Assembly: GCA_041674925.1 (NCBI GenBank)
Contig: JBAYUW010000003.1
Coordinates: 2,042-66,041, forward strand
Length of the DNA stretch: 64,000 bases
DNA from: Minisyncoccota bacterium
GTDB lineage: Bacteria > Patescibacteriota > Minisyncoccia > Phycocordibacterales > GWA1-40-21
Direction of reading: 5' to 3'
The notes under the pieces are model-generated. The model was not told where the DNA came from. It worked only from the letters and a program-made list of their open reading frames with translations, and did no database searches. Positions within the stretch are counted from its first letter, which is position 1, and the number at the start of each line of letters is the position of its first letter. The translations under genes and the position numbers were made by a program. Positions 1 through 64,000 of this stretch are shown one piece after another.

Positions 1-1323
1 GATTTCTTGAAAAATCCGAAAAAGTTTTTGGATATTGGTGCGCGTATTCCCAAAGGTATTTTGTTGATGGGAGCTCCAGGTACTGGTAAAACTTTGCTAG
101 CGCGAGCGGTGGCCGGTGAAGCCGGTGTCGCTTTCTTTTCTATTTCTGGTTCGGAATTTGTGGAAATGTTTGTCGGTGTCGGTGCTTCACGTGTCCGCGA
201 TCTATTTAAAATGGCCAAGCAAATGGCCCCAGCGATTATTTTCGTGGATGAGATTGATGCCGTCGGTCGCGTGCGCGGCGCTGGTATGGGTGGGGGAAAT
301 GATGAGCGCGAACAAACCTTAAACCAAATTTTAGTGGAGATGGATGGCTTCGAGCCAAATGAAAAAGTGATTGTCATGGCGGCGACCAACCGTCCCGATG
401 TCTTGGATCCCGCTTTACTGCGACCAGGGCGTTTTGATCGCCGAGTGGTGATTGATTTGCCAGATCGCGCCGATCGTGAGGCGATTTTGCAAGTGCATTC
501 AAAAGAGAAACCATTTGCGGAAGACGTGAATCTGAAAGTGATTGCTGAGAGAACACCTGGTTTTTCTGGTGCTGATCTTTATTCCTTAATGAACGAAGGG
601 GCGATTTTGGCGGCGCGTGAAAATCGCACTAAAGTTTCTCAATTCGATTTGATCCGCTCGATTGAAAAAGTCATGATGGGTCCGGAAAGAAAATCTCACT
701 TATTATCTAAAAAAGAAAAAGAATTGACTGCCTATCATGAGGCCGGCCATGCGATTGTTTCTTCGGTTTTGCCTTATGCTGATCCAGTTCATAAAATTTC
801 TATCATTTCTCGCGGTCGTGCCGCTGGTTATACTTTGAAACTTCCGTTAGAAGACAGGAAAATGCAAAGTAAAAAAGAATTTTTGGACGATATCACGGTC
901 GCGCTCGCTGGTTATGCCACCGAAAAACTAATTCTCGATGATGTGACAACTGGTCCATCAAATGATTTGCAAGTTTCGACCGCGCTCGCTCGTGAGATGG
1001 TCACTAAATATGGTATGTCCGACAAAATTGGGGCAATGGCCTTGGAAGGAACTGGCGGTAATACTTTATTTGGTTCCCGTGGAGTGGGTGAAAATGAGTA
1101 TTCAGAAAAAGTCAGTGCTTTGATTGATAGTGAAGTCTCAGAAATTATGACAGCTTCGATGACTAAAGCTAAAGAAATTATCAATGCTCATCGTAAGGCT
1201 CTGGATGCCGTCGCTAAAAGATTAGTCGAAGTTGAAACCATCGAACGCGAAGAATACGAAAAAATTATTATCGCTCATGGCATTATGCCAAAGCAGAAGA
1301 AGGACATTGAGCATCAGGGATAA
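1..1323 (+). CDS. ftsH: ATP-dependent zinc metalloprotease FtsH, C-terminal ~440 aa (5' end cut by window edge)
   Basis: AAA+ Walker [19 protein letters not shown] and Walker [16 protein letters not shown] zinc-binding HEXXH motif in the C-terminal protease domain. The ORF is open to position 1. Confidence 0.9.
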
Positions 1324-1326
1324 AAG

Positions 1327-1399
1327 TGCGTGTGCTAGGACTCGAACCTAGGACCACCGAGGTATAAGCTCGGCGCTCTACCAACTGAGCTACACACGC
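1327..1399 (-). tRNA. tRNA-Ile with anticodon UAU (TAT)
   Basis: 73-nt cloverleaf on the minus strand. Acceptor GCGTGTG/CACACGC, D-arm GCTC-AGTTGGTA-GAGC. Anticodon stem CCGAG/CTCGG with loop CTTATAC, giving anticodon TAT. T-arm CTAGG-TTCGAGT-CCTAG, discriminator A, no encoded CCA. Confidence 0.7.
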
Positions 1400-1486
1400 A
1401 TCCGTCTCCGAATCTTATCTCAAAAAACCACTTTTCGCAATTAAATTTAACCCCTCGATTTATCCACACCCAAGTCAAATTTTTCG

Positions 1487-1924
1487 GTGTTTTTGTGTGT
1501 TAGGATACAAGGCGTGAAAAAAGATTTTGATAAATGGAATGAATTAAAGAAAAGGACCGACAATCTAAATGTGATAACTAGGATTCGTGAGGGTGAAGTT
1601 CGTTGGTGTATATTTGGTATAAACATTGGCAACGAGATTATTGGAAAAGGAGAATTTTTTAGACGACCAGCGTTGATTCTAAAAAAGTATTCAGGGGACG
1701 TGTTTTTGGGGTTACCGCTAACGACTCGAGAACACTATGGAGATTGGTATTATGAAATCATAGACAGAGATCTTTCTAGATTTGTCATCCTTAACCAAGG
1801 TAGGATCTTGGACAGAAAGAGGCTTGCCCAAAAGATATTTGAGATATCAGAAATTGAGCTTGAGAATGTCAAAATAGCATATTGTTCATTAATAATGAAA
1901 CAACATACACAACCTATGGTATAA
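1487..1924 (+). CDS. MazF/PemK/EndoA-family endoribonuclease (toxin) homologue, no cognate antitoxin gene adjacent
   Basis: The translated ORF aligns to Bacillus EndoA/MazF: GEVRWCIFGINIGNEIIGKGEFFRRPALIL parallels [25 protein letters not shown], and the C-terminal ILNQGRILDRKRLAQKI parallels LLEQIRTIDKQRLTDKI. GTG start. A paralogue lies at 37572-37970. Confidence 0.6.
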   Translation: MFLCVRIQGVKKDFDKWNELKKRTDNLNVITRIREGEVRWCIFGINIGNEIIGKGEFFRRPALILKKYSGDVFLGLPLTTREHYGDWYYEIIDRDLSRFVILNQGRILDRKRLAQKIFEISEIELENVKIAYCSLIMKQHTQPMV

Positions 1925-1932
1925 ATCACAAA

Positions 1933-1952
1933 GACCGTCCTACGACGGTCCT
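1933..1952 (+). terminator. hairpin GACCGTC-CTAC-GACGGTC after the mazF-like gene, weak U-tract
   Basis: Perfect 7-bp stem with a 4-nt loop 9 nt after the stop codon, but only two T follow. A weak candidate. Confidence 0.3.
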
Positions 1953-2100
1953 TGAATGGGTAACCCCAACTTGTATTTAAAGTGTAGCAGATCATAGGTG
2001 ATAGTCAAGTCAATAAAAAGTGGATAAATCGCCTCCCTTTTCACCCCTTGCATTTTTACTGGAGGGGGTAAAATGAGGGTATTATTAATTAATTTTAAAT

Positions 2101-2553
2101 ATGAAAAATCCTGAAAATAAAAATGAAGAGATGGTAAGTATTGATACAAGGTTAGCTGATGGGGTAAAATTATTAACTCAAACGACTAAACCCTTGTGGG
2201 ATGAAGTTAATGGTGTAAATATGTCTGAACAGAAAAAACGGCTATACAAAAGAATTTTTGCAGAGGCTTCTTTAGGTTTGAGTGAGGTAACCATGCATTT
2301 TCCATTTCCTGTGGAAAAAATAGAAAAGTATACAATGGAACACGAGAATGATGTCTTGGTTCAAGATGAAAAAGATTTTACTTACAGGATTCAGATTGAT
2401 CAGAATCAGGAATTTTATGAAGGTTTACTTGAATTAAAAGAGCTGGGTCAATTTAAAGTAGAGTTCATCAGTAAGAAGGGAGAATCCTCCTCTTCGTCTG
2501 ACGGTTGGGCAGTAAAAGAATCAGAATATTTAGTCGCAAGAATTAGCTGGTAG
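2101..2553 (+). CDS. hypothetical protein
   Basis: 150-aa ORF with a coding-like composition and no recognisable motifs. Confidence 0.4.
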   Translation: MKNPENKNEEMVSIDTRLADGVKLLTQTTKPLWDEVNGVNMSEQKKRLYKRIFAEASLGLSEVTMHFPFPVEKIEKYTMEHENDVLVQDEKDFTYRIQIDQNQEFYEGLLELKELGQFKVEFISKKGESSSSSDGWAVKESEYLVARISW

Positions 2554-2566
2554 TTCTCAAGATCTT

Positions 2567-4732
2567 CTACTCCAAATGCAACTCATCTTGTTTACGCAAG
2601 GTGAGTTTGGTGTTTAGGAGGGGATATTTGGTGAGGGTTTCGTCTTGAGAAAGAAGATACTCGGCTTCGGCGCGGGCAGCTTCGACCATTTTAATATTTT
2701 TGAGAGCTTCCATGCCAATGTCGGAAATACCCCATTGTTTGTTACCAGATAATTCGCCGGGGCCGCGCAGTTTTAAATCAAATTCTGCTAATTCAAAACC
2801 ATTACTAGAATTTTTAAAAGCTTTCAGGCGCTCGACAGTTTTTTGGGTTTTAGAATCGGCAAAAACATAGCAGTAAGCTTGATCGTTACTTCGAATCACT
2901 CGTCCGCGAAGTTGGTGGAGTTGAGCTAAACCAAATCTTTCCGCTCCTTCAATAATAATCACAGTCGCGTTTGGCACATTTACACCGACCTCGACCACCG
3001 AGGTTGCCACTAAAATTTTAATGTTACCTTTTTTGAACTCTTCCATCACATATTCTTTGTCGTCAGGCGGCATCTTACTGTGCAAGATGCCAATCCGGTC
3101 TTTGTACTCCGGAAAAACATCTCGCTCTAATCTCTCGGCTTCTTCCATCACACTTTTAGCAATTACAGCCTGTTCTTTGGTTGGATCTGGCTCATCGATA
3201 CGTGGACAAATGACATATAATTGTCGCCCAGCTTTTAATTCTTGCTTAATTTTTTCATAAGTATTTTCCCTTTCACCCGGTAAAACTATTTCTGTAATAA
3301 TCGGTTTTCTTCCCGACGGCATTTGATCAAGTAAAGTTAAATCTAGATCGCCATAAATTGTCAGCGCCAGAGTTCGGGGAATAGGCGTGGCGGTCATGGA
3401 TAATAAATGAGGATTAAATTTTTCTTTTTTGGCGAGTTTTTGCCTTTGAGCCGTGCCGAAACGGTGCTGTTCATCAATGATCACATAAGCCAAATGTTTA
3501 AACTTCACATTTTTTTGGATCAAAGCATGAGTACCGATTAAAATCGGAATCTCACCATTTTCCACCCATTTTAAAAGTTGAGGTCGAGAAATATTGGTCC
3601 ATTCTTTGGGATTAGTTTTCGAGGGAAACTTGCGACACTCTTTTCCGGTAATCAAACCGATATTAATATTTAAATAAGTAAAATATTGGATAAAACTTTC
3701 AAAATGTTGTTTGGCTAAAATTTCAGTCGGGGCCATATAAGCGACTTGTAGATGGCCAAAATCTTGTCCTTTCGGTCGAGAAGTGATAACTGAATAAGCT
3801 GTGGTGGCGGCGACGGCGGTTTTACCAGAACCCACATCTCCTTCCAGTAATCGCGACATGGCTTGGCCTTTTTTAAAATCCGACATGATGCTGTTGATTG
3901 CTTTTTGCTGGGCTTCAGTTGCTTGAAAAGGAAATCTTTTTACGAATTGCTCAACTTCGTTGGGAGTCTTTTCAATTACAAAAGCTGGTTCTTTTTGCCA
4001 CACTATTCTGTCCCTTTTTTTCTGAAGTTGTATGAGAAAGACTTCTTCAAAAGCAAATCTTTTGCGGGCCGATAAAGCGTCATCTTGTTTTAATGGCGCG
4101 TGAATCCAGACTAGGGCAGTGGTGAGAGAGGGGAGATTGTATGTCTTCAAAATATAATCAGGAATTGCATCACTTAAATTATCTAAAATTCCACTCTTTA
4201 AAACTTTCTGAATGGCGTGATAAATCCAAAGTGAAGTGATACCGCGACTTTCGGGATAGACGGGATACAAAGAGTGTACCTCGCCATCTTCACCAAACAA
4301 AGAGTCACCGACGCCGATGGGTAATTTGCCGACGGTTTCGATTTTTGGATTCACTAATCCCAGAATATTTTTTCGCTCGGAAACTTTTCCTTCGACGCGT
4401 ACCAAAGCCCCCTCCTGAATCATTTTGGCAATATAGGGTTGATGAAACCAGACGGCTTTAATTTTTCCAGTTTCATCTTCGATATAACCCTCGGCAATCG
4501 GAGTTTTTTTGATAAAAGCTTTACCGGTTTTTAAACCAGAAACTCTTCCAAATATGACGGCGTTTTCACCCATGACCAGACTTCCGATATTTTTCATCTC
4601 CGCCGTGTCACCATAGCGAGTAGGGAAATGATACAGCAAATCCTCGATGGTTTTTAGGCCAATTTTTTTTAGAGCCTTTTTCTGAAGCTCCTGGAGTTTA
4701 AAATGCTGTTCTATTAGATCATGTCTTTGCAC
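2567..4732 (-). CDS. recG: ATP-dependent DNA helicase RecG
   Basis: 721 aa with an N-terminal wedge/OB region. Helicase motifs GDVGSGKTAVA, DEQHRFG, SMTATPIPRTL and QLHQLRGRVIRS. Confidence 0.9.
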   Translation of the reverse strand: MQRHDLIEQHFKLQELQKKALKKIGLKTIEDLLYHFPTRYGDTAEMKNIGSLVMGENAVIFGRVSGLKTGKAFIKKTPIAEGYIEDETGKIKAVWFHQPYIAKMIQEGALVRVEGKVSERKNILGLVNPKIETVGKLPIGVGDSLFGEDGEVHSLYPVYPESRGITSLWIYHAIQKVLKSGILDNLSDAIPDYILKTYNLPSLTTALVWIHAPLKQDDALSARKRFAFEEVFLIQLQKKRDRIVWQKEPAFVIEKTPNEVEQFVKRFPFQATEAQQKAINSIMSDFKKGQAMSRLLEGDVGSGKTAVAATTAYSVITSRPKGQDFGHLQVAYMAPTEILAKQHFESFIQYFTYLNINIGLITGKECRKFPSKTNPKEWTNISRPQLLKWVENGEIPILIGTHALIQKNVKFKHLAYVIIDEQHRFGTAQRQKLAKKEKFNPHLLSMTATPIPRTLALTIYGDLDLTLLDQMPSGRKPIITEIVLPGERENTYEKIKQELKAGRQLYVICPRIDEPDPTKEQAVIAKSVMEEAERLERDVFPEYKDRIGILHSKMPPDDKEYVMEEFKKGNIKILVATSVVEVGVNVPNATVIIIEGAERFGLAQLHQLRGRVIRSNDQAYCYVFADSKTQKTVERLKAFKNSSNGFELAEFDLKLRGPGELSGNKQWGISDIGMEALKNIKMVEAARAEAEYLLSQDETLTKYPLLNTKLTLRKQDELHLE

Positions 4733-4791
4733 TAGGGTATCTTAGCAAAAATATGTTACAATTAGAATGTTAATAAATAATTATAAATTAT

Positions 4792-5283
4792 ATGGAACTA
4801 GCTACTGTAGATATCTTGATTCGTTTGGTAGTCGCTTTATTACTCGGTGTTTTGGTGGGTGTAGAAAGAACTTTGGCGGGCAAAAATGCTGGCATGCGCA
4901 CTTATGCTTTGGTGGCCATGGGCTCGGCTTTGTTTGTTTTGGTGTCGCAAATTGTTTCCTTGCAGTTTATCAATCTGACCAATTTTGATCCTTTGCGCTT
5001 AGCTTCTCAAGTTTTGGTTGGTATCGGTTTTATCGGTGCTGGTTTAGTTTTTCATAACAATAAAGATATGAAGACTTCCGGTCTCACCTCGGCCGCTGGC
5101 CTCTGGGTGTCCGCGGGTATTGGTATGTCGGCGGGTTTTGGTTTGTTTTCACTCGCTATTATCGCCGCTCTGCTTACTTTGTTAATCTTTACTATCCTCT
5201 GGTATGTCGAAAAACTTTTCAAAAAGATTTCCTACAGTGATGAACAAGTCGAGAAAGAGAATTCGGAGAGGTTTCATGAGTAG
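4792..5283 (+). CDS. mgtC: MgtC/SapB-family membrane protein
   Basis: N-terminal LGVLVGVERTLAGKNAGMRTYALVAMGSALF is characteristic of MgtC. Four predicted TM segments. The last 36 nt are repeated downstream at 8650 and 9158. Confidence 0.8.
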   Translation: MELATVDILIRLVVALLLGVLVGVERTLAGKNAGMRTYALVAMGSALFVLVSQIVSLQFINLTNFDPLRLASQVLVGIGFIGAGLVFHNNKDMKTSGLTSAAGLWVSAGIGMSAGFGLFSLAIIAALLTLLIFTILWYVEKLFKKISYSDEQVEKENSERFHE

Positions 5284-5294
5284 GGACAATTGTT
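5248..5294 (+). repeat. direct repeat copy A: 3' end of mgtC (GTCGAGAAAGAGAATTCGGAGAGGTTTCATGAGTAG + GGACAATTG)
   Basis: The same ~36 nt, coding ...VEKENSERFHE-stop, recur at 8650-8697 and (more diverged) 9158-9196. All three are in the same orientation. Confidence 0.8.
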
Positions 5295-6711
5295 ATTTTT
5301 TGTAGATTCGATAGTGATAGCCATAGCAATCTCCTCTAGCGATTAATTTTAAATTGTCAGTTTTTATGAAGGTTTCTCCCCATTCTGATGGGCTAATGTT
5401 TAGAATATACTCATGGTCTTCTAATTGTGGGGTAAGATCGGTATTATAATCATTTACTAGTAAGGTGTCTGTACCAAGAATCTCCCTAAGTCTTTTATGA
5501 GCTCCGGTAATCGATCTGTGGTTTGGCACCCATTCATTTAACCATCGACTGGAGACCAAAATTGTATCAAGTTTTTGGTATTTTGAGATTACCGTTTTTA
5601 CGCTCTGTAAACACATTTGTTCTTTTATCTGATCGCTATTTTTTTTATTAATATCTGTAATATCTGACATACCAAGTAGTACTAATGTAGCGAAAACTAG
5701 TAATAGATATGCCGGGCGATATTGAGAGGAAATTCTTTCAAACATAAGACAAATGCATAAAATGAATATTGGATATACGATGAAAAAATATCGCCAAGCG
5801 AACAGGGGTGAAATTAAAGTGATGATTGAAGGTAGGACGAAACAGATAACTAAACCAATAATAATAATTTCTTCAACCATATACGTCTCACCCCCGCAAT
5901 TTTTTTGGCAAAAGTGATTGATGATAAAATATATAAAAAGAATTAAAAATGGGATCACGAGAATATCGTTAGATGACAGGGCGGCAAAGGTTGAGTAGAT
6001 GTCGCTAAGTTTTGTTGGGGGCATCCAATTACCATACGACGTACCATTCATTTTTCTCAAAATTTGTACACCAATAAACAACCAAACCGGCAAGGCCCCG
6101 ACCAGAATTATCAAATGATCTCGAATCGTATTTCTTAAATCGATTATCTTCTTTCTATATCTATATAAAATAACAACGTTAAAAAACAATAAAAAAACCC
6201 CAAAGATATGCGTGTAAAGAATACCCAAGTTTACAAAGATATATCCGAGGCGGGAGTATTTTTTCTTTTTAAATAGAAGACTAAATAGAAAATATAATGA
6301 TGCAGAAGCAAGAAGAAATAACAACGAGTACATCCTGGCGATTTGTGAGTAAGATACGTGAAAGATTGATAGGGAGGTGATCGCTGTACCAAGTATGGTA
6401 ATTCTCTTGTTAAAAAAAGTCATGCAGAATTTAGCGAAAATTATTATTCCCAAGAGTCCGAACAAGACGGAGAGAAGTCTAAGATTAATTTCTGACATTC
6501 CAAACAATAAGGTAAAAATTTTAGCAAGATAGAAATACAAAGGGACGTGTACATCGTTGTACATCTGAATGTTCATATCGACGAAGCCACGATTTACTAT
6601 ATCGTACGTATACCACTCATCATGGGAAAAGGGAAAATTTAAGGGATATATTCTAAGAAAAATCCCAAACGCTAAAATAATAATGATTGCGATATTGTAG
6701 ATCTTCTTCAT
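5293..6711 (-). CDS. GT-C fold membrane glycosyltransferase (ArnT/PMT, GT39/GT83-like)
   Basis: 472 aa with more than 10 TM segments. The N-terminal region (YPLNFPFSHDEWYTYDI ... PLYFYLAKIFTLLFG) is typical of dolichyl/undecaprenyl-phosphate-sugar-dependent transferases. Confidence 0.6.
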   Translation of the reverse strand: MKKIYNIAIIIILAFGIFLRIYPLNFPFSHDEWYTYDIVNRGFVDMNIQMYNDVHVPLYFYLAKIFTLLFGMSEINLRLLSVLFGLLGIIIFAKFCMTFFNKRITILGTAITSLSIFHVSYSQIARMYSLLFLLASASLYFLFSLLFKKKKYSRLGYIFVNLGILYTHIFGVFLLFFNVVILYRYRKKIIDLRNTIRDHLIILVGALPVWLFIGVQILRKMNGTSYGNWMPPTKLSDIYSTFAALSSNDILVIPFLILFIYFIINHFCQKNCGGETYMVEEIIIIGLVICFVLPSIITLISPLFAWRYFFIVYPIFILCICLMFERISSQYRPAYLLLVFATLVLLGMSDITDINKKNSDQIKEQMCLQSVKTVISKYQKLDTILVSSRWLNEWVPNHRSITGAHKRLREILGTDTLLVNDYNTDLTPQLEDHEYILNISPSEWGETFIKTDNLKLIARGDCYGYHYRIYKK

Positions 6712-7916
6712 TAATATTTATTTCTTAAAAAATTATACTGAATCAGAATAAAATCCCACAAAGTCAGCAAGGTGTCTCGTACGGGCCTAAGACTCGAGAT
6801 CCGATCATTTTTCCATCTAATTGGTACTTCTATTATTTTATAATCGTAGAATTGGGAAATTGCCAAAAACTCTAAGTCAAAACCAAATCTTTTAATTTGT
6901 TGCTTACTAAAAATCTCTTTGGCGACCTGGCTTTTTATGAGTTTGAAACCACACTGTGTGTCTTTTATGTCTCTAATTAAGGTTGAACTTAATATTGCGC
7001 CAACCTTGCTTATGATTTTACGATACAAAGGTTGTCTTAATTCTACTACACTACTTTTTAATTTTCTTGAGCCAATGACGACATCATATTCGTCGAAATA
7101 CTTATTAAGATTTATTAATTCCTCAATAGGGGTTGAACCATCGGCATCCATAAATAAAATATATTTGCCCGAGCTATTTTCTATTCCTATTTTGATAGCA
7201 CTACCCTTGCCCTGATTTTTTTTCAGATCTATTTTTTTAAAAGTTGCATAACTTAAAGTTATTTCGTCTATTATCTTTGAGGTATTGTCGTTCGAACCAT
7301 CATTGACGACAATAATCTCACACCTCGAATTGAAGTATCTTAAAAAATTATCAGTCAACCCTAAGGTCTTAGTAATTCGATTTTCCTCATTATAAGCTGG
7401 GATCACGATTGTATAATCAAAATCGTATCTGACTTCCGGAAACTCTTTTTTTGCAAAAACTTTGAAGGTCCAGTGTTTATTGCCCCAATAATTCCAATAT
7501 AAGACAAGTAGCGAGGTGATGATTTTGGCTAATATATACCAGAGGCCAAGTATCAAGTGCAGGAGAGACATCAACAGAAGCGTTATGTTCAATCCTATAA
7601 ATGAAATAATTAGGAATTTTAGGTATTGATGGTGATAGGCTTTATTTTTGTTGTTAAAGGTCCAAATCTTATTCCAGACAAAATTATTCGTCGCTGCTAA
7701 AATAAAGGATATCGTTGCCGCCAAAATAACTTGTAAATGAAAATATTCGACTAAAATGAATAAAAATGCTAAATCAATAAGGGTGCCTGTTACACCCACC
7801 AACCCATAACGAATCATTCTCTGAAATTCTCTCATATCCGTACAATAATACCATTTTTGTACGAAATTCGTCCAAGAAAATATAACCATTGTTTCATTAT
7901 TATTAGCATGATACAA
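6711..7916 (-). CDS. GtrA-like domain fused to a family-2 glycosyltransferase (polyprenol-phosphate glycosyltransferase)
   Basis: N-terminal 4-TM GtrA-like segment (LVGVTGTLIDLAFLFILVEYF). The GT2 catalytic core follows: IVIPAYNEE, the VNDGSNDNT D-x-D region and DADGS. Confidence 0.75.
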   Translation of the reverse strand: MYHANNNETMVIFSWTNFVQKWYYCTDMREFQRMIRYGLVGVTGTLIDLAFLFILVEYFHLQVILAATISFILAATNNFVWNKIWTFNNKNKAYHHQYLKFLIISFIGLNITLLLMSLLHLILGLWYILAKIITSLLVLYWNYWGNKHWTFKVFAKKEFPEVRYDFDYTIVIPAYNEENRITKTLGLTDNFLRYFNSRCEIIVVNDGSNDNTSKIIDEITLSYATFKKIDLKKNQGKGSAIKIGIENSSGKYILFMDADGSTPIEELINLNKYFDEYDVVIGSRKLKSSVVELRQPLYRKIISKVGAILSSTLIRDIKDTQCGFKLIKSQVAKEIFSKQQIKRFGFDLEFLAISQFYDYKIIEVPIRWKNDRISSLRPVRDTLLTLWDFILIQYNFLRNKY

Positions 7917-7947
7917 TATGTTTATTATTTATTAACAAAATCTAATA

Positions 7948-8577
7948 ATGACCAGAGCTCAAAAATATATTTTACCTACAGTTTTACTGATCACGATTGC
8001 AGTCGGCGTATCGCTTTCTATTATAAGAAGTGAAAATTTTAATGATGCTGTTGATAATTTGGGTGCGGCGGTTGTTTCAAGTATGGGTTCAAGTAGCAGT
8101 AGTAGTGGGCCATGTTCTGGTGGCCGACCCTGTTGCGGCGGTAGGCCGTACTCTGGTTTCGAACGTTGTTGCAATGGCGTAATATACGATAGTGAATCTT
8201 GGCAGGGTATTAATCCAGATGGCAGTATCAGTGACCATGACCGAGTTTGTTGTGGTGGTAGGGTTGTGGTAGTTGGGAATGATAGTCGCTGGGTAGGTAC
8301 TATATGTTGTCAAAATATCAATACTGTTAAGACTTATAATCGTCGTCATTGGGACTGTAGCTCCACGGGGATATGCCTACTAAATGAGACCAGGGCTTGT
8401 GGTGGTTGCGCAAATCAGCCTAATCCACTAGAGGCACCTTATTGTATTCAGTTGAGTAATGCAGCATATATGGTTCAGCGAACATGGAATAACCAGACCT
8501 GCGCTTATAATAACCCACAATGGACTTCTTGTGGTGGTGGTGCAAGGTGTAATAGTACTGGGACAGCTTGTCAGTAA
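7948..8577 (+). CDS. cysteine-rich secreted or membrane-anchored protein of unknown function
   Basis: An N-terminal hydrophobic anchor/signal, a Ser run, then about 18 Cys in about 150 aa including four CC doublets (PCCGG, RCCNG, VCCGG, ICCQN). Confidence 0.55.
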   Translation: MTRAQKYILPTVLLITIAVGVSLSIIRSENFNDAVDNLGAAVVSSMGSSSSSSGPCSGGRPCCGGRPYSGFERCCNGVIYDSESWQGINPDGSISDHDRVCCGGRVVVVGNDSRWVGTICCQNINTVKTYNRRHWDCSSTGICLLNETRACGGCANQPNPLEAPYCIQLSNAAYMVQRTWNNQTCAYNNPQWTSCGGGARCNSTGTACQ

Positions 8578-8649
8578 TAGTCGATAGTCATATTTACGAT
8601 TGTCGTTAATACTCATTAATTTCCAAATGATTTCTACAGCGATGGAAAA

Positions 8650-8697
8650 GTGGAGAAAGAAAATTCGGAGAGGTTTCATGAATAAGGTCTAATTGTT
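8650..8697 (+). repeat. direct repeat copy B of the mgtC 3' end
   Basis: GTGGAGAAAGAAAATTCGGAGAGGTTTCATGAATAA + GGTCTAATTG. The ENSERFHE-stop reading frame is kept. Confidence 0.8.
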
Positions 8698-8699
8698 TT

Positions 8700-9104
8700 A
8701 TGTTACTAATTAAAACTTTTCTTAAAACTGATTCTTATGGTGGAATTGGGTTGTTTGCCAATGAAAATATTCCGAAAGATAAGCTCGTCTGGGAATGGAA
8801 TGATTTGGTAGATAAAATGTTTACGCCAGAAGAGTTTGATAAATTTCCACCACCATTTCAAGACTTTATCAAAAGACACGGTTATTCTCCAGCGGAAGAA
8901 ATTTTTGGCAAAAAGATGATCTGCATTAATTTAGACGACGCAAGATTTTTTAATCATCCTGATGATCCGAATACAACAGAGATTAAAGATGGTGTGATTA
9001 TTGCCAATCGGGACATTAAAAAGGGTGAAGAAATAACTTGTGATTATCGTCTGATTGATAATGACAATGAATTTTGTGGGAATTTTTTAACTAAAAGTAT
9101 TTAG
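8700..9104 (+). CDS. SET-domain protein (putative protein lysine methyltransferase)
   Basis: GIGLFA (GxG SAM pocket), RFFNHPDDPN (NHxCxPN-like) and GEEITCDY (ELxxDY catalytic Tyr), in canonical SET order. Confidence 0.7.
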   Translation: MLLIKTFLKTDSYGGIGLFANENIPKDKLVWEWNDLVDKMFTPEEFDKFPPPFQDFIKRHGYSPAEEIFGKKMICINLDDARFFNHPDDPNTTEIKDGVIIANRDIKKGEEITCDYRLIDNDNEFCGNFLTKSI

Positions 9105-9157
9105 CCTTTTTATACTTGTGCTGGCTGGAATTCGTCTTTCGACTAAAATTTGTTTAT

Positions 9158-9196
9158 CAGAAAACTCGGAACGGTTTCATGAGTAGGGGATGATTG
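9158..9196 (+). repeat. direct repeat copy C of the mgtC 3' end (diverged)
   Basis: CAGAAAACTCGGAACGGTTTCATGAGTAG + GGGATGATTG. Still encodes ENSERFHE-stop. Confidence 0.65.
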
Positions 9197-9257
9197 ATAA
9201 CACCAGCTAAAGTTATAGTATAACTTTAGGCTTTGTTATTTGAGAAAGGAGCGTCCC

Positions 9258-9803
9258 ATGTTTGAAACGCTTAAGGTTGTAGTTGAAGATGCAATCTTGC
9301 CCCACGACAAAGATTTGATCTTGTCTGTGGTGGAAAGTATCGTGGAGTTAATAAACCAGAATCCATTCACTAGTCGAATCTGGTTTTTGCTTCTGAATCC
9401 GGAAATAGCTCAGAAGCCAGTAATAAATAAGAAGTCCGAACTTAAACCACCAAATTGTATCGGCACAGCACTCTTTGTCGCTGGGCTTGATCAGATTGGT
9501 TATCCTTACCATGCCTATGATGATGAACTTGGTGATCACACGGGGGAATTCGATCCAGAAAACTTGCAGGGGCGTTTGTTCTCGAGTTATCGTCGGTATC
9601 CAGAAAGGATGATCCCCGGGGCATTCTGCTTCTCGTACTCAGAGGACGCAGACTGTCACGCTGGTATATACCTCGGACAGGTAAAGGGCGAGCATATCTT
9701 ATTTGCTCAACATGGAGCTGGCGGAGTTTTTTGTGTTGAAACACTAAGTGGAAATTACACAAGTCCCGATTTCTACATTCCTGCAACGTTGCAAAATCGA
9801 TAA
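9258..9803 (+). CDS. hypothetical protein with conserved Cys...His spacing
   Basis: ATG at 9258 within the 9240 ORF. No motif I can name with confidence; a Cys/His hydrolase is only a possibility. Confidence 0.4.
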   Translation: MFETLKVVVEDAILPHDKDLILSVVESIVELINQNPFTSRIWFLLLNPEIAQKPVINKKSELKPPNCIGTALFVAGLDQIGYPYHAYDDELGDHTGEFDPENLQGRLFSSYRRYPERMIPGAFCFSYSEDADCHAGIYLGQVKGEHILFAQHGAGGVFCVETLSGNYTSPDFYIPATLQNR

Positions 9804-9897
9804 TCTGGTGTCGTCCAGACATTGGAAGAAAGGCATTACGCTTCGCGTTGTGCCTTTTTTGTTTGAAAGAAATGGAGGGCTGGCTGGAATTTCTTCT

Positions 9898-10158
9898 TTA
9901 AGCCAAATGTTTATTCAAAAACGCCCGACCGGATCCGGATTTTAAATATTTTTCAAAATTAAAGGCCTTGTATTTATTTGCAAATGCAGTATAAGAGACC
10001 AGTATCATTGGTCGACGATTAATCGTGGCTGGCACGTATCCTTTATTATGCCGATTTAGCCTCTCTCTTAAATCTTCGGTGCAACCCGTATAGGGTTTCC
10101 CATCTACACACTTTAATATATAAACATAATACATAACCGCCATTTTAGTGGCGATCAA
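9898..10158 (-). CDS. GIY-YIG nuclease superfamily protein (UPF0213/YhbQ-like)
   Basis: YYVYILKCVDGKPYTGCTEDLRERLNRHN matches the GIY-(x10)-YIG core plus the conserved Arg and Asn. TTG start. Confidence 0.75.
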   Translation of the reverse strand: MIATKMAVMYYVYILKCVDGKPYTGCTEDLRERLNRHNKGYVPATINRRPMILVSYTAFANKYKAFNFEKYLKSGSGRAFLNKHLA

Positions 10159-10276
10159 GTCTAGAAAAATATCGAGGGGATGTCAACTGTGGATAAGTTG
10201 ACCGGCAAGTCTCTCCTTCGCGACGATCTACTGGCGGACATTGTCCGCCGTAGCTCGTCGCTTCGGCGAGCGAAGG

Positions 10277-10363
10277 CGGAGCCGGCTGGATTCGAACCAG
10301 CGAGGGCGATTAAACCCTGCCTCTTTAGCAAAGAGGTACATTAGACCACTCTGACACGGCTCC
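10277..10363 (-). tRNA. tRNA-Ser (anticodon GCU)
   Basis: 87-nt type II tRNA on the minus strand. Acceptor GGAGCCG/CGGCTCC. Anticodon stem CCTCT/AGAGG with loop TTGCTAA (anticodon GCT). Long variable arm CAGGGTTTAATCGCCCTCG. T-arm CTGGTTCGAATCCAG, discriminator G. Confidence 0.8.
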
Positions 10364-10461
10364 ATGGGGATAATCTAACATAATTGTTCCAATAAATCTA
10401 TAACTATGCTATACTACTCTAAGTAGTATTTATTAATTTATTAGCTTAATTAAGTAAAAAT

Positions 10462-10716
10462 ATGGCAAAAAGTAATTCGGCGTTTATGCAACCAAAGAAT
10501 TTGAGTGCAGAATTGGAGGCGGTCGTTGGCAAGGGTCCAATGCCAAGATCAGAAATTGTTTCCAAGCTTTGGGTTTACATCAAGGGTAATAATCTCCAAG
10601 ATACCAAAGACAAGAGGATTGTCGTTTGCGATGAGAAATTGCAAAAAGTTTTCGGTGGTGAAAAGACCGTTCATATGATGAAAATGGCGGGACATATCTC
10701 CAAACACCTATCTTAA
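10462..10716 (+). CDS. SWIB/MDM2-domain protein
   Basis: LSAELEAVVGKGPMPRSEIVSKLWVYIKGNNLQDTKDKRIVVCDEKLQKVFG fits the SWIB consensus (LS.EL..ivG.....R.evvk.lW.YIK.n.LQdp.nKr.I..D..L..lFG). Confidence 0.75.
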   Translation: MAKSNSAFMQPKNLSAELEAVVGKGPMPRSEIVSKLWVYIKGNNLQDTKDKRIVVCDEKLQKVFGGEKTVHMMKMAGHISKHLS

Positions 10717-10741
10717 ATCTTAAATAAATTTTGATTAAAAA

Positions 10742-10768
10742 AGCCACCACGATGAAGGTGGCTTTTTT
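10742..10768 (+). terminator. rho-independent terminator AGCCACC-ACGATGAA-GGTGGCT + T6
   Basis: 7-bp GC-rich stem, an 8-nt loop and a T-run, 26 nt after the SWIB stop. Confidence 0.65.
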
Positions 10769-10846
10769 AATATTTAATTATATGAGATAATAGTAAGAGG
10801 TAGGCTAAGTAAATTAGCTTTTTATAAAACTAATAAAAATTTTATT

Positions 10847-12043
10847 ATGAAAAAAATATTATTAACAGCATTCTTTTTAACGATCGCTTTTTCGGCGGTT
10901 GAGGCTGGTGCCGCCACTAACTGTAATTTCACTCGAGATTTGGAAGTCGGCGTCGTCGGTGAAGACGTTCGTTGTTTGCAGAAATATTTAAACGGAGCGG
11001 GCTTCACGATTGCCGCTGCTGGTGTCGGATCACCTGGCAATGAGACTAGTATTTTTAAAGATCTGACCAAGGAGGCTGTCTATAAATGGCAACTAGCCAA
11101 CGCCGTGTCGCCAGCGACTGGCTATTTTGGTTCTCTGTCTCGCGCAAAATATAATCAGGTTGTCGGTGGTTCAACTGGTGTGACATCATCGAATGTGAAT
11201 GCTTCACCAAGTGCTATGATCACTGATTTAAATAGTCAGATTGTTTCTTTGAAGGCACAACTGGCGACCGCTCAAGCCGGAACAAAATCGACTTCTGCGG
11301 AGGAGAAAAAAGCTAGTGATCAAATCAAAAAAGCTCTAGATATGATCCAAGACGCTGAAGATCAGATTGATGATTCAGATGAAGATACAACCACGGCGGA
11401 AGATAATTTTGATGATGCTAAAGCCGATTTCTTTGATGCCGTTGAAGCTTATTTCGAAAATGATTTTGAACAAGCTTTTGATTCAGCCGAGGATGCATAT
11501 AAAAACGCTGAGGATGCCTTTGAAGATGCCGGTGGTGAATCATTAGAGGATGAAGCCGATCAGGCGATTGAAGATGCAGAAAATGCTATAGATGATGCTG
11601 AAATAGAAATCGAAAAAGCAGATGATAATGACGAAGACGTCGATGAATCTGAAGATTTGTTAGACCAAGCTAGAGACGTTCTGGACGAAGCGCAAGATGC
11701 CTTTGATGATGAAGATTATGACACCGCTCAAGATTTGGCCGATGATGCCGCTGATTTAGCAGAAGATGCTATTGATGCGATTGGTGAGAGTAGCGACAAA
11801 GATGATGCCAAGAGCGCAATAAATGATGCTGAGGATGCAATTGATGAGGCGCAGGATGACATCGATATTGCTGAAGAAGATGGCGAGAATGTGAGTGATG
11901 CCCTAGATTTTCTTGATGAGGCAAGGGAAAAATTAGATTCAGCCGAAGAGAATTACGATAATGGTGATTATGCTGATGCTGAAGATGATGCTAGTGATGC
12001 TCTGGATTTAGTTGATGATGCTTTGGGTGAGATTGAGAACTAG
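10847..12043 (+). CDS. secreted protein with a peptidoglycan-binding-like domain and a long polyacidic (D/E/A-rich) C-terminal region
   Basis: Signal peptide MKKILLTAFFLTIAFSAVEAGA. A PG_binding_1-like segment (CLQKYLNGAGF...GYFGSLSRAKYNQ). The C-terminal ~230 aa is almost entirely D/E/A with recurring DAEDAIDEAQDD-type motifs. Confidence 0.6.
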   Translation: MKKILLTAFFLTIAFSAVEAGAATNCNFTRDLEVGVVGEDVRCLQKYLNGAGFTIAAAGVGSPGNETSIFKDLTKEAVYKWQLANAVSPATGYFGSLSRAKYNQVVGGSTGVTSSNVNASPSAMITDLNSQIVSLKAQLATAQAGTKSTSAEEKKASDQIKKALDMIQDAEDQIDDSDEDTTTAEDNFDDAKADFFDAVEAYFENDFEQAFDSAEDAYKNAEDAFEDAGGESLEDEADQAIEDAENAIDDAEIEIEKADDNDEDVDESEDLLDQARDVLDEAQDAFDDEDYDTAQDLADDAADLAEDAIDAIGESSDKDDAKSAINDAEDAIDEAQDDIDIAEEDGENVSDALDFLDEAREKLDSAEENYDNGDYADAEDDASDALDLVDDALGEIEN

Positions 12044-12720
12044 TGAGCCAGGGCCAAGCATAGTATTTTTTGAGCACCGGCGGACTGTAGGGTCTTGATT
12101 GCTTCTGACATGGTCGCGCCGGTGGTGATCACATCGTCGATAATAAAGAAAGAATAATTTTCTATATCTTTGTATTTATTATTGACAGTGAAACAGTCTT
12201 TGAGATTCTCAATTCTCTTTTGACGGCTTTTGGTGCGGGCCTGATGAGCGGTTTCTTCTTTCTTAATTAATAAATCTTCGAGCAGGGTAAAATTTTTGGT
12301 CTGATGTTCGTTGTCGATTTTGATTAATTCTCGAGCAAGTAAAACACATTGATTAAAACCCCGTTCTTTTTGTCTTGATTTTGAAGAGGGAATAGGGATT
12401 AAAACAATGTTTTGAAAACCATGAAAGTCTTGTAGATCGCCCAGTTCGTCAATGATAAATTCGTAGAGTAGTAAAGCAAAATCACGGATTAATTTTTTAT
12501 TGCCCCGAAATTTTATTTCCCAAATCGCCTGGCGACAGAGTTGCTGACGGTAACTGAATAGAGCGCGCATTTGATTATCGAGCAGTTGAGCCGGTGTCAG
12601 TTGTTCAAATAATCCAGTTGGACCGAGAGACTCCAAAAGTTTTACTAATTTTTCTTTTGGTAAAAGAAAATCAGCCAGCTTGTCGAGTATTTTTTCCAGA
12701 TATGTTATAATATTGAGCAT
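12040..12720 (-). CDS. comFC: ComF-family protein (ComFC-like phosphoribosyltransferase, DNA-uptake associated)
   Basis: C-terminal PRTase motif IIDDVITTGATMSEAIKTLQSAGAQKILCLALA. Diverges from pilM. Confidence 0.75.
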   Translation of the reverse strand: MLNIITYLEKILDKLADFLLPKEKLVKLLESLGPTGLFEQLTPAQLLDNQMRALFSYRQQLCRQAIWEIKFRGNKKLIRDFALLLYEFIIDELGDLQDFHGFQNIVLIPIPSSKSRQKERGFNQCVLLARELIKIDNEHQTKNFTLLEDLLIKKEETAHQARTKSRQKRIENLKDCFTVNNKYKDIENYSFFIIDDVITTGATMSEAIKTLQSAGAQKILCLALAH

Positions 12721-12734
12721 AAGTAGTATAAACT

Positions 12735-13859
12735 ATGTCTAATCTTCTTGACTCATTAAAAAATATTTTTCAAAACGATAAGAACAAAAGTGTTTTGGGT
12801 ATTGATATTGGTCCATCATCAATCAAGGTGGTGCAACTAAAGAAAAGAAAGGGACGTGCCATTCTGGAAACTTACGGAGAGCTATCCCTGGGTCCTTATG
12901 CCGGTATCGAAATCGGTCGCTCGACCAGTTTGCCGACCGAAAAAATCGCCGAAGCGGTGATCGATGTTTTACGCGAGTCCAATACTACCACAAATCGTTG
13001 TGGCATTTCCATCCCTATGGGTTCGAGTCTGGTGTCTTTTATAAAATTGCCAAAAGTGGATGATAAACAGTTGGCTCAAATGATTCCTCTTGAGGCCCGT
13101 AAATATATTCCAGTGCCAATCTCCGAGGTCAGCTTGGACTATTTGGTTATTCCTCGCAATGAAAGCACCGCCTCCGAATATCAAAACAGTGAACAAAAAC
13201 CAGAAGAAAAAACCATCGACGTTTTATTGGTCGTGATTCACAATGATGCGATGGAGAAAAATCGCGAGATTACTCGCTTAGCCAAACTTGATACGGCTTT
13301 TTCTGAGATCGAAATCTTTGGTTCGATGCGTTCAGTGCTTGAGCCCGGAACAGCACCCCAGATGATTATCGATTTCGGCTCTAATTCTACTAAAATTTAT
13401 ATTATCGAACGGGGCATCTTGAGGACGTCTCACTTAATTAGTCGTGGTTCTCAAGATATTACTTTGGCGATTTCTAAATCGCTCGGTATTAGCGTTGATG
13501 AAGCAGAAAAAATGAAACGCGAACGCGGCCTTTTAAAGAAAAGTACGGATCAAATGGATATCAATGAAATTACATCTTTAACTCTCGATTATATTTTTTC
13601 AGAAATCGGCCGAGTCTTACTCAATTATCAAAAGAAAACCGAAAGAAATGTCAGCAAGGTCTTCTTGACCGGTGGGGGAGTTTTACTAAAAGGTTTGAAA
13701 GAAAAAGCTGAGTCCAGTTTTAATGTGCCGGTGGAAATGGCTGACCCCTTTTCTAAGGTTGAATTCCCAGCCTTTTTGGAGACTATCCTAAAGCAAGCGG
13801 GTCCGTCTTTCGCGGTGGCAATCGGTCTAGCCTTGCGCCGTCTGCAAGATGTGAATTAA
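12735..13859 (+). CDS. pilM: type IV pilus assembly protein PilM
   Basis: Actin-like ATPase fold. N-terminal VLGIDIGPSSIKVVQL and overall PilM architecture. First gene of the pilus operon. Confidence 0.8.
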   Translation: MSNLLDSLKNIFQNDKNKSVLGIDIGPSSIKVVQLKKRKGRAILETYGELSLGPYAGIEIGRSTSLPTEKIAEAVIDVLRESNTTTNRCGISIPMGSSLVSFIKLPKVDDKQLAQMIPLEARKYIPVPISEVSLDYLVIPRNESTASEYQNSEQKPEEKTIDVLLVVIHNDAMEKNREITRLAKLDTAFSEIEIFGSMRSVLEPGTAPQMIIDFGSNSTKIYIIERGILRTSHLISRGSQDITLAISKSLGISVDEAEKMKRERGLLKKSTDQMDINEITSLTLDYIFSEIGRVLLNYQKKTERNVSKVFLTGGGVLLKGLKEKAESSFNVPVEMADPFSKVEFPAFLETILKQAGPSFAVAIGLALRRLQDVN

Positions 13860-13913
13860 ACTTGCTTAAACTCTGGCTTTTATTTTGCTTTGATATTATA
13901 ATAATAGAAGAAT

Positions 13914-14507
13914 ATGGAAACTAAAATGCAGACATCTTTCATACCGAAAAAACCGATCGTCGAAAGTCGATCCGAAGGTTCTGGTATCAGTCTATTTTTA
14001 CTACTAGCGATTATTATTTTTATTGTCAGTGTCGCCCTGTGTGGTGGGGTGTGGATTTGGCAAAAATCTTTGGTCGGACAAATCGAAAAAGATAAAGCCG
14101 ATCTAGAAGCTGCTCGGGCGTCTTATGAAGAAGGGGCCATCAATGATTTGATTCGTCTCGACAGTCGCATCAATGTTTCAAATGATCTATTAGATCGACA
14201 CATTGCCATTTCGCCGATTTTTGTTTTACTCGAGCAAAATATTCTAAAAAATGTTCAGTTAAAAACAATGAAGTTTAGTCTAGGGGCCAACAATCAAATC
14301 AAACTCGACCTAGCTGGAAATGCCAGAAATTACGATGCTCTATTAAAACAGGCTGATGCTTTGGGTACCAACGACTTGAAAGAGTTTTTATATCAACCGG
14401 TCGTTTCAGATTTTAATCCGACAGAGAATGGTACAATCGCTTTCAATTTTACTGCCTTACTGACACCGAAACTGATTTCTTATCAAGAAAAACTTTCGCC
14501 ACAATAA
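13914..14507 (+). CDS. pilN: PilN-like bitopic membrane protein
   Basis: Single N-terminal TM followed by a coiled-coil/periplasmic domain. In the pilM-N-O position. Confidence 0.5.
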   Translation: METKMQTSFIPKKPIVESRSEGSGISLFLLLAIIIFIVSVALCGGVWIWQKSLVGQIEKDKADLEAARASYEEGAINDLIRLDSRINVSNDLLDRHIAISPIFVLLEQNILKNVQLKTMKFSLGANNQIKLDLAGNARNYDALLKQADALGTNDLKEFLYQPVVSDFNPTENGTIAFNFTALLTPKLISYQEKLSPQ

Positions 14508-14511
14508 AAAT

Positions 14512-15075
14512 ATGAATTTTATTACCCCAATTATTTTAATTATCATTTCGATCGCCGCTTTCTTTGGCTATGTCGATCCTACCTATCGTGGCTCAGATGC
14601 CAACCCAGAGAGGAGAAGTGTTCAGAGTTTACTGGCTGAGGATGCTGAGTATCAAAAAGCTCTGACCGATACTCAATCGATTCGAGAAAATCGTGATCGC
14701 TTACAAAATATTAGTAATAGTTTTGACCCAGTTCAGCTCGAAAAGCTAGAAAAATTATTGCCAAATAATATCGACAATATTAAATTAGTGATGGATATGA
14801 ATCAGATTGCCAATATCCACAACCTGATTTTAAAGAATATTAAATTAGATACCGCTACCAAGGCCGATTCCAGCAAACTTGGCACTGATAATAATCCATA
14901 TGGCACCGTCGGTTTATCTTTCTCAGTGACTGCGTCCTATGATAATTTTCAAAATTTCTTAACTGATTTAGAGAGAAGTTTGCGTTTGGTGGATATCGTC
15001 GATCTTTCGGTGAGTGCCAATGATACAGGCCTCTATGAATTTGCCGTCAGTCTGAAAACTTATTGGCTAAAATAA
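14512..15075 (+). CDS. pilO: PilO-like bitopic membrane protein
   Basis: Single TM plus periplasmic domain, in the operon context. Confidence 0.5.
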   Translation: MNFITPIILIIISIAAFFGYVDPTYRGSDANPERRSVQSLLAEDAEYQKALTDTQSIRENRDRLQNISNSFDPVQLEKLEKLLPNNIDNIKLVMDMNQIANIHNLILKNIKLDTATKADSSKLGTDNNPYGTVGLSFSVTASYDNFQNFLTDLERSLRLVDIVDLSVSANDTGLYEFAVSLKTYWLK

Positions 15076-15416
15076 ATTTTATGACCCAAAAAATTAAACA
15101 AATAATTATCGCCGTCATCGTGATTATCGTAGCTTTTGTCGGCTTCAAGATGTTTTTCGGTAATAGTTCTGATGAGGCGCTGGTGGAGGATAAAGCTTCT
15201 TCTGCCCAATTCGTCGATGGTCAAGCGATTTTGTTTTTGCTCGGTAAATTAAATCAAGTCACTCTAGATACTTCAATTTTTACCAGTAGTGTTTTTACTA
15301 GTCTAGAAAGTTTTGAACGACCAGTAGAAGATCAAGCCATCAGTCGAAACAATCCCTTTGCTCCAATTGGGGTTGAAAATCAGGTTGTCAAAACTGCAAC
15401 CAGCACCACGCGATAA
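15063..15416 (+). CDS. small membrane-anchored protein (PilP-like position)
   Basis: 117 aa with an N-terminal TM, overlapping the pilO stop. Assigned by position only. Confidence 0.35.
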   Translation: MAKINFMTQKIKQIIIAVIVIIVAFVGFKMFFGNSSDEALVEDKASSAQFVDGQAILFLLGKLNQVTLDTSIFTSSVFTSLESFERPVEDQAISRNNPFAPIGVENQVVKTATSTTR

Positions 15417-15424
15417 AATTTAAT

Positions 15425-17164
15425 ATGAGCATATTAGACATCTTAGCCCAAAAAGACATAATCAAGAAAGGCGATGTGGCAAGAATCAAAACCGAGGCTG
15501 AATCAGCCGGTGTGCCAGTCGAACAGATCTTGATGAAAAAAGGCATCAATGAGGATGCTGTTTTGGATGCCAAGGGTCAATATTATAATATTCCCACTAG
15601 AAATCTGGAGGGTATGGAAATTCCTTTTGCGGTTTTAAAAAATATTTCTGAAGACTCAGCTCGTCATTACAGTTTTGTGCCGATTGCTGTGAAAGATGGC
15701 TTGCTTGAAGTGGGAATAGTAGATCCAGAAAATATTGAAGCTCGTGATGCCTTAAACTTTATTTCCAGCAAAGTCGGCTTACCATTCAAGTTATATCTGA
15801 TTTCCATGTCAGATTTCGAAAAAGTTTTAGATGATTATAAAGGCCTTTCCGGTGAAGTCACCAAAGCCTTGTCGGAGTTGGAGACTGAATTATCTGAAGA
15901 TGTCGATGGGGTAGAGATGAGTACGGCGGCGTCTCAAGAGGATCCACTCGAAACTAAAATCGTTGAAGATGCGCCAGTGACAAAAATCGTGGCGACGATG
16001 TTGCGATATGCGACCGAGGGCAACGCTTCGGATATTCACGTCGAACACATGAAAGACAAAGTCCGGGTCCGTTTTCGCGTCGATGGAGTTTTAAATACTA
16101 GTTTGCTTTTGCCGGCGACGGTTCATTCGGCGGTGATTGCTCGAATCAAAATTTTGTCCAATATGAAATTGGATGAAAAGAGAAAGCCTCAAGACGGGCG
16201 TTTCTCGGCCAAAATTGATGGTCGCAAAATAGATTTTCGTGTTTCCACCTTCCCAGCTTATTACGGTGAAAAAATCGTGATGAGAATCTTGGATCAGGAA
16301 AAAGGCGTGCAGACACTCGACAAGATTGGCTTATCTGAAACAAACCTTGGTTATATTCGCGATGCTATCACTCGACCTTATGGTATGATTTTGATTTCCG
16401 GTCCGACTGGTTCGGGAAAAACTACGACGATGTATTCTATGCTCGGGGAGATTGATAAAGAGGGATTAAACGTTTTATCTTTGGAAGATCCGATTGAGTA
16501 CAATATTGACGGTGTCTCACAATCACAGATTTTTTCTGATATTGGTTACACTTTTGCCACCGGTTTGCGTACCACTCTTCGTCAAGATCCCGACGTGATC
16601 ATGGTGGGAGAGATTCGTGATAAAGAAACGGCTCAGCTTGCCGTGCAGGCGGCTTTGACTGGTCACTTGGTTTTGGCTACGATTCACACAAATAATTCCG
16701 TCGGTGTTATTCCACGTTTGATTGATATGGGCGTCGATCCATTCTTGATTGCGCCAACTTTGATTTTGACCATGGCTCAGCGTTTGGTCAGAACTTTATA
16801 TACTGGAACTGGTAAAGCTGTGCCGGTGGAAGGTAGCACCAAGGCGATGCTCGATCGACAGTTTGCTGATTTACCGGAAGAGTATAAAAGTAAACTACCA
16901 AAATTTGAAAATATTTATGAACCAGAATCAACCGCCGAGTGTCCAACTGGTACTAAAGGCCGAGTGGCGGTATTTGAGGCTTTTAAAATGAATAAAGAAA
17001 TTGAGAAACTAATTCTGACCAATCCAACCGCTACCGCAATCTTTGAGTCATTACGAAAGAAAGGAATGTTGACAATGAAAGAAGATGCCATTATTAAGGC
17101 CCTAAACAAGCAGATTCCTTTCAGCGAGGTGGACAGTTTGGGCTTGATGGAAGAGGAAGTTTAA
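15425..17164 (+). CDS. pilB: type IV pilus assembly ATPase PilB (GspE family)
   Basis: N-terminal GspII_E N domain. Walker A SGPTGSGKTTT, Asp box, Walker B VIMVGEIRD, His box HLVLATIHTN. Confidence 0.9.
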   Translation: MSILDILAQKDIIKKGDVARIKTEAESAGVPVEQILMKKGINEDAVLDAKGQYYNIPTRNLEGMEIPFAVLKNISEDSARHYSFVPIAVKDGLLEVGIVDPENIEARDALNFISSKVGLPFKLYLISMSDFEKVLDDYKGLSGEVTKALSELETELSEDVDGVEMSTAASQEDPLETKIVEDAPVTKIVATMLRYATEGNASDIHVEHMKDKVRVRFRVDGVLNTSLLLPATVHSAVIARIKILSNMKLDEKRKPQDGRFSAKIDGRKIDFRVSTFPAYYGEKIVMRILDQEKGVQTLDKIGLSETNLGYIRDAITRPYGMILISGPTGSGKTTTMYSMLGEIDKEGLNVLSLEDPIEYNIDGVSQSQIFSDIGYTFATGLRTTLRQDPDVIMVGEIRDKETAQLAVQAALTGHLVLATIHTNNSVGVIPRLIDMGVDPFLIAPTLILTMAQRLVRTLYTGTGKAVPVEGSTKAMLDRQFADLPEEYKSKLPKFENIYEPESTAECPTGTKGRVAVFEAFKMNKEIEKLILTNPTATAIFESLRKKGMLTMKEDAIIKALNKQIPFSEVDSLGLMEEEV

Positions 17165-17203
17165 GTGTGATATAATTAGGGAATATTAAATAAAATAAAA
17201 AAT

Positions 17204-17608
17204 ATGGAAACTAAATTACCAAAGGTTTTGATCGTTGACGATGACAAATTTTTGTTGAATATGTACTCGATAAAATTCAGCAAGAATGGTTTTGAGGTTG
17301 CTTCGGCTGCTTCTGGTGAGGAGGCGCTTGGTAAGATAAAAGGAGGCTATACACCAGACATTATATTACTCGATATTGTGATGCCGGGGATGGATGGTTT
17401 TGGTATTTTAGAGACCCTTCGTAAAGAAAATCTAGCTTCCACCGCTGCGGTGATCATGCTTACTAATCAAGGTCAATTGTCTGATATTGAAAAAGCCAAA
17501 AGTTTTGGAACGAGTGGTTATATTATCAAAGCCACCACGATTCCCTCAGAAGTCGTGGAAGAAGTAATTCGTATTTATAATTTACAAAAAAATACAATAA
17601 CCAAGTAA
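17204..17608 (+). CDS. REC-only response regulator (CheY-like), embedded between pilB and pilT
   Basis: KVLIVDDD, phospho-acceptor region LLDIVMPGMDG, a conserved Thr/Ser and Lys. No output domain. Confidence 0.8.
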   Translation: METKLPKVLIVDDDKFLLNMYSIKFSKNGFEVASAASGEEALGKIKGGYTPDIILLDIVMPGMDGFGILETLRKENLASTAAVIMLTNQGQLSDIEKAKSFGTSGYIIKATTIPSEVVEEVIRIYNLQKNTITK

Positions 17609-17609
17609 T

Positions 17610-18671
17610 ATGATAGATTACAAAGCTTATTTAATGGATTTAATTAAGACGGTGGTAGGCGAAGGGGCTTCTGACCTACACGTGTCTGAGGGCCGACACC
17701 CAACCATACGCGTTTCTGGTATGCTTTTACCTTTGGTCAAGCACGCAGTTTTAAGTAAAGAAGATACGGCTGGATTATTGTCTGAACTTTTATCACCGCA
17801 GAATAAAGAAATATTTTACTCGACCAAGGAAATCGATTTTTCTTACAGTGCGCTCGATGCTCGTTTTCGAGGTAATGCTTTTTTTCAACAAGGTGCGGTA
17901 TCGATTGCTCTACGTCTGGTTCCTAAAAAAATCAGAACTTTTGAGGAGTTGAATTTACCTGAAATTTTGAAAACTTTCGCCGAGAAACAGCAGGGATTCT
18001 TTTTGGTTGTCGGTCCCGTCGGTCATGGAAAAAGTACCACCTTGGCGGCCATGCTGGATTATGTCAATAACAGTCGGGCTGAACACATTTTGACCATCGA
18101 AGATCCAATCGAATATATTTATGAACAAAAAAGATCGGTTGTTGATCAAAGAGAAGTTCGTATTGATACTACCGATTTTGCCAACGCTTTGAAGAGTATG
18201 TTTCGTGAGGACGTGGATGTGGTCTTGATTGGAGAAATGCGCGGAACAGAAACTATTTCAACCGCCGTGACTGCGGCAGAGACCGGGCATTTGGTTTTTT
18301 CAACTTTACATACTAATAGCGCTAGCCAGACTATTGATCGAATTATCGACTCTTTCCCTGGTAGTCAACAAGATCAAATTCGCAGTCAATTATCTAGTAG
18401 CTTGAATGGTATTTTCTCTCAGCGTTTGGTACCGAGGATTTCTGGTGGACTTGTTCCGGCTTATGAATTATTGATAAACAATAGCGCCGTTTCAAACTTG
18501 ATTCGTGAAAAAAGAACACATGAAATAAATACCGTCATTGAGACCAGTTCACAAGAGGGAATGGTGGATATGAACCGCTGTTTAGCTGATTTGGTCGCCC
18601 GCGGTGAAATTACGATTGAAAATGCTTACTTATATTCCAATAATCCTAAAACTCTCGAAAGATTACTATGA
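17610..18671 (+). CDS. pilT: twitching motility / pilus retraction ATPase PilT
   Basis: Walker A GPVGHGKSTTLAAM, Walker B VVLIGEMRG, His box HLVFSTLHTN. About 350 aa, typical of PilT. Confidence 0.9.
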   Translation: MIDYKAYLMDLIKTVVGEGASDLHVSEGRHPTIRVSGMLLPLVKHAVLSKEDTAGLLSELLSPQNKEIFYSTKEIDFSYSALDARFRGNAFFQQGAVSIALRLVPKKIRTFEELNLPEILKTFAEKQQGFFLVVGPVGHGKSTTLAAMLDYVNNSRAEHILTIEDPIEYIYEQKRSVVDQREVRIDTTDFANALKSMFREDVDVVLIGEMRGTETISTAVTAAETGHLVFSTLHTNSASQTIDRIIDSFPGSQQDQIRSQLSSSLNGIFSQRLVPRISGGLVPAYELLINNSAVSNLIREKRTHEINTVIETSSQEGMVDMNRCLADLVARGEITIENAYLYSNNPKTLERLL

Positions 18672-19873
18672 TTTTCAAATATAAAGCCATTGATAATACT
18701 GGTCAGCCAAAAGAAGGCACAATCGAAGCCGTCAGTATGGAGGTGGCCATCAGTTCTCTGCAAAAAAGAGAATTAGTTTTGTCTAATATCAGTCCGGTTG
18801 ACGAAAAATCTTTTCTTGAAAAAAATATTTCTTTCTTTGATCGAGTATCCAATAAAGACATTGTGATCTTGTCTCGTCAGATGGCGACCTTGTTCGAGGC
18901 TCAAGTTTCAGCCTTACGAGTCTTCGAACTTCTATCCACTCAGTCCGAAAATCCCTCCCTGAGGAGAAAACTCGGTGAAGTGGCGAGCGATCTGCAAGCC
19001 GGTAATACCATTTCTGAGGCCCTAGCGAAACATCCGGATATTTTTTCCGAATTCTATGTCAACATGGTTAAATCAGGCGAAGAATCAGGAAAATTGGATC
19101 AAACTCTATTGTATTTGGCTGACTATCTGGATCGTACGCATGAAGTCACCTCCAAGGTAAAAAGCGCTTTGATTTATCCAGCCTTCATCGTTTTCACTTT
19201 TGTGGCTGTGATGGTTTTGATGCTCACCGTGGTGATTCCAAAAATCAGTGCGATTTTGACTGATTCCGGACAAGCCATACCGGTTTATACTCAAATTGTT
19301 CTCGGTATTTCAGGTTTCTTTGTGAATTACGGTGTTTTGATCTTGATTATTTTAGTCGTGGGCGGTTTCTTTTTCTGGCGCTATAGTCGCACCGAGGCAG
19401 GGCAGTATTCGATTGATCGATTTAAAATTTCCATGCCGGCTTTTCAGGTTTTGTATCGTAAATTATATTTGTCTAGGATTGCTGACAATATGAATGTGAT
19501 GCTTCTGTCGGGCATCCCAATCGTTCGCGGTTTGGATTTGACGTCCAAGATTGTGGATAATAAAGTGTTTGAAGATGTATTAAAAAAAGCTACAGAAGAT
19601 GTGAAAACTGGTAATTCGATTTCGGATGCGATGATGAAGTCTAGCGAAATTCCTGGTATTTTTATTCAAATGGTGAAAATTGGTGAGGAAACCGGACAGC
19701 TTGGAAATATTCTAAAAACTTTAGCCGCCTTTTATCGTCGAGAGGTGATCAATGCTATCGATGCCTTGGTGGGCCTCATCGAACCAGTCATGATTGTCTT
19801 TTTGGGCTTTGGCGTGGCTTTTCTTTTAGCCTCAGTTCTAATTCCAATTTACAATATTTCGTCAGCGATGTAG
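18668..19873 (+). CDS. pilC: type IV pilus platform protein PilC (GspF family)
   Basis: Two GspF repeats, three TM segments, about 400 aa. Confidence 0.85.
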   Translation: MIFKYKAIDNTGQPKEGTIEAVSMEVAISSLQKRELVLSNISPVDEKSFLEKNISFFDRVSNKDIVILSRQMATLFEAQVSALRVFELLSTQSENPSLRRKLGEVASDLQAGNTISEALAKHPDIFSEFYVNMVKSGEESGKLDQTLLYLADYLDRTHEVTSKVKSALIYPAFIVFTFVAVMVLMLTVVIPKISAILTDSGQAIPVYTQIVLGISGFFVNYGVLILIILVVGGFFFWRYSRTEAGQYSIDRFKISMPAFQVLYRKLYLSRIADNMNVMLLSGIPIVRGLDLTSKIVDNKVFEDVLKKATEDVKTGNSISDAMMKSSEIPGIFIQMVKIGEETGQLGNILKTLAAFYRREVINAIDALVGLIEPVMIVFLGFGVAFLLASVLIPIYNISSAM

Positions 19874-19895
19874 CGAGGGTTTTCCACACCTTAGA

Positions 19896-19923
19896 TTGTT
19901 GACTATTGTGGATATGATATAAT
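19896..19923 (+). promoter_or_regulatory. candidate sigma70-type promoter with extended -10 (TTGTTG-N16-TGaTATAAT) upstream of the major pilin
   Basis: -35-like TTGTTG at 19896-19901. TG at 19915-16. TATAAT at 19918-19923. 140 nt upstream of the pilin ATG. Confidence 0.4.
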
Positions 19924-20063
19924 AAACAGCATAAGCTAAGAATTTAAATTTAGCTAGCCAAAAGTTTTTGGTCGATCTGTTTTTATCACTCTTACGTAAA
20001 GTGAGAAAAATAGTCAAAAACTAAAGGAATTTATTAGTTTTTAAAAACAAAATTAATTTAATT

Positions 20064-20432
20064 ATGAAAATGTCAAAATCACGAGGTTTCACTCTTATCG
20101 AACTCCTCGTCGTTATCGCAATTATCGGTATCTTATCTTCGGTCGTCTTGGCTTCGTTGAATAGTGCAAGAGCAAAAGGTGCTTCTGCTGCTTTCAAGTC
20201 TGAAGTGAATAGTGCACGCGCAAATATTGCTCTTGGTTGTGATGGTGTATCCAGTGGCGGTACTTATTCTCTTCCTGCCGGCTCTACTTTTGCTTCTTCT
20301 ACTGTGACTTGTGATGGTAATGGAGGGGCTAATGCTGCTATTACTATTACTCCACTCACTGGAAAAGGAGGAACTTGTACTCAAGCCATTATCGCAACAT
20401 CTTCAGCTATTGCGTTTTCTGGTTGTAACTAA
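20064..20432 (+). CDS. pilA: type IV major pilin (prepilin with class III signal)
   Basis: MKMSKSRG|FTLIELLVVIAIIGIL: a Gly-Phe cleavage site with Glu+5. 122 aa, four Cys in the C-terminal half. Confidence 0.8.
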   Translation: MKMSKSRGFTLIELLVVIAIIGILSSVVLASLNSARAKGASAAFKSEVNSARANIALGCDGVSSGGTYSLPAGSTFASSTVTCDGNGGANAAITITPLTGKGGTCTQAIIATSSAIAFSGCN

Positions 20433-20455
20433 TCTTGGTGTAAAAAAACAAAAAA

Positions 20456-20480
20456 CCCATGCCGAAAGCGTGGGTTTTTT
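20456..20480 (+). terminator. rho-independent terminator CCCATGC-CGAAA-GCGTGGG + T6
   Basis: 7-bp stem (one G-U pair), a 5-nt loop and a T-run, 24 nt after the pilin stop. Confidence 0.7.
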
Positions 20481-20513
20481 GTTTTTGGGGTTTTAAGGTG
20501 GTATAATAGTCTG

Positions 20514-21029
20514 ATGAAAAGTAAAAGTGGTTTTACGATTATCGAGGTTTTGGTGGTCATCGGAATCATTGCGATTTTGACTGTTTTGATTTTTCCTTCG
20601 ATCACTCAAATCCGCGCCAAAAATCGCGATGCCGAAAAAGTCGCTGACATCGCCGCGATTCAACTAGCTTTATCACTTTTTTACAATAAAACAGGAGGGT
20701 ATCCCACTGATCTCAACGACACACTTTTAAACACAAATTATTTACCAGCTGATTCCTTGGTGAGCCCGGTTGAAAGCGACCCATATATGTATGTTCCATT
20801 GAAAAGAGGCGCCAATGCAACAAAATGCACCTATTATCATTTAGGAGTGAAGCTTGAGTTACAAAGCGCTCAGATTGACCCAAGGGATAAGACTGTTTCT
20901 CTATTGAATTCAACCCAGGTTGCAAATGCTACAAATGCTAGATTTTTATCTGATGAAGGTTATAGCTTATGTGGCACTGGTACAGGTATTGATGGTACAG
21001 CTATCGATATTTATGACGTCCATCCTTAA
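20514..21029 (+). CDS. second pilin-like protein (prepilin-type N-terminus)
   Basis: MKSKSG|FTIIEVLVVIGIIAIL. Confidence 0.7.
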   Translation: MKSKSGFTIIEVLVVIGIIAILTVLIFPSITQIRAKNRDAEKVADIAAIQLALSLFYNKTGGYPTDLNDTLLNTNYLPADSLVSPVESDPYMYVPLKRGANATKCTYYHLGVKLELQSAQIDPRDKTVSLLNSTQVANATNARFLSDEGYSLCGTGTGIDGTAIDIYDVHP

Positions 21030-21034
21030 ATAAT

Positions 21035-21868
21035 ATGCAGATAGAAACTTTCTTTTATATTTTCTTCTTTCTATTAGGCACAATCGTTGGTAGTTTTTTG
21101 AATGTTTTTATTTTGCGTTACAACACCGGGATCTCGGCGATGAAGGGAAGGTCTTTTTGTTTTGCTTGTGGAAAAAAACTTGGGCCTTTGGAATTGATTC
21201 CGATTTTAAGTTTTATCTTTCAGGGCGGAAAATGCGCTGGTTGTAAAAGTAAAATTTCCTGGCAATATCCGATTGTCGAACTTCTAACTGGCTTTTTATT
21301 TTTAGGGGTTTTTATGAATGCCGGAGGTCTGATTTCGATTTTCAGCGAGCCTTGGGTTTTGATTATTCCCCTAATCTTGATTGGGGTTTTGGTTTCAATC
21401 ACCGTTTATGACATCAAACACAAGATAATTCCCGATGGCCTGGTCATCACTTTCGGTATTTTATCTCTCACTCAAATCGCCCTAGACTTCTTTCTCATGG
21501 CCGGCACCAACGAAGAATTACTCAGTCATTTATTTTGGTATCTGGTTGCCGGTCCAATCCTCGCCTTACCTTTATTTTTAATCTGGCTTTTTTCGAGAGG
21601 GCAGTGGATGGGTTTGGGCGATCCCAAATTAGTGCTTTGTATTGGTTGGTTTCTCGGACCGATTCTTGGCCTGTCTGCTGTAATCCTAGCTTTTTGGACT
21701 GGGGCACTTTACGGTTTAATTTTAATGATCCTTTCTAAATTTCATTGGCACGGTCTCCGAATCGATCGTAAAAGTGAGCTACCTTTCGCGCCGTTTTTGA
21801 TCCTGGGTTTTTTGGTGGTTTTCTTTTGGAAAATTGATATTTTAGGCTTAGCGTTTTTGATTCCATAA
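21035..21868 (+). CDS. pilD: prepilin peptidase PilD (A24 family)
   Basis: N-terminal zinc-binding CFACG...CAGC tetracysteine region. Polytopic membrane domain carrying the catalytic Asp residues. Confidence 0.85.
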   Translation: MQIETFFYIFFFLLGTIVGSFLNVFILRYNTGISAMKGRSFCFACGKKLGPLELIPILSFIFQGGKCAGCKSKISWQYPIVELLTGFLFLGVFMNAGGLISIFSEPWVLIIPLILIGVLVSITVYDIKHKIIPDGLVITFGILSLTQIALDFFLMAGTNEELLSHLFWYLVAGPILALPLFLIWLFSRGQWMGLGDPKLVLCIGWFLGPILGLSAVILAFWTGALYGLILMILSKFHWHGLRIDRKSELPFAPFLILGFLVVFFWKIDILGLAFLIP

Positions 21869-21894
21869 AGGTCAAAATGTGTTATAATTAGCGC

Positions 21895-22563
21895 ATGTCT
21901 ATTTCTCGTCGAAATTTCAAGAATCACAAGAAAGGTTTTACATTGGTGGAATTACTAGTGACGATTACGATTTTTGTGATGCTCACTGCAGTGGTGCTCT
22001 GGAATCAAGAAAAATTTAACAGTACGATTTTACTTACCAATTTGGCTTACGATACCGCTCTCACCATTCGTCAAGCGCAGACTTATGGGATTAATATTAA
22101 GAAGTTTAATACTGGTACCGAGAAAGAATTTGTGCCATATGGTGTGCATTTTGATATGGAAGATACCAAATCATTTATTTTGTTTGCGGATGAAGATTGG
22201 GATGGTGAAGATAGCGATGGTCTTTTTTGGATAGATTCCCTGACTCCTCTTCCAACTAGTTGTAATGAGTCAGACGGTTGTGTGAGTCGCTATACTATTA
22301 AAAGAGGAAATCGCATTTCCGCTTTATGTGCTGAGGATGTTCTGGAAGAAAGAGATGTTTGTGGTCAAGATAAAGATTTGCAAGAATTAGATATCGTGTT
22401 TACACGCCCTAATCCAGATGCAATGATAAAGGGCATTAAAATTAATTCCACTACTGTCACAGTCATCGATAGCACAGTCACGATAATTTTGGCGGGAGTA
22501 GATGGGGGGAGCTTTAGAAAAATTAAAGTTGGACAAAATGGTTTAATTTCGATTGCGAAATAA
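21895..22563 (+). CDS. minor pilin / pseudopilin
   Basis: N-terminal KKG|FTLVELLVTITIF. Confidence 0.65.
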   Translation: MSISRRNFKNHKKGFTLVELLVTITIFVMLTAVVLWNQEKFNSTILLTNLAYDTALTIRQAQTYGINIKKFNTGTEKEFVPYGVHFDMEDTKSFILFADEDWDGEDSDGLFWIDSLTPLPTSCNESDGCVSRYTIKRGNRISALCAEDVLEERDVCGQDKDLQELDIVFTRPNPDAMIKGIKINSTTVTVIDSTVTIILAGVDGGSFRKIKVGQNGLISIAK

Positions 22564-22567
22564 TTAA

Positions 22568-23125
22568 ATGCGAAAGAGTTTTCACAAAAGAATAAAAAAT
22601 ACTGGTTTCACTCTCGTGGAAATGATGGTGGCGGTTGCAGTATTTTCACTCGTGATGGTGGTGGCGATGAGCGCCTTGATTAATGTGATTGACGCCAATT
22701 TGAAAGCTCAGGCCCTGAAAACCGCGATCAACAATGTCCATTTTGCGCTGGAAGGTATTTCAAAGGATATGAGGATGGGGTCAGGTTATGAATGTATAGG
22801 TATTGCAGACTGTAGTGATGGTGCTACAGGAATAAAATATAAATCTCCACGAGCTTTTCCTGGTGGTTACGCTTATTATGAGTTTAAAGCTGGTCAGATT
22901 TGGAGTTGTCTAGATAAGAGTGCTATCACATGTAATTCCAACACTATTGATTCCGCAATTACTTCTGAAGATGTGACAATTACTAATATGACCTTTTATG
23001 TTATAAACGGAACAGGATTACAACCCCGAGTAGTAATTACCTTAAGCGGTGAAGCAGGGAAGAAAGATAAAATTAAGACTGAATTTGATTTGCAAACTTC
23101 AGTGTCGCAGAGGGTGAGAGAATAA
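22568..23125 (+). CDS. minor pilin / pseudopilin
   Basis: N-terminal NTG|FTLVEMMVAVAVFSLV. Confidence 0.65.
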   Translation: MRKSFHKRIKNTGFTLVEMMVAVAVFSLVMVVAMSALINVIDANLKAQALKTAINNVHFALEGISKDMRMGSGYECIGIADCSDGATGIKYKSPRAFPGGYAYYEFKAGQIWSCLDKSAITCNSNTIDSAITSEDVTITNMTFYVINGTGLQPRVVITLSGEAGKKDKIKTEFDLQTSVSQRVRE

Positions 23126-23129
23126 AATT

Positions 23130-23690
23130 ATGAAGAAAAATAATTTAAAAAAAGGATTTACTTTGATTGAAGCTTTGGTTGCCGTTTCTATTTTAATGGT
23201 CGCCGTGGCGGCGCCGATTACGATTGCGCAAAAAGGTCTGTCCTCGGCCGTTTATTCCAAGGATCAAATGATTGCTTCCTATCTAGCCCAAGACGCACTG
23301 GAATATGTCATCAACCAACGCGACCAAGCCTCTATCAATAGTCCAACATCTGATTGGGGGGCATTTAGACAAGTATTAGGGGTGTGTGAAGGAGAATACG
23401 GTTGTGAGATTGATACTGTAAGAAGTAGTTTTGACAATACTCATGTTCAATCTGCTTCTGTTTCCGGTGAAAATATTAAAATACTTAAAGATAATGGGGG
23501 TAAATTTCAATTTTATGGATACGAAGATGGTGGCACAGAGACAAAATTTAAAAGAAATATTAAAATTGACTTGAGAGATGTAAATGGTACAGGTGGCGCG
23601 ACTAGAAATGAAGCCTTGGTAACAGTGGATGTCACTTGGCCGGGGGATAAAAATCATGTAACAATTCACAGCTTAATTTATAATCGATAA
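23130..23690 (+). CDS. minor pilin / pseudopilin
   Basis: N-terminal KKG|FTLIEALVAVSILMV. Confidence 0.65.
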   Translation: MKKNNLKKGFTLIEALVAVSILMVAVAAPITIAQKGLSSAVYSKDQMIASYLAQDALEYVINQRDQASINSPTSDWGAFRQVLGVCEGEYGCEIDTVRSSFDNTHVQSASVSGENIKILKDNGGKFQFYGYEDGGTETKFKRNIKIDLRDVNGTGGATRNEALVTVDVTWPGDKNHVTIHSLIYNR

Positions 23691-23691
23691 A

Positions 23692-24198
23692 ATGAGAAAG
23701 AAAAATTTAAAAAATAAAGGCTTCGCTCTACTTTTCTCGGTTTTGTTGTCGAGCTTACTCTTGACTATTGGTCTGTCTATTTTTAGTATTGCTTTGAAAG
23801 AGCTCTCCATTTCCACCGCCGTCCGCCAATCTGTCCACGCTTTTTACGCCGCCGATAGTGGTCGCGAATGTGCTATATATTGGGATGTGAAAGGGGGACA
23901 AATCCCCACGATAGTCAACGATCAGATCCAAGGAACAATCGCTTGTGGAAGTTTAACTAATGTGAGTGTTTCTTCTGATGATGGAGGAGCTACAAGTAGA
24001 ATCCCGGACACCACAACGAAGACGATTCGTATTATGAGCGATGTTGTGGGTGGAGATTATGCGAATTTTTATGTTGATATTCAAAAAGATTGGAATGATC
24101 CCATACTAGAGGATAGAATAAAAACTACAGTCACAGCTTATGGCTACGATTCAGCTAACGACGATCGGGTGGAAAGAGCGATTGAGCAGACTTACTAA
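23692..24198 (+). CDS. minor pilin-like protein (PilX-like: prepilin leader, no Glu+5)
   Basis: N-terminal NKG|FALLFSVLLSSLLLTIGLSIF. Confidence 0.55.
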   Translation: MRKKNLKNKGFALLFSVLLSSLLLTIGLSIFSIALKELSISTAVRQSVHAFYAADSGRECAIYWDVKGGQIPTIVNDQIQGTIACGSLTNVSVSSDDGGATSRIPDTTTKTIRIMSDVVGGDYANFYVDIQKDWNDPILEDRIKTTVTAYGYDSANDDRVERAIEQTY

Positions 24199-24199
24199 T

Positions 24200-26149
24200 A
24201 TGAACAAAGATCGTTACGACAAATTGATAAAACTGATCGAGCATCATCGATATCTTTATCACACCTTAGATCAACCCGAAATCAGCGACGAAGCCTATGA
24301 TTCTTTGATGCGTGAGCTCGAGCAGATCGAAAAAGAAAATCCCAAACTGATTTCTCCCCTCAGTCCCAGCCAGCGTGTGGGTGGTGAGCCACTGAAAGAA
24401 TTTAATAAGGTCAAACACGAAGTGCGACAATGGTCTTTCGGCGATGTCTTTGATTTTGATGAGTTGGTGAAGTGGGAGGAAAAAATTAAACGTCTGATTG
24501 AAAAAGAAGCAAATTTAAAGAATGAAAAGTTAGAATATTGCTGTGAATTAAAAATTGACGGCCTAAAGATTATTTTAACGTACAAGGATGGGGAATTCGT
24601 CCAAGGCGCGACACGAGGTGATGGAGAAATCGGGGAGAATGTGACGCAGAATTTGAAGACAATACAAACCATTCCTTTTATTTTAAACGAGAAGATTGAT
24701 CTGATTGCCGTTGGTGAGGCGTGGCTGAGCAAAAAAGAATTGATACGGATTAATAAAGAAAAGGAGAAAGCGGGTGAGGCGGTGTTTGCTAATACCCGAA
24801 ACGCTGGGGCGGGTTCGATTCGTCAGCTGGACCCAAAAATCACAGCGAAGAGAAAATTGAGTACTTTTATTTACGATATTGATAAAATCTCTGGTGCTAT
24901 CCCCCAAACGCAAGATGAAGAAATCAAATTATTAGAAAGTTTAGGTTTTAAAACCAATGAATATTTTCGAGTGTGTAAAAATATTGCTGAAATAGAAAAA
25001 TTTTATGAAGAATGGGGGAAGAAAAAAGATGAACTGGATTATATGCTCGATGGTATTGTCATCAAAATAAATTCTCGAAAAATTCAAGAAGCTTTGGGTT
25101 ATACCGGCAAGACTCCACGCTGGGGTGTGGCTTATAAATTCAAGGCCGAGCAGGTGACGACGGTGGTGGAGGATATTGTCCTGCAGGTTGGGCGTACGGG
25201 TGTACTGACTCCAGTGGCGCATTTAAAACCGGTGCGCGTGGCCGGTTCTTTGGTTTCGCGAGCGACCCTGCATAATGCTGATGAAATTAAAAGATTGGAT
25301 GTGCGAGTGGGCGATACGGTGATTTTGCAAAAAGCGGGGGATGTGATTCCAGATATTGTCTCAGTTTTGACCGATTTGCGAACGGGTAAAGAGAAGCCTT
25401 ATGTTTTCCCTAAAAGTGTTCCTAATCAATCTTTTGCTCAGAAACGTCGTCAGTTTTATCATTTTGTCTCAAAGAAAGCTTTTAATATGGATGGTTGTGG
25501 GCCGAAAATTATCGTTGTCTTACTTGATAACAATCTTATAAATTCCTATGAAGATCTTTTTACTTTAAAGAGAGGGGATTTACTGAGTCTGCCTAGGTTT
25601 GCTGAGAAATCGGTTGATAATTTGCTGGCGTCAATTGAAAAAGCACGAAAAGTCACCTTACCAAGATTTTTGGTTGGTCTCTCTATTTTACGAATTGGTG
25701 AAGAAATAGCGATTGATCTAGCTAAACACTTTGGCACGATTGAAGAGATTAAGAATGCTAGTTTTGATGAATTGCAGAGCTTGAATGGTGTCGGCCCAAT
25801 CGCCGGAAAAACTTTGACCGAGTGGTTTGCCAATAAAGATAATAAAAAAGTTTTGGCGAATTTACTTAAAGAAGTAAGTATTGAAAAAATTTCAGAAACT
25901 AAAAATAATTCTCAAAAATTAGCCGGCCAGAGTTTTGTGATTACTGGAACTCTATCTTCCATGTCCCGCGATGAAGCAAAAGATAAAATCCGCGCACTTG
26001 GTGGCGATGTTTCTGAATCTGTTTCAGCCAAGACCTCATATCTAATCGCTGGGGAAAATGCCGGATCGAAATTGGAGAAAGCCAAACAGTTGGGTGTGAA
26101 GGTTTTGAACGAGCAGGATTTTATGTTATTCTTTTCTTATGGAAATTAA
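24200..26149 (+). CDS. ligA: NAD-dependent DNA ligase LigA
   Basis: Adenylation domain with KIDGL (KxDG), OB fold, Zn finger, HhH and BRCT domains. I placed the start at the ATG at 24200, immediately after the upstream stop, not at the longer ORF-track start. Confidence 0.9.
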   Translation: MNKDRYDKLIKLIEHHRYLYHTLDQPEISDEAYDSLMRELEQIEKENPKLISPLSPSQRVGGEPLKEFNKVKHEVRQWSFGDVFDFDELVKWEEKIKRLIEKEANLKNEKLEYCCELKIDGLKIILTYKDGEFVQGATRGDGEIGENVTQNLKTIQTIPFILNEKIDLIAVGEAWLSKKELIRINKEKEKAGEAVFANTRNAGAGSIRQLDPKITAKRKLSTFIYDIDKISGAIPQTQDEEIKLLESLGFKTNEYFRVCKNIAEIEKFYEEWGKKKDELDYMLDGIVIKINSRKIQEALGYTGKTPRWGVAYKFKAEQVTTVVEDIVLQVGRTGVLTPVAHLKPVRVAGSLVSRATLHNADEIKRLDVRVGDTVILQKAGDVIPDIVSVLTDLRTGKEKPYVFPKSVPNQSFAQKRRQFYHFVSKKAFNMDGCGPKIIVVLLDNNLINSYEDLFTLKRGDLLSLPRFAEKSVDNLLASIEKARKVTLPRFLVGLSILRIGEEIAIDLAKHFGTIEEIKNASFDELQSLNGVGPIAGKTLTEWFANKDNKKVLANLLKEVSIEKISETKNNSQKLAGQSFVITGTLSSMSRDEAKDKIRALGGDVSESVSAKTSYLIAGENAGSKLEKAKQLGVKVLNEQDFMLFFSYGN

Positions 26150-26426
26150 AGATATCGAAAAACTGGCGAAATTAGCCAGAATTGACTTGACCGAGCAGCA
26201 AAAAACGGCTTATTTGAAAGAAATTGGAGCGATTTTGGGTTATGTTGATCAGATCAAGGATATAGTGTCTAAGACTGGAGATGAGCGAAAGATACCAGAT
26301 TTAAGAAACGTTTCTCGTGCGGACACAATTTCAGATCTCGATGCTGATAGGTCTGACCGAATTGTAAAAGAGTTTCCTCGTTCGGAAAAGAATTATTTGA
26401 AAGTTAAAAAAATCTTGGAGCAATAA
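26139..26426 (+). CDS. gatC: Asp/Glu-tRNA amidotransferase subunit C
   Basis: 95 aa. MEIKDIEKLAKLARIDLTEQQ is typical of GatC. Overlaps the ligA end. Confidence 0.8.
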   Translation: MEIKDIEKLAKLARIDLTEQQKTAYLKEIGAILGYVDQIKDIVSKTGDERKIPDLRNVSRADTISDLDADRSDRIVKEFPRSEKNYLKVKKILEQ

Positions 26427-26427
26427 A

Positions 26428-27852
26428 ATGACAATCGATATTAAAAATTTAACGATCAGAAAAGCCCACGCTTCTTTATTGGCGGGGGAATATACTTGTG
26501 TGGATTTAGCGCAAGCTTATTTGGATAATATTAAAAAGTTTGATCCAGGTATTCATGCTTACCTCGAGGTGTATAACGATGTTTTAGTTCAAGCAAAAAA
26601 GGCTGATGAAAGAATTAAAAATAAAGATAATGTGACTTTACTGACCGGCATACCTATTTCTATCAAGGATAATATTTTGATTAAAGATAGAATAGTCAGC
26701 TCGGCGTCAAAAATGCTCGAAAATTATCACGGGACTTATGACGCGACTGTGATTAAAAAATTAAAAGAAGCTGGAGTGGTCTTTTTGGGCCGAACCAATA
26801 TGGACGAATTTGCGATGGGTGGCTCAACAGAAAATTCGGCTTTTGGTCCAACTCATAATCCTCACGATTTGTCTCGCGTTCCAGGTGGTTCCTCTGGTGG
26901 GGCTGTGGCTTCGGTCGCTGGTGATATGGCTTTAGTGGCTCTAGGCTCCGACACTGGTGGCTCGATTCGTGAGCCAGCTTCTTTTTGTGGTTTGGTAGGC
27001 TTAAAGCCAACTTACGGTGCTGTTTCTCGGCATGGCTTAATGGCGATGGGTTCGTCTTTTGATCAAATTGGTCCGATTACTAAAAATATTGATGATGCCA
27101 AAATCGTCTTTGATTTTATTGCCGGTCAAGATTCTTTGGATAGTACCACAATCACTAAACCAGAACTTATCACAGAAAAAAAATCCTTTAAAATTGGTGT
27201 GCCCAAGCAGGTCACCGAAGTACAGGGGATTAATCTAGAAGTTTTAAGGGTTTTCACCGAATCGATTGAAAAATTTAAAAAGCTGGGTTATGAAATCAGA
27301 GAAATCAGTCTGCCCAATATCAATTATTCTCTCGCTGTTTATTACACTTTGATTCCCGCTGAAGTGTCTTCGAACCTAGCTCGTTTTGATGGAATGAGAT
27401 ATGGTTTACACACGGACGGAGCCAATATGGTTGATGATTATTTCAAAACCCGCCAGGTTGGTTTTGGTCAGGAAGTTATTCGCCGAATTATTTTAGGGAC
27501 TTACATTCTTTCTTCTGGTTATTATGATGCCTATTATAACAAAGCCAATATCGTGCGAGATTTGATTCGCGATGACTTTAAAAAAGCTTTTCAGGAAGTG
27601 GATTTGATTTTAACCCCGACCGCCCCCAGCCCTGCTTTCAAAATCGGTGAAAAAATCAGCGATCCCTTGACTCTGTATCTTGAAGATATTTTTACCGTAC
27701 CCGCAAATCTCGTCGGTGTCCCAGCTATTTCTCTACCAGCCGGCTCGACTGAAATTGACGGTAAGAAATTGCCTTTGGGAATACAACTAATGTCGGCTCA
27801 TTCCAATGAGGCAATCTTGTTTCAGGCTGGATCGGACTTTGAGAATCAATAA
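26428..27852 (+). CDS. gatA: Asp/Glu-tRNA amidotransferase subunit A (amidase)
   Basis: Amidase signature GGSSGGAVASVA with the Ser-cisSer-Lys triad context. 474 aa. Confidence 0.9.
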   Translation: MTIDIKNLTIRKAHASLLAGEYTCVDLAQAYLDNIKKFDPGIHAYLEVYNDVLVQAKKADERIKNKDNVTLLTGIPISIKDNILIKDRIVSSASKMLENYHGTYDATVIKKLKEAGVVFLGRTNMDEFAMGGSTENSAFGPTHNPHDLSRVPGGSSGGAVASVAGDMALVALGSDTGGSIREPASFCGLVGLKPTYGAVSRHGLMAMGSSFDQIGPITKNIDDAKIVFDFIAGQDSLDSTTITKPELITEKKSFKIGVPKQVTEVQGINLEVLRVFTESIEKFKKLGYEIREISLPNINYSLAVYYTLIPAEVSSNLARFDGMRYGLHTDGANMVDDYFKTRQVGFGQEVIRRIILGTYILSSGYYDAYYNKANIVRDLIRDDFKKAFQEVDLILTPTAPSPAFKIGEKISDPLTLYLEDIFTVPANLVGVPAISLPAGSTEIDGKKLPLGIQLMSAHSNEAILFQAGSDFENQ

Positions 27853-27873
27853 TTATCTGGTAAAATATTAGAT

Positions 27874-28542
27874 ATGGCAGGTTCTAAACCAAAACCAAGC
27901 GCTCCTCCCCCAAATACATTATTGGGACTGACTTTCTGGGCTTTTGTCTTGGTCTTTGCTTTGATATTTATGGTGATAATGAGATTTTTTCCTAAAATTC
28001 TCCAGCAAGATTTGAGTGAAACCGCCAAGAATATATACCTACTTTTGCCAGACTATGCCGTCTTGGTGATGATGCGCCTGTTTTCTTTCTCTCTTGTTCT
28101 CTCAATCATTTTAATTATCATTGTGATCTGGACGTCAAACCAAATCATCAGACACAAAAAGAAAATGCTTGATGCCTTGGTCTTGCCTGGTACCGAAGCG
28201 CCAAAAGGTGGCGTGCCAAAAATGTTTGTCAATGAAAAGTGGGAGAGTGTGGTCAAGCATATCAATTCTTCCAACCCATCCGATTGGAAATTGGCGATTC
28301 TAGAATGCGATATTATGCTGGGAGAAATTTTGGAAAAGATGGGCTATATCCAACCTAGTATCGGCGAGAAATTGAAATCAATCGAACCGAGTGATTTCAC
28401 AAATATCGAGGCGGCTTGGGAAGCTCATAAAATTAGGAATTCGATTGCTCATGAGGGTTCAGAATTTGCTATCAATGAACGTGAGGCCAAGAGGGTGATT
28501 GGCTTATATGAACTAGTTTTTCAAGAGTTTGAATATATTTAG
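27874..28542 (+). CDS. membrane protein with C-terminal HEPN-like Rx4H motif
   Basis: Two N-terminal TM helices. The C-terminal soluble domain ends in AWEAHKIRNSIAHEGSE, an R-x4-H HEPN-type motif. Confidence 0.4.
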   Translation: MAGSKPKPSAPPPNTLLGLTFWAFVLVFALIFMVIMRFFPKILQQDLSETAKNIYLLLPDYAVLVMMRLFSFSLVLSIILIIIVIWTSNQIIRHKKKMLDALVLPGTEAPKGGVPKMFVNEKWESVVKHINSSNPSDWKLAILECDIMLGEILEKMGYIQPSIGEKLKSIEPSDFTNIEAAWEAHKIRNSIAHEGSEFAINEREAKRVIGLYELVFQEFEYI

Positions 28543-28583
28543 CCGGCCTTGTTTTTTAAGGCAAAGTGTGAAATAATATATGG

Positions 28584-28654
28584 AGCGGGGTAGAGTAACA
28601 GTAATTCGCGAGGCTCATAACCTTGAGATGGCCGTGCGAATCGGCCCCCCGCAA
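28584..28654 (+). tRNA. initiator-like tRNA (anticodon CAU) with non-canonical D and T loops
   Basis: Acceptor AGCGGGG/CCCCGCA-A: bases 2-7 and the 3' strand are identical to E. coli tRNA-fMet, with a 1:72 mismatch. A11:U24 in the D-stem. Anticodon loop CTCATAA. The D-loop lacks G18G19 and the T-loop is TGCGAAT. Confidence 0.5.
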
Positions 28655-28688
28655 CAAGGAAAGATTGGCGCCAAGGTGGCGCTTTTCT

Positions 28689-28759
28689 GCCGATGTAGTT
28701 CAATGGTAGAACGGGGGACTCATAAGCCTCAAAAAATGGTTCAATTCCATTCATCGGCA
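28689..28759 (+). tRNA. tRNA-Met elongator (or Ile2) with anticodon CAU
   Basis: Acceptor GCCGATG/CATCGGC, D-arm GTTC-AATGGTA-GAAC, anticodon loop CTCATAA, T-arm AATGG-TTCAATT-CCATT, discriminator A. Confidence 0.75.
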
Positions 28760-28800
28760 CAGTTTAGACTTCTTAATTCTTATTTGGTATACTTCTAATT

Positions 28801-29748
28801 ATGTTAACAAAAAGACAAGAAGCAGAGTTAGTCACGGCTATACAGGGACGGGGAGAGGTGCCTCTAAAATTTGCTTATTTAGGAGAAGGAGCAAAAAATT
28901 GGGACTCAATTGCCAAGGAAAGAGTATCCACTTCCGGAGGAATTAACTCGATTGAAGCTAATCTACTAAAAAAGAGAATGGATGATTTTATTTCAACTTT
29001 AGATAAAGGTAAAAGTGTTAATCTTGTTGATATTGGTTGTGGTAATGGTTTGCCAGTAGTGCCAATCTTACAAAGACTCCAAGAGAAGAATATCCCCTTT
29101 ACTTACGTACCAATGGACATAAGTGGGGAGATGATTGATCTTGCCCTAAATACCGTAAGATCTAAATTTTCTGATGTCGTTTGCAAACCATTTCAGATGG
29201 ATTTTGAATTGGGGCAATTTTCAGATCTTATGTATGAGATCAAAAAAGACGGCTCGGTGAATTTAATGGTGTTTTTGGGTAGTACATTGGGTAATCATTC
29301 AGATTTAAGTAGGGTTTTAACAAATTTTAGAGACTCGATGACGTCGAAGGATTATCTAATTGTTGGTGTAGAGCTTACAAATATTGCAAAGGTAAATAAA
29401 ATTATTCCTCATTATGAAAACTCTGCTGCGAAGGCTCTTGTAAGTCATACTTTATCATATTTAAATATTTCAGATAAATCTTTTGGATATGAGGTGTTAT
29501 GGAATGATAAAAATTCTCAAATCGAGATGAGGGCAGTTTTCAATAAAGATGTAAAAGCTGAAATTGCTGGTTATAGTTTTGTTATCGAAAAAGACGAAAG
29601 TATCCTATTAGCAAAATCAATTAAATTTACTGAGTATGCGATAACTAAATTATTCTCTGATGTTGGTTTAAGGACCGAATTACTCACTACTTCTGAAGAC
29701 CGTGGTTATGTTCTTACTATGGTCCAGCCAACAAGATATAGTATATAA
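28801..29748 (+). CDS. class I SAM-dependent methyltransferase (EgtD/Methyltransf_33-like)
   Basis: VDIGCGNGLPVVPIL is a motif I Gly-rich loop. TYVPMDISGEMIDLAL resembles the Y.P.DIS block of histidine-specific methyltransferases. Confidence 0.5.
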   Translation: MLTKRQEAELVTAIQGRGEVPLKFAYLGEGAKNWDSIAKERVSTSGGINSIEANLLKKRMDDFISTLDKGKSVNLVDIGCGNGLPVVPILQRLQEKNIPFTYVPMDISGEMIDLALNTVRSKFSDVVCKPFQMDFELGQFSDLMYEIKKDGSVNLMVFLGSTLGNHSDLSRVLTNFRDSMTSKDYLIVGVELTNIAKVNKIIPHYENSAAKALVSHTLSYLNISDKSFGYEVLWNDKNSQIEMRAVFNKDVKAEIAGYSFVIEKDESILLAKSIKFTEYAITKLFSDVGLRTELLTTSEDRGYVLTMVQPTRYSI

Positions 29749-29931
29749 AGATGGCTACATAATACTTTATGATAATTTACCTAGTGTAATTACCTGATTT
29801 AATTGCCGTCTATCATTTAGCACTAAAAACACTTTGAAATTATTTAATTTTATGTATAATGGTATAGATCTCAAAAAGGATGGTCTATTCCTGAAGAGGA
29901 AGGTGGCTGTCTTCGAGAGATTTGAAAAAAT

Positions 29932-30206
29932 GCGGGCGTAGCTCAACGGTAGAGCACTCCCCTGTAGACGTGCAGCTTTCGGTCGAGAGACTGATTGAAA
30001 CTCTCTGGGATAACGGTGAAGGCTAAGTTTCATTTAGAAATATGCGAACACCGTGGGAACCCCTAGATTCGCTAGGGGGCGCCGTAGAGACTAGATACCG
30101 GAGTATCCTCATCCGAAAGGGAAGGATAAAGATATAGTCCATGCCATTACGAAAGTAATGAATTAGTGCACGGGAGAGGCCGTGGGGTCAGCACCCATCG
30201 CCCGCG
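29932..30206 (+). tRNA. tRNA-Asp(GUC)-like gene interrupted by a 203-nt group I intron (exons 29932-29965 and 30169-30206)
   Basis: 5' exon GCGGGCG-TA-GCTC-AACGGTA-GAGC-A-CTCCC-CTGT. 3' exon CAC-GGGAG-AGGCC-GTGGG-GTCAGCA-CCCAT-CGCCCGC-G. Joined, the anticodon loop is CTGTCAC, the same as the E. coli tRNA-Asp anticodon loop (E. coli 5'-flanking stem differs: CCTGC vs CTCCC here); discriminator G. The T-loop GTCAGCA is non-canonical. Confidence 0.55.
29966..30168 (+). ncRNA. group I intron (small, IC3-like) in the tRNA-Asp anticodon loop
   Basis: P7 GACTA...TAGTC, with the S-element AAGATATAGTCC and an R-like AGAGACTAGA. P9 hairpin CCATTAC-GAAA-GTAATG (GNRA loop) lies 8 nt before the terminal G. 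The internal guide GTGCAG can pair with the 5' exon CTGT (P1, U-G) and with the 3' exon CAC (P10). Confidence 0.6.
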
Positions 30207-30214
30207 CAAGAAAA

Positions 30215-30236
30215 AGTCGCTTTCGAGCGACTTTTT
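30215..30236 (+). terminator. rho-independent terminator AGTCGCT-TTCG-AGCGACT + T5 after the tRNA
   Basis: 7-bp stem, a UUCG tetraloop and a T-run, 9 nt after the tRNA 3' end. Confidence 0.6.
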
Positions 30237-30361
30237 GCGTGGGTGAGGAAGTGATGTTATCACTTCCGTATGGGTGTTGACGCCGGAGCGGGACCCAAGT
30301 CAGCAGACTTGGGAGCGAGGCGTGCCCAGCAAAAATTTTGTGACGACAAAATTTTATGCGA

Positions 30362-30410
30362 GGGAGAGTCCATCGCCCGCGCAAAATAAAGCCCTGAAAA
30401 GGGCTTTTTT
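30362..30410 (+). repeat. partial duplicate of the tRNA-Asp 3'-exon end (GGGAGAG...CCATCGCCCGCGCAA, T-arm deleted) plus a second terminator (AAGCCC-TGAAAA-GGGCTT + T6)
   Basis: Nucleotides 30362-30384 repeat the ends of 30172-30208 with an internal deletion of GCCGTGGGGTCAGCACC. Terminator at 30389-30410. Confidence 0.55.
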
Positions 30411-30439
30411 GCTGGGCGAAAAAGTGGTATATTGGTGGT

Positions 30440-31006
30440 ATGAAAAAAGCATTAATCATACATGGTTGGGATGGAAATCCAGACGAACCATTGCATCAAT
30501 ATTTACGAGGTGAACTAGAAGCAGTTGGTTATAAAGTCGAGATTCCAAACATGCCAAATCCCGCTGCCCCCATCATTAAAGATTGGGTAAATAAAATGGC
30601 GAGTGTTTTTGATGAGAAAACCGATTTAATTATCGGACACAGTATTGGTTGTCAGGCGGTTTTAAGATTTATCGAAACTCTCGATTCTAGCATTTCAATT
30701 CCAAAAGTTATCTTAATCGCGCCGTGGATGAAATTAGATATGAATACAATTGAGGAAGAAGGGGAAGAGGTAATTGAGATCGCTCGACCATGGATGGAAA
30801 CGCCGATTAATTTTGAAAAGATAAAGAAAACAGTGAAAAGTGTAATCGCTATATTTTCTGACAATGATAGCTATGTGCCATTAGACCAAGAAGAGTATTT
30901 TAAAACGAAGCTGGATGCGATGACTTTCATTGAACACAATCAAGGTCATTTTACTATTTCGGATAATTTTAAAGGATTACAGACAGATTTTAAAAAACTT
31001 TTATAG
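30440..31006 (+). CDS. serine hydrolase, YdeN/RBBP9 (Ser_hydrolase) family
   Basis: IIHGWDGNPDEP start. GHSIGC nucleophile elbow (GxSxG). Alignable to B. subtilis YdeN over the N-terminal about 80 aa. Confidence 0.6.
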   Translation: MKKALIIHGWDGNPDEPLHQYLRGELEAVGYKVEIPNMPNPAAPIIKDWVNKMASVFDEKTDLIIGHSIGCQAVLRFIETLDSSISIPKVILIAPWMKLDMNTIEEEGEEVIEIARPWMETPINFEKIKKTVKSVIAIFSDNDSYVPLDQEEYFKTKLDAMTFIEHNQGHFTISDNFKGLQTDFKKLL

Positions 31007-31008
31007 AT

Positions 31009-31707
31009 ATGAAAACAATCTTAATCACCGGTGGTTCAAGTGGAATTGGAAAGGCAACAGCTTTGTTGTTTGCTAAAAATGGTGCCAATGTAGCTTTTAC
31101 ATATAAAAGTAATAAAGAGGGAGCTGAGGAAGTCGTAAAAGAGATAGAAAAATTTGGTCAGAAAGCTCTCGCTATTCAAGCTGATTTAATAAATGAAGCT
31201 GAAGCCAAGAAGGTTGTGGACGAAACTATTGAAAATTTTGGAAAGATAGATGTTCTCGTAAATAATGCTGGGCGATATATTGATGGTGATGAATGGAACG
31301 GTTTATCTGATATTTGGTTAAAATCATTACAACAAAATTTAGTTTCAGTAATGAATGTTTCTAAATATATGATCGAAGTATTTCAAAAACAAAAAAGTGG
31401 GGTGATTGTCAGTATATCGTCTAGACATGGCATTTCTGGTATGTCTGACGGATTATCTTATTCTGCAGCAAAAGCTGGAATAATTAATATTACTGAGATA
31501 TATTCAAAATTATTAAAACCTTTTGGTCGGGCAAACACCGTGTCTCCTGGTGCCGTCAGGGCAGGGTATTGGCTCACCGCGCCTAAGGAAGAGGTTGAAG
31601 CTCAGGGTAAGCTGATTGAACCAGAGATGGTTGCAGAAAAGGTGTTCTTTCTGGCTTCTGATGAGGCGAAAGATATAACTAGACAGAATTTTCAGATAAC
31701 AGCGTAA
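31009..31707 (+). CDS. SDR-family oxidoreductase
   Basis: TGGSSGIGKATA Rossmann motif, NNAG, and a catalytic S...YSAAK. Confidence 0.85.
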   Translation: MKTILITGGSSGIGKATALLFAKNGANVAFTYKSNKEGAEEVVKEIEKFGQKALAIQADLINEAEAKKVVDETIENFGKIDVLVNNAGRYIDGDEWNGLSDIWLKSLQQNLVSVMNVSKYMIEVFQKQKSGVIVSISSRHGISGMSDGLSYSAAKAGIINITEIYSKLLKPFGRANTVSPGAVRAGYWLTAPKEEVEAQGKLIEPEMVAEKVFFLASDEAKDITRQNFQITA

Positions 31708-31716
31708 GAAAAAAAC

Positions 31717-32769
31717 ATGGATAAATTTCCCAATATAAATAATGTCAGCGGTTCCGTTCCTTTACCCAAGGTCGAAGAACGATTAGAAATCAGTAGGAAT
31801 GCCGCTCGAGAAGATTTTAAAGATTCTGAAATTCCACCGACAGCTGAAGAGACACAAGTCATCGACGAAGTCTCTCATGGCTTGAAAATTATGCTCGAGT
31901 ATATCTATAAAATTCCTTGTAAGGAAATTTTGAAAGAAAAAATTCATATTGTCAGAGAGGGGACTCTGAGTGATAAATATGGTCGTGGACTGTACCAATC
32001 TCCATCGGGTGATATTTATTTGGAACCAATGATTAGTTGTCAGTCAAAAATTGTCTTCGCCAAAGTCCTAGCTCACGAGCTCGTTCACTATTTGTCATTC
32101 AGTTCGGTTAAAGCTAAAGAGCAAGGGGGGAGAGTTAGGACAGCTCCACATATTGATGGATTGGGAATTCTAAAATTTGAAGAGACAGGAGTCAAAGAAT
32201 ATTTTGGTATTTTGGATGAAGCAGCCACTTCATATATTAGTAATAAGTTTTTAAATTTAGAGTTGAACAGAGTGCGAAACCATCCTGAGGAAAAGGCAGT
32301 ATATACCGATGAGTGTTTGGCGGTAGATGCTGTCAGAGGGTGGCTTCACAGCTTACCTGATTCCGTCGGTTTGGATAAGACCGAATGGGACAAATACTAC
32401 ATTATTTCTATACCATTCGCCGAAGAAATCGCCGGGGTTATTCGAAGTGATATTTCTACTGAAGAGAAAATTGAATTTTATCGAAAGAAGATTGGCAGTC
32501 TTTCGCCTAAGGACAAATGGAATTATTATCTTGAGCGTACCAGAGAAATTGAAGTCGTTAATAGGGAAATACGTGAGATGTTTGCTAAAGAAGACCCCAA
32601 CCCATCTATAATCGGACAAAAAACTATGGAATTTATTGAAAAAGTAGCCATGTTGAAACTTACCGGCAGCGGTTTCTTAGATATAGTTAGATTTATTGAA
32701 CGAAGATTGGGTCGGGGTGCTTTTAAAAATTTAGCCGAAAAATTCGGCCGATTTGAGCCCAAAAAATAG
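31717..32769 (+). CDS. hypothetical protein with an HExxH motif (possible zincin-like metalloprotease)
   Basis: VLAHELVHYLSF. No other recognisable family features. Confidence 0.4.
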   Translation: MDKFPNINNVSGSVPLPKVEERLEISRNAAREDFKDSEIPPTAEETQVIDEVSHGLKIMLEYIYKIPCKEILKEKIHIVREGTLSDKYGRGLYQSPSGDIYLEPMISCQSKIVFAKVLAHELVHYLSFSSVKAKEQGGRVRTAPHIDGLGILKFEETGVKEYFGILDEAATSYISNKFLNLELNRVRNHPEEKAVYTDECLAVDAVRGWLHSLPDSVGLDKTEWDKYYIISIPFAEEIAGVIRSDISTEEKIEFYRKKIGSLSPKDKWNYYLERTREIEVVNREIREMFAKEDPNPSIIGQKTMEFIEKVAMLKLTGSGFLDIVRFIERRLGRGAFKNLAEKFGRFEPKK

Positions 32770-32814
32770 TAGTAAAGGCATAAAAATACCCCATTACCCG
32801 AGGGCTTTGTCTAC

Positions 32815-32843
32815 TTGTAAGAATATAGCACATATGCTATACT
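32815..32843 (+). promoter_or_regulatory. candidate sigma70-type promoter TTGTAA-N17-TATACT in a 495-nt non-coding stretch
   Basis: Hexamers at 32815-32820 and 32838-32843, followed by about 150 nt with hairpins before a small hydrophobic ORF at 32999. Confidence 0.35.
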
Positions 32844-33264
32844 GCCTGTGTAAGAGAAACAGTTGTTTGAAAAGTGAATAAAGAACAGCCCTCCCGCTGA
32901 GGTTCTAAGTCCTTGGGATTTTAGCGAGGGGGAGTGCGTGATTTATCGCGCGTACGTGGTTGTCGAACCACCAATTCTCGCCCTAAACTTCATTTACCAT
33001 GGGAATATTTAAAGTCTTAGGACTAGTCTTAGCGATTATCATGATTCGTTACCTCTTGCCTGATATCTTTCGGGCGTTCGAGGACACTCTTCTTCTGTTC
33101 TTTGATACTCTCCAGACTCTTCTCGTCCGAGGACAGTCTGGACCAAACAGTGCCAGTGTGATCCAACTGCTCCCACACTAGGATCACCTCACAGAACCGC
33201 CCGCCATCCCAAGCGCGCGGTTTTTGTAATTAAAGACCTTATTATTTATGTTATACTTTATAAT

Positions 33265-33534
33265 ATGAAAAATTTAACAAAAGGATTCCTGGTATTTTTA
33301 TCACAAGCAATTTTTGTGTATCTTGTCTGGGGTGTTTTTTACAATATAAACAAAGATAGTCTAATTGTTTTTGTACCAATTACTTTGGTGTGGATATTAC
33401 TATCGCTTTTATATGGTTATTTTGGCTATAAGGCATCGGTCTTGGAAAATTCAAAAATTAGTGGAGGGATTTTAGTTTTAACTAGTTTTATTACTACCGT
33501 GTTCATGATTTATGCTTGGCTATTGCAGACCTAA
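33265..33534 (+). CDS. small membrane protein (3 TM), hypothetical
   Basis: 89 aa, strongly hydrophobic. Confidence 0.35.
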   Translation: MKNLTKGFLVFLSQAIFVYLVWGVFYNINKDSLIVFVPITLVWILLSLLYGYFGYKASVLENSKISGGILVLTSFITTVFMIYAWLLQT

Positions 33535-33601
33535 TTATAGATTATTGTAATGATTGAAAAATTATAGAAAATAAGCTATTCTAGTAAAAGGCAAAAAGTT
33601 T

Positions 33602-33855
33602 GCCATTGTAGCTCAGTTGGTAGAGCACGTCATTGGTGGGTCGTAACCCCTGCCCATTTAGGTGGTAACGCTTAGATGAATCCCGAATAACGGTTAATAT
33701 CCTAATCTGGACAAGACCGTGGCGAATCATGTTTTGTGATTTAGCCCGAACGACTGACAAGGGTTTCCAATTTGGAAAAAGATACAGTCTAGTCCTCCCG
33801 CAAGGAGAGGTGTAAACGAATGACGAGGTCATCGGTTCAATCCCGATCAATGGCT
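33602..33855 (+). tRNA. tRNA-Thr(GGU) interrupted by a 181-nt group I intron (exons 33602-33637 and 33819-33855; CCA encoded at 33856-33858)
   Basis: 5' exon GCCATTG-TA-GCTC-AGTTGGTA-GAGC-A-CGTCA-TTGGT. 3' exon AA-TGACG-AGGTC-ATCGG-TTCAATC-CCGAT-CAATGGC-T. Joined, the loop is TTGGTAA, as in E. coli tRNA-Thr(GGU). The splice position is inferred from the terminal G and the loop length. Confidence 0.6.
33638..33818 (+). ncRNA. group I intron in the tRNA-Thr(GGU) anticodon loop (between positions 36 and 37)
   Basis: P7 GACTG...CAGTC, with AAAAAGATACAGTCTAGTCC (S-like) and CGAACGACTGACAAGGG (R-like). P9 hairpin CTCCC-GCAA-GGAGAG (GNRA loop). Terminal G at 33818. P1 pairing is not obvious by eye. 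Confidence 0.55.
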
Positions 33856-33857
33856 CC

Positions 33858-34901
33858 ATGTACAAACGCTTGTTAAAGCCGATTTTATTTAGGTTTAATC
33901 CAGAAAAAATTCACAATCTTTTTGTCTATGTCGGCCGATTTATGGGATCTTTTGGTCTCGGACGTTTTTTACTTTCACTATTATACGGCTATCGTGGTAA
34001 AGATATTTCCAAAACGGTGGATGGAGTTTATTACAAAACCCCCATTCTTTTATCAGCCGGCTTTGATTATGACGGACATTTGACGCAAGTGTTGCCTTCA
34101 CTTTCTTTTGGTGGGGTGGAGGTGGGTTCAGTGACGGCCAAACCTTGCGCTGGTAATCCCAAACCACGTCTGACTAGATTGCCTTTTAGTAAAAGTATTT
34201 TGGTTAATAAAGGCTTGAAAAATGATGGCGTGGACATTATTTTAACCCGCTTACAAAAAAAGAAAAAAATTAAAGATTTTGTAATTGGAATCAGTTTTGC
34301 CCGAACCAATGAAAAAGCAGCTTCGACGGTCGAGGCGGGGATTGCTGATTATGTTTACAGTTTAAAGAAAATTGTGGAAAGTAATCTTGGTGATTACTAT
34401 ACTATTAATATTTCTTGTCCTAATACTTTCAATGGCGAACCGTTTACGACGCCAGATTTATTAGAAAAACTTTTTATTGAAGTTGATAAAATACCGCGTA
34501 CGAAACCTTTATATGTAAAAATGCCCCTCAACGTGACAGATAATGTGTTTGTACAACTGCTCGGAGTTTTAAATCGCCACAACGCCCAAGGAGTGATTCT
34601 CGGCAACTTGCAAAAAGATTATACAACGATTGATAAGCGCGATTATATTCCGCAAAAATATGAAGGCGGTTTATCTGGTAAACCATGTGAAAATCGCTCC
34701 AATGAACTTATCACCTTAACCAAAAAAGAGTATGCTGATCGATTTACGGTGATTGGCTGTGGCGGAGTCTTTTCTTATGAAGACGCCAAGAAGAAATTTG
34801 ATCTCGGCGCGGATTTAATCCACATGATTACCGGGATGATTTACGAAGGCCCGGGTCTGATTAAAAGCATTTGCCAAGGTCTGGAAAGTGAAATAAGATA
34901 A
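33858..34901 (+). CDS. pyrD: dihydroorotate dehydrogenase (class 2, quinone-dependent-like)
   Basis: N-terminal MYKRLLKPILFRFNPEKIHNL resembles E. coli PyrD. GGVEVGSVTAKPCAGNPKPRL and the active-site ISCPNT. The start codon overlaps the tRNA CCA. Confidence 0.8.
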   Translation: MYKRLLKPILFRFNPEKIHNLFVYVGRFMGSFGLGRFLLSLLYGYRGKDISKTVDGVYYKTPILLSAGFDYDGHLTQVLPSLSFGGVEVGSVTAKPCAGNPKPRLTRLPFSKSILVNKGLKNDGVDIILTRLQKKKKIKDFVIGISFARTNEKAASTVEAGIADYVYSLKKIVESNLGDYYTINISCPNTFNGEPFTTPDLLEKLFIEVDKIPRTKPLYVKMPLNVTDNVFVQLLGVLNRHNAQGVILGNLQKDYTTIDKRDYIPQKYEGGLSGKPCENRSNELITLTKKEYADRFTVIGCGGVFSYEDAKKKFDLGADLIHMITGMIYEGPGLIKSICQGLESEIR

Positions 34902-34907
34902 GGGAGT

Positions 34908-34980
34908 GCCATCTTAGCTCAGTTGGTAGAGCGCATCTTTCGTAAAGATGAGGCCCGCAGTTCGATCCTGCGAGATGGCT
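34908..34980 (+). tRNA. tRNA-Thr (anticodon CGU)
   Basis: Acceptor GCCATCT/AGATGGC, D-arm GCTC-AGTTGGTA-GAGC. Anticodon stem CATCT/AGATG with loop TTCGTAA. T-arm CGCAG-TTCGATC-CTGCG, discriminator U. Confidence 0.85.
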
Positions 34981-34981
34981 C

Positions 34982-35866
34982 ATGTTGGAGCAAAACGACA
35001 AAAAGAAAAAGTTGACGGAATTGGAAATGGAGATGAATACCGTGGATTTTTGGAGTGATAAAAATCATGCTCAAGCAGTGATCAAAGAGATTGCTGATTT
35101 GAAAGCGGAAATCGCTGGGGTGGGGAAATATGACAGTGGTGATGCGATTTTGACGATCATGGCTGGCGCGGGTGGTATTGACGCTGAGGATTTTGCGCGG
35201 ATGCTCCTTCAAATGTATTTAAAATATTTTGATAAAAAAGGTTGGGCTTATCGGACCATTCATCAAAATGAAAATGATCATGGTGGTTTTCGAAACGTGA
35301 CCGTGGAAATTTCTGGTAAGGGATCTTACGGTGCTCTTAAAAAAGAATCTGGTGTGCATCGTTTAGTGCGAACATCGCCATTTAATGCCAAAGGCTTGCG
35401 TCACACTTCTTTTGCTTTAGTGGAGTTTATTCCAAAATTTGAAAAAGCCAGCGCCTCCGATTTTATAATTCCCGAAGATGAGTTGCGTTTGGAATTTTCT
35501 CGCTCTAGTGGTCCGGGCGGGCAAAACGTGAATAAAAAAGAAACGGCAGTGCGAGTGGTCCATATTCCGACCAACTTGGCCGTTCATGCGGATGGTGAGA
35601 GGTCGCAAGCGCAAAACAAAGAGAAAGCTTTGCAGATTTTACGCGCCAAACTTTACACAAAATATGAGGAAGATCGTCGAAAAAAAGAACAAGGCCTCTA
35701 TGTCGCAAAAACTATGGAGATTGAGTGGGGGAATCAGATTCGTTCATATGTCCTTCATCCTTATAAAATGGTCAAAGATCATCGGACTGATTTTGAAACT
35801 GCTCAAGTGGATAAAGTTTTGGAGGGAGAAATTGACGAGCTATTGGATGCCGAGCGCGATCTGTAG
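34982..35866 (+). CDS. prfB: peptide chain release factor 2 (short form, lacks N-terminal ~45 aa)
   Basis: The SPF tripeptide motif (RTSPFNAKG) marks RF2. GGQ motif SGPGGQNVNK. 294 aa. The ATG is one nucleotide after the tRNA-Thr 3' end. No in-frame UGA frameshift site. Confidence 0.8.
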   Translation: MLEQNDKKKKLTELEMEMNTVDFWSDKNHAQAVIKEIADLKAEIAGVGKYDSGDAILTIMAGAGGIDAEDFARMLLQMYLKYFDKKGWAYRTIHQNENDHGGFRNVTVEISGKGSYGALKKESGVHRLVRTSPFNAKGLRHTSFALVEFIPKFEKASASDFIIPEDELRLEFSRSSGPGGQNVNKKETAVRVVHIPTNLAVHADGERSQAQNKEKALQILRAKLYTKYEEDRRKKEQGLYVAKTMEIEWGNQIRSYVLHPYKMVKDHRTDFETAQVDKVLEGEIDELLDAERDL

Positions 35867-35881
35867 TATAATGATTGAGTA

Positions 35882-36562
35882 ATGATTTATTTTGATAAAG
35901 TATCTAAAGTATACTCTGATGATTCAGTGGCTTTGTCCGATGTTAGTTTGACTATCAAGCCTAATGAATTCGTCTCCATTGTCGGTCATTCAGGCGCCGG
36001 TAAGACGACCTTGATTAAGATGATTTTAGCCGAAGAAAAACCAACTGACGGTGAGGTCTTTTACGAGTCGGTAAATGTTCACAAATTGAAAGGAAAAGAG
36101 ATGACTGAACTGCGCCGCAAGATTGGAACGGTGTTTCAGGATTTTAGACTTTTGCCAAATAAGACAGTTTATGAAAATATTGCTTTTGCGATGGAAGCGG
36201 CGGGACGAACTGATGAAGAAATTGAAGCTGATGTGCCACACGTTTTAGAATTAGTGGATATCAGTCAAAAAATTTATAGTTTTCCGAGTGAGCTGTCGGG
36301 TGGAGAAAAACAACGAGTGGCGATTGCTAGGGCGATTGTGAATCAGCCAGAAGTAATTATTGCCGATGAGCCGACGGGAAATTTGGATCCAGCTAATGCG
36401 CATGAAATCATTCAGATTCTTAAAAAAATAAACGATTTGGGCACAACGGTGATTTTGACGACGCATAATCGTGGGGTGGTGGACAATTTAGGTAAGCGCG
36501 TGATCAGTATGCAAAATGGCAAGATTATTAGAGATGATAAAAGCGGAGGTTATGTCTTATAA
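35882..36562 (+). CDS. ftsE: cell-division ABC ATPase FtsE
   Basis: Walker A GHSGAGKTTLIKMI, ABC signature LSGGEKQRVAIARA, Walker B VIIADEPTGNLD. Confidence 0.85.
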   Translation: MIYFDKVSKVYSDDSVALSDVSLTIKPNEFVSIVGHSGAGKTTLIKMILAEEKPTDGEVFYESVNVHKLKGKEMTELRRKIGTVFQDFRLLPNKTVYENIAFAMEAAGRTDEEIEADVPHVLELVDISQKIYSFPSELSGGEKQRVAIARAIVNQPEVIIADEPTGNLDPANAHEIIQILKKINDLGTTVILTTHNRGVVDNLGKRVISMQNGKIIRDDKSGGYVL

Positions 36563-36571
36563 ATAAAAATT

Positions 36572-37495
36572 ATGTTTATTACAAAAATAAAAAGAGTTTT
36601 CCGCGCTGGTCTGACAAACTTTTGGCGTAATGGTTTTGTTTCACTTTCTTCACTTGTGGTGATGTTTATCACCTTGTTTATGATCTCTTCTTTGATTTTT
36701 ATGAGTGCGATTTTACAATTTTCTTTGAAAGAAATAAAAGATAAAGTTGATATCAACGTCTATTTCACTAGTCGCGCCAGTGAAGCCGACATCTTTAGTT
36801 TGAAAAAATCTATTGAAACGATTTCGGAAGTGGACAACGTGACTTATGTTTCCAAAGAAGAGGCGCTAGCAAATTTCAAAGAGCGTCATCAAGACGATGC
36901 CCTGACCCTCGAGGCCCTTGATGAGCTTGGTGAAAATCCTTTGACGGCGTCTTTAAGTATTAAAGCGAAAGAGCCTTCGCAATATGAATCAATTGCTAAA
37001 TTTCTAGGTGGCGCCGATGGCAGTGCTAGTACCAATCCGATTATCGAAAAGGTGAATTATTATCAAAATAAAGTGGTGATTGACAAGCTGACCAAGATTA
37101 CCAGCGCGGCCAATACTGTCGGCTTTTGGGTTGCCATTCTCTTCCTGATTATTTCTATCGTCATTACTTTCAATACTATTCGCCTCGCCATTTTTATTTC
37201 CAAAGACGAGATTTCCGTCATGCGTCTGGTTGGAGCTTCTGGTCGCTATGTCAAAGGTCCCTTCGTCGTCTCCGGTATTCTTTATGGTATTGTCTCGGCG
37301 ATTCTGGTGATCGTGGTTTTCTTTGGCCTGACTTTCTGGGTCGGCAATTTATCCAAAAACTTTTTCATCGGTCTCGACCTCTTTGATTTCTACCTCAAAA
37401 ACTTTGGTCAAATTTTCCTCATCGTCTTTGGCTCAGGTATCGCCCTCGGTGCAATCTCGAGTTATCTCGCGGTGCATAGGTATTTGAAGATATAG
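36572..37495 (+). CDS. ftsX: cell-division permease-like protein FtsX
   Basis: Four TM segments with a large extracytoplasmic loop. Immediately downstream of ftsE. Confidence 0.8.
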   Translation: MFITKIKRVFRAGLTNFWRNGFVSLSSLVVMFITLFMISSLIFMSAILQFSLKEIKDKVDINVYFTSRASEADIFSLKKSIETISEVDNVTYVSKEEALANFKERHQDDALTLEALDELGENPLTASLSIKAKEPSQYESIAKFLGGADGSASTNPIIEKVNYYQNKVVIDKLTKITSAANTVGFWVAILFLIISIVITFNTIRLAIFISKDEISVMRLVGASGRYVKGPFVVSGILYGIVSAILVIVVFFGLTFWVGNLSKNFFIGLDLFDFYLKNFGQIFLIVFGSGIALGAISSYLAVHRYLKI

Positions 37496-37571
37496 ACGGG
37501 AACCTCGGCTCAGTTATCCACAACTGAAGAGTCGCAATATTTTTGGGGTAAATGCTAGAATACTCGGCGTT

Positions 37572-37970
37572 ATGGAGAAGGATTTTGATCTCTGGAATAT
37601 TAAGAAAAAAGAAACTCAACGAATTGATGACATTGTTCTCTTTTATGAAAGGGAAGTCTGGTGGTGTATTATTGGTACAAATATTGGGGTAGAGATAGAC
37701 GGTAAGCATGAATTATTTTTACGCCCAGTGGTGGTGGTTCGAAAATTTAATAAATATATGACCCTGGTCATTCCGACCACCACTCAGGATAGAGATAATA
37801 AGTACTATTTTGCTGTCACTGGTGAGGATAATAAAGTTTATAATACTTGTCTATCCCAGATAAAATCAATTAGTTCAAAAAGACTATTTAGAAAAATTGG
37901 GACTATTAAGTACGGAGATTATCAAGCTTTATTGGAAAAGACTGCTTATATGGTCAGAGGTATATTGTAA
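37572..37970 (+). CDS. MazF/PemK-family endoribonuclease homologue, paralogue of the 1487-1924 ORF, no adjacent antitoxin
   Basis: EKDFDLWNIKKK...REVWWCIIGTNIGVEIDGKHELFLRPVVVV parallels KKDFDKWNELKK...GEVRWCIFGINIGNEIIGKGEFFRRPALIL in the first copy (about 40% identity by eye). Confidence 0.55.
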   Translation: MEKDFDLWNIKKKETQRIDDIVLFYEREVWWCIIGTNIGVEIDGKHELFLRPVVVVRKFNKYMTLVIPTTTQDRDNKYYFAVTGEDNKVYNTCLSQIKSISSKRLFRKIGTIKYGDYQALLEKTAYMVRGIL

Positions 37971-37975
37971 ACAAC

Positions 37976-37997
37976 GAAATCCCCTTGCGGGGATTTC
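37976..37997 (+). terminator. hairpin GAAATCCCC-TTGC-GGGGATTTC after the mazF-like gene
   Basis: Perfect 9-bp stem 6 nt after the stop. The U-tract is inside the 3' arm and is not downstream of the stem, so the terminator assignment is moderate. Confidence 0.5.
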
Positions 37998-38101
37998 TCA
38001 GAGGCCGAAGCCCATAATCACTCTAAGTATAGCAAGTTGATTTCAGTTGTCAAACCACAAGCCCTTGAAAAAGTCTCATTTTTAACGTATCCTTGCTGTA
38101 T

Positions 38102-38172
38102 TGCCAGATCGTCTAATGGTAGGACACATCCCTCTGGAGGATGTTATCTTGGTTCGAATCCAGGTCTGGCAG
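38102..38172 (+). tRNA. tRNA-Gln (anticodon CUG)
   Basis: U1-A72 pair (TGCCAGA/TCTGGCA), D-arm GTCT-AATGGTA-GGAC. Anticodon stem CATCC/GGATG with loop CTCTGGA. T-arm CTTGG-TTCGAAT-CCAGG, discriminator G. Confidence 0.8.
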
Positions 38173-38176
38173 CTAT

Positions 38177-38204
38177 TGACAAAAAGTATCAAGTATGCTA
38201 GACT
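38177..38204 (+). promoter_or_regulatory. weak candidate promoter TTGACA-N16-TAGACT immediately after tRNA-Gln
   Basis: A perfect -35 hexamer 5 nt after the tRNA. The -10 is poor. Confidence 0.3.
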
Positions 38205-38267
38205 TGATAATGAACTAGTTTGGTTGGTCTTGTAGATCAACCTTTTAACACAAGAGGAGAAGTAGAA

Positions 38268-38738
38268 ATGAATATCAATGGACTGAGCAAGGCCGCAGTA
38301 CTCGCAGCGCTTTACAACGCTTCCAAACCCCAAGGCATGGGGTTCATGCACTACGATCCGACACCGATGACGGTGGAAGAAGCGCAGGCAGAACTCGACG
38401 GCAATCCGCGTAAACGCTTCGATTACCTCAAGGGCCGTGTCATGAAAATCACGCTCATCGAGGACGAAGTGGATACGTGGGGTTACAACCGCGACAATGG
38501 CGAAGGTGCGGCGGAACGGGCGATTGATATCCTTCGTTCCGAGGGCGATCCCAATGCGCAACCCATTCGTGATACACACAATGCGAACACGCATGCGGCG
38601 GCCGTGGATGTCGAGCGTCATCTCGGTGATCATACCACGGTTAAGACCGAAGGTGGAATCGTCTACATGCATCTCGGCCTGGCAGATGTTCGGGAACACC
38701 TCGCACCTCAGGTCGCCAAGGTCACACGGCGGAACTGA
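38268..38738 (+). CDS. hypothetical protein encoded in a G+C-rich island (likely horizontally acquired)
   Basis: ATG at 38268 preceded by GAGGAGAAG (an SD-like sequence). The protein starts MNINGLSKAAVLAALYNASKPQGMGF and has no family I recognise. The composition is roughly 55-60% G+C by inspection, against the high 30s for flanking DNA. Confidence 0.5.
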   Translation: MNINGLSKAAVLAALYNASKPQGMGFMHYDPTPMTVEEAQAELDGNPRKRFDYLKGRVMKITLIEDEVDTWGYNRDNGEGAAERAIDILRSEGDPNAQPIRDTHNANTHAAAVDVERHLGDHTTVKTEGGIVYMHLGLADVREHLAPQVAKVTRRN

Positions 38739-38781
38739 TCCTCAACAAGAGTCGCTAACCAGATAACAGCGCAGAATCTGG

Positions 38782-38810
38782 AGCCTCGCATTCGTGCGGG
38801 GCTTTCATTT
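38782..38810 (+). terminator. rho-independent terminator AGCCTCGCA-TTCG-TGCGGGGCT + U-rich tail
   Basis: 9-bp stem, a UUCG tetraloop, then TTCATTTG. Confidence 0.6.
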
Positions 38811-38841
38811 GTCTAAATTTCTTTATTTTGTGTTAAAATAG

Positions 38842-38870
38842 TTCCAACTTCGTACTAGACGGCCAGCTAA
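38842..38870 (+). repeat. intergenic direct repeat, copy 1 (TTCCAACTTCGTACTAGACGGCCAGCTAA)
   Basis: One of five copies of a ~29-nt element, consensus TTCCAACTTC(A/G)TACCACACGAC(C/T)AGC(C/T)AA. It is preceded at 38824-38843 by TATTTTGTGTTAAAATAGTT, a near-copy of the aroE 3' end. Confidence 0.75.
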
Positions 38871-38887
38871 TAAGTTATAATAAGTAT

Positions 38888-39556
38888 ATGGAAGATGATC
38901 TAAAAACATATATCGAAAAATTAGATATAAGAATAAGAGAAATGTTCAACTCTGAAAGTAGTGGACATGATATCTATCACTTACACAGAGTATTTAACTT
39001 AGCCTTACATCTACAAGAAAAAGAAGGTGGCAATAGACTGATTATTGGAGTCTCGGCATTACTACACGATCTTCATCGTTTAATGGAGAAAGAATCGGGC
39101 GTATTTTGTCCACCAACAAATTCTTTACCAGCAGTTAAAAAGCTACTAAAAGAAATTGATTTTCCAAATGTTATTATTTCTAGGGTTTTGCACTCAATCG
39201 AACATCACGAGGAGTATAGTTTTTCAAAAGATGGTAAAACTGTAAATGATTTAGAAACTCTTATCTTACAAGATGCTGATAATTTAGACGCCATCGGAGC
39301 AATTGGAGTTGGAAGAACTTTTGCTTTTGGTGGAGCACATGGAGTGCCCATGTGGATCCCCGAAAAACCTTTCGATAGAGATCACTTTGATGAATCCGAG
39401 AAAGATCCTTCTACTATTCACCATTTTTATTCAAAACTATTAAAATTAGAAAAAAACATGAATACAGAAACTGCAAAAAATATGGCTAAGGGAAGGACTG
39501 ATTTCATGAATAAATTTATCGAACAATTTATTAGTGAGTGGAAAGGTGAAAAATAG
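38888..39556 (+). CDS. HD-domain metal-dependent phosphohydrolase
   Basis: HLHRVF, LLHDLHR (the HD dyad) and QDADNLDAIGAIGV are characteristic of the HD superfamily. Confidence 0.7.
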   Translation: MEDDLKTYIEKLDIRIREMFNSESSGHDIYHLHRVFNLALHLQEKEGGNRLIIGVSALLHDLHRLMEKESGVFCPPTNSLPAVKKLLKEIDFPNVIISRVLHSIEHHEEYSFSKDGKTVNDLETLILQDADNLDAIGAIGVGRTFAFGGAHGVPMWIPEKPFDRDHFDESEKDPSTIHHFYSKLLKLEKNMNTETAKNMAKGRTDFMNKFIEQFISEWKGEK

Positions 39557-39587
39557 CAGGTTTAATCATTATTCTCTGGTAAAGAGT

Positions 39588-39616
39588 TTCCAACTTCAAA
39601 CCATACAGTCAGCCAA
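39588..39616 (+). repeat. intergenic direct repeat, copy 2 (TTCCAACTTCAAACCATACAGTCAGCCAA)
   Basis: See copy 1. Lies 32 nt after the HD-gene stop. Confidence 0.7.
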
Positions 39617-39639
39617 CGTTTTTGTCTAAATTTAAAACA

Positions 39640-40311
39640 ATGAAAACAAAAAAGCATATCATAATATTTTCACACGGTTTTGGAGTCCGTAAAGACGACA
39701 ATGGCCTTTTGACCGAGATAGCCAAAGCTATTCCTGAAGCTGAATCAATACTCTTTGATTATTATCAATTTAATGAGAGAAATAATACTTTAACCATTTG
39801 CCCATTTAGTAAACAAGTGGAAATGTTACTGACTGTAATCAATCAAGCTAAAAAAGATCATCCCGAAGCGACGATAGACCTGATCTGTCATTCTCAGGGG
39901 ACCATCGTTGCTGGTTTAGCCGCACCTATTGGTATTAGAAAGACTATTCTACTTTCGCCACCTTTTGATATGAGTCTTGAGCGTAGTTTAAAAAGGTATA
40001 CCTCAAAGCCCGACGCGGTTGTGAATATCAATGGTATCTCTGTCGTTCCATCTTCAAGTGGTCTTGTAAGAATTATTCCGCCTGAATATTGGGTTGAACG
40101 CAAAGAGGTAAGAGCATTTGAGGCTTACAATAATCTAGCCGAAAAGACGGAACTTATTATCATAGAAGCAAATCAAGACATGTTGATAGAAAAGGTTGAT
40201 TTAAAAGAACTTAGTCCAAAGATAAAATTGGCGCCGCTTGATGGTGACCATGGTTTTTCTGGTAAGGATAGGGGGCCGTTATTGGCTGCCTTGAGAGGCT
40301 ACATCATTTAG
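39640..40311 (+). CDS. alpha/beta hydrolase
   Basis: MKTKKHIIIFSHGFG start (the ORF track begins at an upstream TTG at 39622). Nucleophile elbow CHSQGT (GxSxG-type). A C-terminal Asp/His. Confidence 0.6.
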   Translation: MKTKKHIIIFSHGFGVRKDDNGLLTEIAKAIPEAESILFDYYQFNERNNTLTICPFSKQVEMLLTVINQAKKDHPEATIDLICHSQGTIVAGLAAPIGIRKTILLSPPFDMSLERSLKRYTSKPDAVVNINGISVVPSSSGLVRIIPPEYWVERKEVRAFEAYNNLAEKTELIIIEANQDMLIEKVDLKELSPKIKLAPLDGDHGFSGKDRGPLLAALRGYII

Positions 40312-40320
40312 ACAGAATAG

Positions 40321-40350
40321 CCTTAACTTCGTACCACACGACCAGCTCGC
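40321..40350 (+). repeat. intergenic direct repeat, copy 3 (CCTTAACTTCGTACCACACGACCAGCTCG)
   Basis: See copy 1. Begins 10 nt after the stop. Confidence 0.75.
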
Positions 40351-40422
40351 GATTTATCCTCGTTTCTCAACATCAAAAAATCGACCTGTTTTGTGTGTTG
40401 GAATTTTGTTATAATTATTATT

Positions 40423-40848
40423 ATGAAAATAGAACGTCCTAAAGTCGGTGTAAACGTTTTTGTTATTAAGGATAACAAATTACTTCTGGGTAAAGGAAAG
40501 AATGTCTTTGGCGATGGCTATTGGGGATTACCGGGCGGTCATTTGGAGGGTGGGGAATCGATGACTGGTGGAGCAAAAAGAGAGTTAAAAGAAGAGACAG
40601 GGCTTACCGCTGACAAGTTAACATTTCTGAATGTTATAAATGATCCACCGATAGATGAAGGTGGGCATTATGTTCACGTCGGTTTTTTAGCGGAAGATGT
40701 TCAGGGTGAGCCAAGACTTACCGAACCAGATAAATGTTCTGAACTGAAATGGTTTGATCTAAATGACTTACCGCAAGAGGAAGAGATATTTATTGGACAT
40801 CGCAAACAAATAGCTGCATTTTTAAACAAAATCGTGTTTGTTGATTAA
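40423..40848 (+). CDS. NUDIX hydrolase
   Basis: Nudix box GGHLEGGESMTGGAKRELKEETGL (Gx5Ex7REUxEExGU). The ATG at 40423 is inside the longer ORF. Confidence 0.8.
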   Translation: MKIERPKVGVNVFVIKDNKLLLGKGKNVFGDGYWGLPGGHLEGGESMTGGAKRELKEETGLTADKLTFLNVINDPPIDEGGHYVHVGFLAEDVQGEPRLTEPDKCSELKWFDLNDLPQEEEIFIGHRKQIAAFLNKIVFVD

Positions 40849-40852
40849 GGGC

Positions 40853-40881
40853 TTCCAACTTCATACCACACGACTAGCCAA
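40853..40881 (+). repeat. intergenic direct repeat, copy 4 (TTCCAACTTCATACCACACGACTAGCCAA)
   Basis: See copy 1. Begins 5 nt after the NUDIX stop. Confidence 0.75.
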
Positions 40882-40983
40882 GTGCTTGATGGAGAAATTA
40901 TCGACCCTTTATTTACTGAGTTGAGTTGGTGAGGTTCTTGTGTTAATATTATTCATGAAAAAGCTATATATCGAAATATTTTA

Positions 40984-42474
40984 ATGAAAAAAGAACAAGA
41001 AAAAAATACTTTTGTTGATCAAATAACACCAAGAAGCCAGGATTTTTCTCAATGGTATCTTGATATTATCAGGGTGGCAGATTTGGCTGAAAATTCACCA
41101 GTCAGAGGTTGTATGGTCATAAAACCTTACGGCTATGCGATTTGGGAGAATATTCAAAAAGTTTTAGATGCCGAGTTTAAAAAACTTGGAACTCAAAATG
41201 CCTATTTTCCACTTCTAATTCCCAAGAGTTTTTTAGAAAAAGAAGCGGAACACGTTGAAGGATTTGCAAAAGAATGTGCCGTCGTGACGCATCATAGACT
41301 TGAAGAAAAAGACGGCAAGCTGATCCCGGCTGGAGAACTCGAAGAGCCGCTTGTGATCCGTCCCACCTCCGAAACGATAATCTACGATACTTTTTCAAAA
41401 TGGATACATTCATATCGTGACTTACCTTTATTGGTAAATCAATGGTGCAACGTGTTTAGATGGGAAATGAGGACAAAGCCTTTTTTAAGAACGTCGGAAT
41501 TTCTATGGCAAGAAGGCCATACCGCTCATGCCACAAAAGAGGAGGCAGACCGAAAGACCCTGGAAATGCTTGAAGTATATAAAAAATTCGTGGAGGATTA
41601 TCTGGGAATATCGCCAGTTCTTGGTAGAAAAACCGAAAGTGAAAAATTTGCTGGCGCAGATTACACGACATCAATCGAAGCTTTGATGCAGGATGGTAAG
41701 GCTTTGCAATCCGCAACCTCGCATATGCTCGGTCAAAATTTCTCGAAGTCGTTTGAAGTTTCGTTCCTAAATGAAAAACAGGAAAAGGAGTATGTTTGGC
41801 AAACAAGTTGGGGCTTGTCCACCAGAATAATTGGGGCTTTGATCATGTCACATTCAGATGATAAAGGGTTAGTTTTGCCACCAAAAATTGCTCAGTTTCA
41901 AACAGTAATAATTCCAATTCACGGAAGCGAAGACGAAAAGGCGATTGTACTTGAGAAAGTCGAGAAAGTGAAAAAGGAGTTGGTTGCCGCTGGCATAACT
42001 TTTAAGTTGGATGATAGAGAGGGTCGTACCGGTTTCAAATATTTTGAATGGGAAAGGAAGGGTATTCCTCTCAGACTGGAGATTGGTCCAAAAGATGTCG
42101 CAAAGAATTCTGTGGTTGTCGTTGAAAGATTGCAAGGCAAGAAAGAATTTGTGGCTGATGAAAATTTGGTTTCTTTTATTAAATCTAATCTAGAAAGTAT
42201 TCAAAATACTTTATTAGATAATTCGAAAAAATTTAGATTAGAAAACACAAGAGAAGTATCAGATTACGAAGAGTTTAAGAAGGTGATTGAAAATAAACCA
42301 GGTTTTATTTCTACTCATTTATGTACTGATAAAAATTGCGAAGAAAAGATTAAAGAGGAAACAAACTCCACCAGCCGATGTATTCCTTTTGGCAATGGAA
42401 TTGGCAACTCTGGAAGGTGCATTTATTGTAAACAGGACGCTCCCAATAAGGTTTTGTTTGCGAAGGCTTATTAA
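40984..42474 (+). CDS. proS: prolyl-tRNA synthetase (archaeal/eukaryotic-type class II ProS)
   Basis: Class II motifs (RPTSETIIY motif 2 region). Anticodon-binding domain and a C-terminal Zn-binding domain with Cys. 496 aa. Confidence 0.85.
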   Translation: MKKEQEKNTFVDQITPRSQDFSQWYLDIIRVADLAENSPVRGCMVIKPYGYAIWENIQKVLDAEFKKLGTQNAYFPLLIPKSFLEKEAEHVEGFAKECAVVTHHRLEEKDGKLIPAGELEEPLVIRPTSETIIYDTFSKWIHSYRDLPLLVNQWCNVFRWEMRTKPFLRTSEFLWQEGHTAHATKEEADRKTLEMLEVYKKFVEDYLGISPVLGRKTESEKFAGADYTTSIEALMQDGKALQSATSHMLGQNFSKSFEVSFLNEKQEKEYVWQTSWGLSTRIIGALIMSHSDDKGLVLPPKIAQFQTVIIPIHGSEDEKAIVLEKVEKVKKELVAAGITFKLDDREGRTGFKYFEWERKGIPLRLEIGPKDVAKNSVVVVERLQGKKEFVADENLVSFIKSNLESIQNTLLDNSKKFRLENTREVSDYEEFKKVIENKPGFISTHLCTDKNCEEKIKEETNSTSRCIPFGNGIGNSGRCIYCKQDAPNKVLFAKAY

Positions 42475-42496
42475 TTTAGACGGACAAACCTTTTTT

Positions 42497-43272
42497 ATGA
42501 AATCATTTGGAGTTATAGGCCATCCAGTTTCTCATTCTTTGTCTCCTAAAATATTCAACACTGCTTTTTCTGCCTCAAAAATAGATGCGGTTTATGAAGC
42601 TGTGGATATTCCACCCGAGAAACTCGAATCATTTATCCAAGAAGAAAAAAACTTAATGAATTTTCTGGCTTGAGTGTAACCGTGCCACACAAAGAAAAAA
42701 TTATTCAGTTTCTCGATGAAATTTCAGAGAGGACGCAAAAGATTGGCGCGGTCAATACAATTATAAAAGCTCAGAATAAATTGATTGGCGAGAATACGGA
42801 TTGCATCGGTGTTCAATATGCAATGAAAAATATTAGAGACATTAAGAATAAATCTTTTTTGCTAATTGGCGCTGGTGGTGTAGCTAGGGCAACAATTTTT
42901 GCGTTAAAGGAGATGGGGGTAAGTAAAATTACTATTTGGAATAGGACAATAGAAAAAGGTTTAAGACTTTCTCAAGACTTTGATGTTCATTTTTCTGAAA
43001 AAATTCCAGATGAATCTGAGGTCATAATTAATTGCACTACAATTGGATTGAAGGACGGGGAAGTATTACCAATATCAGACGAAATTTTAAAAAATGCAAA
43101 GATAGTATTTGATATGGTGTATGGAGAGACGGATTTAATTAAAAGAGCGAAAAAATTTGGGCTTGTGACAATAGAAGGAAAAGAGATGCTATTAGGTCAA
43201 GCCTTTGAACAATTTAAGCTTTTTACGGGTATAGATGCACCGAAAGCGACGATGATTGAGGTGTTAAAATAG
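42497..43272 (+). pseudogene. aroE: shikimate dehydrogenase aroE with a -1 frameshift in a T4 run at 42661-42664 (or a homopolymer sequencing error)
   Basis: The N-terminal MKSFGVIGHPVSHSLSPKIFN...NLMNF is in one frame, and FSGLSVTVPHKEK...GAVNT... in the -1 frame. Adding one T to the TTTT run restores the conserved NF-SGLSVTVPHKE junction. Confidence 0.65.
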
Positions 43273-43300
43273 TTCCAACTTCATACCATACAGCTGTTAA
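43273..43300 (+). repeat. intergenic direct repeat, copy 5 (TTCCAACTTCATACCATACAGCTGTTAA)
   Basis: Begins 1 nt after the aroE stop. It is the 5' boundary of the second G+C-rich module. Confidence 0.7.
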
Positions 43301-43328
43301 ATACTTTAACAGTGAAATATATAAATTG

Positions 43329-43356
43329 TTGACACCCAGCAAAATTAGAGTAATAT
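43329..43356 (+). promoter_or_regulatory. sigma70-type promoter TTGACA-N16-TAATAT driving the G+C-rich ORF
   Basis: Consensus -35, a 16-nt spacer and a near-consensus -10, 54 nt upstream of the ATG at 43410. Confidence 0.5.
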
Positions 43357-43409
43357 CTTATTTGGACCCCGAGTGACCGTTCATGCTCTAGAGAGAAAGG
43401 CAACTCCGA

Positions 43410-43730
43410 ATGAAGACGAAGAATAAACCCTCGCCCACCCTCAGTGTTCTGAACTTGAAACAGCTGAAGAAACAGCTCACAAATCCGGCCGGTGTGCCAA
43501 TGTGGCAGTTGCACCCATCGGTGCAACATTGTCTGCGGCTTTTTCAGGACCTTCGTCCTGGTACGGTCGAAAGGAAGTGCGCTGATGACTCCGACTGGGT
43601 CGTCAATCACGGCCGTTCATCGGCGATGTTTCTGGTGCCTTACCGACTTAAGAATGGCGCTTTTAATTTGCGCTTTCTTGAGGACAATTCCGCATATGGT
43701 TGGTTCAAAGACATTAGGGTAAAGCCCTAG
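43410..43730 (+). CDS. hypothetical protein in the second G+C-rich module (frame assignment uncertain)
   Basis: 106-aa ORF beginning MKTKNKPSPTLSV, in a visibly G+C-rich segment. Overlapping ORFs exist on both strands. No family I recognise. Confidence 0.4.
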   Translation: MKTKNKPSPTLSVLNLKQLKKQLTNPAGVPMWQLHPSVQHCLRLFQDLRPGTVERKCADDSDWVVNHGRSSAMFLVPYRLKNGAFNLRFLEDNSAYGWFKDIRVKP

Positions 43731-43748
43731 ACGGGTTAAGGTCAATAG

Positions 43749-43781
43749 CCCACAGGAAAGCTCCTGCGGGCTTTCTTGTTT
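43749..43781 (+). terminator. rho-independent terminator CCCACAGGA-AAGC-TCCTGCGGG + CTTTCTTGTTT
   Basis: 9-bp stem with one mismatch and a T-rich tail. It is followed at 43794-43813 by TATTTTGTGCTAAAATAGTT, an aroE-3'-end-like duplicate. Confidence 0.55.
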
Positions 43782-43820
43782 CCGAAAATTCAATATTTTG
43801 TGCTAAAATAGTTTACAAGT

Positions 43821-44594
43821 ATGTATAAAAGAATCATTGTAAAAATAGGAACAAAGGTATTAACCACTGAGGCTGGGACGCTCGATGTTTCTTTCCTTGG
43901 TCACATTGTCGATCAATTAGTGAGGTTGCGCGAAAAAGGATTACAGGTGGTGCTTGTAACTTCTGGGGCTGGAGCGGCAGGACGGGAACTTATCTCACTT
44001 AATGAATCAAAATCAGAGACGGTCAGAAAACAAGTCTTCACTGCCGTTGGTCAGGTTAAGCTGATGAACGTGTATGCGCAGTTATTTGAAAAATATAAAT
44101 ATCATTGTGCTCAAGTCTTGGCGACTAAAGAAGATTTTCGTGATAAAGAACATTATGAAAATATGCAAAATTGCTTTGAGGCCCTGCTTCTCGACAAGGT
44201 CATTCCGATTGTCAATGAAAACGATGTTGTCGCTACGACGGAATTGATGTTTACGGATAATGATGAGTTAGCGGGTCTCGTCGCCAAACAACTTAAAGCT
44301 GATGCTTTGATAATTCTCACGAGCACTGACGGTATTTTGAATGATCAAGGAGAGACTGTTTCTGAGGTAAATGTATCTAATCTCGATTTGGTCGCTGATT
44401 GGATTAATCCAAGTAAGTCAAATAGTGGGCGAGGGGGGATGATTTCAAAGTTTGCCGTTGCCAAGGAATTGTCTGAAAAAGGAATAATTGTTCATATTGT
44501 AAAAGGTAAGAGTGAAAATATAATAGAGCGAATAGTCGCCAGTGAAAAGACGGGGACGGTTTTTCTGTTACACGGTCGACAAATCAGCGCTTAA
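43821..44594 (+). CDS. amino-acid kinase family protein, glutamate 5-kinase (ProB)-like without a PUA domain
   Basis: KRIIVKIGTKVLT and VVLVTSGAGAAG are typical of the aspartate/glutamate/uridylate kinase fold. 257 aa. Confidence 0.55.
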   Translation: MYKRIIVKIGTKVLTTEAGTLDVSFLGHIVDQLVRLREKGLQVVLVTSGAGAAGRELISLNESKSETVRKQVFTAVGQVKLMNVYAQLFEKYKYHCAQVLATKEDFRDKEHYENMQNCFEALLLDKVIPIVNENDVVATTELMFTDNDELAGLVAKQLKADALIILTSTDGILNDQGETVSEVNVSNLDLVADWINPSKSNSGRGGMISKFAVAKELSEKGIIVHIVKGKSENIIERIVASEKTGTVFLLHGRQISA

Positions 44595-44625
44595 CTTATT
44601 TCTAGAGAGATGATATGTTTATTAT

Positions 44626-45036
44626 ATGAAAATATTTATCATTTGCAGTAAAAATTTTTACGATCGAATTCCAGAAATCAAAGAGACGCTCGAAAAAATG
44701 GGTCATATTATAACTCTTCCTAATTGTTATAACGATCCAGGAACCGAGGCGCGGTATAGAGATATGAGTAAGGAGGAACATTCAAAATGGAAAGCTGAGA
44801 AACTACTCCATAGCACTGATGTTATTAATAACAACGATTCAGTCTTGGTTCTTAATTTTGAAAAAAATGATATTCAGAATTACATTGGCGGTGCGACCTT
44901 CTTAGAAATGTATGATGCCTTTCGTCTTGGTAAAAAGATTTTTATGTTTAATGATATTCCAGAGGGGATATTGAAAGATGAAATTAATGGTTTCGGTCCG
45001 ATAATTATTAATGGTGATTTAAGTAAAGTAAATTAA
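44626..45036 (+). CDS. nucleoside 2-deoxyribosyltransferase-like (Rcl/DNPH1/NDT fold) protein
   Basis: MKIFIICS start, and a C-terminal GGATFLEMYDAFRLGKKIF resembling the NDT/Rcl GT.fE.G.A...gKp block. Tentative. Confidence 0.4.
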   Translation: MKIFIICSKNFYDRIPEIKETLEKMGHIITLPNCYNDPGTEARYRDMSKEEHSKWKAEKLLHSTDVINNNDSVLVLNFEKNDIQNYIGGATFLEMYDAFRLGKKIFMFNDIPEGILKDEINGFGPIIINGDLSKVN

Positions 45037-45052
45037 ATTAAACGAACCAATT

Positions 45053-45559
45053 ATGCGCACTATCAAAGTAAACGACAAAATGCAGACGGGGTATTTATAC
45101 GAGTGTACCGAGCCGGTGGGGAAGAATTTTGATGCGCAATTTAAGCCGGATTTGAAGCCGAAAGAAATGTTGGCATTAGGAGTGTTTGGCGGGCGATATA
45201 TTAGAGACTGCCAAAAAGAATTTCCCAAAGATTGGTTCACCAAAGCCAAACTTTTTCCTCTCGGTTTACCTGGGCACGATAAAAATTTAAATTTTTTTGG
45301 TGTCGATGCCTCACAGCCTTTATCAGTTTGGAGAAAGAAGGGCTGGATTCACAAAGACGATCCGCGCGGTTGGTTTCAGTGGTATTGTCGCTATTATCTT
45401 GGCCGTCGACGACCAGAAGAAGATGCAATTCAAATCAAACGTTGGCGGGCGATGACTCGTCATTTGGCCCAGGTTCAGAAAAATTGCCGCGCTGGCGATC
45501 GTTTTTGCCGCCCCAAACAGCGTCAGGCTTTATTGCACTGGGCGTATGATACTCGTTGA
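45053..45559 (+). CDS. hypothetical Trp/Arg-rich protein (moderately G+C-enriched)
   Basis: 168 aa carrying KGWIHKDDPRGWFQWYCRYYLGRR. No family I recognise. Confidence 0.4.
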   Translation: MRTIKVNDKMQTGYLYECTEPVGKNFDAQFKPDLKPKEMLALGVFGGRYIRDCQKEFPKDWFTKAKLFPLGLPGHDKNLNFFGVDASQPLSVWRKKGWIHKDDPRGWFQWYCRYYLGRRRPEEDAIQIKRWRAMTRHLAQVQKNCRAGDRFCRPKQRQALLHWAYDTR

Positions 45560-45613
45560 TAGTGAGTTTTTAGCTTTATTGCTTTAAAAAGCGACTTGCG
45601 GTAAAATGAACTT

Positions 45614-46015
45614 ATGATAAATGAATCATTTACTTCGGGGACTAAAATTGTGATCGTCGAGGATGATAAATTCCTCGGTGGTTTGGTATCGAAAAAATTG
45701 ATTGATGAGGGCTGTGCGGTGCGTCATATTGAAAATGGTGAATTGGCTGGCTCAGCGATCGAGTCGGAAATCCCGGATCTAATATTTTTGGATTTGCTTT
45801 TGCCAGGTATGAGTGGTTTTGATGTTTTGGCTGGTTTAAAGAAAAATGATAAGACTAAAGACATTCCAGTTGTTATTTTATCCAACTTGGGTGAGCGAGA
45901 CGATATTAGACGAGGTTTGGATTTGGGCGCCACTAGTTTTTTGATCAAAGCTTCGATGACCGTGGACAGTATTATTGCTGAAGCCGCGAGAATCTTGCGG
46001 GCCCGAAAGAAATAA
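45614..46015 (+). CDS. REC-only response regulator (CheY-like)
   Basis: KIVIVEDD, LDLLLPGMSGFD (phospho-acceptor Asp), and a conserved S/T and K. No output domain. Confidence 0.8.
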   Translation: MINESFTSGTKIVIVEDDKFLGGLVSKKLIDEGCAVRHIENGELAGSAIESEIPDLIFLDLLLPGMSGFDVLAGLKKNDKTKDIPVVILSNLGERDDIRRGLDLGATSFLIKASMTVDSIIAEAARILRARKK

Positions 46016-46025
46016 ATCTTTCTAT

Positions 46026-48341
46026 TTAAACAGTGAAGTTTCTATTGATTATGCCGTTGTCGGCTAGAATCACTGGGGAAGTATAGACGAGTGAATAGCT
46101 CTCATCGTCATTTTTCTTTTCGACTTTGACAAAATATTTTCCTTTATTGACCAAGCAGTAATAACGTCCGATTTTATCGGCAACTTTATTGGTAATCTCC
46201 ACATTTAAATCAGCGGAAAAGATTCGCACGATAGCAAAAGAAAGAGGATTGCCGTTTTTGTCGAGCAGGGCACCAGTCGCTTTTTGTTTTAAACCAAATT
46301 TTCTCAGAACAGCGAGAAGAAGATACAAGCAGAAGATGACAATGTTGTATGGAGCGCTGACTAGGAATAGAGAAATAAGCGAGACGAGAAAACCAATTCG
46401 GAAAATCCAGTCGGTGAGGATTCTGACGATTTTTTCTCGTTTGGAATAGAACTTCATTAATTTTTTCTGACCTTTGACGAATTCATTCCAGTCAAATTTA
46501 ACTGGGTCAAGAGGAATATTTTTACTGATCACTGCGCCGGTAACTGGCACATTTATTTCGCCACCCAAATATAGGTTATTATACAAAGCGTCTTCAGTTT
46601 TACCCGCCATTTTTTTAGAAGGGAAAATATAATTTGTTTTATTTGCAGTCAGAAGATATTGACCTGGGCTGACCAAGAAGCCATAGCGACCATCAAGGTC
46701 GGTGATCGAAGTCATATCATCTTTGCTATTAATTTTTGTGAGAGTGACATAGGCTGGATCGATAGGCTGTTTGGTCACACTATCATACACGGTACCCCAA
46801 GGGCGATTTCTTTTCTTTAAACCTAAGACGCTCAAAAGTAATCCCCAGACTTTAAATGGTAAAAAGGCGAGATCGGCGATGGCCATACCATTGATCGCTA
46901 GGACTGAAGTGGCGGCCAAACCCCCACCAATCACTCCGGCGGTCGTGATAGTTTTTGTTACGGCAGAACCTGTCGGATTATCAATAATTTTTTTGGCGCC
47001 TAAGATAATTTCTTGGGTGGTGGTGCCGAGGACTTCCAAATTCTCGATCGGAAGTAAAGTCTCTGTCTTTTCAGTAGATTTTCCAGGATGATTATTTTCG
47101 ACAGGGTCCGGTGTCTCAATTGGAACTATTTCACCCTCGTCGTTTATTTGGCAGGCTCGACTTATGTCTGGTCCTACGCCACCTTCGCAGTTTGCTGGTA
47201 GTCTAATCAAGACATTGCGAGTCTGGTTGCCGTTTACACAATCTGACCAAGAAGAATATGTATATTCAGAACAAAATGGAATAACTACTGGTGGCGGCGG
47301 AATGATTCTTCTGACAGTAATTGAAATTGTATCAGTCTTGGTTTGATCGGATTGTAGTCTGGCTTGAATGGTGATGGTGAGAAATTGTAGAAGGGGAGCG
47401 TCGGCAAAAGATGGGGCGATATAAAGCCCGCTATCGTTTATTGTGCCGTAATAATTTCCATAAACTATTGGCATATTGGTAATGTTCCAAACGAGATTAG
47501 TAGAAGTTGTGCCTGTGACGGTCGCGGTTAGTTGTAATTGTTGATTGGCAAAAATAGTTGTTTGGGTTGGGGTGTTAATTGAAACATTTATTGATGGGGT
47601 CGTTGTTGAAGTTATGACAGTACAAGATTCAGTGGTTGTCGCTGTTACTCCACCGCTACAGTTTGATGGGTATTCTCGGGAAATACTTCTGGTTCTTTGG
47701 CCGTTTGTACATGGTCCCCAGTCACTATAATCAAAAGATCTACAATCAGGTGAACCGCCACCGCCCGGATCCTCTGGTGGTGGGGCTGGTGTTGGATTAG
47801 TCCAAGCTGTCTCTACTCCTTGATTATTTGGTGTATCAGAAAAAGAAATCCAGCCAATATTTTCTCCCCAAGCGTGGCCAGAAAAGACACCGGTGTCTCG
47901 GTTGATCGTTACTCCACCCCCATCTGGATTAAATTTTATCCAACCAATATTTTCTCCCCAGGCCTCACCGGAAAGATTTCCAATACTGTCATTTGATACG
48001 CCGTATTCAAAATCATCACATGAACCATCAATATTTTCACAAGTCATTGAAATCCAGCCAATATTTTCTCCCCAAGCATAGCCATATAGTTTTGTATCAG
48101 AAACATACACCCGGCCTTCGACATGGCTAGTATCTGTTCCGAAGTTTATCCAACCAACTGTATCACTCCAAGCGTAACCGGAAGTTGTGGTGGCGCTACT
48201 GTCGGCCTCGACAAGATCAATTACCGCGGCTGATTGTTTGCCGATATCGAGATTACTAATTTGGCTTAAATTTGTGCCAATAAATATAACCAAAGCAAAA
48301 ATTGCCAAACTTGCTAAATATTTTTTTAGAACAGCTCTCAT
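46026..48341 (-). CDS. large surface protein: signal peptide, four tandem G(Y/E/H)AWxxxIGWI repeats, duplicated Cys module, carboxypeptidase-regulatory-like domains, C-terminal TM segments
   Basis: Repeats GYAWSDTVGWINF, GYAWGENIGWISM, GEAWGENIGWIKF and GHAWGENIGWISF. Two ~40-aa modules (CRSFDYSDWGPCTNGQRTRS...C and CSEYTYSSWSDCVNGNQTRN...C). A Thr-rich linker. C-terminal hydrophobic helices. Confidence 0.55.
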   Translation of the reverse strand: MRAVLKKYLASLAIFALVIFIGTNLSQISNLDIGKQSAAVIDLVEADSSATTTSGYAWSDTVGWINFGTDTSHVEGRVYVSDTKLYGYAWGENIGWISMTCENIDGSCDDFEYGVSNDSIGNLSGEAWGENIGWIKFNPDGGGVTINRDTGVFSGHAWGENIGWISFSDTPNNQGVETAWTNPTPAPPPEDPGGGGSPDCRSFDYSDWGPCTNGQRTRSISREYPSNCSGGVTATTTESCTVITSTTTPSINVSINTPTQTTIFANQQLQLTATVTGTTSTNLVWNITNMPIVYGNYYGTINDSGLYIAPSFADAPLLQFLTITIQARLQSDQTKTDTISITVRRIIPPPPVVIPFCSEYTYSSWSDCVNGNQTRNVLIRLPANCEGGVGPDISRACQINDEGEIVPIETPDPVENNHPGKSTEKTETLLPIENLEVLGTTTQEIILGAKKIIDNPTGSAVTKTITTAGVIGGGLAATSVLAINGMAIADLAFLPFKVWGLLLSVLGLKKRNRPWGTVYDSVTKQPIDPAYVTLTKINSKDDMTSITDLDGRYGFLVSPGQYLLTANKTNYIFPSKKMAGKTEDALYNNLYLGGEINVPVTGAVISKNIPLDPVKFDWNEFVKGQKKLMKFYSKREKIVRILTDWIFRIGFLVSLISLFLVSAPYNIVIFCLYLLLAVLRKFGLKQKATGALLDKNGNPLSFAIVRIFSADLNVEITNKVADKIGRYYCLVNKGKYFVKVEKKNDDESYSLVYTSPVILADNGIINRNFTV

Positions 48342-48367
48342 TTATCTTATAATTATATCACTGTGAC

Positions 48368-49090
48368 CTAGTTTTGTAAAAGAATAAAATACTCTTTATT
48401 ACCAGAACCACCGAGAATTGGGGAATCAATGATTCCCATTATTTTAAGCCCTATTTTTTCACTAAAATCACCAATCTTTTTGAGCACTGATTCTCGACTT
48501 TCTTTTGTCTTCACAATTCCACTTTTATTTTTTTCCTCCTTCTTTGTTTCAAATTGCGGTTTGATTAAAGCAATAATTAATCCATTTTGTTTTACCAAGT
48601 TTTTGACCGATTCCAAGACCAATTCTAAAGAAATAAAAGACACATCAATCACTGCTAAATCAATCTCTTCTGGTAATTTCTCTACTTTTCTAATGTCTGT
48701 CTTTTCCATCAATATTATTTTAGGGTCTTTCTTTAAATCAGCATCAAATTGATCCGTTCCGACGTCCACAGCGTAAACTTTTTTGGCCCCCTGACGTAGC
48801 AGACATTCCGTAAAACCACCAGTTGAAGATCCGACGTCCAACGCAATCAATTTACTTGGATCAATTTTAAACTCTAAAAGAGCCTTTTCGAGTTTTAGAC
48901 CACCACGGCCGACATATTGCTTTTCTGTCCCGATAATCTCTATTTTTGAATCAAGGTCAACTTGCTCAGAATTTTTCTGAATAATTTTACCATCGACAGT
49001 TATTCTCTGAGCTTTAATCAATTCACTTCCAGCATGACGGCTTTTGGCTAGGCCTTTCTCAAAAAGCAAGATATCAATTCGTTTTTTCAT
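48368..49090 (-). CDS. tlyA: TlyA-family rRNA 2'-O-methyltransferase (hemolysin A-like)
   Basis: N-terminal S4 domain followed by an FtsJ-like methyltransferase domain (LDVGSSTGGFTECLLRQGAKKVYAVDVG). Confidence 0.8.
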   Translation of the reverse strand: MKKRIDILLFEKGLAKSRHAGSELIKAQRITVDGKIIQKNSEQVDLDSKIEIIGTEKQYVGRGGLKLEKALLEFKIDPSKLIALDVGSSTGGFTECLLRQGAKKVYAVDVGTDQFDADLKKDPKIILMEKTDIRKVEKLPEEIDLAVIDVSFISLELVLESVKNLVKQNGLIIALIKPQFETKKEEKNKSGIVKTKESRESVLKKIGDFSEKIGLKIMGIIDSPILGGSGNKEYFILLQN

Positions 49091-49141
49091 CCTTTGATTC
49101 TAGCAGAAATTAGTCTTTAGTGCTGTGGATAACTTTTACCT

Positions 49142-49169
49142 TTGCACTTTTCAACTCAACTGTTATAAT
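49142..49169 (+). promoter_or_regulatory. sigma70-type promoter TTGCAC-N16-TATAAT (TGn extended) upstream of the second pilus cluster
   Basis: Hexamers at 49142-49147 and 49164-49169, with TG at 49161-62. 41 nt upstream of the pilin ATG. Confidence 0.5.
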
Positions 49170-49209
49170 AGAAGGAGCTTAATAGCTTTTAATAATTTAA
49201 CAATAAAAT

Positions 49210-49707
49210 ATGTCTCTTATGAAAAGAACACAGTCTCGCGCAAAAGGTTTTACCCTTTTGGAAATCTTACTGGTTGTCGGTATCATCTCTATTTTGGCCG
49301 GTATCGTTATCTTGGCGATCAACCCCACCCGCCAGCTCGGTGACACCCGCAACGCCCAACGCCGTTCTGATGTTTTAACTATCTTAAACGCCATCTATCA
49401 GTATTCAATTGATAATCCAGGAGGTATAGATACAATTGTTAGTCTTACGGATCCTATTTACGCTAGTTCAGATTGTGGTGCTGCCAATGCAACTGACGCT
49501 TTATTACTAGAAGACGCCCTTGTTGGTGCTGGAGCAACCTATTTAACAGCAATTCCAACTGATCCAACAGCGACAGATCCTACGACTGAAGCCGAATACT
49601 ACCTTAGTCAGGATGCCACAACTCATCGTATAACTGTTTGTGCCCCAAATTCTGTCGGTGAAGGAAATATACCAAGTGGTGGTGATCAAATCGAGGTCAC
49701 TCGATAG
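49210..49707 (+). CDS. type IV pilin (second cluster)
   Basis: MSLMKRTQSRAKG|FTLLEILLVVGIISILAGIV. Confidence 0.75.
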   Translation: MSLMKRTQSRAKGFTLLEILLVVGIISILAGIVILAINPTRQLGDTRNAQRRSDVLTILNAIYQYSIDNPGGIDTIVSLTDPIYASSDCGAANATDALLLEDALVGAGATYLTAIPTDPTATDPTTEAEYYLSQDATTHRITVCAPNSVGEGNIPSGGDQIEVTR

Positions 49708-49745
49708 TTTTTCTCTCTCTCGTCATCTGTCTATTTAAACAATAC

Positions 49746-51440
49746 ATGGTTTTAACCCTTGAAAAATTAAAAGAAATACTGGTGACTGGCGGTTATGTCG
49801 GTGAATCTAGTTTTGATAAAGTGATGTCTTCGGCTACCCGAAAAGGGGAATCCTTGGAAATTGATCTAGTCAAAGCCGATATTATCAAAGACGAAAAATT
49901 GGGAGAAGCGTTGTCAAAATACTACAAAGTCCCTTTTGTTGATTTGAAAGAAGAAAATATTCAGAACGATCTATTGGAAATGTTACCAGAAGCCGTGGCC
50001 CGAGCGCAAAAAGCGGTAATCTTCGGTAAAACTTTGGAAGGTTATAATCTTGCTACTTCAAATCCAGAAAATTACGAATTCATCAAGCATGTCGATCAGG
50101 CTAGTGAAGGAAGAGTGACGGTCTATTATGCGACTCCTTTAGGCATGGAAGAAGCTTTCAAAGCCTATAAAAACAACATCTTCAAAAATGTTGTTGATTT
50201 GATCGAAGATTATAAACTTCATAATAATGAAAATAATATTGCCCTTTTGTTGAACCAGTTTCTGGAATATGCTTATGACAACAACGCTTCGGATGTGCAT
50301 ATTGAGCCTTTGTCTGACGATACAGTCTCTGTCCGTTTTCGAATTGACGGTATTTTAAATGAGGTGGTCAGATATCCGATTGAAATGCATGACAAAATCG
50401 TTTTTCGTGTCAAAATTATGTCACATTTGCGCACCGACGAGCGTGACGCTACTCAAGACGGTCGTTTTGAATATACGACCGAAAACATGTCCTTCGATGT
50501 TCGTGTATCTTTGTTGCCAGTCACAAACGGCGAAAATATTGTCTTCCGTATTTTATCGGAACGCACCAAGAAAATTGTCTTGGAAGATTTGGGTCTAAAT
50601 GAGAATGATATTGTGAGAGTAAAGAAGGCGATTGCTCAACCATACGGAATGATTCTGTCTGTTGGTCCGACTGGTGCTGGTAAAACCACGACTCTTTATT
50701 CTTTAGTTCAGATTCTGGCGAGTTTGCCAATAAATATTGTGACGATTGAGGATCCGGTGGAATACAGTATTGATCGAGTTCAGCAGATTCAGGTGAATCT
50801 CAAGAAAAACATCACTTTTGCCAATGGTCTGCGTTCGATTGTCCGTCAAGACCCCGACATTATCATGGTCGGAGAAATTCGCGACAATGAAACAGCCAGT
50901 ATTGCAGTGAATGCCGCGATGACTGGACACCTACTCCTTTCGACTTTGCATGCCAATGATGCTGCGACGATTTTTCCTCGTTTACTCGAAATGGGCATCG
51001 AGCCGTTCTTGGTCGCTTCTTCAGTCAATATCGTTTTGGCTCAAAGATTGGTTCGAAAAGTTTGTCCTCATTGTAAGATGAATCATCCTAAAACCGCGGC
51101 CGATGTGCCCGGTCTCGTGGCAATGGAAGAAGAACCAAGATTTCAAAATATTCTCAAGAAATTCTTTCCAGGTAAAAAATTAAAAGACATTAAATTATAT
51201 AAAGGGACTGGTTGTAAAGTTTGTAAACACACTGGATATTTGGGTCGAATCGCCGTCTTTGAAGTGATGGAGGTAGATGACGATATTCGAGCCTTGATCA
51301 GCGTCAAATCTTCTTCTTCAATCATTCAGAACAAAGCTGAAGAGAATGGAATGATTCCAATGTACTATAACGGTCTTGTCCACTTATTTAACGGCACAAC
51401 GACTTTCGATGAATTGGATAGCTTGTCTAATCTCGATTAA
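49746..51440 (+). CDS. pilB: type IV pilus assembly ATPase (PilB/GspE paralogue)
   Basis: Walker A VGPTGAGKTTTLYS, Walker B IIMVGEIRD, His box HLLLSTLHAN, and a C-terminal CxxC...CxxC zinc-binding tetracysteine. Confidence 0.9.
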   Translation: MVLTLEKLKEILVTGGYVGESSFDKVMSSATRKGESLEIDLVKADIIKDEKLGEALSKYYKVPFVDLKEENIQNDLLEMLPEAVARAQKAVIFGKTLEGYNLATSNPENYEFIKHVDQASEGRVTVYYATPLGMEEAFKAYKNNIFKNVVDLIEDYKLHNNENNIALLLNQFLEYAYDNNASDVHIEPLSDDTVSVRFRIDGILNEVVRYPIEMHDKIVFRVKIMSHLRTDERDATQDGRFEYTTENMSFDVRVSLLPVTNGENIVFRILSERTKKIVLEDLGLNENDIVRVKKAIAQPYGMILSVGPTGAGKTTTLYSLVQILASLPINIVTIEDPVEYSIDRVQQIQVNLKKNITFANGLRSIVRQDPDIIMVGEIRDNETASIAVNAAMTGHLLLSTLHANDAATIFPRLLEMGIEPFLVASSVNIVLAQRLVRKVCPHCKMNHPKTAADVPGLVAMEEEPRFQNILKKFFPGKKLKDIKLYKGTGCKVCKHTGYLGRIAVFEVMEVDDDIRALISVKSSSSIIQNKAEENGMIPMYYNGLVHLFNGTTTFDELDSLSNLD

Positions 51441-51442
51441 AA

Positions 51443-52519
51443 ATGAAATTAAAAATTAATTTTAATAAATTTTTTAATAAAGTTCCAATCGAAGAGCAGA
51501 TTAACTTTGCAAAAAATCTAGCCGTCTTGCTCCGTGGTGGCGTGACGCTTAATGAAGCGATAAATTCTCTCGCCGATCAGGCTCGCCCTGGCCCGATGAA
51601 GAAAATTTTGTATCGTCTGAAAGGCCGAATCGAAAACGGTGTGTCTTTGAATTCCGCTATCGCTGAAGAAGAAGGCTCTTTTGGTAAGATTTTTATCAGC
51701 TTGGTCAAAGCCGGTGAGTTGTCTGGATCATTAGCTGATAACTTGGAATTCTTGTCGGTCTGGCTCGAGCGTGATAGTCATCTACGTAAAGAAATAAATG
51801 GCGTGATGCTGTATCCAAAAATTGTGCTAACGGCCGTGATTTTACTTGGTGGTGGTTTGACGATTTTCATCTTACCCCGACTGATCCCCATGTTTACCAG
51901 TCTTCATGTCGAATTACCTTTGATTACTAAAGTTGTTTTGAGCATTTCCTTATTTATTCAGCAATATTGGTTGTTTGTTATTGCTGGAGCTTTTTTGATC
52001 TGGTTGTTTATCTTTCTCTTATTTAGGATTAGATATATGAAATATCTTTATCACAAGACTCTTGTCTTCTTGCCCTACATTAAAGAATTCGTGGTTGGTT
52101 ATCAGTTAGCTCTTTTTGCCCAGCTGATGGGGACTTTGTTAAAATCTGGTATCACTATTGATGAAGCTTTGGAAATTGCTTATGTCGGTACTTCTAATTT
52201 GTACTATAAAAAAGTCTTGAGAGAAATTATTGATCGCATTAAAAACGGTATTTCTTTAGTGGCGACTATGGAAAATTATAGTGAATTATATCCGACCAAT
52301 TCGATGAGCGTCCTTTTGGTGGGAGAGAATAGCGGAACCTTGGAAGATTCTTTCTTTAAAATTTCTGATTTTTGGACCAAAGAAATAATTGATCGCACAA
52401 AAATATTACCAACTATTATCGAGCCGGTTTTGCTGGTCGTCATTGCTTTGGCGGTCGGTCTGATCGCGATGTCTATTATCTTACCAATCTACAAACTGAC
52501 TGGAAACTTAGGAATTTAA
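51443..52519 (+). CDS. pilC: type IV pilus platform protein (PilC/GspF paralogue)
   Basis: Two GspF repeats, three TM segments. Confidence 0.8.
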   Translation: MKLKINFNKFFNKVPIEEQINFAKNLAVLLRGGVTLNEAINSLADQARPGPMKKILYRLKGRIENGVSLNSAIAEEEGSFGKIFISLVKAGELSGSLADNLEFLSVWLERDSHLRKEINGVMLYPKIVLTAVILLGGGLTIFILPRLIPMFTSLHVELPLITKVVLSISLFIQQYWLFVIAGAFLIWLFIFLLFRIRYMKYLYHKTLVFLPYIKEFVVGYQLALFAQLMGTLLKSGITIDEALEIAYVGTSNLYYKKVLREIIDRIKNGISLVATMENYSELYPTNSMSVLLVGENSGTLEDSFFKISDFWTKEIIDRTKILPTIIEPVLLVVIALAVGLIAMSIILPIYKLTGNLGI

Positions 52520-52524
52520 AATTT

Positions 52525-53922
52525 ATGTTTAAAAGAGGCTTTACACTGATCGAAATTCTCTTGGTGGTCGGTATTGCGGCCGGTATTTTTTTACTTTCGG
52601 CGCCGTATAGTTTGAAGTTTTATCAAACCCAGCTTGTCGAGGAAGCACGAAATAATTTAGCTGACACTATTCAGCGAGCTCGACATAATGCCATATTGCA
52701 AAAAGGCGACACCGATTTAGGAGTAAGCTTGGCTGATGCGAATGGGTACACACTATTTCGTGGTTCGGCGTATAATAATCCAAGTGATTCAGATGAAGTT
52801 TATACTTGGACAAACGGCATAACTATTGATACTTCAAATTTCGGCGATTCTGATGAAATTGTTTTTTCAAAATTGACAGGTCAACCAAGCGCCACGGGTA
52901 CGATAACCATAAATTTTGGAGACATCTCTCGCCATATTTTTTTAGCTGATAGTGGTAGTGTCGTAAAAACGGCGACATCGACTGCTGAAAATCAATCCGA
53001 TACAGTTCCTGGTGTGCCAACCAGCGTTTCTGCCGTTGCTGGTAATGCAAGCGCGACAATAACCTTTAGTGCCCCTGCTGATGATGGTGGTTCCGCCATT
53101 ACCAGCTATACTGTCACCTCATCTCCGGGTAATTTTTTTAGTACTGGAGCATCCTCGCCAATTGTTGTCTCTGGTCTGACTAATACCACCAGTTATACAT
53201 TTACTGTTACCGCCACAAATGCAATTGGTACAAGTGATTCTTCTAGCGCTTCAAATTCCATAACACCGACATCTATTCCTTCCAGCGGACTTATCGCTTA
53301 TTGGTCATTCAACGGTAATGCGAATGAATCTATTGCTAGTAAAAATGGAACAGTTGTAGGTGGTGCATCATTAACAACCGGTGTAAAAGGTTTGTCCAAT
53401 ACTGCTTATAGTTTTGGAACTGGCAAATATATAAATATAAGCCAGACTATTGGTACAATTAAAACAATATCAGTTTGGTTTTATAATAGCCAAATTTTAA
53501 CTGCAAGCTCTGGCGGAAAAGGTATAATCGAAACTAATTATTCTATTGGTGGTGGTGGTTATTCTGGTATAACCGCCGGAGACGTCACTGGTTATTTAAC
53601 CAATGAAATTATTTCGATTGCTATGCCGTCAAGCAATATAAAATACGGCTGGTGCGACGCTGCCGGTAGCGTTGCGGTTGGTTGGCATCACTTGGTTGTT
53701 AATTTTAACGTCGCTTCGCATGATATATATCTGGATAATGTACAGATAAATAATTGTAGTAATGACGCCGCCACTTCAAACTTTGGAACATTTATGACCA
53801 CCATTGGTTTTATGGATTCCGGTACTTATTATTGGGGTGGCTCACTTGATGAGGTTCGTGTTTATAACCGAGCCTTAACTACTGATGAAATTAGCAATAT
53901 ATATAATGAAGAAAAACCATAA
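52525..53922 (+). CDS. large pilin-like protein with fibronectin type III and LamG (concanavalin A-like lectin) domains, a putative tip adhesin
   Basis: Prepilin N-terminus MFKRG|FTLIEILLVVGIAAG. An FN3-like segment (PGVPTSVSAVAGNASATITFSAPADDGGSAITSYTV...TNTTSYTFTVTATNAIGTSD). LamG_3 signature ...GGSLDEVRVYNRALTTDEISNIY. Confidence 0.7.
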   Translation: MFKRGFTLIEILLVVGIAAGIFLLSAPYSLKFYQTQLVEEARNNLADTIQRARHNAILQKGDTDLGVSLADANGYTLFRGSAYNNPSDSDEVYTWTNGITIDTSNFGDSDEIVFSKLTGQPSATGTITINFGDISRHIFLADSGSVVKTATSTAENQSDTVPGVPTSVSAVAGNASATITFSAPADDGGSAITSYTVTSSPGNFFSTGASSPIVVSGLTNTTSYTFTVTATNAIGTSDSSSASNSITPTSIPSSGLIAYWSFNGNANESIASKNGTVVGGASLTTGVKGLSNTAYSFGTGKYINISQTIGTIKTISVWFYNSQILTASSGGKGIIETNYSIGGGGYSGITAGDVTGYLTNEIISIAMPSSNIKYGWCDAAGSVAVGWHHLVVNFNVASHDIYLDNVQINNCSNDAATSNFGTFMTTIGFMDSGTYYWGGSLDEVRVYNRALTTDEISNIYNEEKP

Positions 53923-53924
53923 TT

Positions 53925-54377
53925 TTGAAGATAGAAAACACAATGTCAAAAAATACGCATAAAAATTTAGGCTTTAGTTTACTCGAATTAGTTTTGGCGA
54001 TCGCGATTTTTTCTTTGGGCAGTATTGCCATGGCGACCTTGATTATTGATTCAAACTTGAGTACTAAAACAGCGATTGAGAGAACAGAAGCTTTGTTTTA
54101 TGCCAAAGAGGGTCTCGAAGCAACGCGATCAATCCGTGACAATGATTGGGCAGATTTGGAAACAGGAAATAAGGGTCTTAATTTTGAGGCAGAAGGGTCG
54201 TGGAGGTTCAATGGGGCTGCTTATGATTTAATTAGTGATGATAAATATACCAGAGTCATTGCTATTAGTGATTTATCAGCTGATACAAAACAAATTATTT
54301 CAACAATTACTTGGGATGTGACACCCTCCAGAGAAGCCAGTGTAAGTCTGACTACGATACTTGGTAATTGGAGATAA
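53925..54377 (+). CDS. minor pilin / pseudopilin
   Basis: N-terminal KNLG|FSLLELVLAIAIFSLGS. Confidence 0.6.
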   Translation: MKIENTMSKNTHKNLGFSLLELVLAIAIFSLGSIAMATLIIDSNLSTKTAIERTEALFYAKEGLEATRSIRDNDWADLETGNKGLNFEAEGSWRFNGAAYDLISDDKYTRVIAISDLSADTKQIISTITWDVTPSREASVSLTTILGNWR

Positions 54378-54622
54378 TCAGTTTTTTTTGTGATATAATT
54401 TATAAAATGAAAAAAGGCTTTACATTAATTGAAGCAGTTTTATATCTGGCGATTGCTGGTACGGTTTTGTATTTCATCAGCGGTTTTGCTTTTAATGTGA
54501 TCTTTGGTCGGGCGAAAATCGAGACAATCCAAGATGTCAACCAAAACAGTCGCTCGGTTTTGGATGAGATTAGTAATTCGGTTAGTGAGGCAATTGAAAT
54601 CAATGGTGTGGTCACCCAATAA
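54368..54622 (+). CDS. small pilin-like protein
   Basis: N-terminal KKG|FTLIEAVLYLAIAGTVL. 84 aa. Confidence 0.5.
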   Translation: MEIISFFCDIIYKMKKGFTLIEAVLYLAIAGTVLYFISGFAFNVIFGRAKIETIQDVNQNSRSVLDEISNSVSEAIEINGVVTQ

Positions 54623-55040
54623 AAAAAATAACCGAGGATTTTTAGTTTTAACTATGGTACTTTTGGTTAGTGCTGTGGTCTTAGCTGTGGGGGCGGGAAT
54701 TATGCTTCGTTCAATCGGCGAAGTCACTGAAACTTCAGATTCTGAAATGGCACTCAAGGCTTGGAGTACGGTCAACGCTTGTGGCGAAATTGCTGTACTC
54801 GAGCTTTCCACCACCACTAATAGTCGTGAAGGTTGGTCATATGGTGGTGACGTAGAAATCGATGTTGGAAATGATAATAATCCATGTTATATTTACCCTA
54901 TAGAAACTAGTGGATCAGCCAAAATTATCAAGGCTTCGTCAACGGTTTCTGATTTTACCAGAAAATTACTGATTGAAGTGGCGACAAATACCCCGTCTGT
55001 AATTATTAATTCTTGGGAGCTGGTAGCTGATTTTGAATAA
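54603..55040 (+). CDS. pilin-like protein (prepilin leader, no Glu+5)
   Basis: The ATG at 54603 gives MVWSPNKKNNRG|FLVLTMVLLVSAVVLAV. It overlaps the previous gene by 20 nt. The start is uncertain: an alternative ATG lies at about 54654. Confidence 0.45.
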   Translation: MVWSPNKKNNRGFLVLTMVLLVSAVVLAVGAGIMLRSIGEVTETSDSEMALKAWSTVNACGEIAVLELSTTTNSREGWSYGGDVEIDVGNDNNPCYIYPIETSGSAKIIKASSTVSDFTRKLLIEVATNTPSVIINSWELVADFE

Positions 55041-55045
55041 AACAT

Positions 55046-56338
55046 ATGAGTATAAAAAAGATTTTAAAAGATGCTTTGACGATTAAATTTGACCAAGCTT
55101 TTGGACTGGATATTTCCGATCGTTCGGTGGAAATCGTCGAGCTCGAGAAAGTCTTTCGTTTTTCAGTCAAGACTTACGGCCGAACAGAATTAGCCGAAGG
55201 AATAGTCTCGAACGGCCAAATTCTTGATGCTAATGCCTTAGCAGAAAAAATCAAAAGATTATTGAAAGATGTGAAACCAAAGAGGGTTTCAACGAATAAG
55301 GTGATTGTTTCTTTGCCAGAGTCTCAAGTCTTTATTCAGTGTTTTGTTTTGGATGCTAATTTGAAATCAAATGTCTTAAAGCAGGCTATTATTGATAAAG
55401 TTTCTTTATTGATGCCGATCGGCGTTGATAAGACTTATTGGGATTACGATGTCAAACCATTGCCCGATAAAAATAAAAAATTAATTATTTTTATTAGCGT
55501 GCCAAAAGATATTGCGACTGGTTATGTCAAATTCTGTAACTCGATTGGTCTCGAGGTAGTGTCTTTATGTGTTGAGTCCCTCAGTTTAGCGCGAGCTATT
55601 TTGAAGAAGTCAGACAAGCAAAGTTTGATTATGGATATAGGCGCGCACTCGACCAATCTCAGTTTTTTTGATAGTAATGACAAAATTAATATGTCTGTAA
55701 CTGTGCCAGTGGCTGGAGCGGATTTTACCGAGACGATCAAGGCTCGTTTGAAAATTGAAAATAACGAAGCTGAGTCACTCAAGGCTAAGTTTGGTATTAA
55801 AGATGTTAAGGAAAACAATATCCGCGAGATAATCATGCCGATGATTGAGGATATTCTAAAAGAAACCGAAGGGGCAATTAAATATTACGAAGAAACTTTT
55901 AAGCAAAAACTAGATGATATTTATTTGCTCGGGGGATCGGCTTTATTGCCTGGTCTTGTTGAATTAATTAAGGGCCGTTTGAAAAAAGAAGTTCAGGTAG
56001 TGAAAAATGGTAATAATATTAACTTAAACTCGTTTGGTGGAAAAGACAAAGATTTCTCTATTTTTGCCAACGTTATTGGTCTTGGTATGCTCGGTGCTAG
56101 CGGGGAATTCAAGGATTTAAACTTACTAAGGCAGATGCCGTCATCGGCGACAAACGCCGTCAATAAACTAAGCTTGTTTAATATGGGCTATCTAAGTCGG
56201 GTAAATACTATCAGAACTATTATCAATAACAAGTATATTTTGATCATCCTTGTCATCTTAATCGGTTTGATCTTTGCTATTCTGATTCAACAGGCTGAAA
56301 ACTATGGTTTCGCTTCAGTTTACAGTACTAGTCTATAA
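55046..56338 (+). CDS. pilM: PilM-like actin-fold ATPase with a C-terminal TM segment (PilM/PilN fusion)
   Basis: N-terminal FGLDISDRSVEIVELEK, PilM-like throughout, and a C-terminal hydrophobic helix YILIILVILIGLIFAILI. Confidence 0.65.
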   Translation: MSIKKILKDALTIKFDQAFGLDISDRSVEIVELEKVFRFSVKTYGRTELAEGIVSNGQILDANALAEKIKRLLKDVKPKRVSTNKVIVSLPESQVFIQCFVLDANLKSNVLKQAIIDKVSLLMPIGVDKTYWDYDVKPLPDKNKKLIIFISVPKDIATGYVKFCNSIGLEVVSLCVESLSLARAILKKSDKQSLIMDIGAHSTNLSFFDSNDKINMSVTVPVAGADFTETIKARLKIENNEAESLKAKFGIKDVKENNIREIIMPMIEDILKETEGAIKYYEETFKQKLDDIYLLGGSALLPGLVELIKGRLKKEVQVVKNGNNINLNSFGGKDKDFSIFANVIGLGMLGASGEFKDLNLLRQMPSSATNAVNKLSLFNMGYLSRVNTIRTIINNKYILIILVILIGLIFAILIQQAENYGFASVYSTSL

Positions 56339-56341
56339 TTT

Positions 56342-57520
56342 ATGGTTTATCAGCCAATCAAAACTTTCAAATATTTGCCAATGTTTTCGTTGTATTTCTT
56401 GGCAGTTTTATTGGCTTTTCATGTGGCTATTCCGGCCTATGTGAATTCCAGCTTTTTGGAAACTTTTGTCTCATCAGAATATGTCGGCCCAGTTTATGCT
56501 TTAGGTTCGATTCTTACCATTTTAGGTCTTTGGACTTTGCCCTTTATTCTAAGGCGCTTTGGTAACTATCACACAACCAATGTTTTAATTTTACTTGAAA
56601 TTATTGCTTTTGCCGGATTGACTCTGGCTAGTCGTGATTACGCTCTCACTGCTTTCTTTTTATTGGCGATCATGATCGGCTCGTTTATTTATTTTTCTTT
56701 CGACATTTTTATGGAGGGTTATTCTAAAGACTCTCAGACTGGCAAGATTAGAGGTACTTTTTTGACCTTAACAAATCTCGCCTGGGTTTTTGCTCCTATG
56801 ACCGCTGCTTTTCTTTTGCAGACAGAAAATTACCGTTTAATTTATCTTTGCCCTTTAATTCTCTTGTTCCCAATTCTCTTTATTACTCAACGCTTGCGTC
56901 GTTTTCATGATTCGCAGTATGTGGCTGTTCCGTTTCTTGTGACCGCTAAAGAAATTTTACACAATCGAAATATTCGGAATATTTTTTGGGTTGGTTTATT
57001 ACTTAGATTTTTTTATTCCTGGATGGTGATTTATACCCCAATCTATCTACATAAATATCTTGGTATTGCTTGGTCAGAGATTGGAGTCATTTTTGGTATT
57101 ATGCTGATTCCATTCATTCTTACCCCTTATCCCTTAGGTAAACTAGCTGATAAAAAGTATGGTGAAAAAGAGATGCTCATAATTGGTTTTATCGTCATGG
57201 CGATCTCAACTGCACTAGTCTCGTTTATTGATTCAACCAATATGATTGTCTGGGCGGGAATTTTGTTTGTCACCAGAATTGGTGCGAGCGTGATAGAAAT
57301 AATGTCAGAAACCTATTTTTTCAAAAAAGTTGGAAATGTTAATGCTAATATGATTGGTTTTTTTCGTACCGCCGGACCAATGGCTTATATTTTAGGACCG
57401 CTGTCAGCTACGGTTGTGTTGGTCTACACTAATCTTGATATGAAATACCTCTTCCTGATTTTAGGAATAATTATGCTTTTTGGTATTATTTTTAGCCTCA
57501 GAATAAAAGACACTAAATAA
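56342..57520 (+). CDS. MFS transporter
   Basis: About 12 TM segments with MFS-type short loops. 392 aa. Confidence 0.65.
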   Translation: MVYQPIKTFKYLPMFSLYFLAVLLAFHVAIPAYVNSSFLETFVSSEYVGPVYALGSILTILGLWTLPFILRRFGNYHTTNVLILLEIIAFAGLTLASRDYALTAFFLLAIMIGSFIYFSFDIFMEGYSKDSQTGKIRGTFLTLTNLAWVFAPMTAAFLLQTENYRLIYLCPLILLFPILFITQRLRRFHDSQYVAVPFLVTAKEILHNRNIRNIFWVGLLLRFFYSWMVIYTPIYLHKYLGIAWSEIGVIFGIMLIPFILTPYPLGKLADKKYGEKEMLIIGFIVMAISTALVSFIDSTNMIVWAGILFVTRIGASVIEIMSETYFFKKVGNVNANMIGFFRTAGPMAYILGPLSATVVLVYTNLDMKYLFLILGIIMLFGIIFSLRIKDTK

Positions 57521-57522
57521 TC

Positions 57523-59418
57523 TTATACTCCAATAATAACCGGGATGACCATCGGTCTTTTGGCGGTTTTTTGAAAGAGATATTTACTAATCGCATCAGC
57601 GACATTGTTTTTAACATAATCAAAGTCAATTGGCTTCATACCCGCGGCACTCGTTTCAATTGTCTTTTTAATTATATTTCTAGTTTCATTGAGTAGCTCT
57701 TGTGATTCACGAAGATAGACGAAGCCACGAGAAATAATATCGGGAGATTTCTTTAAACGACAGGTGGTGGTATTGATGCTTGCAATAATAACAAACATTC
57801 CGTCTTGAGCCAGCATTTGACGATCGCGAATAACCACATCTTGAACATCACCGATTGAAAAACCATCCACCATCACCAAGCCCGATGGCGCTTTTTCCTT
57901 TAAAACGTGAATTTTTAAGCCTTTTTCACCCTCACTGATTTCGACAATATTACCATTATCCGGCACGATCACATTTTCTCTGGGTTTGCCAAGCGAAACA
58001 GACAATTCGGCATTCATTTTCAGCATAAAGTGCTGACCATGAACGGGCATAAAAAACTGATGAGGAATTTGTTTTTGAATCCAAGCTAATTCTTCACGCT
58101 TACCGTGTCCGCCGGCATGCACGTCGGTTTCGTAATAAGTAATGATTTTAGCATCATGTCGGTAAAGATTGTCTTTTAATCCAGCAATCGCTCTTTCATT
58201 GCCAGGAATGACTGATGAAGAAAGGATAACCGTATCAGTTTTATTTAGTTTAATCTGCTTGTGTGAATTGTTGGCAATACGCATCAAAGCCGCGAATTCT
58301 TCACCTTGAGCTCCGGTCGCCAGGAACATTAATTTATGTGGGGGATAGTCGGCGATATCTTCGACGGGAATAATGTGTTCGACATCAGCCAGTTTCAGGA
58401 ATTTAATAATTTCGACATTGTTCTTCATACTGCGTCCTTCGATCACTAATTTCTTGCCATACTTTTTGGCCATATTGATGAAGTGAATAATACGTTCGAC
58501 TTGTGAGGCAAAAGTCGCGATGATAATTCTACCAGACACTTCACTCACAATCTTATCAATTGTCTTTACCACCTGATTTTCAGAAATCGTCCAACCTGGC
58601 TTTTCTACTCCAGTCGAATCCATGGTGAGTAAGATCACATTACGCTCTTTAAAGAATTTATATTGCTCGTATTCTTCCTCTGATACTATTCCTCCCTCAT
58701 TTTCCACCCGCACGTCACCAGTGTTCACAATATCACCAAGTGGGGTGTTGATAATCACTCCTGTTGAATCAGGAATTGAGTGAGTAATGCCAAAGAACTT
58801 TAATTTTAAATCTGGTGTCAAAGGAATAAAACCATCATCTTTACCGCAAATCTTGATATTTAATTCTGGCAAGTGCGGAAATTCTGTTTGTCTTTTTTTA
58901 ATGAGTAAAGCTCCGAATTCACGAGTATAAATTGGTGGGTTACCAAGTTTTTCTATCAAATAGGGAATACCGCCGATATGGTCCAAGTGTCCGTGAGTGA
59001 TCACCAAAGCGCGGATCTTACCCTTTCTCTCTTCTAAATATTTAGTATTTGGCAAGATATAATCAATACCAGGAGTCTCCTCTGTCTTAAACTGGATACC
59101 AGCGTCAATGACGATAATATCATTTTTATATTCTACCGCCATCATATTTTTTCCGATTTCCTCGACTCCACCAAGGGGAATAATCCGAACAGTTTTTTCT
59201 TTTAGGGTTGGGACAACATCTTCGAATTTTTTGTGAGTGCTCGGCCCGTGTTTTTTGGCCGGAGCCATTCGACGATTATTTTTTAGGCTTCTTTTGGCAT
59301 TATGCTGAAGGCCGGGCATGGTTGAATTATGCGCTGGTCTAGCGGTTTGTCGTAATATTGTGCTATCAGCGTGAAAAGGAGCTGAACGTCGTCTCTCGTT
59401 GTTATTAGGGGTTATCAT
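57523..59418 (-). CDS. rnj: ribonuclease J (beta-CASP metallo-beta-lactamase RNase) with a basic N-terminal extension
   Basis: Zn-binding VITHGHLDHIGG (HxHxDH). Beta-CASP and RNase J C-terminal domains. The N-terminal about 70 aa are Arg/Lys-rich. Confidence 0.85.
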   Translation of the reverse strand: MITPNNNERRRSAPFHADSTILRQTARPAHNSTMPGLQHNAKRSLKNNRRMAPAKKHGPSTHKKFEDVVPTLKEKTVRIIPLGGVEEIGKNMMAVEYKNDIIVIDAGIQFKTEETPGIDYILPNTKYLEERKGKIRALVITHGHLDHIGGIPYLIEKLGNPPIYTREFGALLIKKRQTEFPHLPELNIKICGKDDGFIPLTPDLKLKFFGITHSIPDSTGVIINTPLGDIVNTGDVRVENEGGIVSEEEYEQYKFFKERNVILLTMDSTGVEKPGWTISENQVVKTIDKIVSEVSGRIIIATFASQVERIIHFINMAKKYGKKLVIEGRSMKNNVEIIKFLKLADVEHIIPVEDIADYPPHKLMFLATGAQGEEFAALMRIANNSHKQIKLNKTDTVILSSSVIPGNERAIAGLKDNLYRHDAKIITYYETDVHAGGHGKREELAWIQKQIPHQFFMPVHGQHFMLKMNAELSVSLGKPRENVIVPDNGNIVEISEGEKGLKIHVLKEKAPSGLVMVDGFSIGDVQDVVIRDRQMLAQDGMFVIIASINTTTCRLKKSPDIISRGFVYLRESQELLNETRNIIKKTIETSAAGMKPIDFDYVKNNVADAISKYLFQKTAKRPMVIPVIIGV

Positions 59419-59419
59419 C

Positions 59420-61153
59420 TTAAATTATAAAGTTCCAAACTCTATCAGTCTCAATATACCATTGATGAACCGATTCGAATCTTTCACTTCGATTATTAAT
59501 AAAACCAGATTCAAAACCTTGAATCTTTGTTGGTAAAACATAAACAAATTCTGGTGAGTAAATAAAAACGGCTGGTAAGTCATTTTTTATTTCCGACACC
59601 ACTTGAGCATACTTTTTTAGTCGTTCATCTTTATTAGAAATTTGTCGAGCACTTTCCAAGAGGGTGTCTACCTTGCTATTGGTATACATCGCCACATTGT
59701 AGCCGGTGTTTCTTTGTGAAGAGTGCCAAAAAGCAAATAAATCTAGACTACGATTAATTATCTCACCAAAAAGTAGAGCGTCGTACTTCCTTTGGGCGAT
59801 AACTGTTTGGTTTAGATCAGTCGGATCAAAAGTCTGGACTTCGACTGGCACACCCAATCGTCCCCAATCTTCTTTCAGAATCTCGGCTGTTTTTTTCAAA
59901 TCATTAGTATTGGCCGTGGCAATTGAAAAAGCTAATTTTTCGGTTTCAGTTTTGGCTTTTTTCTTTTCCCAAACCTGTCCTTCTTCGTTATATTTCCAAC
60001 CCGCCTTAACTAGAATACTTTTTGCTTGCTCTATAGCTTCATCACGGTTATAGGTCGTGGTTGCAATATTTTCAGACAAGATACCGTTTGGTAATGGGCC
60101 GGTAATTTTTTGACCATAATCACCGAGAACTTCGCTGACAATTCGGTCACGATCGACGGTTAAATCCAAGGCCTGGCGCACTTCTTTATTTAGAAAAACT
60201 TTTGCTTGATTTTGATTAAAGAAAACTCCAAAGACGCGGGGAAGAGAAATTTGTTCTTGCTCCAGCTCTACTTTTTTGTCCAAAGCATCAAGACTTTGTG
60301 GTGAGAGGACACTGGTACTCTCGATTTTGCCAGCTGTAAAAGCCTCCGTTAAACTTTTTTCGTTGGGATAAAAATTGAATTTAATATTATCAATATAGGC
60401 TTTTCCCAGGGTGTAATCGTCAAAAGCTTTTAGTTCGTAGTAATTAGGAATACCAGAACTGTTTCGATTTATTTTTTCTACTTCATATGACCCTGAGCCG
60501 ATTGGTTCGGTATTGTAAGGACTAAAAGGGAACTCTTCAGTGTTGGCACTAGACCAGATATGCTTTGGTAAGATACCCAAGGTCGTGTTTTCCAAAAAAG
60601 GTGAATAGGGTTGCTTGAGCTCGAAAGAGACTTCCATATCGCTCACCTTGTGAACAGTCACATCAATCCAGTTGTTCTTCTTGGGACTGCGCAAGGTATT
60701 ATCCTGCACCATATTAATAGTATAAACAATATCATCGGCGGTAATCTTGGCTCCGTCGTGAAAAACAGCATCGCTCTTAATTTTAAAATTATAAGTTAAA
60801 CCGTCCTCAGAAATCGTATAGCTTTCAGCTAAATCAGGGACAAGGTCACCAGTTGGGGTGGCCCGCATCAGACCGGAATAAATTAAATAAGTTAGATCGC
60901 GATCAGCATCCGACAACTCTAAAAGGGGATTAATAAAACGAGGTGAACCAATTATACCCTCAGTCAATGAACCACCGCGTGCTGGGACTTTGGTTGTGAA
61001 TTGGCTATTTACTCTGCCAAATAAATTAAAACTCGCCCAGATCAAGATTAAAGCCAGAATGGTAAAGATAATCTTTTCTGTAAGATTGAAAGATCGAAAT
61101 ATTTTATTGAAATTGACAACTTGTCGCGTATAGAGATTTTTAATTTTTGACAT
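59420..61153 (-). CDS. ABC transporter substrate-binding protein, family 5 (oligopeptide/nickel type)
   Basis: N-terminal TM/signal, 577 aa, SBP_bac_5-like organisation. No transporter partners adjacent. Confidence 0.7.
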   Translation of the reverse strand: MSKIKNLYTRQVVNFNKIFRSFNLTEKIIFTILALILIWASFNLFGRVNSQFTTKVPARGGSLTEGIIGSPRFINPLLELSDADRDLTYLIYSGLMRATPTGDLVPDLAESYTISEDGLTYNFKIKSDAVFHDGAKITADDIVYTINMVQDNTLRSPKKNNWIDVTVHKVSDMEVSFELKQPYSPFLENTTLGILPKHIWSSANTEEFPFSPYNTEPIGSGSYEVEKINRNSSGIPNYYELKAFDDYTLGKAYIDNIKFNFYPNEKSLTEAFTAGKIESTSVLSPQSLDALDKKVELEQEQISLPRVFGVFFNQNQAKVFLNKEVRQALDLTVDRDRIVSEVLGDYGQKITGPLPNGILSENIATTTYNRDEAIEQAKSILVKAGWKYNEEGQVWEKKKAKTETEKLAFSIATANTNDLKKTAEILKEDWGRLGVPVEVQTFDPTDLNQTVIAQRKYDALLFGEIINRSLDLFAFWHSSQRNTGYNVAMYTNSKVDTLLESARQISNKDERLKKYAQVVSEIKNDLPAVFIYSPEFVYVLPTKIQGFESGFINNRSERFESVHQWYIETDRVWNFII

Positions 61154-61189
61154 AAACTAAATGACGAAATAGAAAATGATAGATTGCGA

Positions 61190-61444
61190 TTATTTTAGAA
61201 CCAGAACAGCAATGGAGGACAGTGCAAAGAGGATTGCAATTGCGATTGTAAAGATGAAAAGCTTTTGTTCAAAACCACGACGAGTATGAAAGCCGGAGGC
61301 GAAATTGTCGTTACCACCAAAAGAACCACCGACACCAGCTTCGGATTTCTGCATCAAGATAGCGGCGATCAAAATCACAGATAAAACTATCTGAATATAG
61401 GGTAATATACCAATCAAACTTGTCATTAAGATAGAGTATAGCAC
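61190..61444 (-). CDS. secG: preprotein translocase subunit SecG
   Basis: 84 aa with two TM segments and the Gly-rich loop GVGGSFGG. Confidence 0.75.
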   Translation of the reverse strand: MLYSILMTSLIGILPYIQIVLSVILIAAILMQKSEAGVGGSFGGNDNFASGFHTRRGFEQKLFIFTIAIAILFALSSIAVLVLK

Positions 61445-61523
61445 AGTGTCATTTTATTGCAACTTGTGGTATACTGTTACCCAGTCGGAAAAGACGCCTT
61501 TAATATTATTTAATTTAAAATTT

Positions 61524-62078
61524 ATGAGCTTAATTTACATTTTGATTGGTATTATAGTCTTGTTGGTCTTGTGGATAGTTTTTGCCTATAACCGCTTTAT
61601 TGTCTTGATCAACCGCGCCAAAGAAGCTTGGTCTGATATTGATGTACAGCTTAAAAGACGCTATGACCTTATTCCTAATTTAGTTAATACCGTGAAGGGT
61701 TATGCCACCCATGAAAGCAGTACCTTTGATAAAGTTACTCAAGCTAGAACCGCCGCGATGGGCGCCTCGAATGTCGCTGACAAAGGGCAAGCCGAAAACA
61801 TGCTGACTGGTGCTTTGAAATCCGTCTTCGCTCTCGCCGAAGCTTATCCAGACCTAAAAGCCAATCAGAACTTCCTTTCATTACAGACAGAATTATCAGA
61901 TACTGAAAATAAAATTCAAGCCTCCCGTCGATTCTACAATGGTAATGTTCGAGACTTGAATATTGCGATTGAAGCTTTTCCAGGTAACCTTATCGCCGGC
62001 ATCTTCCACTTTGCGAAAATGGAATTGTTTGCTCTCGAAGAAGAAGCGGCCAAGAAACCAGTCGAAGTTAAGTTTTAA
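61524..62078 (+). CDS. lemA: LemA-family protein
   Basis: ATG at 61524. An N-terminal TM, then WSDIDVQLKRRYDLIPNLVNTVKGYATHE, typical of LemA. Confidence 0.8.
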   Translation: MSLIYILIGIIVLLVLWIVFAYNRFIVLINRAKEAWSDIDVQLKRRYDLIPNLVNTVKGYATHESSTFDKVTQARTAAMGASNVADKGQAENMLTGALKSVFALAEAYPDLKANQNFLSLQTELSDTENKIQASRRFYNGNVRDLNIAIEAFPGNLIAGIFHFAKMELFALEEEAAKKPVEVKF

Positions 62079-62084
62079 CCCTTA

Positions 62085-62966
62085 ATGTCAACCGTTTATA
62101 CCGAACAAGACAAAAATGTTCGACGCACTTGGTTTTTAATGACCATCTTTTTGGTCGTGATAATCGCTTTGGGCTATTTCATCAGTTATTATTATGCTGA
62201 TCCAAGCATTCTCTATATTGCCATTATTTTCAGTTTACTCATGAACGTCTTTAGCTATTGGTTTTCTGATAAAATAGTTTTGTCTCTGTCGCACGCCAAA
62301 GAGGCTAAACGCGAAGAATATACTGACCTGTATAATATAGTCGAAAATCTTTCCATCACCGCTGGTCTGCCAATGCCGAGAGTCTATGTTGTTCAAGATT
62401 CCGCTCCGAATGCTTTTGCGACGGGGAGGAATAAAGATCATGCCGTCGTCGCGGTCACGACCGGACTTCTAACGATTTTAAATAAAACAGAATTAGAAGG
62501 AGTGATTGCGCACGAATTGTCTCATATCGGCAATCGAGATATTTTACTTTCGACGGTCGTTGTTGTTCTTGTCGGTTTTGTATCAATTTTAGCTGATATT
62601 TTCTTACGGGGTAGTTCTGGTCGGGGGAGAAATAGTGACAGTAAGGCTGGAAATATTTTGATGATTGTCGGCGTGGTGCTAATAATCCTTTCACCGATTA
62701 TTGCTAAATTAATTCAACTGGCCATTTCTCGCAAAAGGGAATTCCTCGCCGATGCCTCCGGTGTCTTATTGACCCGTTATCCCGAGGGCCTCGCTTCAGC
62801 GTTACAAAAAATTTCCGGCGCCAATATTCCCATGCAAAACGCTCACACCGCCACGGCTCATCTTTTTATATCCAACCCCTTTGGTAACGCCGGCAAAAAA
62901 CTAACCACTCTTTTCAGCACCCATCCCGCGACGGAGGATAGGGTGAGGGCGCTGTTGGGGAAGTAA
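62085..62966 (+). CDS. htpX: M48-family zinc metalloprotease HtpX
   Basis: Two N-terminal TM segments, HELSHIGNRD (HEXXH), and a downstream E for the third ligand. Confidence 0.85.
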   Translation: MSTVYTEQDKNVRRTWFLMTIFLVVIIALGYFISYYYADPSILYIAIIFSLLMNVFSYWFSDKIVLSLSHAKEAKREEYTDLYNIVENLSITAGLPMPRVYVVQDSAPNAFATGRNKDHAVVAVTTGLLTILNKTELEGVIAHELSHIGNRDILLSTVVVVLVGFVSILADIFLRGSSGRGRNSDSKAGNILMIVGVVLIILSPIIAKLIQLAISRKREFLADASGVLLTRYPEGLASALQKISGANIPMQNAHTATAHLFISNPFGNAGKKLTTLFSTHPATEDRVRALLGK

Positions 62967-63017
62967 TTGGTATTGATAACTAGCTTGATATTTTTCTGAG
63001 TTGCTCAACGAGGTATT

Positions 63018-63770
63018 TTATTTGGTTTTTATTCCTAAAGTAGTAATTACTTCTCGATGTATGGTCAATTTACCGCCAGTTGAATATCTTTTGTAGAGAT
63101 CATAGAGTTCTTTCAGCATGTTTGGTCTTTTAGGTTTTGGAACCATGTGCCAAAAACTGAGAGACTGTATCAAAACCAAAGCTTCTTTGATTGAGTATTT
63201 TTCATCCAAATAAAAAGTGTTTTCTTTTATTTTCTTAAATCTATATTTCGTCAGTGAATCTCTCGGTTCATAATTTCTGGCACTGTTGAAATACTTACCA
63301 GCATACTTTCTCAATATTGATTTATAATTTTCATAAAAATCATCCCGATTCATACTTTGGCGGGTTTGTTTTAGGGCGGCAAAAAATATTCCTCCTGGTT
63401 TTAAAACTCTTTTAATTTCTTCAATAGATTTTTTATCTTCAAACCAATGAAAAGAAGTAAAGGCAGTAACTAAATCAAAATACTCTGAGGGAAAAGGGAG
63501 TTCATTGGCTGGGGCGGCGATATAAGTTATACCTTTGCTAGATGTTTTTGCCGTCTCAATCATTGCTTTATCTTTATCAGCTCCAGAAGTCTGAAATCCG
63601 TGTTTTTTCAGTTCCCGAGTCGATATTCCTGTCCCGCACCCAATATCCAAGGTGAGTGGTTTTTTGATTTTTGTGAAAGAATGAAGATAATCAAATAACT
63701 CTTTCGGATATCCTCTACGTCCTTTTACATATGCTTTACTTAATTTGCCGAAATTATTTGGAACATTCAT
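63018..63770 (-). CDS. class I SAM-dependent methyltransferase
   Basis: Motif I LDIGCGTGISTREL, followed by motif II/III acidic residues. Confidence 0.75.
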   Translation of the reverse strand: MNVPNNFGKLSKAYVKGRRGYPKELFDYLHSFTKIKKPLTLDIGCGTGISTRELKKHGFQTSGADKDKAMIETAKTSSKGITYIAAPANELPFPSEYFDLVTAFTSFHWFEDKKSIEEIKRVLKPGGIFFAALKQTRQSMNRDDFYENYKSILRKYAGKYFNSARNYEPRDSLTKYRFKKIKENTFYLDEKYSIKEALVLIQSLSFWHMVPKPKRPNMLKELYDLYKRYSTGGKLTIHREVITTLGIKTK

Positions 63771-63919
63771 CTTGTCTTTAAATTTAATTTAATCTTCTTA
63801 ATAAATTAAAACTTAGTCTCTTGAGTTGATTCATTGTGTCGAGCGCTCGGTTACAATGGCTATTATAGCATGCTTATTTAATATTTTATTTGAAGTGATA
63901 GTGTGTTATTATTTGGATT

Positions 63920-64000
63920 ATGGAGGAATTCAGCAAAAGAACCCTAGAAGACGGTGATGCTTTGTTAAAATGTACCTGTCCAACCTGTAAATGGAACGGC
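63920..64000 (+). CDS. 5' fragment of an ORF (CxC..C...C, possible zinc ribbon), cut by the window end
   Basis: MEEFSKRTLEDGDALLKCTCPTCKWNG, open to the window edge. Confidence 0.25.
   Translation, partial: MEEFSKRTLEDGDALLKCTCPTCKWNG

Follow-up and report, generated by a model that had tools for sequence, protein, structure and literature searches.

A G+C-rich promoter-gene-terminator unit between aroE and proB in a Minisyncoccota bacterium and a 45-base repeat as a possible junction of such units

The window analyzed here, a stretch of 64,000 nucleotides from a Minisyncoccota contig (JBAYUW010000003.1), carries between aroE and proB a 540-bp cassette (43273-43813) that has a promoter, a gene and a terminator of its own and is bracketed by related short sequences. 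The features at this locus are as follows:

42497..43272, + strand: aroE (shikimate dehydrogenase; Pfam), split into ORFs 42497-42673 and 42670-43272
43257..43298, + strand: copy 5 of the O-P' repeat, the left bracket of the cassette (37 bits, model R1)
43292..43312, + strand: A+T-rich hairpin of low stability (CTGTTAAA-TAC-TTTAACAG), located after P' and before the promoter
43329..43356, + strand: cassette promoter TTGACA-N16-TAATAT (promoter scan, 10/12 matches)
43357..43409, + strand: 5' leader, 53 nt (read from the sequence)
43410..43730, + strand: CDS of 106 aa, NCBI "hypothetical protein WC027_01310" (homologues, conserved frame, AlphaFold2)
43747..43781, + strand: intrinsic terminator with stem AGCCCACAGGA / TCCTGCGGGCT, loop AAGC and tail TTCTTGTTT (folding)
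43783..43813, + strand: L-O segment CGAAAATTCAATATTTTGTGCTAAAATAGTT, the right bracket of the cassette (26/31 identical to 38813-38843)
43821..44594, + strand: proB (glutamate 5-kinase; Pfam AA_kinase, 3e-42)

The cassette is distinct in composition, with a G+C content of 0.52-0.535 at 43400-43700 as compared to about 0.33-0.39 in the flanks, and of 0.505 for the 106-aa CDS as compared to 0.393 for the whole window. Its promoter is among the three top-scoring sites in a 3-kb promoter scan, and the leader, which is partly alignable with homologous loci, contains on reading a ribosome-binding site (GAAAGG, 43395-43400) 9 nt 5' of the ATG. The terminator hairpin (43747-43772) together with its tail gives -19 kcal/mol (z -3.7); a simple terminator scan overlooked it because the T-run is interrupted. 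The hairpin at 43292-43312 (-7 kcal/mol, z -1.9, not significant) was considered as an aroE terminator and dropped, being weak and lacking a U-run. Taken at the level of sequence, these features support the view of the cassette as a foreign, self-contained promoter-ORF-terminator unit, whose promoter is positioned to transcribe the leader and the 106-aa gene. A first-pass annotation of this DNA had proposed a G+C-enriched insert at this place with the same promoter and an intrinsic terminator after the ORF, and had noted a frameshift in aroE, all of which we find as described. It had also left the reading frame of the insert ambiguous, as ORFs overlap on both strands; both ORFs do exist, but only that on the + strand is conserved.

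The frameshift in aroE is a 1-nt deletion near 42653 (TTAAAT to TTAAT) relative to the intact aroE of the closest relative found (L091; 72% aa identity), and the split recurs in an ENA assembly that was deposited independently (99.99% identity). The gene otherwise matches Pfam Shikimate_dh_N, Shikimate_DH and SDH_C, the last of these from end to end, and its last four codons plus stop (GTG TTA AAA TAG) lie inside the O motif. In L091, a SWIB gene lies directly 3' of aroE, with neither cassette nor proB, and the insert is thus not conserved in synteny, as the first-pass annotation had implied. It should be noted, however, that the block missing from L091 is not only the 540 bp but about 2.3 kb, comprising the cassette, proB and genes for 136 and 168 aa, and that the 3' end of the L091 aroE is itself different. 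Among GTDB species representatives, the best proB matches reach 50-68% identity, and neither proS nor aroE lies in the vicinity of any of them.

As a word-indexed homology search returned only the 106-aa protein itself, an exhaustive HMMER search of 1.84 billion representatives was needed, and this yielded 16 homologues, eight of them below 1e-10 and mostly of 84-131 aa. The family alignment contains conserved residues at N25, P30, W32, H35, P36, Q39, H40, R43, Y78, R79 and F85, including a motif HPxxQHxxR. In each of the six loci compared the + strand frame is open, no such conservation is seen for the antisense frames, and the G+C content of the + strand ORF by codon position is 0.53 / 0.38 / 0.60. 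Judged by this conservation, the + strand ORF is a real gene and the antisense ORF is not. AlphaFold2 models the protein with a pLDDT of 86.5 and a pTM of 0.76. The family has no match in Pfam, PHROG, NCBIfam, PADLOC or PDB sequences, Foldseek of the model against PDB and BFVD gave no fold match (best E 0.06), and there was no match to recombinase families. The comparison thus shows a small, conserved protein family without a recognisable fold or function, seen so far only in Paceibacteria-like contigs. A phage or plasmid origin of the insert, for which the first-pass annotation had suggested database searches, was rejected: blastn and tblastn of the cassette against phage and plasmid collections were empty, and the family was not found in phage, IMG/VR (family-profile scan) or plasmid collections.

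In four other loci (L082, L085, L087 and L220), homologues of the 106-aa gene are accompanied by an upstream TTGACn-N16/17-TAATAT and a strong terminator; a fifth (L088) has its gene between efp and recA. The neighbours of the homologues are unrelated among the loci and include M14 peptidases, a Ser hydrolase and a helicase. That the same promoter hexamers and a terminator recur between unrelated neighbours implies that the unit moves whole. Two of the loci, L082 and L085, have one flank in common, at 94% identity: in L082 the module lies between a 165-aa gene and the M14 gene, which are adjacent in L085, where only a terminator occupies the position of the module while L085 carries its own module elsewhere. 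As far as comparison of sequences goes, these loci show promoter, gene and terminator travelling between genomes as one unit, in the fashion of a phage "moron", yet in the chromosome. None of the homologous modules in the other genomes has a target duplication or an L-O end.

The first-pass annotation called the cassette the second of its kind, and the first is indeed found upstream, at the start of a series of repeat copies that ends at the cassette:

38174..38843, + strand: first G+C-rich module (cassette 1), directly after tRNA-Gln at 38102-38173 (sequence, tRNA scan)
38176-38204, + strand: cassette 1 promoter TTGACA-N17-TAGACT (sequence)
38268-38738, + strand: cassette 1 CDS, 156 aa, G+C 0.56 (sequence)
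about 38780-38812, + strand: cassette 1 terminator, -18.6 kcal/mol (folding)
38813-38843, + strand: cassette 1 L-O, 26/31 identical to 43783-43813
38827..38871, + strand: O-P' copy 1, a complete L-O-R between cassette 1 and an HD-domain gene (47.4 bits, model R1)
39574..39617, + strand: O-P' copy 2 (32.4 bits, model R1)
40307..40349, + strand: O-P' copy 3, overlapping the stop of an alpha/beta-hydrolase-like gene (30.6 bits, model R1)
40838..40881, + strand: O-P' copy 4 (34.9 bits, model R1)

In tblastn, cassette 1 has matches among hypothetical proteins of phages (58% over 92 aa for Dulem virus 39 and 46% for Streptomyces phage Gilgamesh). Cassette 1 and a module in L091 have 3' ends homologous to the 3' stem of the terminator of the aroE-proB cassette (cassette 2) and to the sequence beyond it. 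Three G+C-rich modules with different cargo share this terminator-L-O end. Accessory genes form a 5.6-kb string from tRNA-Gln onward, with cassette 2 at its downstream end, and this string is completely different in the closest relative.

The repeat consists of TGTTAAAATAGTT (O) followed by CCAACTTCGTACCAGACGGCCAGC (P'), and its five direct copies lie at 38.8-43.3 kb, within 4.5 kb. In copy 5, O is GGTGTTAAAATAGTT, overlapping the aroE stop, and P' is CCAACTTCATACCATACAGC; this copy and 38830-38851 share an exact match of 22 nt. Copy 2 begins 17 nt past the stop of an HD phosphohydrolase gene (Pfam HD), with its CCAAC core 33 nt past, and in copy 4 the O part (TGATTAAGGGCTT) contains the TGA stop of a NUDIX gene (Pfam, 4e-25). 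Repeats were also found in other contigs, namely four and a half copy in 6 kb of L118, two in L183, one and a half copy in L082 and one in L111. Overall, 11 of 14 copies start 0-33 nt past a stop codon, and several provide the stop for unrelated genes in different organisms (TGA in TGATTAAG, TAG in TAAAATAG). All copies are co-oriented with the genes, those in the window all being on the + strand and without an inverted partner. The genes between copies form a varied accessory set (NUDIX, HD, HIT, DUF2726, Hypoth_Ymh and EEP nuclease), and a GIY-YIG-like ORF was seen there by eye. Related genomes vary in the presence of the repeat, which L082 has and L085 does not.

RNAalifold on a 47-column alignment of 12 copies predicted no pairs, and the alignment has no dyad symmetry; GTTGG-type partners were seen by eye downstream of only 2-3 copies. 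A metagenome scan with the O-P' pattern gave at least 119 matches, nearly all of them chance matches in A+T-rich DNA, with L111, L118 and L183 as the true ones, while a scan of IMG/VR with the P' motif gave eight matches, about the number expected by chance, that fall into two unrelated coding sequences, and a second pattern gave none. Several identities for P' were considered by eye and dropped, namely a 3' fragment of tRNA or tmRNA, a Xer/dif-like site, a Tn7 TnsB-site look-alike (AAAATAGTT...AACT), an ECF-sigma promoter and an IS91-type end, as T-arm pairing, dyad symmetry, a suitable spacing or an inverted partner was missing in each case.

The two flanks of the cassette, GTGTTAAAATAGTT on the left (43261-43274) and GTGCTAAAATAGTT on the right (43800-43813), match at 13 of 14 positions. 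A chance test drew 4000 pairs of 50-nt windows at random, each pair spaced by 530 nt, as well as 3000 AT-rich pairs, of which 0.2-0.3% matched as well as the flanks do (empirical p about 0.002-0.003), so the flanking similarity that the first-pass annotation pointed out does exceed chance. One should consider, nonetheless, what the two copies are. The right one lies in the L-O segment, which contains an extended -10 promoter, TGTGCTAAAAT (43799-43809), 11 nt before the proB ATG; a pattern search gave 4 matches as against 0.54 expected. The window has seven sites of the form TGTGnTAWWAT, each of them on the + strand and a short distance upstream of a gene start. By its form and position, the right copy is thus this organism's standard extended -10 promoter, placed to drive proB, while the left copy is, by alignment, part of the ~45-nt repeat family. 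Because O is the promoter consensus, part of the similarity of the flanks could be functional convergence; the single mismatch between them falls on the unconstrained 'n'. Of the earlier proposal that an integration had duplicated 15-20 bp of the aroE end, the foreign unit and the presence of O on both sides therefore stand, whereas a plain duplication of the gene end does not describe a right copy that is the proB promoter and a left copy that belongs to a longer repeat.

Three sites carry O in related contexts: L-O-R at 38813-38870, aroE-O-R at 43261-43298 and L-O-proB at 43783-43813. This relation of L-O-R, x-O-R and L-O-y is the pattern that would be expected from a circle integrating at O. 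We favor, with a probability of roughly 0.6, the reading that the cassette is a horizontally acquired, autonomous expression unit that entered by a crossover inside O. According to this proposal, the unit would have entered as [P'-promoter-gene-terminator-L-O], with the crossover within the 14-nt O motif (GTGYTAAAATAGTT), which before the insertion would have ended aroE and at the same time served the next gene as its extended -10 promoter. O would then be left on both sides, the left copy still ending aroE and the right copy, brought by the cassette, re-supplying a promoter 11 nt upstream of proB, and the downstream gene would thus stay expressed. The catalyst could be a site-specific recombinase or microhomology-based recombination; no recombinase or transposase was found in the cassette or among the neighbours scanned (window 34982-45559; L118 4545-9305). 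The predicted empty site is GAGGTGTTAAAATAGTTTACAAGTATG (also written ...ATGATTGAGGTGTTAAAATAGTTTACAAGTATGTATAAAAG), with aroE-O directly before TACAAGTATG-proB, and the predicted circle junction is ...TTCAATATTTTGTGCTAAAATAGTT joined to CCAACTTCATACC (also written ...GAAAATTCAATATTTTGTGCTAAAATAGTTCCAACTTCATACCATACAG). Neither an empty site at the nucleotide level nor a circular form was found, the only relative at hand, L091 (72% aa in aroE), being rearranged there. Cassette 1 has no P' on its left, which a simple tandem model does not predict.

A possible, albeit rather improbable, alternative is that the two O copies are two independent extended -10 promoters, and that the cassette came together with proB and the two next genes in a larger replacement, by illegitimate or homologous recombination and with no duplication linked to the insertion. 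The frequency of TGTGnTAWWAT as a promoter form in the window (seven sites) and the position of the mismatch at its 'n' agree with this, as do the absence of the whole block from L091, which has SWIB instead, the lack of synteny around the closest GTDB proB relatives and the homologous modules elsewhere that lack a target duplication. The likeness, however, exceeds the promoter consensus, with 22 exact bases shared between 38830 and 43261 and 26 of 31 over L-O, non-promoter bases included, and convergence would not be expected to give the three-way relation of L-O-R, x-O-R and L-O-y.

It is likewise conceivable, though on balance unlikely, that O-P' acts at the RNA or regulatory level as a cis-element and has no relation to the arrival of the cassette. 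It might then signal a 3'-UTR or a cistron boundary or, where it takes the TGTTAAAATAGTT form, combine a promoter with a conserved transcript start. That the copies run strictly in the direction of the genes and keep close to stop codons would fit such a role, the type-A form has a good extended -10 with a predicted start at CCAAC, and the element is conserved among organisms that share only about 70% identity in their housekeeping genes, next to neighbours enriched in nucleotide-housekeeping enzymes (NUDIX twice, HD, and two HIT-like ORFs, HIT by eye). Nevertheless, the repeat has no secondary structure, the next start codon lies anywhere between 10 and 228 nt away, and the copies are clustered and missing from related genomes. 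Some copies lie beyond a terminator and so would not be on the upstream transcript, and the relation among the three O sites is left unexplained.

A broader reading, which we regard as doubtful, extends the crossover proposal to the repeat as a whole, taking O-P' as the junction or recombination site of an undescribed Patescibacteria gene-cassette system, similar to integron attC or pdif, in which 38.2-43.8 kb would be an array and cassette 2 its newest member. In support of such a system, direct copies are clustered in the window and in L118, with more in L183, L082 and L111; the copies are co-oriented, mostly (11/14) begin 0-33 nt past stops and in several cases supply the stop; the genes between them are varied and accessory; half copies exist; and the repeat comes and goes between related genomes (L082 as against L085). 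However, no integrase lies near any array examined, the repeat shows neither inverted-repeat nor hairpin structure, the 'array' includes the core-type genes proS and aroE, the known copies number only about 14, and no gain or loss bounded exactly by the repeat was seen. At this same low level of probability, one may picture a Paceibacteria system with a ~45-nt non-palindromic site (TGTTAAAATAGTT joined to CCAACTTCGTACCAGACGGCCAGC), in which circular [P'-cargo-O] molecules integrate at O-like promoters and regenerate the downstream promoter. The site would then consist of a stop-codon-rich, extended -10 half (O) and a conserved half (P'), and the aroE-proB cassette would be a caught example in which the two hybrid junctions are kept along with an intact site of the donor type.

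One might also take the G+C-rich stretch for the gene of a structured non-coding RNA, with accidental ORFs, in view of its composition, promoter and terminator in an A+T-rich genome, of folding z-scores that reach only -2.3 (+ strand) and -3.2 (- strand) and of one gene caller having left the region unannotated in the ENA assembly. This reading is extremely improbable and was rejected once protein homologues appeared: protein-level conservation effectively refutes it (16 homologues with conserved residues and frame, and the codon-position G+C), the AlphaFold2 model is confident, Rfam covariance models gave no match on the cassette region at the gathering threshold and none of any meaning when E was relaxed to 10, and no tmRNA was detected there by ARAGORN.

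Bacteria of the Candidate Phyla Radiation have tiny genomes; to our knowledge, their ways of acquiring genes are little understood, and descriptions of mobile elements from this group are few. At the locus studied here, a foreign gene appears to have arrived as a ready-to-run promoter-gene-terminator unit; such units recur elsewhere in different Paceibacteria, and this one is tied to a conserved repeat found between the accessory genes of several unrelated contigs. The 45-base repeat is previously undescribed and may mark where such units join. Should it be a recombination site, it would represent a new route of gene exchange in a large and poorly understood group, and the cassette would be a natural case of an insert re-creating the promoter that it has displaced. 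The 106-aa family, with a confident predicted fold, no known relatives and a strong promoter upstream, offers a clean target for functional work.

When compared with known systems, the cassette resembles phage morons, the independent transcription units of HK97/HK022-type phages (Cumby et al. 2012, PMC3594210). Like them, it has its own promoter, its own factor-independent terminator and a G+C content unlike that of its neighbours, and its flanking genes are otherwise unrelated from one genome to the next. It differs in not lying in a prophage, its neighbours being aroE, proB, proS and accessory enzymes. Morons, unlike the cassette, are not known to carry a bracketing repeat. IS elements and MITEs differ in that no terminal inverted repeats were found here.

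The likeness to integron attC sites and CALINs lies in mostly single accessory genes in one orientation, each followed by a repeat that abuts or overlaps its stop, and in a gene content that differs between relatives. The O-P' repeat, however, lacks the imperfect inverted-repeat hairpin of attC (R''-L''...L'-R') and resembles the R''/R' cores only loosely. Furthermore, no IntI-type integrase is among the proteins scanned (window 34982-45559 and L118 4545-9305), core-type proS and aroE lie between repeats, and the cassette ORF has a strong promoter of its own, whereas integron cassette ORFs are usually promoterless. The pdif or Xer modules of Acinetobacter plasmids are similar in that small gene modules are split by a short conserved site without an internal recombinase. 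Xer sites have two inverted 11-nt arms and a 6-nt spacer, a symmetry that the O-P' alignment lacks on inspection.

Finally, islands that target the 3' ends of tRNA or tmRNA genes, and bring a copy of the targeted end with them, differ from the cassette, as its 540-bp insert has no integrase and only the gene for the 106-aa protein, and as its repeated core doubles as a promoter and recurs at other sites of the genome. The cassette nonetheless shares with such islands a ~14-nt direct repeat that brackets the insert, a left copy that is the 3' end of a gene with frame and stop preserved, and an array that starts beside a tRNA gene.

Within the window, whose overall G+C content is 39%, the cassette between aroE and proB (43273-43813) contains all of the elements that the first-pass annotation had listed. 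G+C content rises to 0.52-0.535 at 43400-43700, compared with 0.33-0.39 on either side. The promoter (TTGACA-N16-TAATAT, 43329-43356) is one of the three best promoter matches in a 3-kb scan, and the intrinsic terminator (stem 43747-43757 / 43762-43772, tail TTCTTGTTT; -19 kcal/mol, z -3.7) was not caught by a simple scan because its T-run is interrupted. The insert had been termed a second module, and the first was indeed found, with a promoter (TTGACA-N17-TAGACT), a CDS of 156 aa (G+C 0.56) and a terminator of -18.6 kcal/mol. The N-terminal 92 residues of its protein match hypothetical phage proteins, the best from Dulem virus 39 (58%), where the gene lies near CI and SSB in the early region; a 46% match comes from Streptomyces phage Gilgamesh. 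A PemK/MazF-like toxin gene (37572-37970) directly precedes tRNA-Gln and, with it, the string of accessory genes. The features are as follows, where O is the 14-nt motif at both cassette ends, P' (or R) the repeat half to its right and L the segment to its left:

38174-38843, first module, directly after tRNA-Gln, sister of the cassette
38813-38870, site 1, L-O-R
Starts 38827, 39574, 40307, 40838 and 43260, five direct copies of the O-P' repeat, within 38827-43300
43261-43298, site 5, aroE-O-R
43410-43730, + strand, cassette CDS, 106 aa (NCBI protein WC027_01310)
43783-43813, site 6, L-O-proB

The ORF at 43410-43730 is a real gene, because it has homologues, a conserved frame and residues, coding-like codon G+C (0.53 / 0.38 / 0.60 by position) and a confident model. 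Overlapping ORFs do exist on both strands, as had been noted, although the frame is not ambiguous: all six loci compared keep the + frame open, and the antisense ORFs show no conservation. When 1.84 billion representatives were searched exhaustively with HMMER, 16 relatives were returned (8 below 1e-10), nearly all of 84-131 aa and with matches that span the full length; a word-indexed search gave only the self-match. In the family alignment N25, P36, Q39, R43, R79 and F85 are invariant, P30, W32, H35, H40 and Y78 nearly so, and the core motif is P-x-W-x-M-H-P-x-V-Q-H-x-L-R. The AlphaFold2 model built from this alignment (pLDDT 86.5, pTM 0.76) has the topology alpha-alpha-beta3-alpha-alpha. 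Nothing significant was found by Foldseek in PDB and BFVD, or by profile searches of Pfam, PHROGs, PADLOC, NCBIfam and PDB sequences. For structured RNA, Rfam gave no match to the cassette region even with the E limit relaxed to 10, nor was a tmRNA found there.

Homologues of the gene lie on A+T-rich, Paceibacteria-like contigs among unrelated neighbours:

L082, between a 165-aa gene and M14 peptidases
L085, between a Ser hydrolase and an 81-aa gene
L087, between an 80-aa gene and a helicase operon
L088, between efp and recA
L220, contig end, upstream of an aminotransferase

In L082, L085, L087 and L220, the homologue is preceded by TTGACn-N17-TAATAT, with hexamers as in the window cassette, and a partly alignable leader, and is followed by a strong terminator. 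Similarity between loci begins at the -35 hexamer and ends at the terminator T-run. L082 and L085 also have a flank in common (94% identical), in which the 165-aa gene and M14 enclose the module in L082; at that place L085 carries a terminator only, and a 67% identical module is located elsewhere in L085. The unit of transfer is thus promoter-gene-terminator. The 136-aa gene downstream of proB (44626-45036, without family assignment) has a 69% identical homologue in L087 (3932-4339), and the 106-aa family member of that contig follows 660 nt further downstream, which suggests loose linkage of the two genes or a shared variable region.

The insert is not conserved in synteny, so it passes the check that the first-pass annotation had set, by which conserved synteny across relatives would refute the integration reading. 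The only close relative of aroE (P0026, 72% identity) is found in L091, the closest relative, where SWIB alone separates aroE from the response regulator; this interval in the window holds the cassette, proB, the 136-aa gene and a 168-aa gene. To the right, the response regulator, a CarboxypepD_reg-domain protein and FtsJ keep their order at 65-78% identity; gene content upstream of aroE also differs. Four 36-nt repeats, 90-114 nt apart (47845-48180), lie within a 771-aa minus-strand CarboxypepD_reg-like gene and are internal protein repeats, alignable to L091 too. Relative to the intact L091 gene, aroE (42497-43272) carries the reported frameshift, a 1-nt deletion (TTAAAT to TTAAT, ~42653). 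An ENA assembly that was deposited separately (L081; 99.99% identity over 8.8 kb) has the identical split as well as the insert, and aroE is probably a pseudogene, unless an error is common to both assemblies. As for proB (43821-44594), no relative in GTDB representatives (best 68% identity) has proS or aroE nearby, and L091 lacks proB at the aroE locus. Three MAGs match at 67-68% and three more, labelled Patescibacteria group or Paceibacterota, at 50-58%, and most others are Bacteroidota and other non-CPR bacteria (~45-53%); proB may be an acquired gene itself.

The brackets of the cassette match at 13 of 14 positions, equalled in only 0.2-0.3% of random window pairs with the same spacing, A+T-rich pairs included. 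The flanking motif is two overlapping things, a promoter and a repeat. The right bracket (43799-43809) is one of seven TGTGnTAWWAT sites in the window, all on the + strand and directly upstream of gene starts, often 6-11 nt from the ATG (11 nt for proB); the same form precedes aroE in L091. This form is the extended -10 promoter of the organism. The left bracket belongs to the O-P' repeat of ~45 nt, in which TGTTAAAATAGTT (O) is followed by CCAACTTCGTACCAGACGGCCAGCyAA (P', also written CCAACTTCGTACCAGACGGCCAGC). A metagenome scan and profile searches gave further copies:

L118, 3364-9336, four copies and a right-half copy
L183, 3095-3660, two copies
L111, 2343-2387, one copy
L082, 1684-2371, one copy and a left-half copy

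All copies share the orientation of the genes, and 11 of 14 start 0-33 nt past a stop codon. In several copies O itself contains the stop codon (TGA in TGATTAAG, TAG in TAAAATAG), and the genes that end there are unrelated and belong to different organisms. Between copies lie genes of accessory types, for NUDIX, HD, alpha/beta hydrolase, HIT, DUF2726, Hypoth_Ymh and EEP nuclease, and a GIY-YIG-like ORF (judged by eye). The cassette marks the edge of a hypervariable string of accessory genes, and a new repeat punctuates that string. This repeat, which has no predicted structure, inverted partner or match in plasmids, and no recombinase nearby in the regions scanned (window 34982-45559, L118 4545-9305), could be either a recombination site of a cassette system or an RNA/regulatory element. 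L082, a Pacebacteria contig, has both the repeat and the 106-aa homologue; its O-P' copy and the next gene's promoter are separated by ~225 nt of non-coding sequence (2372-2598) that is relatively rich in G+C, contains hairpins and could be a small RNA or cassette remnant. On the L111 reverse strand, a type-A copy has directly upstream of it a long hairpin rich in G+C (~50-165 of the reverse complement; GTGATACCCTCAAGCAATCT with AGATTGCTTGATGGTATCAC, inner stem CTTCATGCCCAC / GTGGGCATGAAG), which could be a structured RNA or large terminator. A separate 57-nt repeat (TTCCTACAGTGATGAACAAGTCGAGAAAGAGAATTCGGAGAGGTTTCATGAGTAGGG) occurs three times near gene boundaries (5229-5285, 8631-8687, 9159-9188; 86-90% identity).

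The first-pass annotation had proposed integration at the aroE 3' end with duplication of about 15-20 bp of target. The observation is confirmed and the interpretation partly supported, as the brackets do match, although the right copy is the proB promoter and the left is part of the longer repeat. Sites 1 and 5 are identical over 22 bases (88% over 34 nt), and sites 1 and 6 share 26 of 31, a likeness running on into the terminator 3' stems. From these junctions we infer an integration step in which a circle [R-cargo-terminator-L-O], its closed junction equal to site 1, would recombine inside O with a target x-O-y, here the aroE end, which would at the time also have been the proB promoter. 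The outcome would be x-O-R...L-O-y, with the cassette's own O restoring that promoter. In L091, a third G+C-rich module with other cargo (1840-2227, upstream of aroE; G+C up to 0.52), possibly a 43-aa ORF or RNA, ends in a terminator-L-O homologous to that of the cassette, followed by a decayed R and aroE. Against circle integration, no recombinase is among the proteins scanned in the same regions, cassette 1 (the first module) has no R on its left, and neither a circular form nor a nucleotide-level empty site was found; L091 gives no exact one because the variable block extends beyond the cassette and its aroE has a different 3' end.

Elsewhere, a group I intron (Rfam Intron_gpI, 29941-30161; 49.3 bits against a gathering score of 50, E 1.6e-11) appears to split a tRNA-like gene (29934-30220; 5' half GCGGGCGTAGCTCAACGGTAGAGCACTCCCCT..., 3' half ...GGGAGAGGCCGTGGGGTCAGCACCCATCGCCCGCGC), and this tRNA was not reported by ARAGORN or the Rfam gathering-threshold run. 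A second, shortened copy of its 3' end (GGGAGAGTCCATCGCCCGCGCA) lies at ~30362-30385, and each copy is followed by a terminator.

Taken as a whole, the insert is a foreign, moron-like cassette for the expression of a novel small protein. Its unit of transfer, promoter-gene-terminator, is the one by which phage morons are defined (PMC3594210), but its setting is chromosomal, and searches of phage, plasmid and IMG/VR collections turned up neither the insert nor the protein family.
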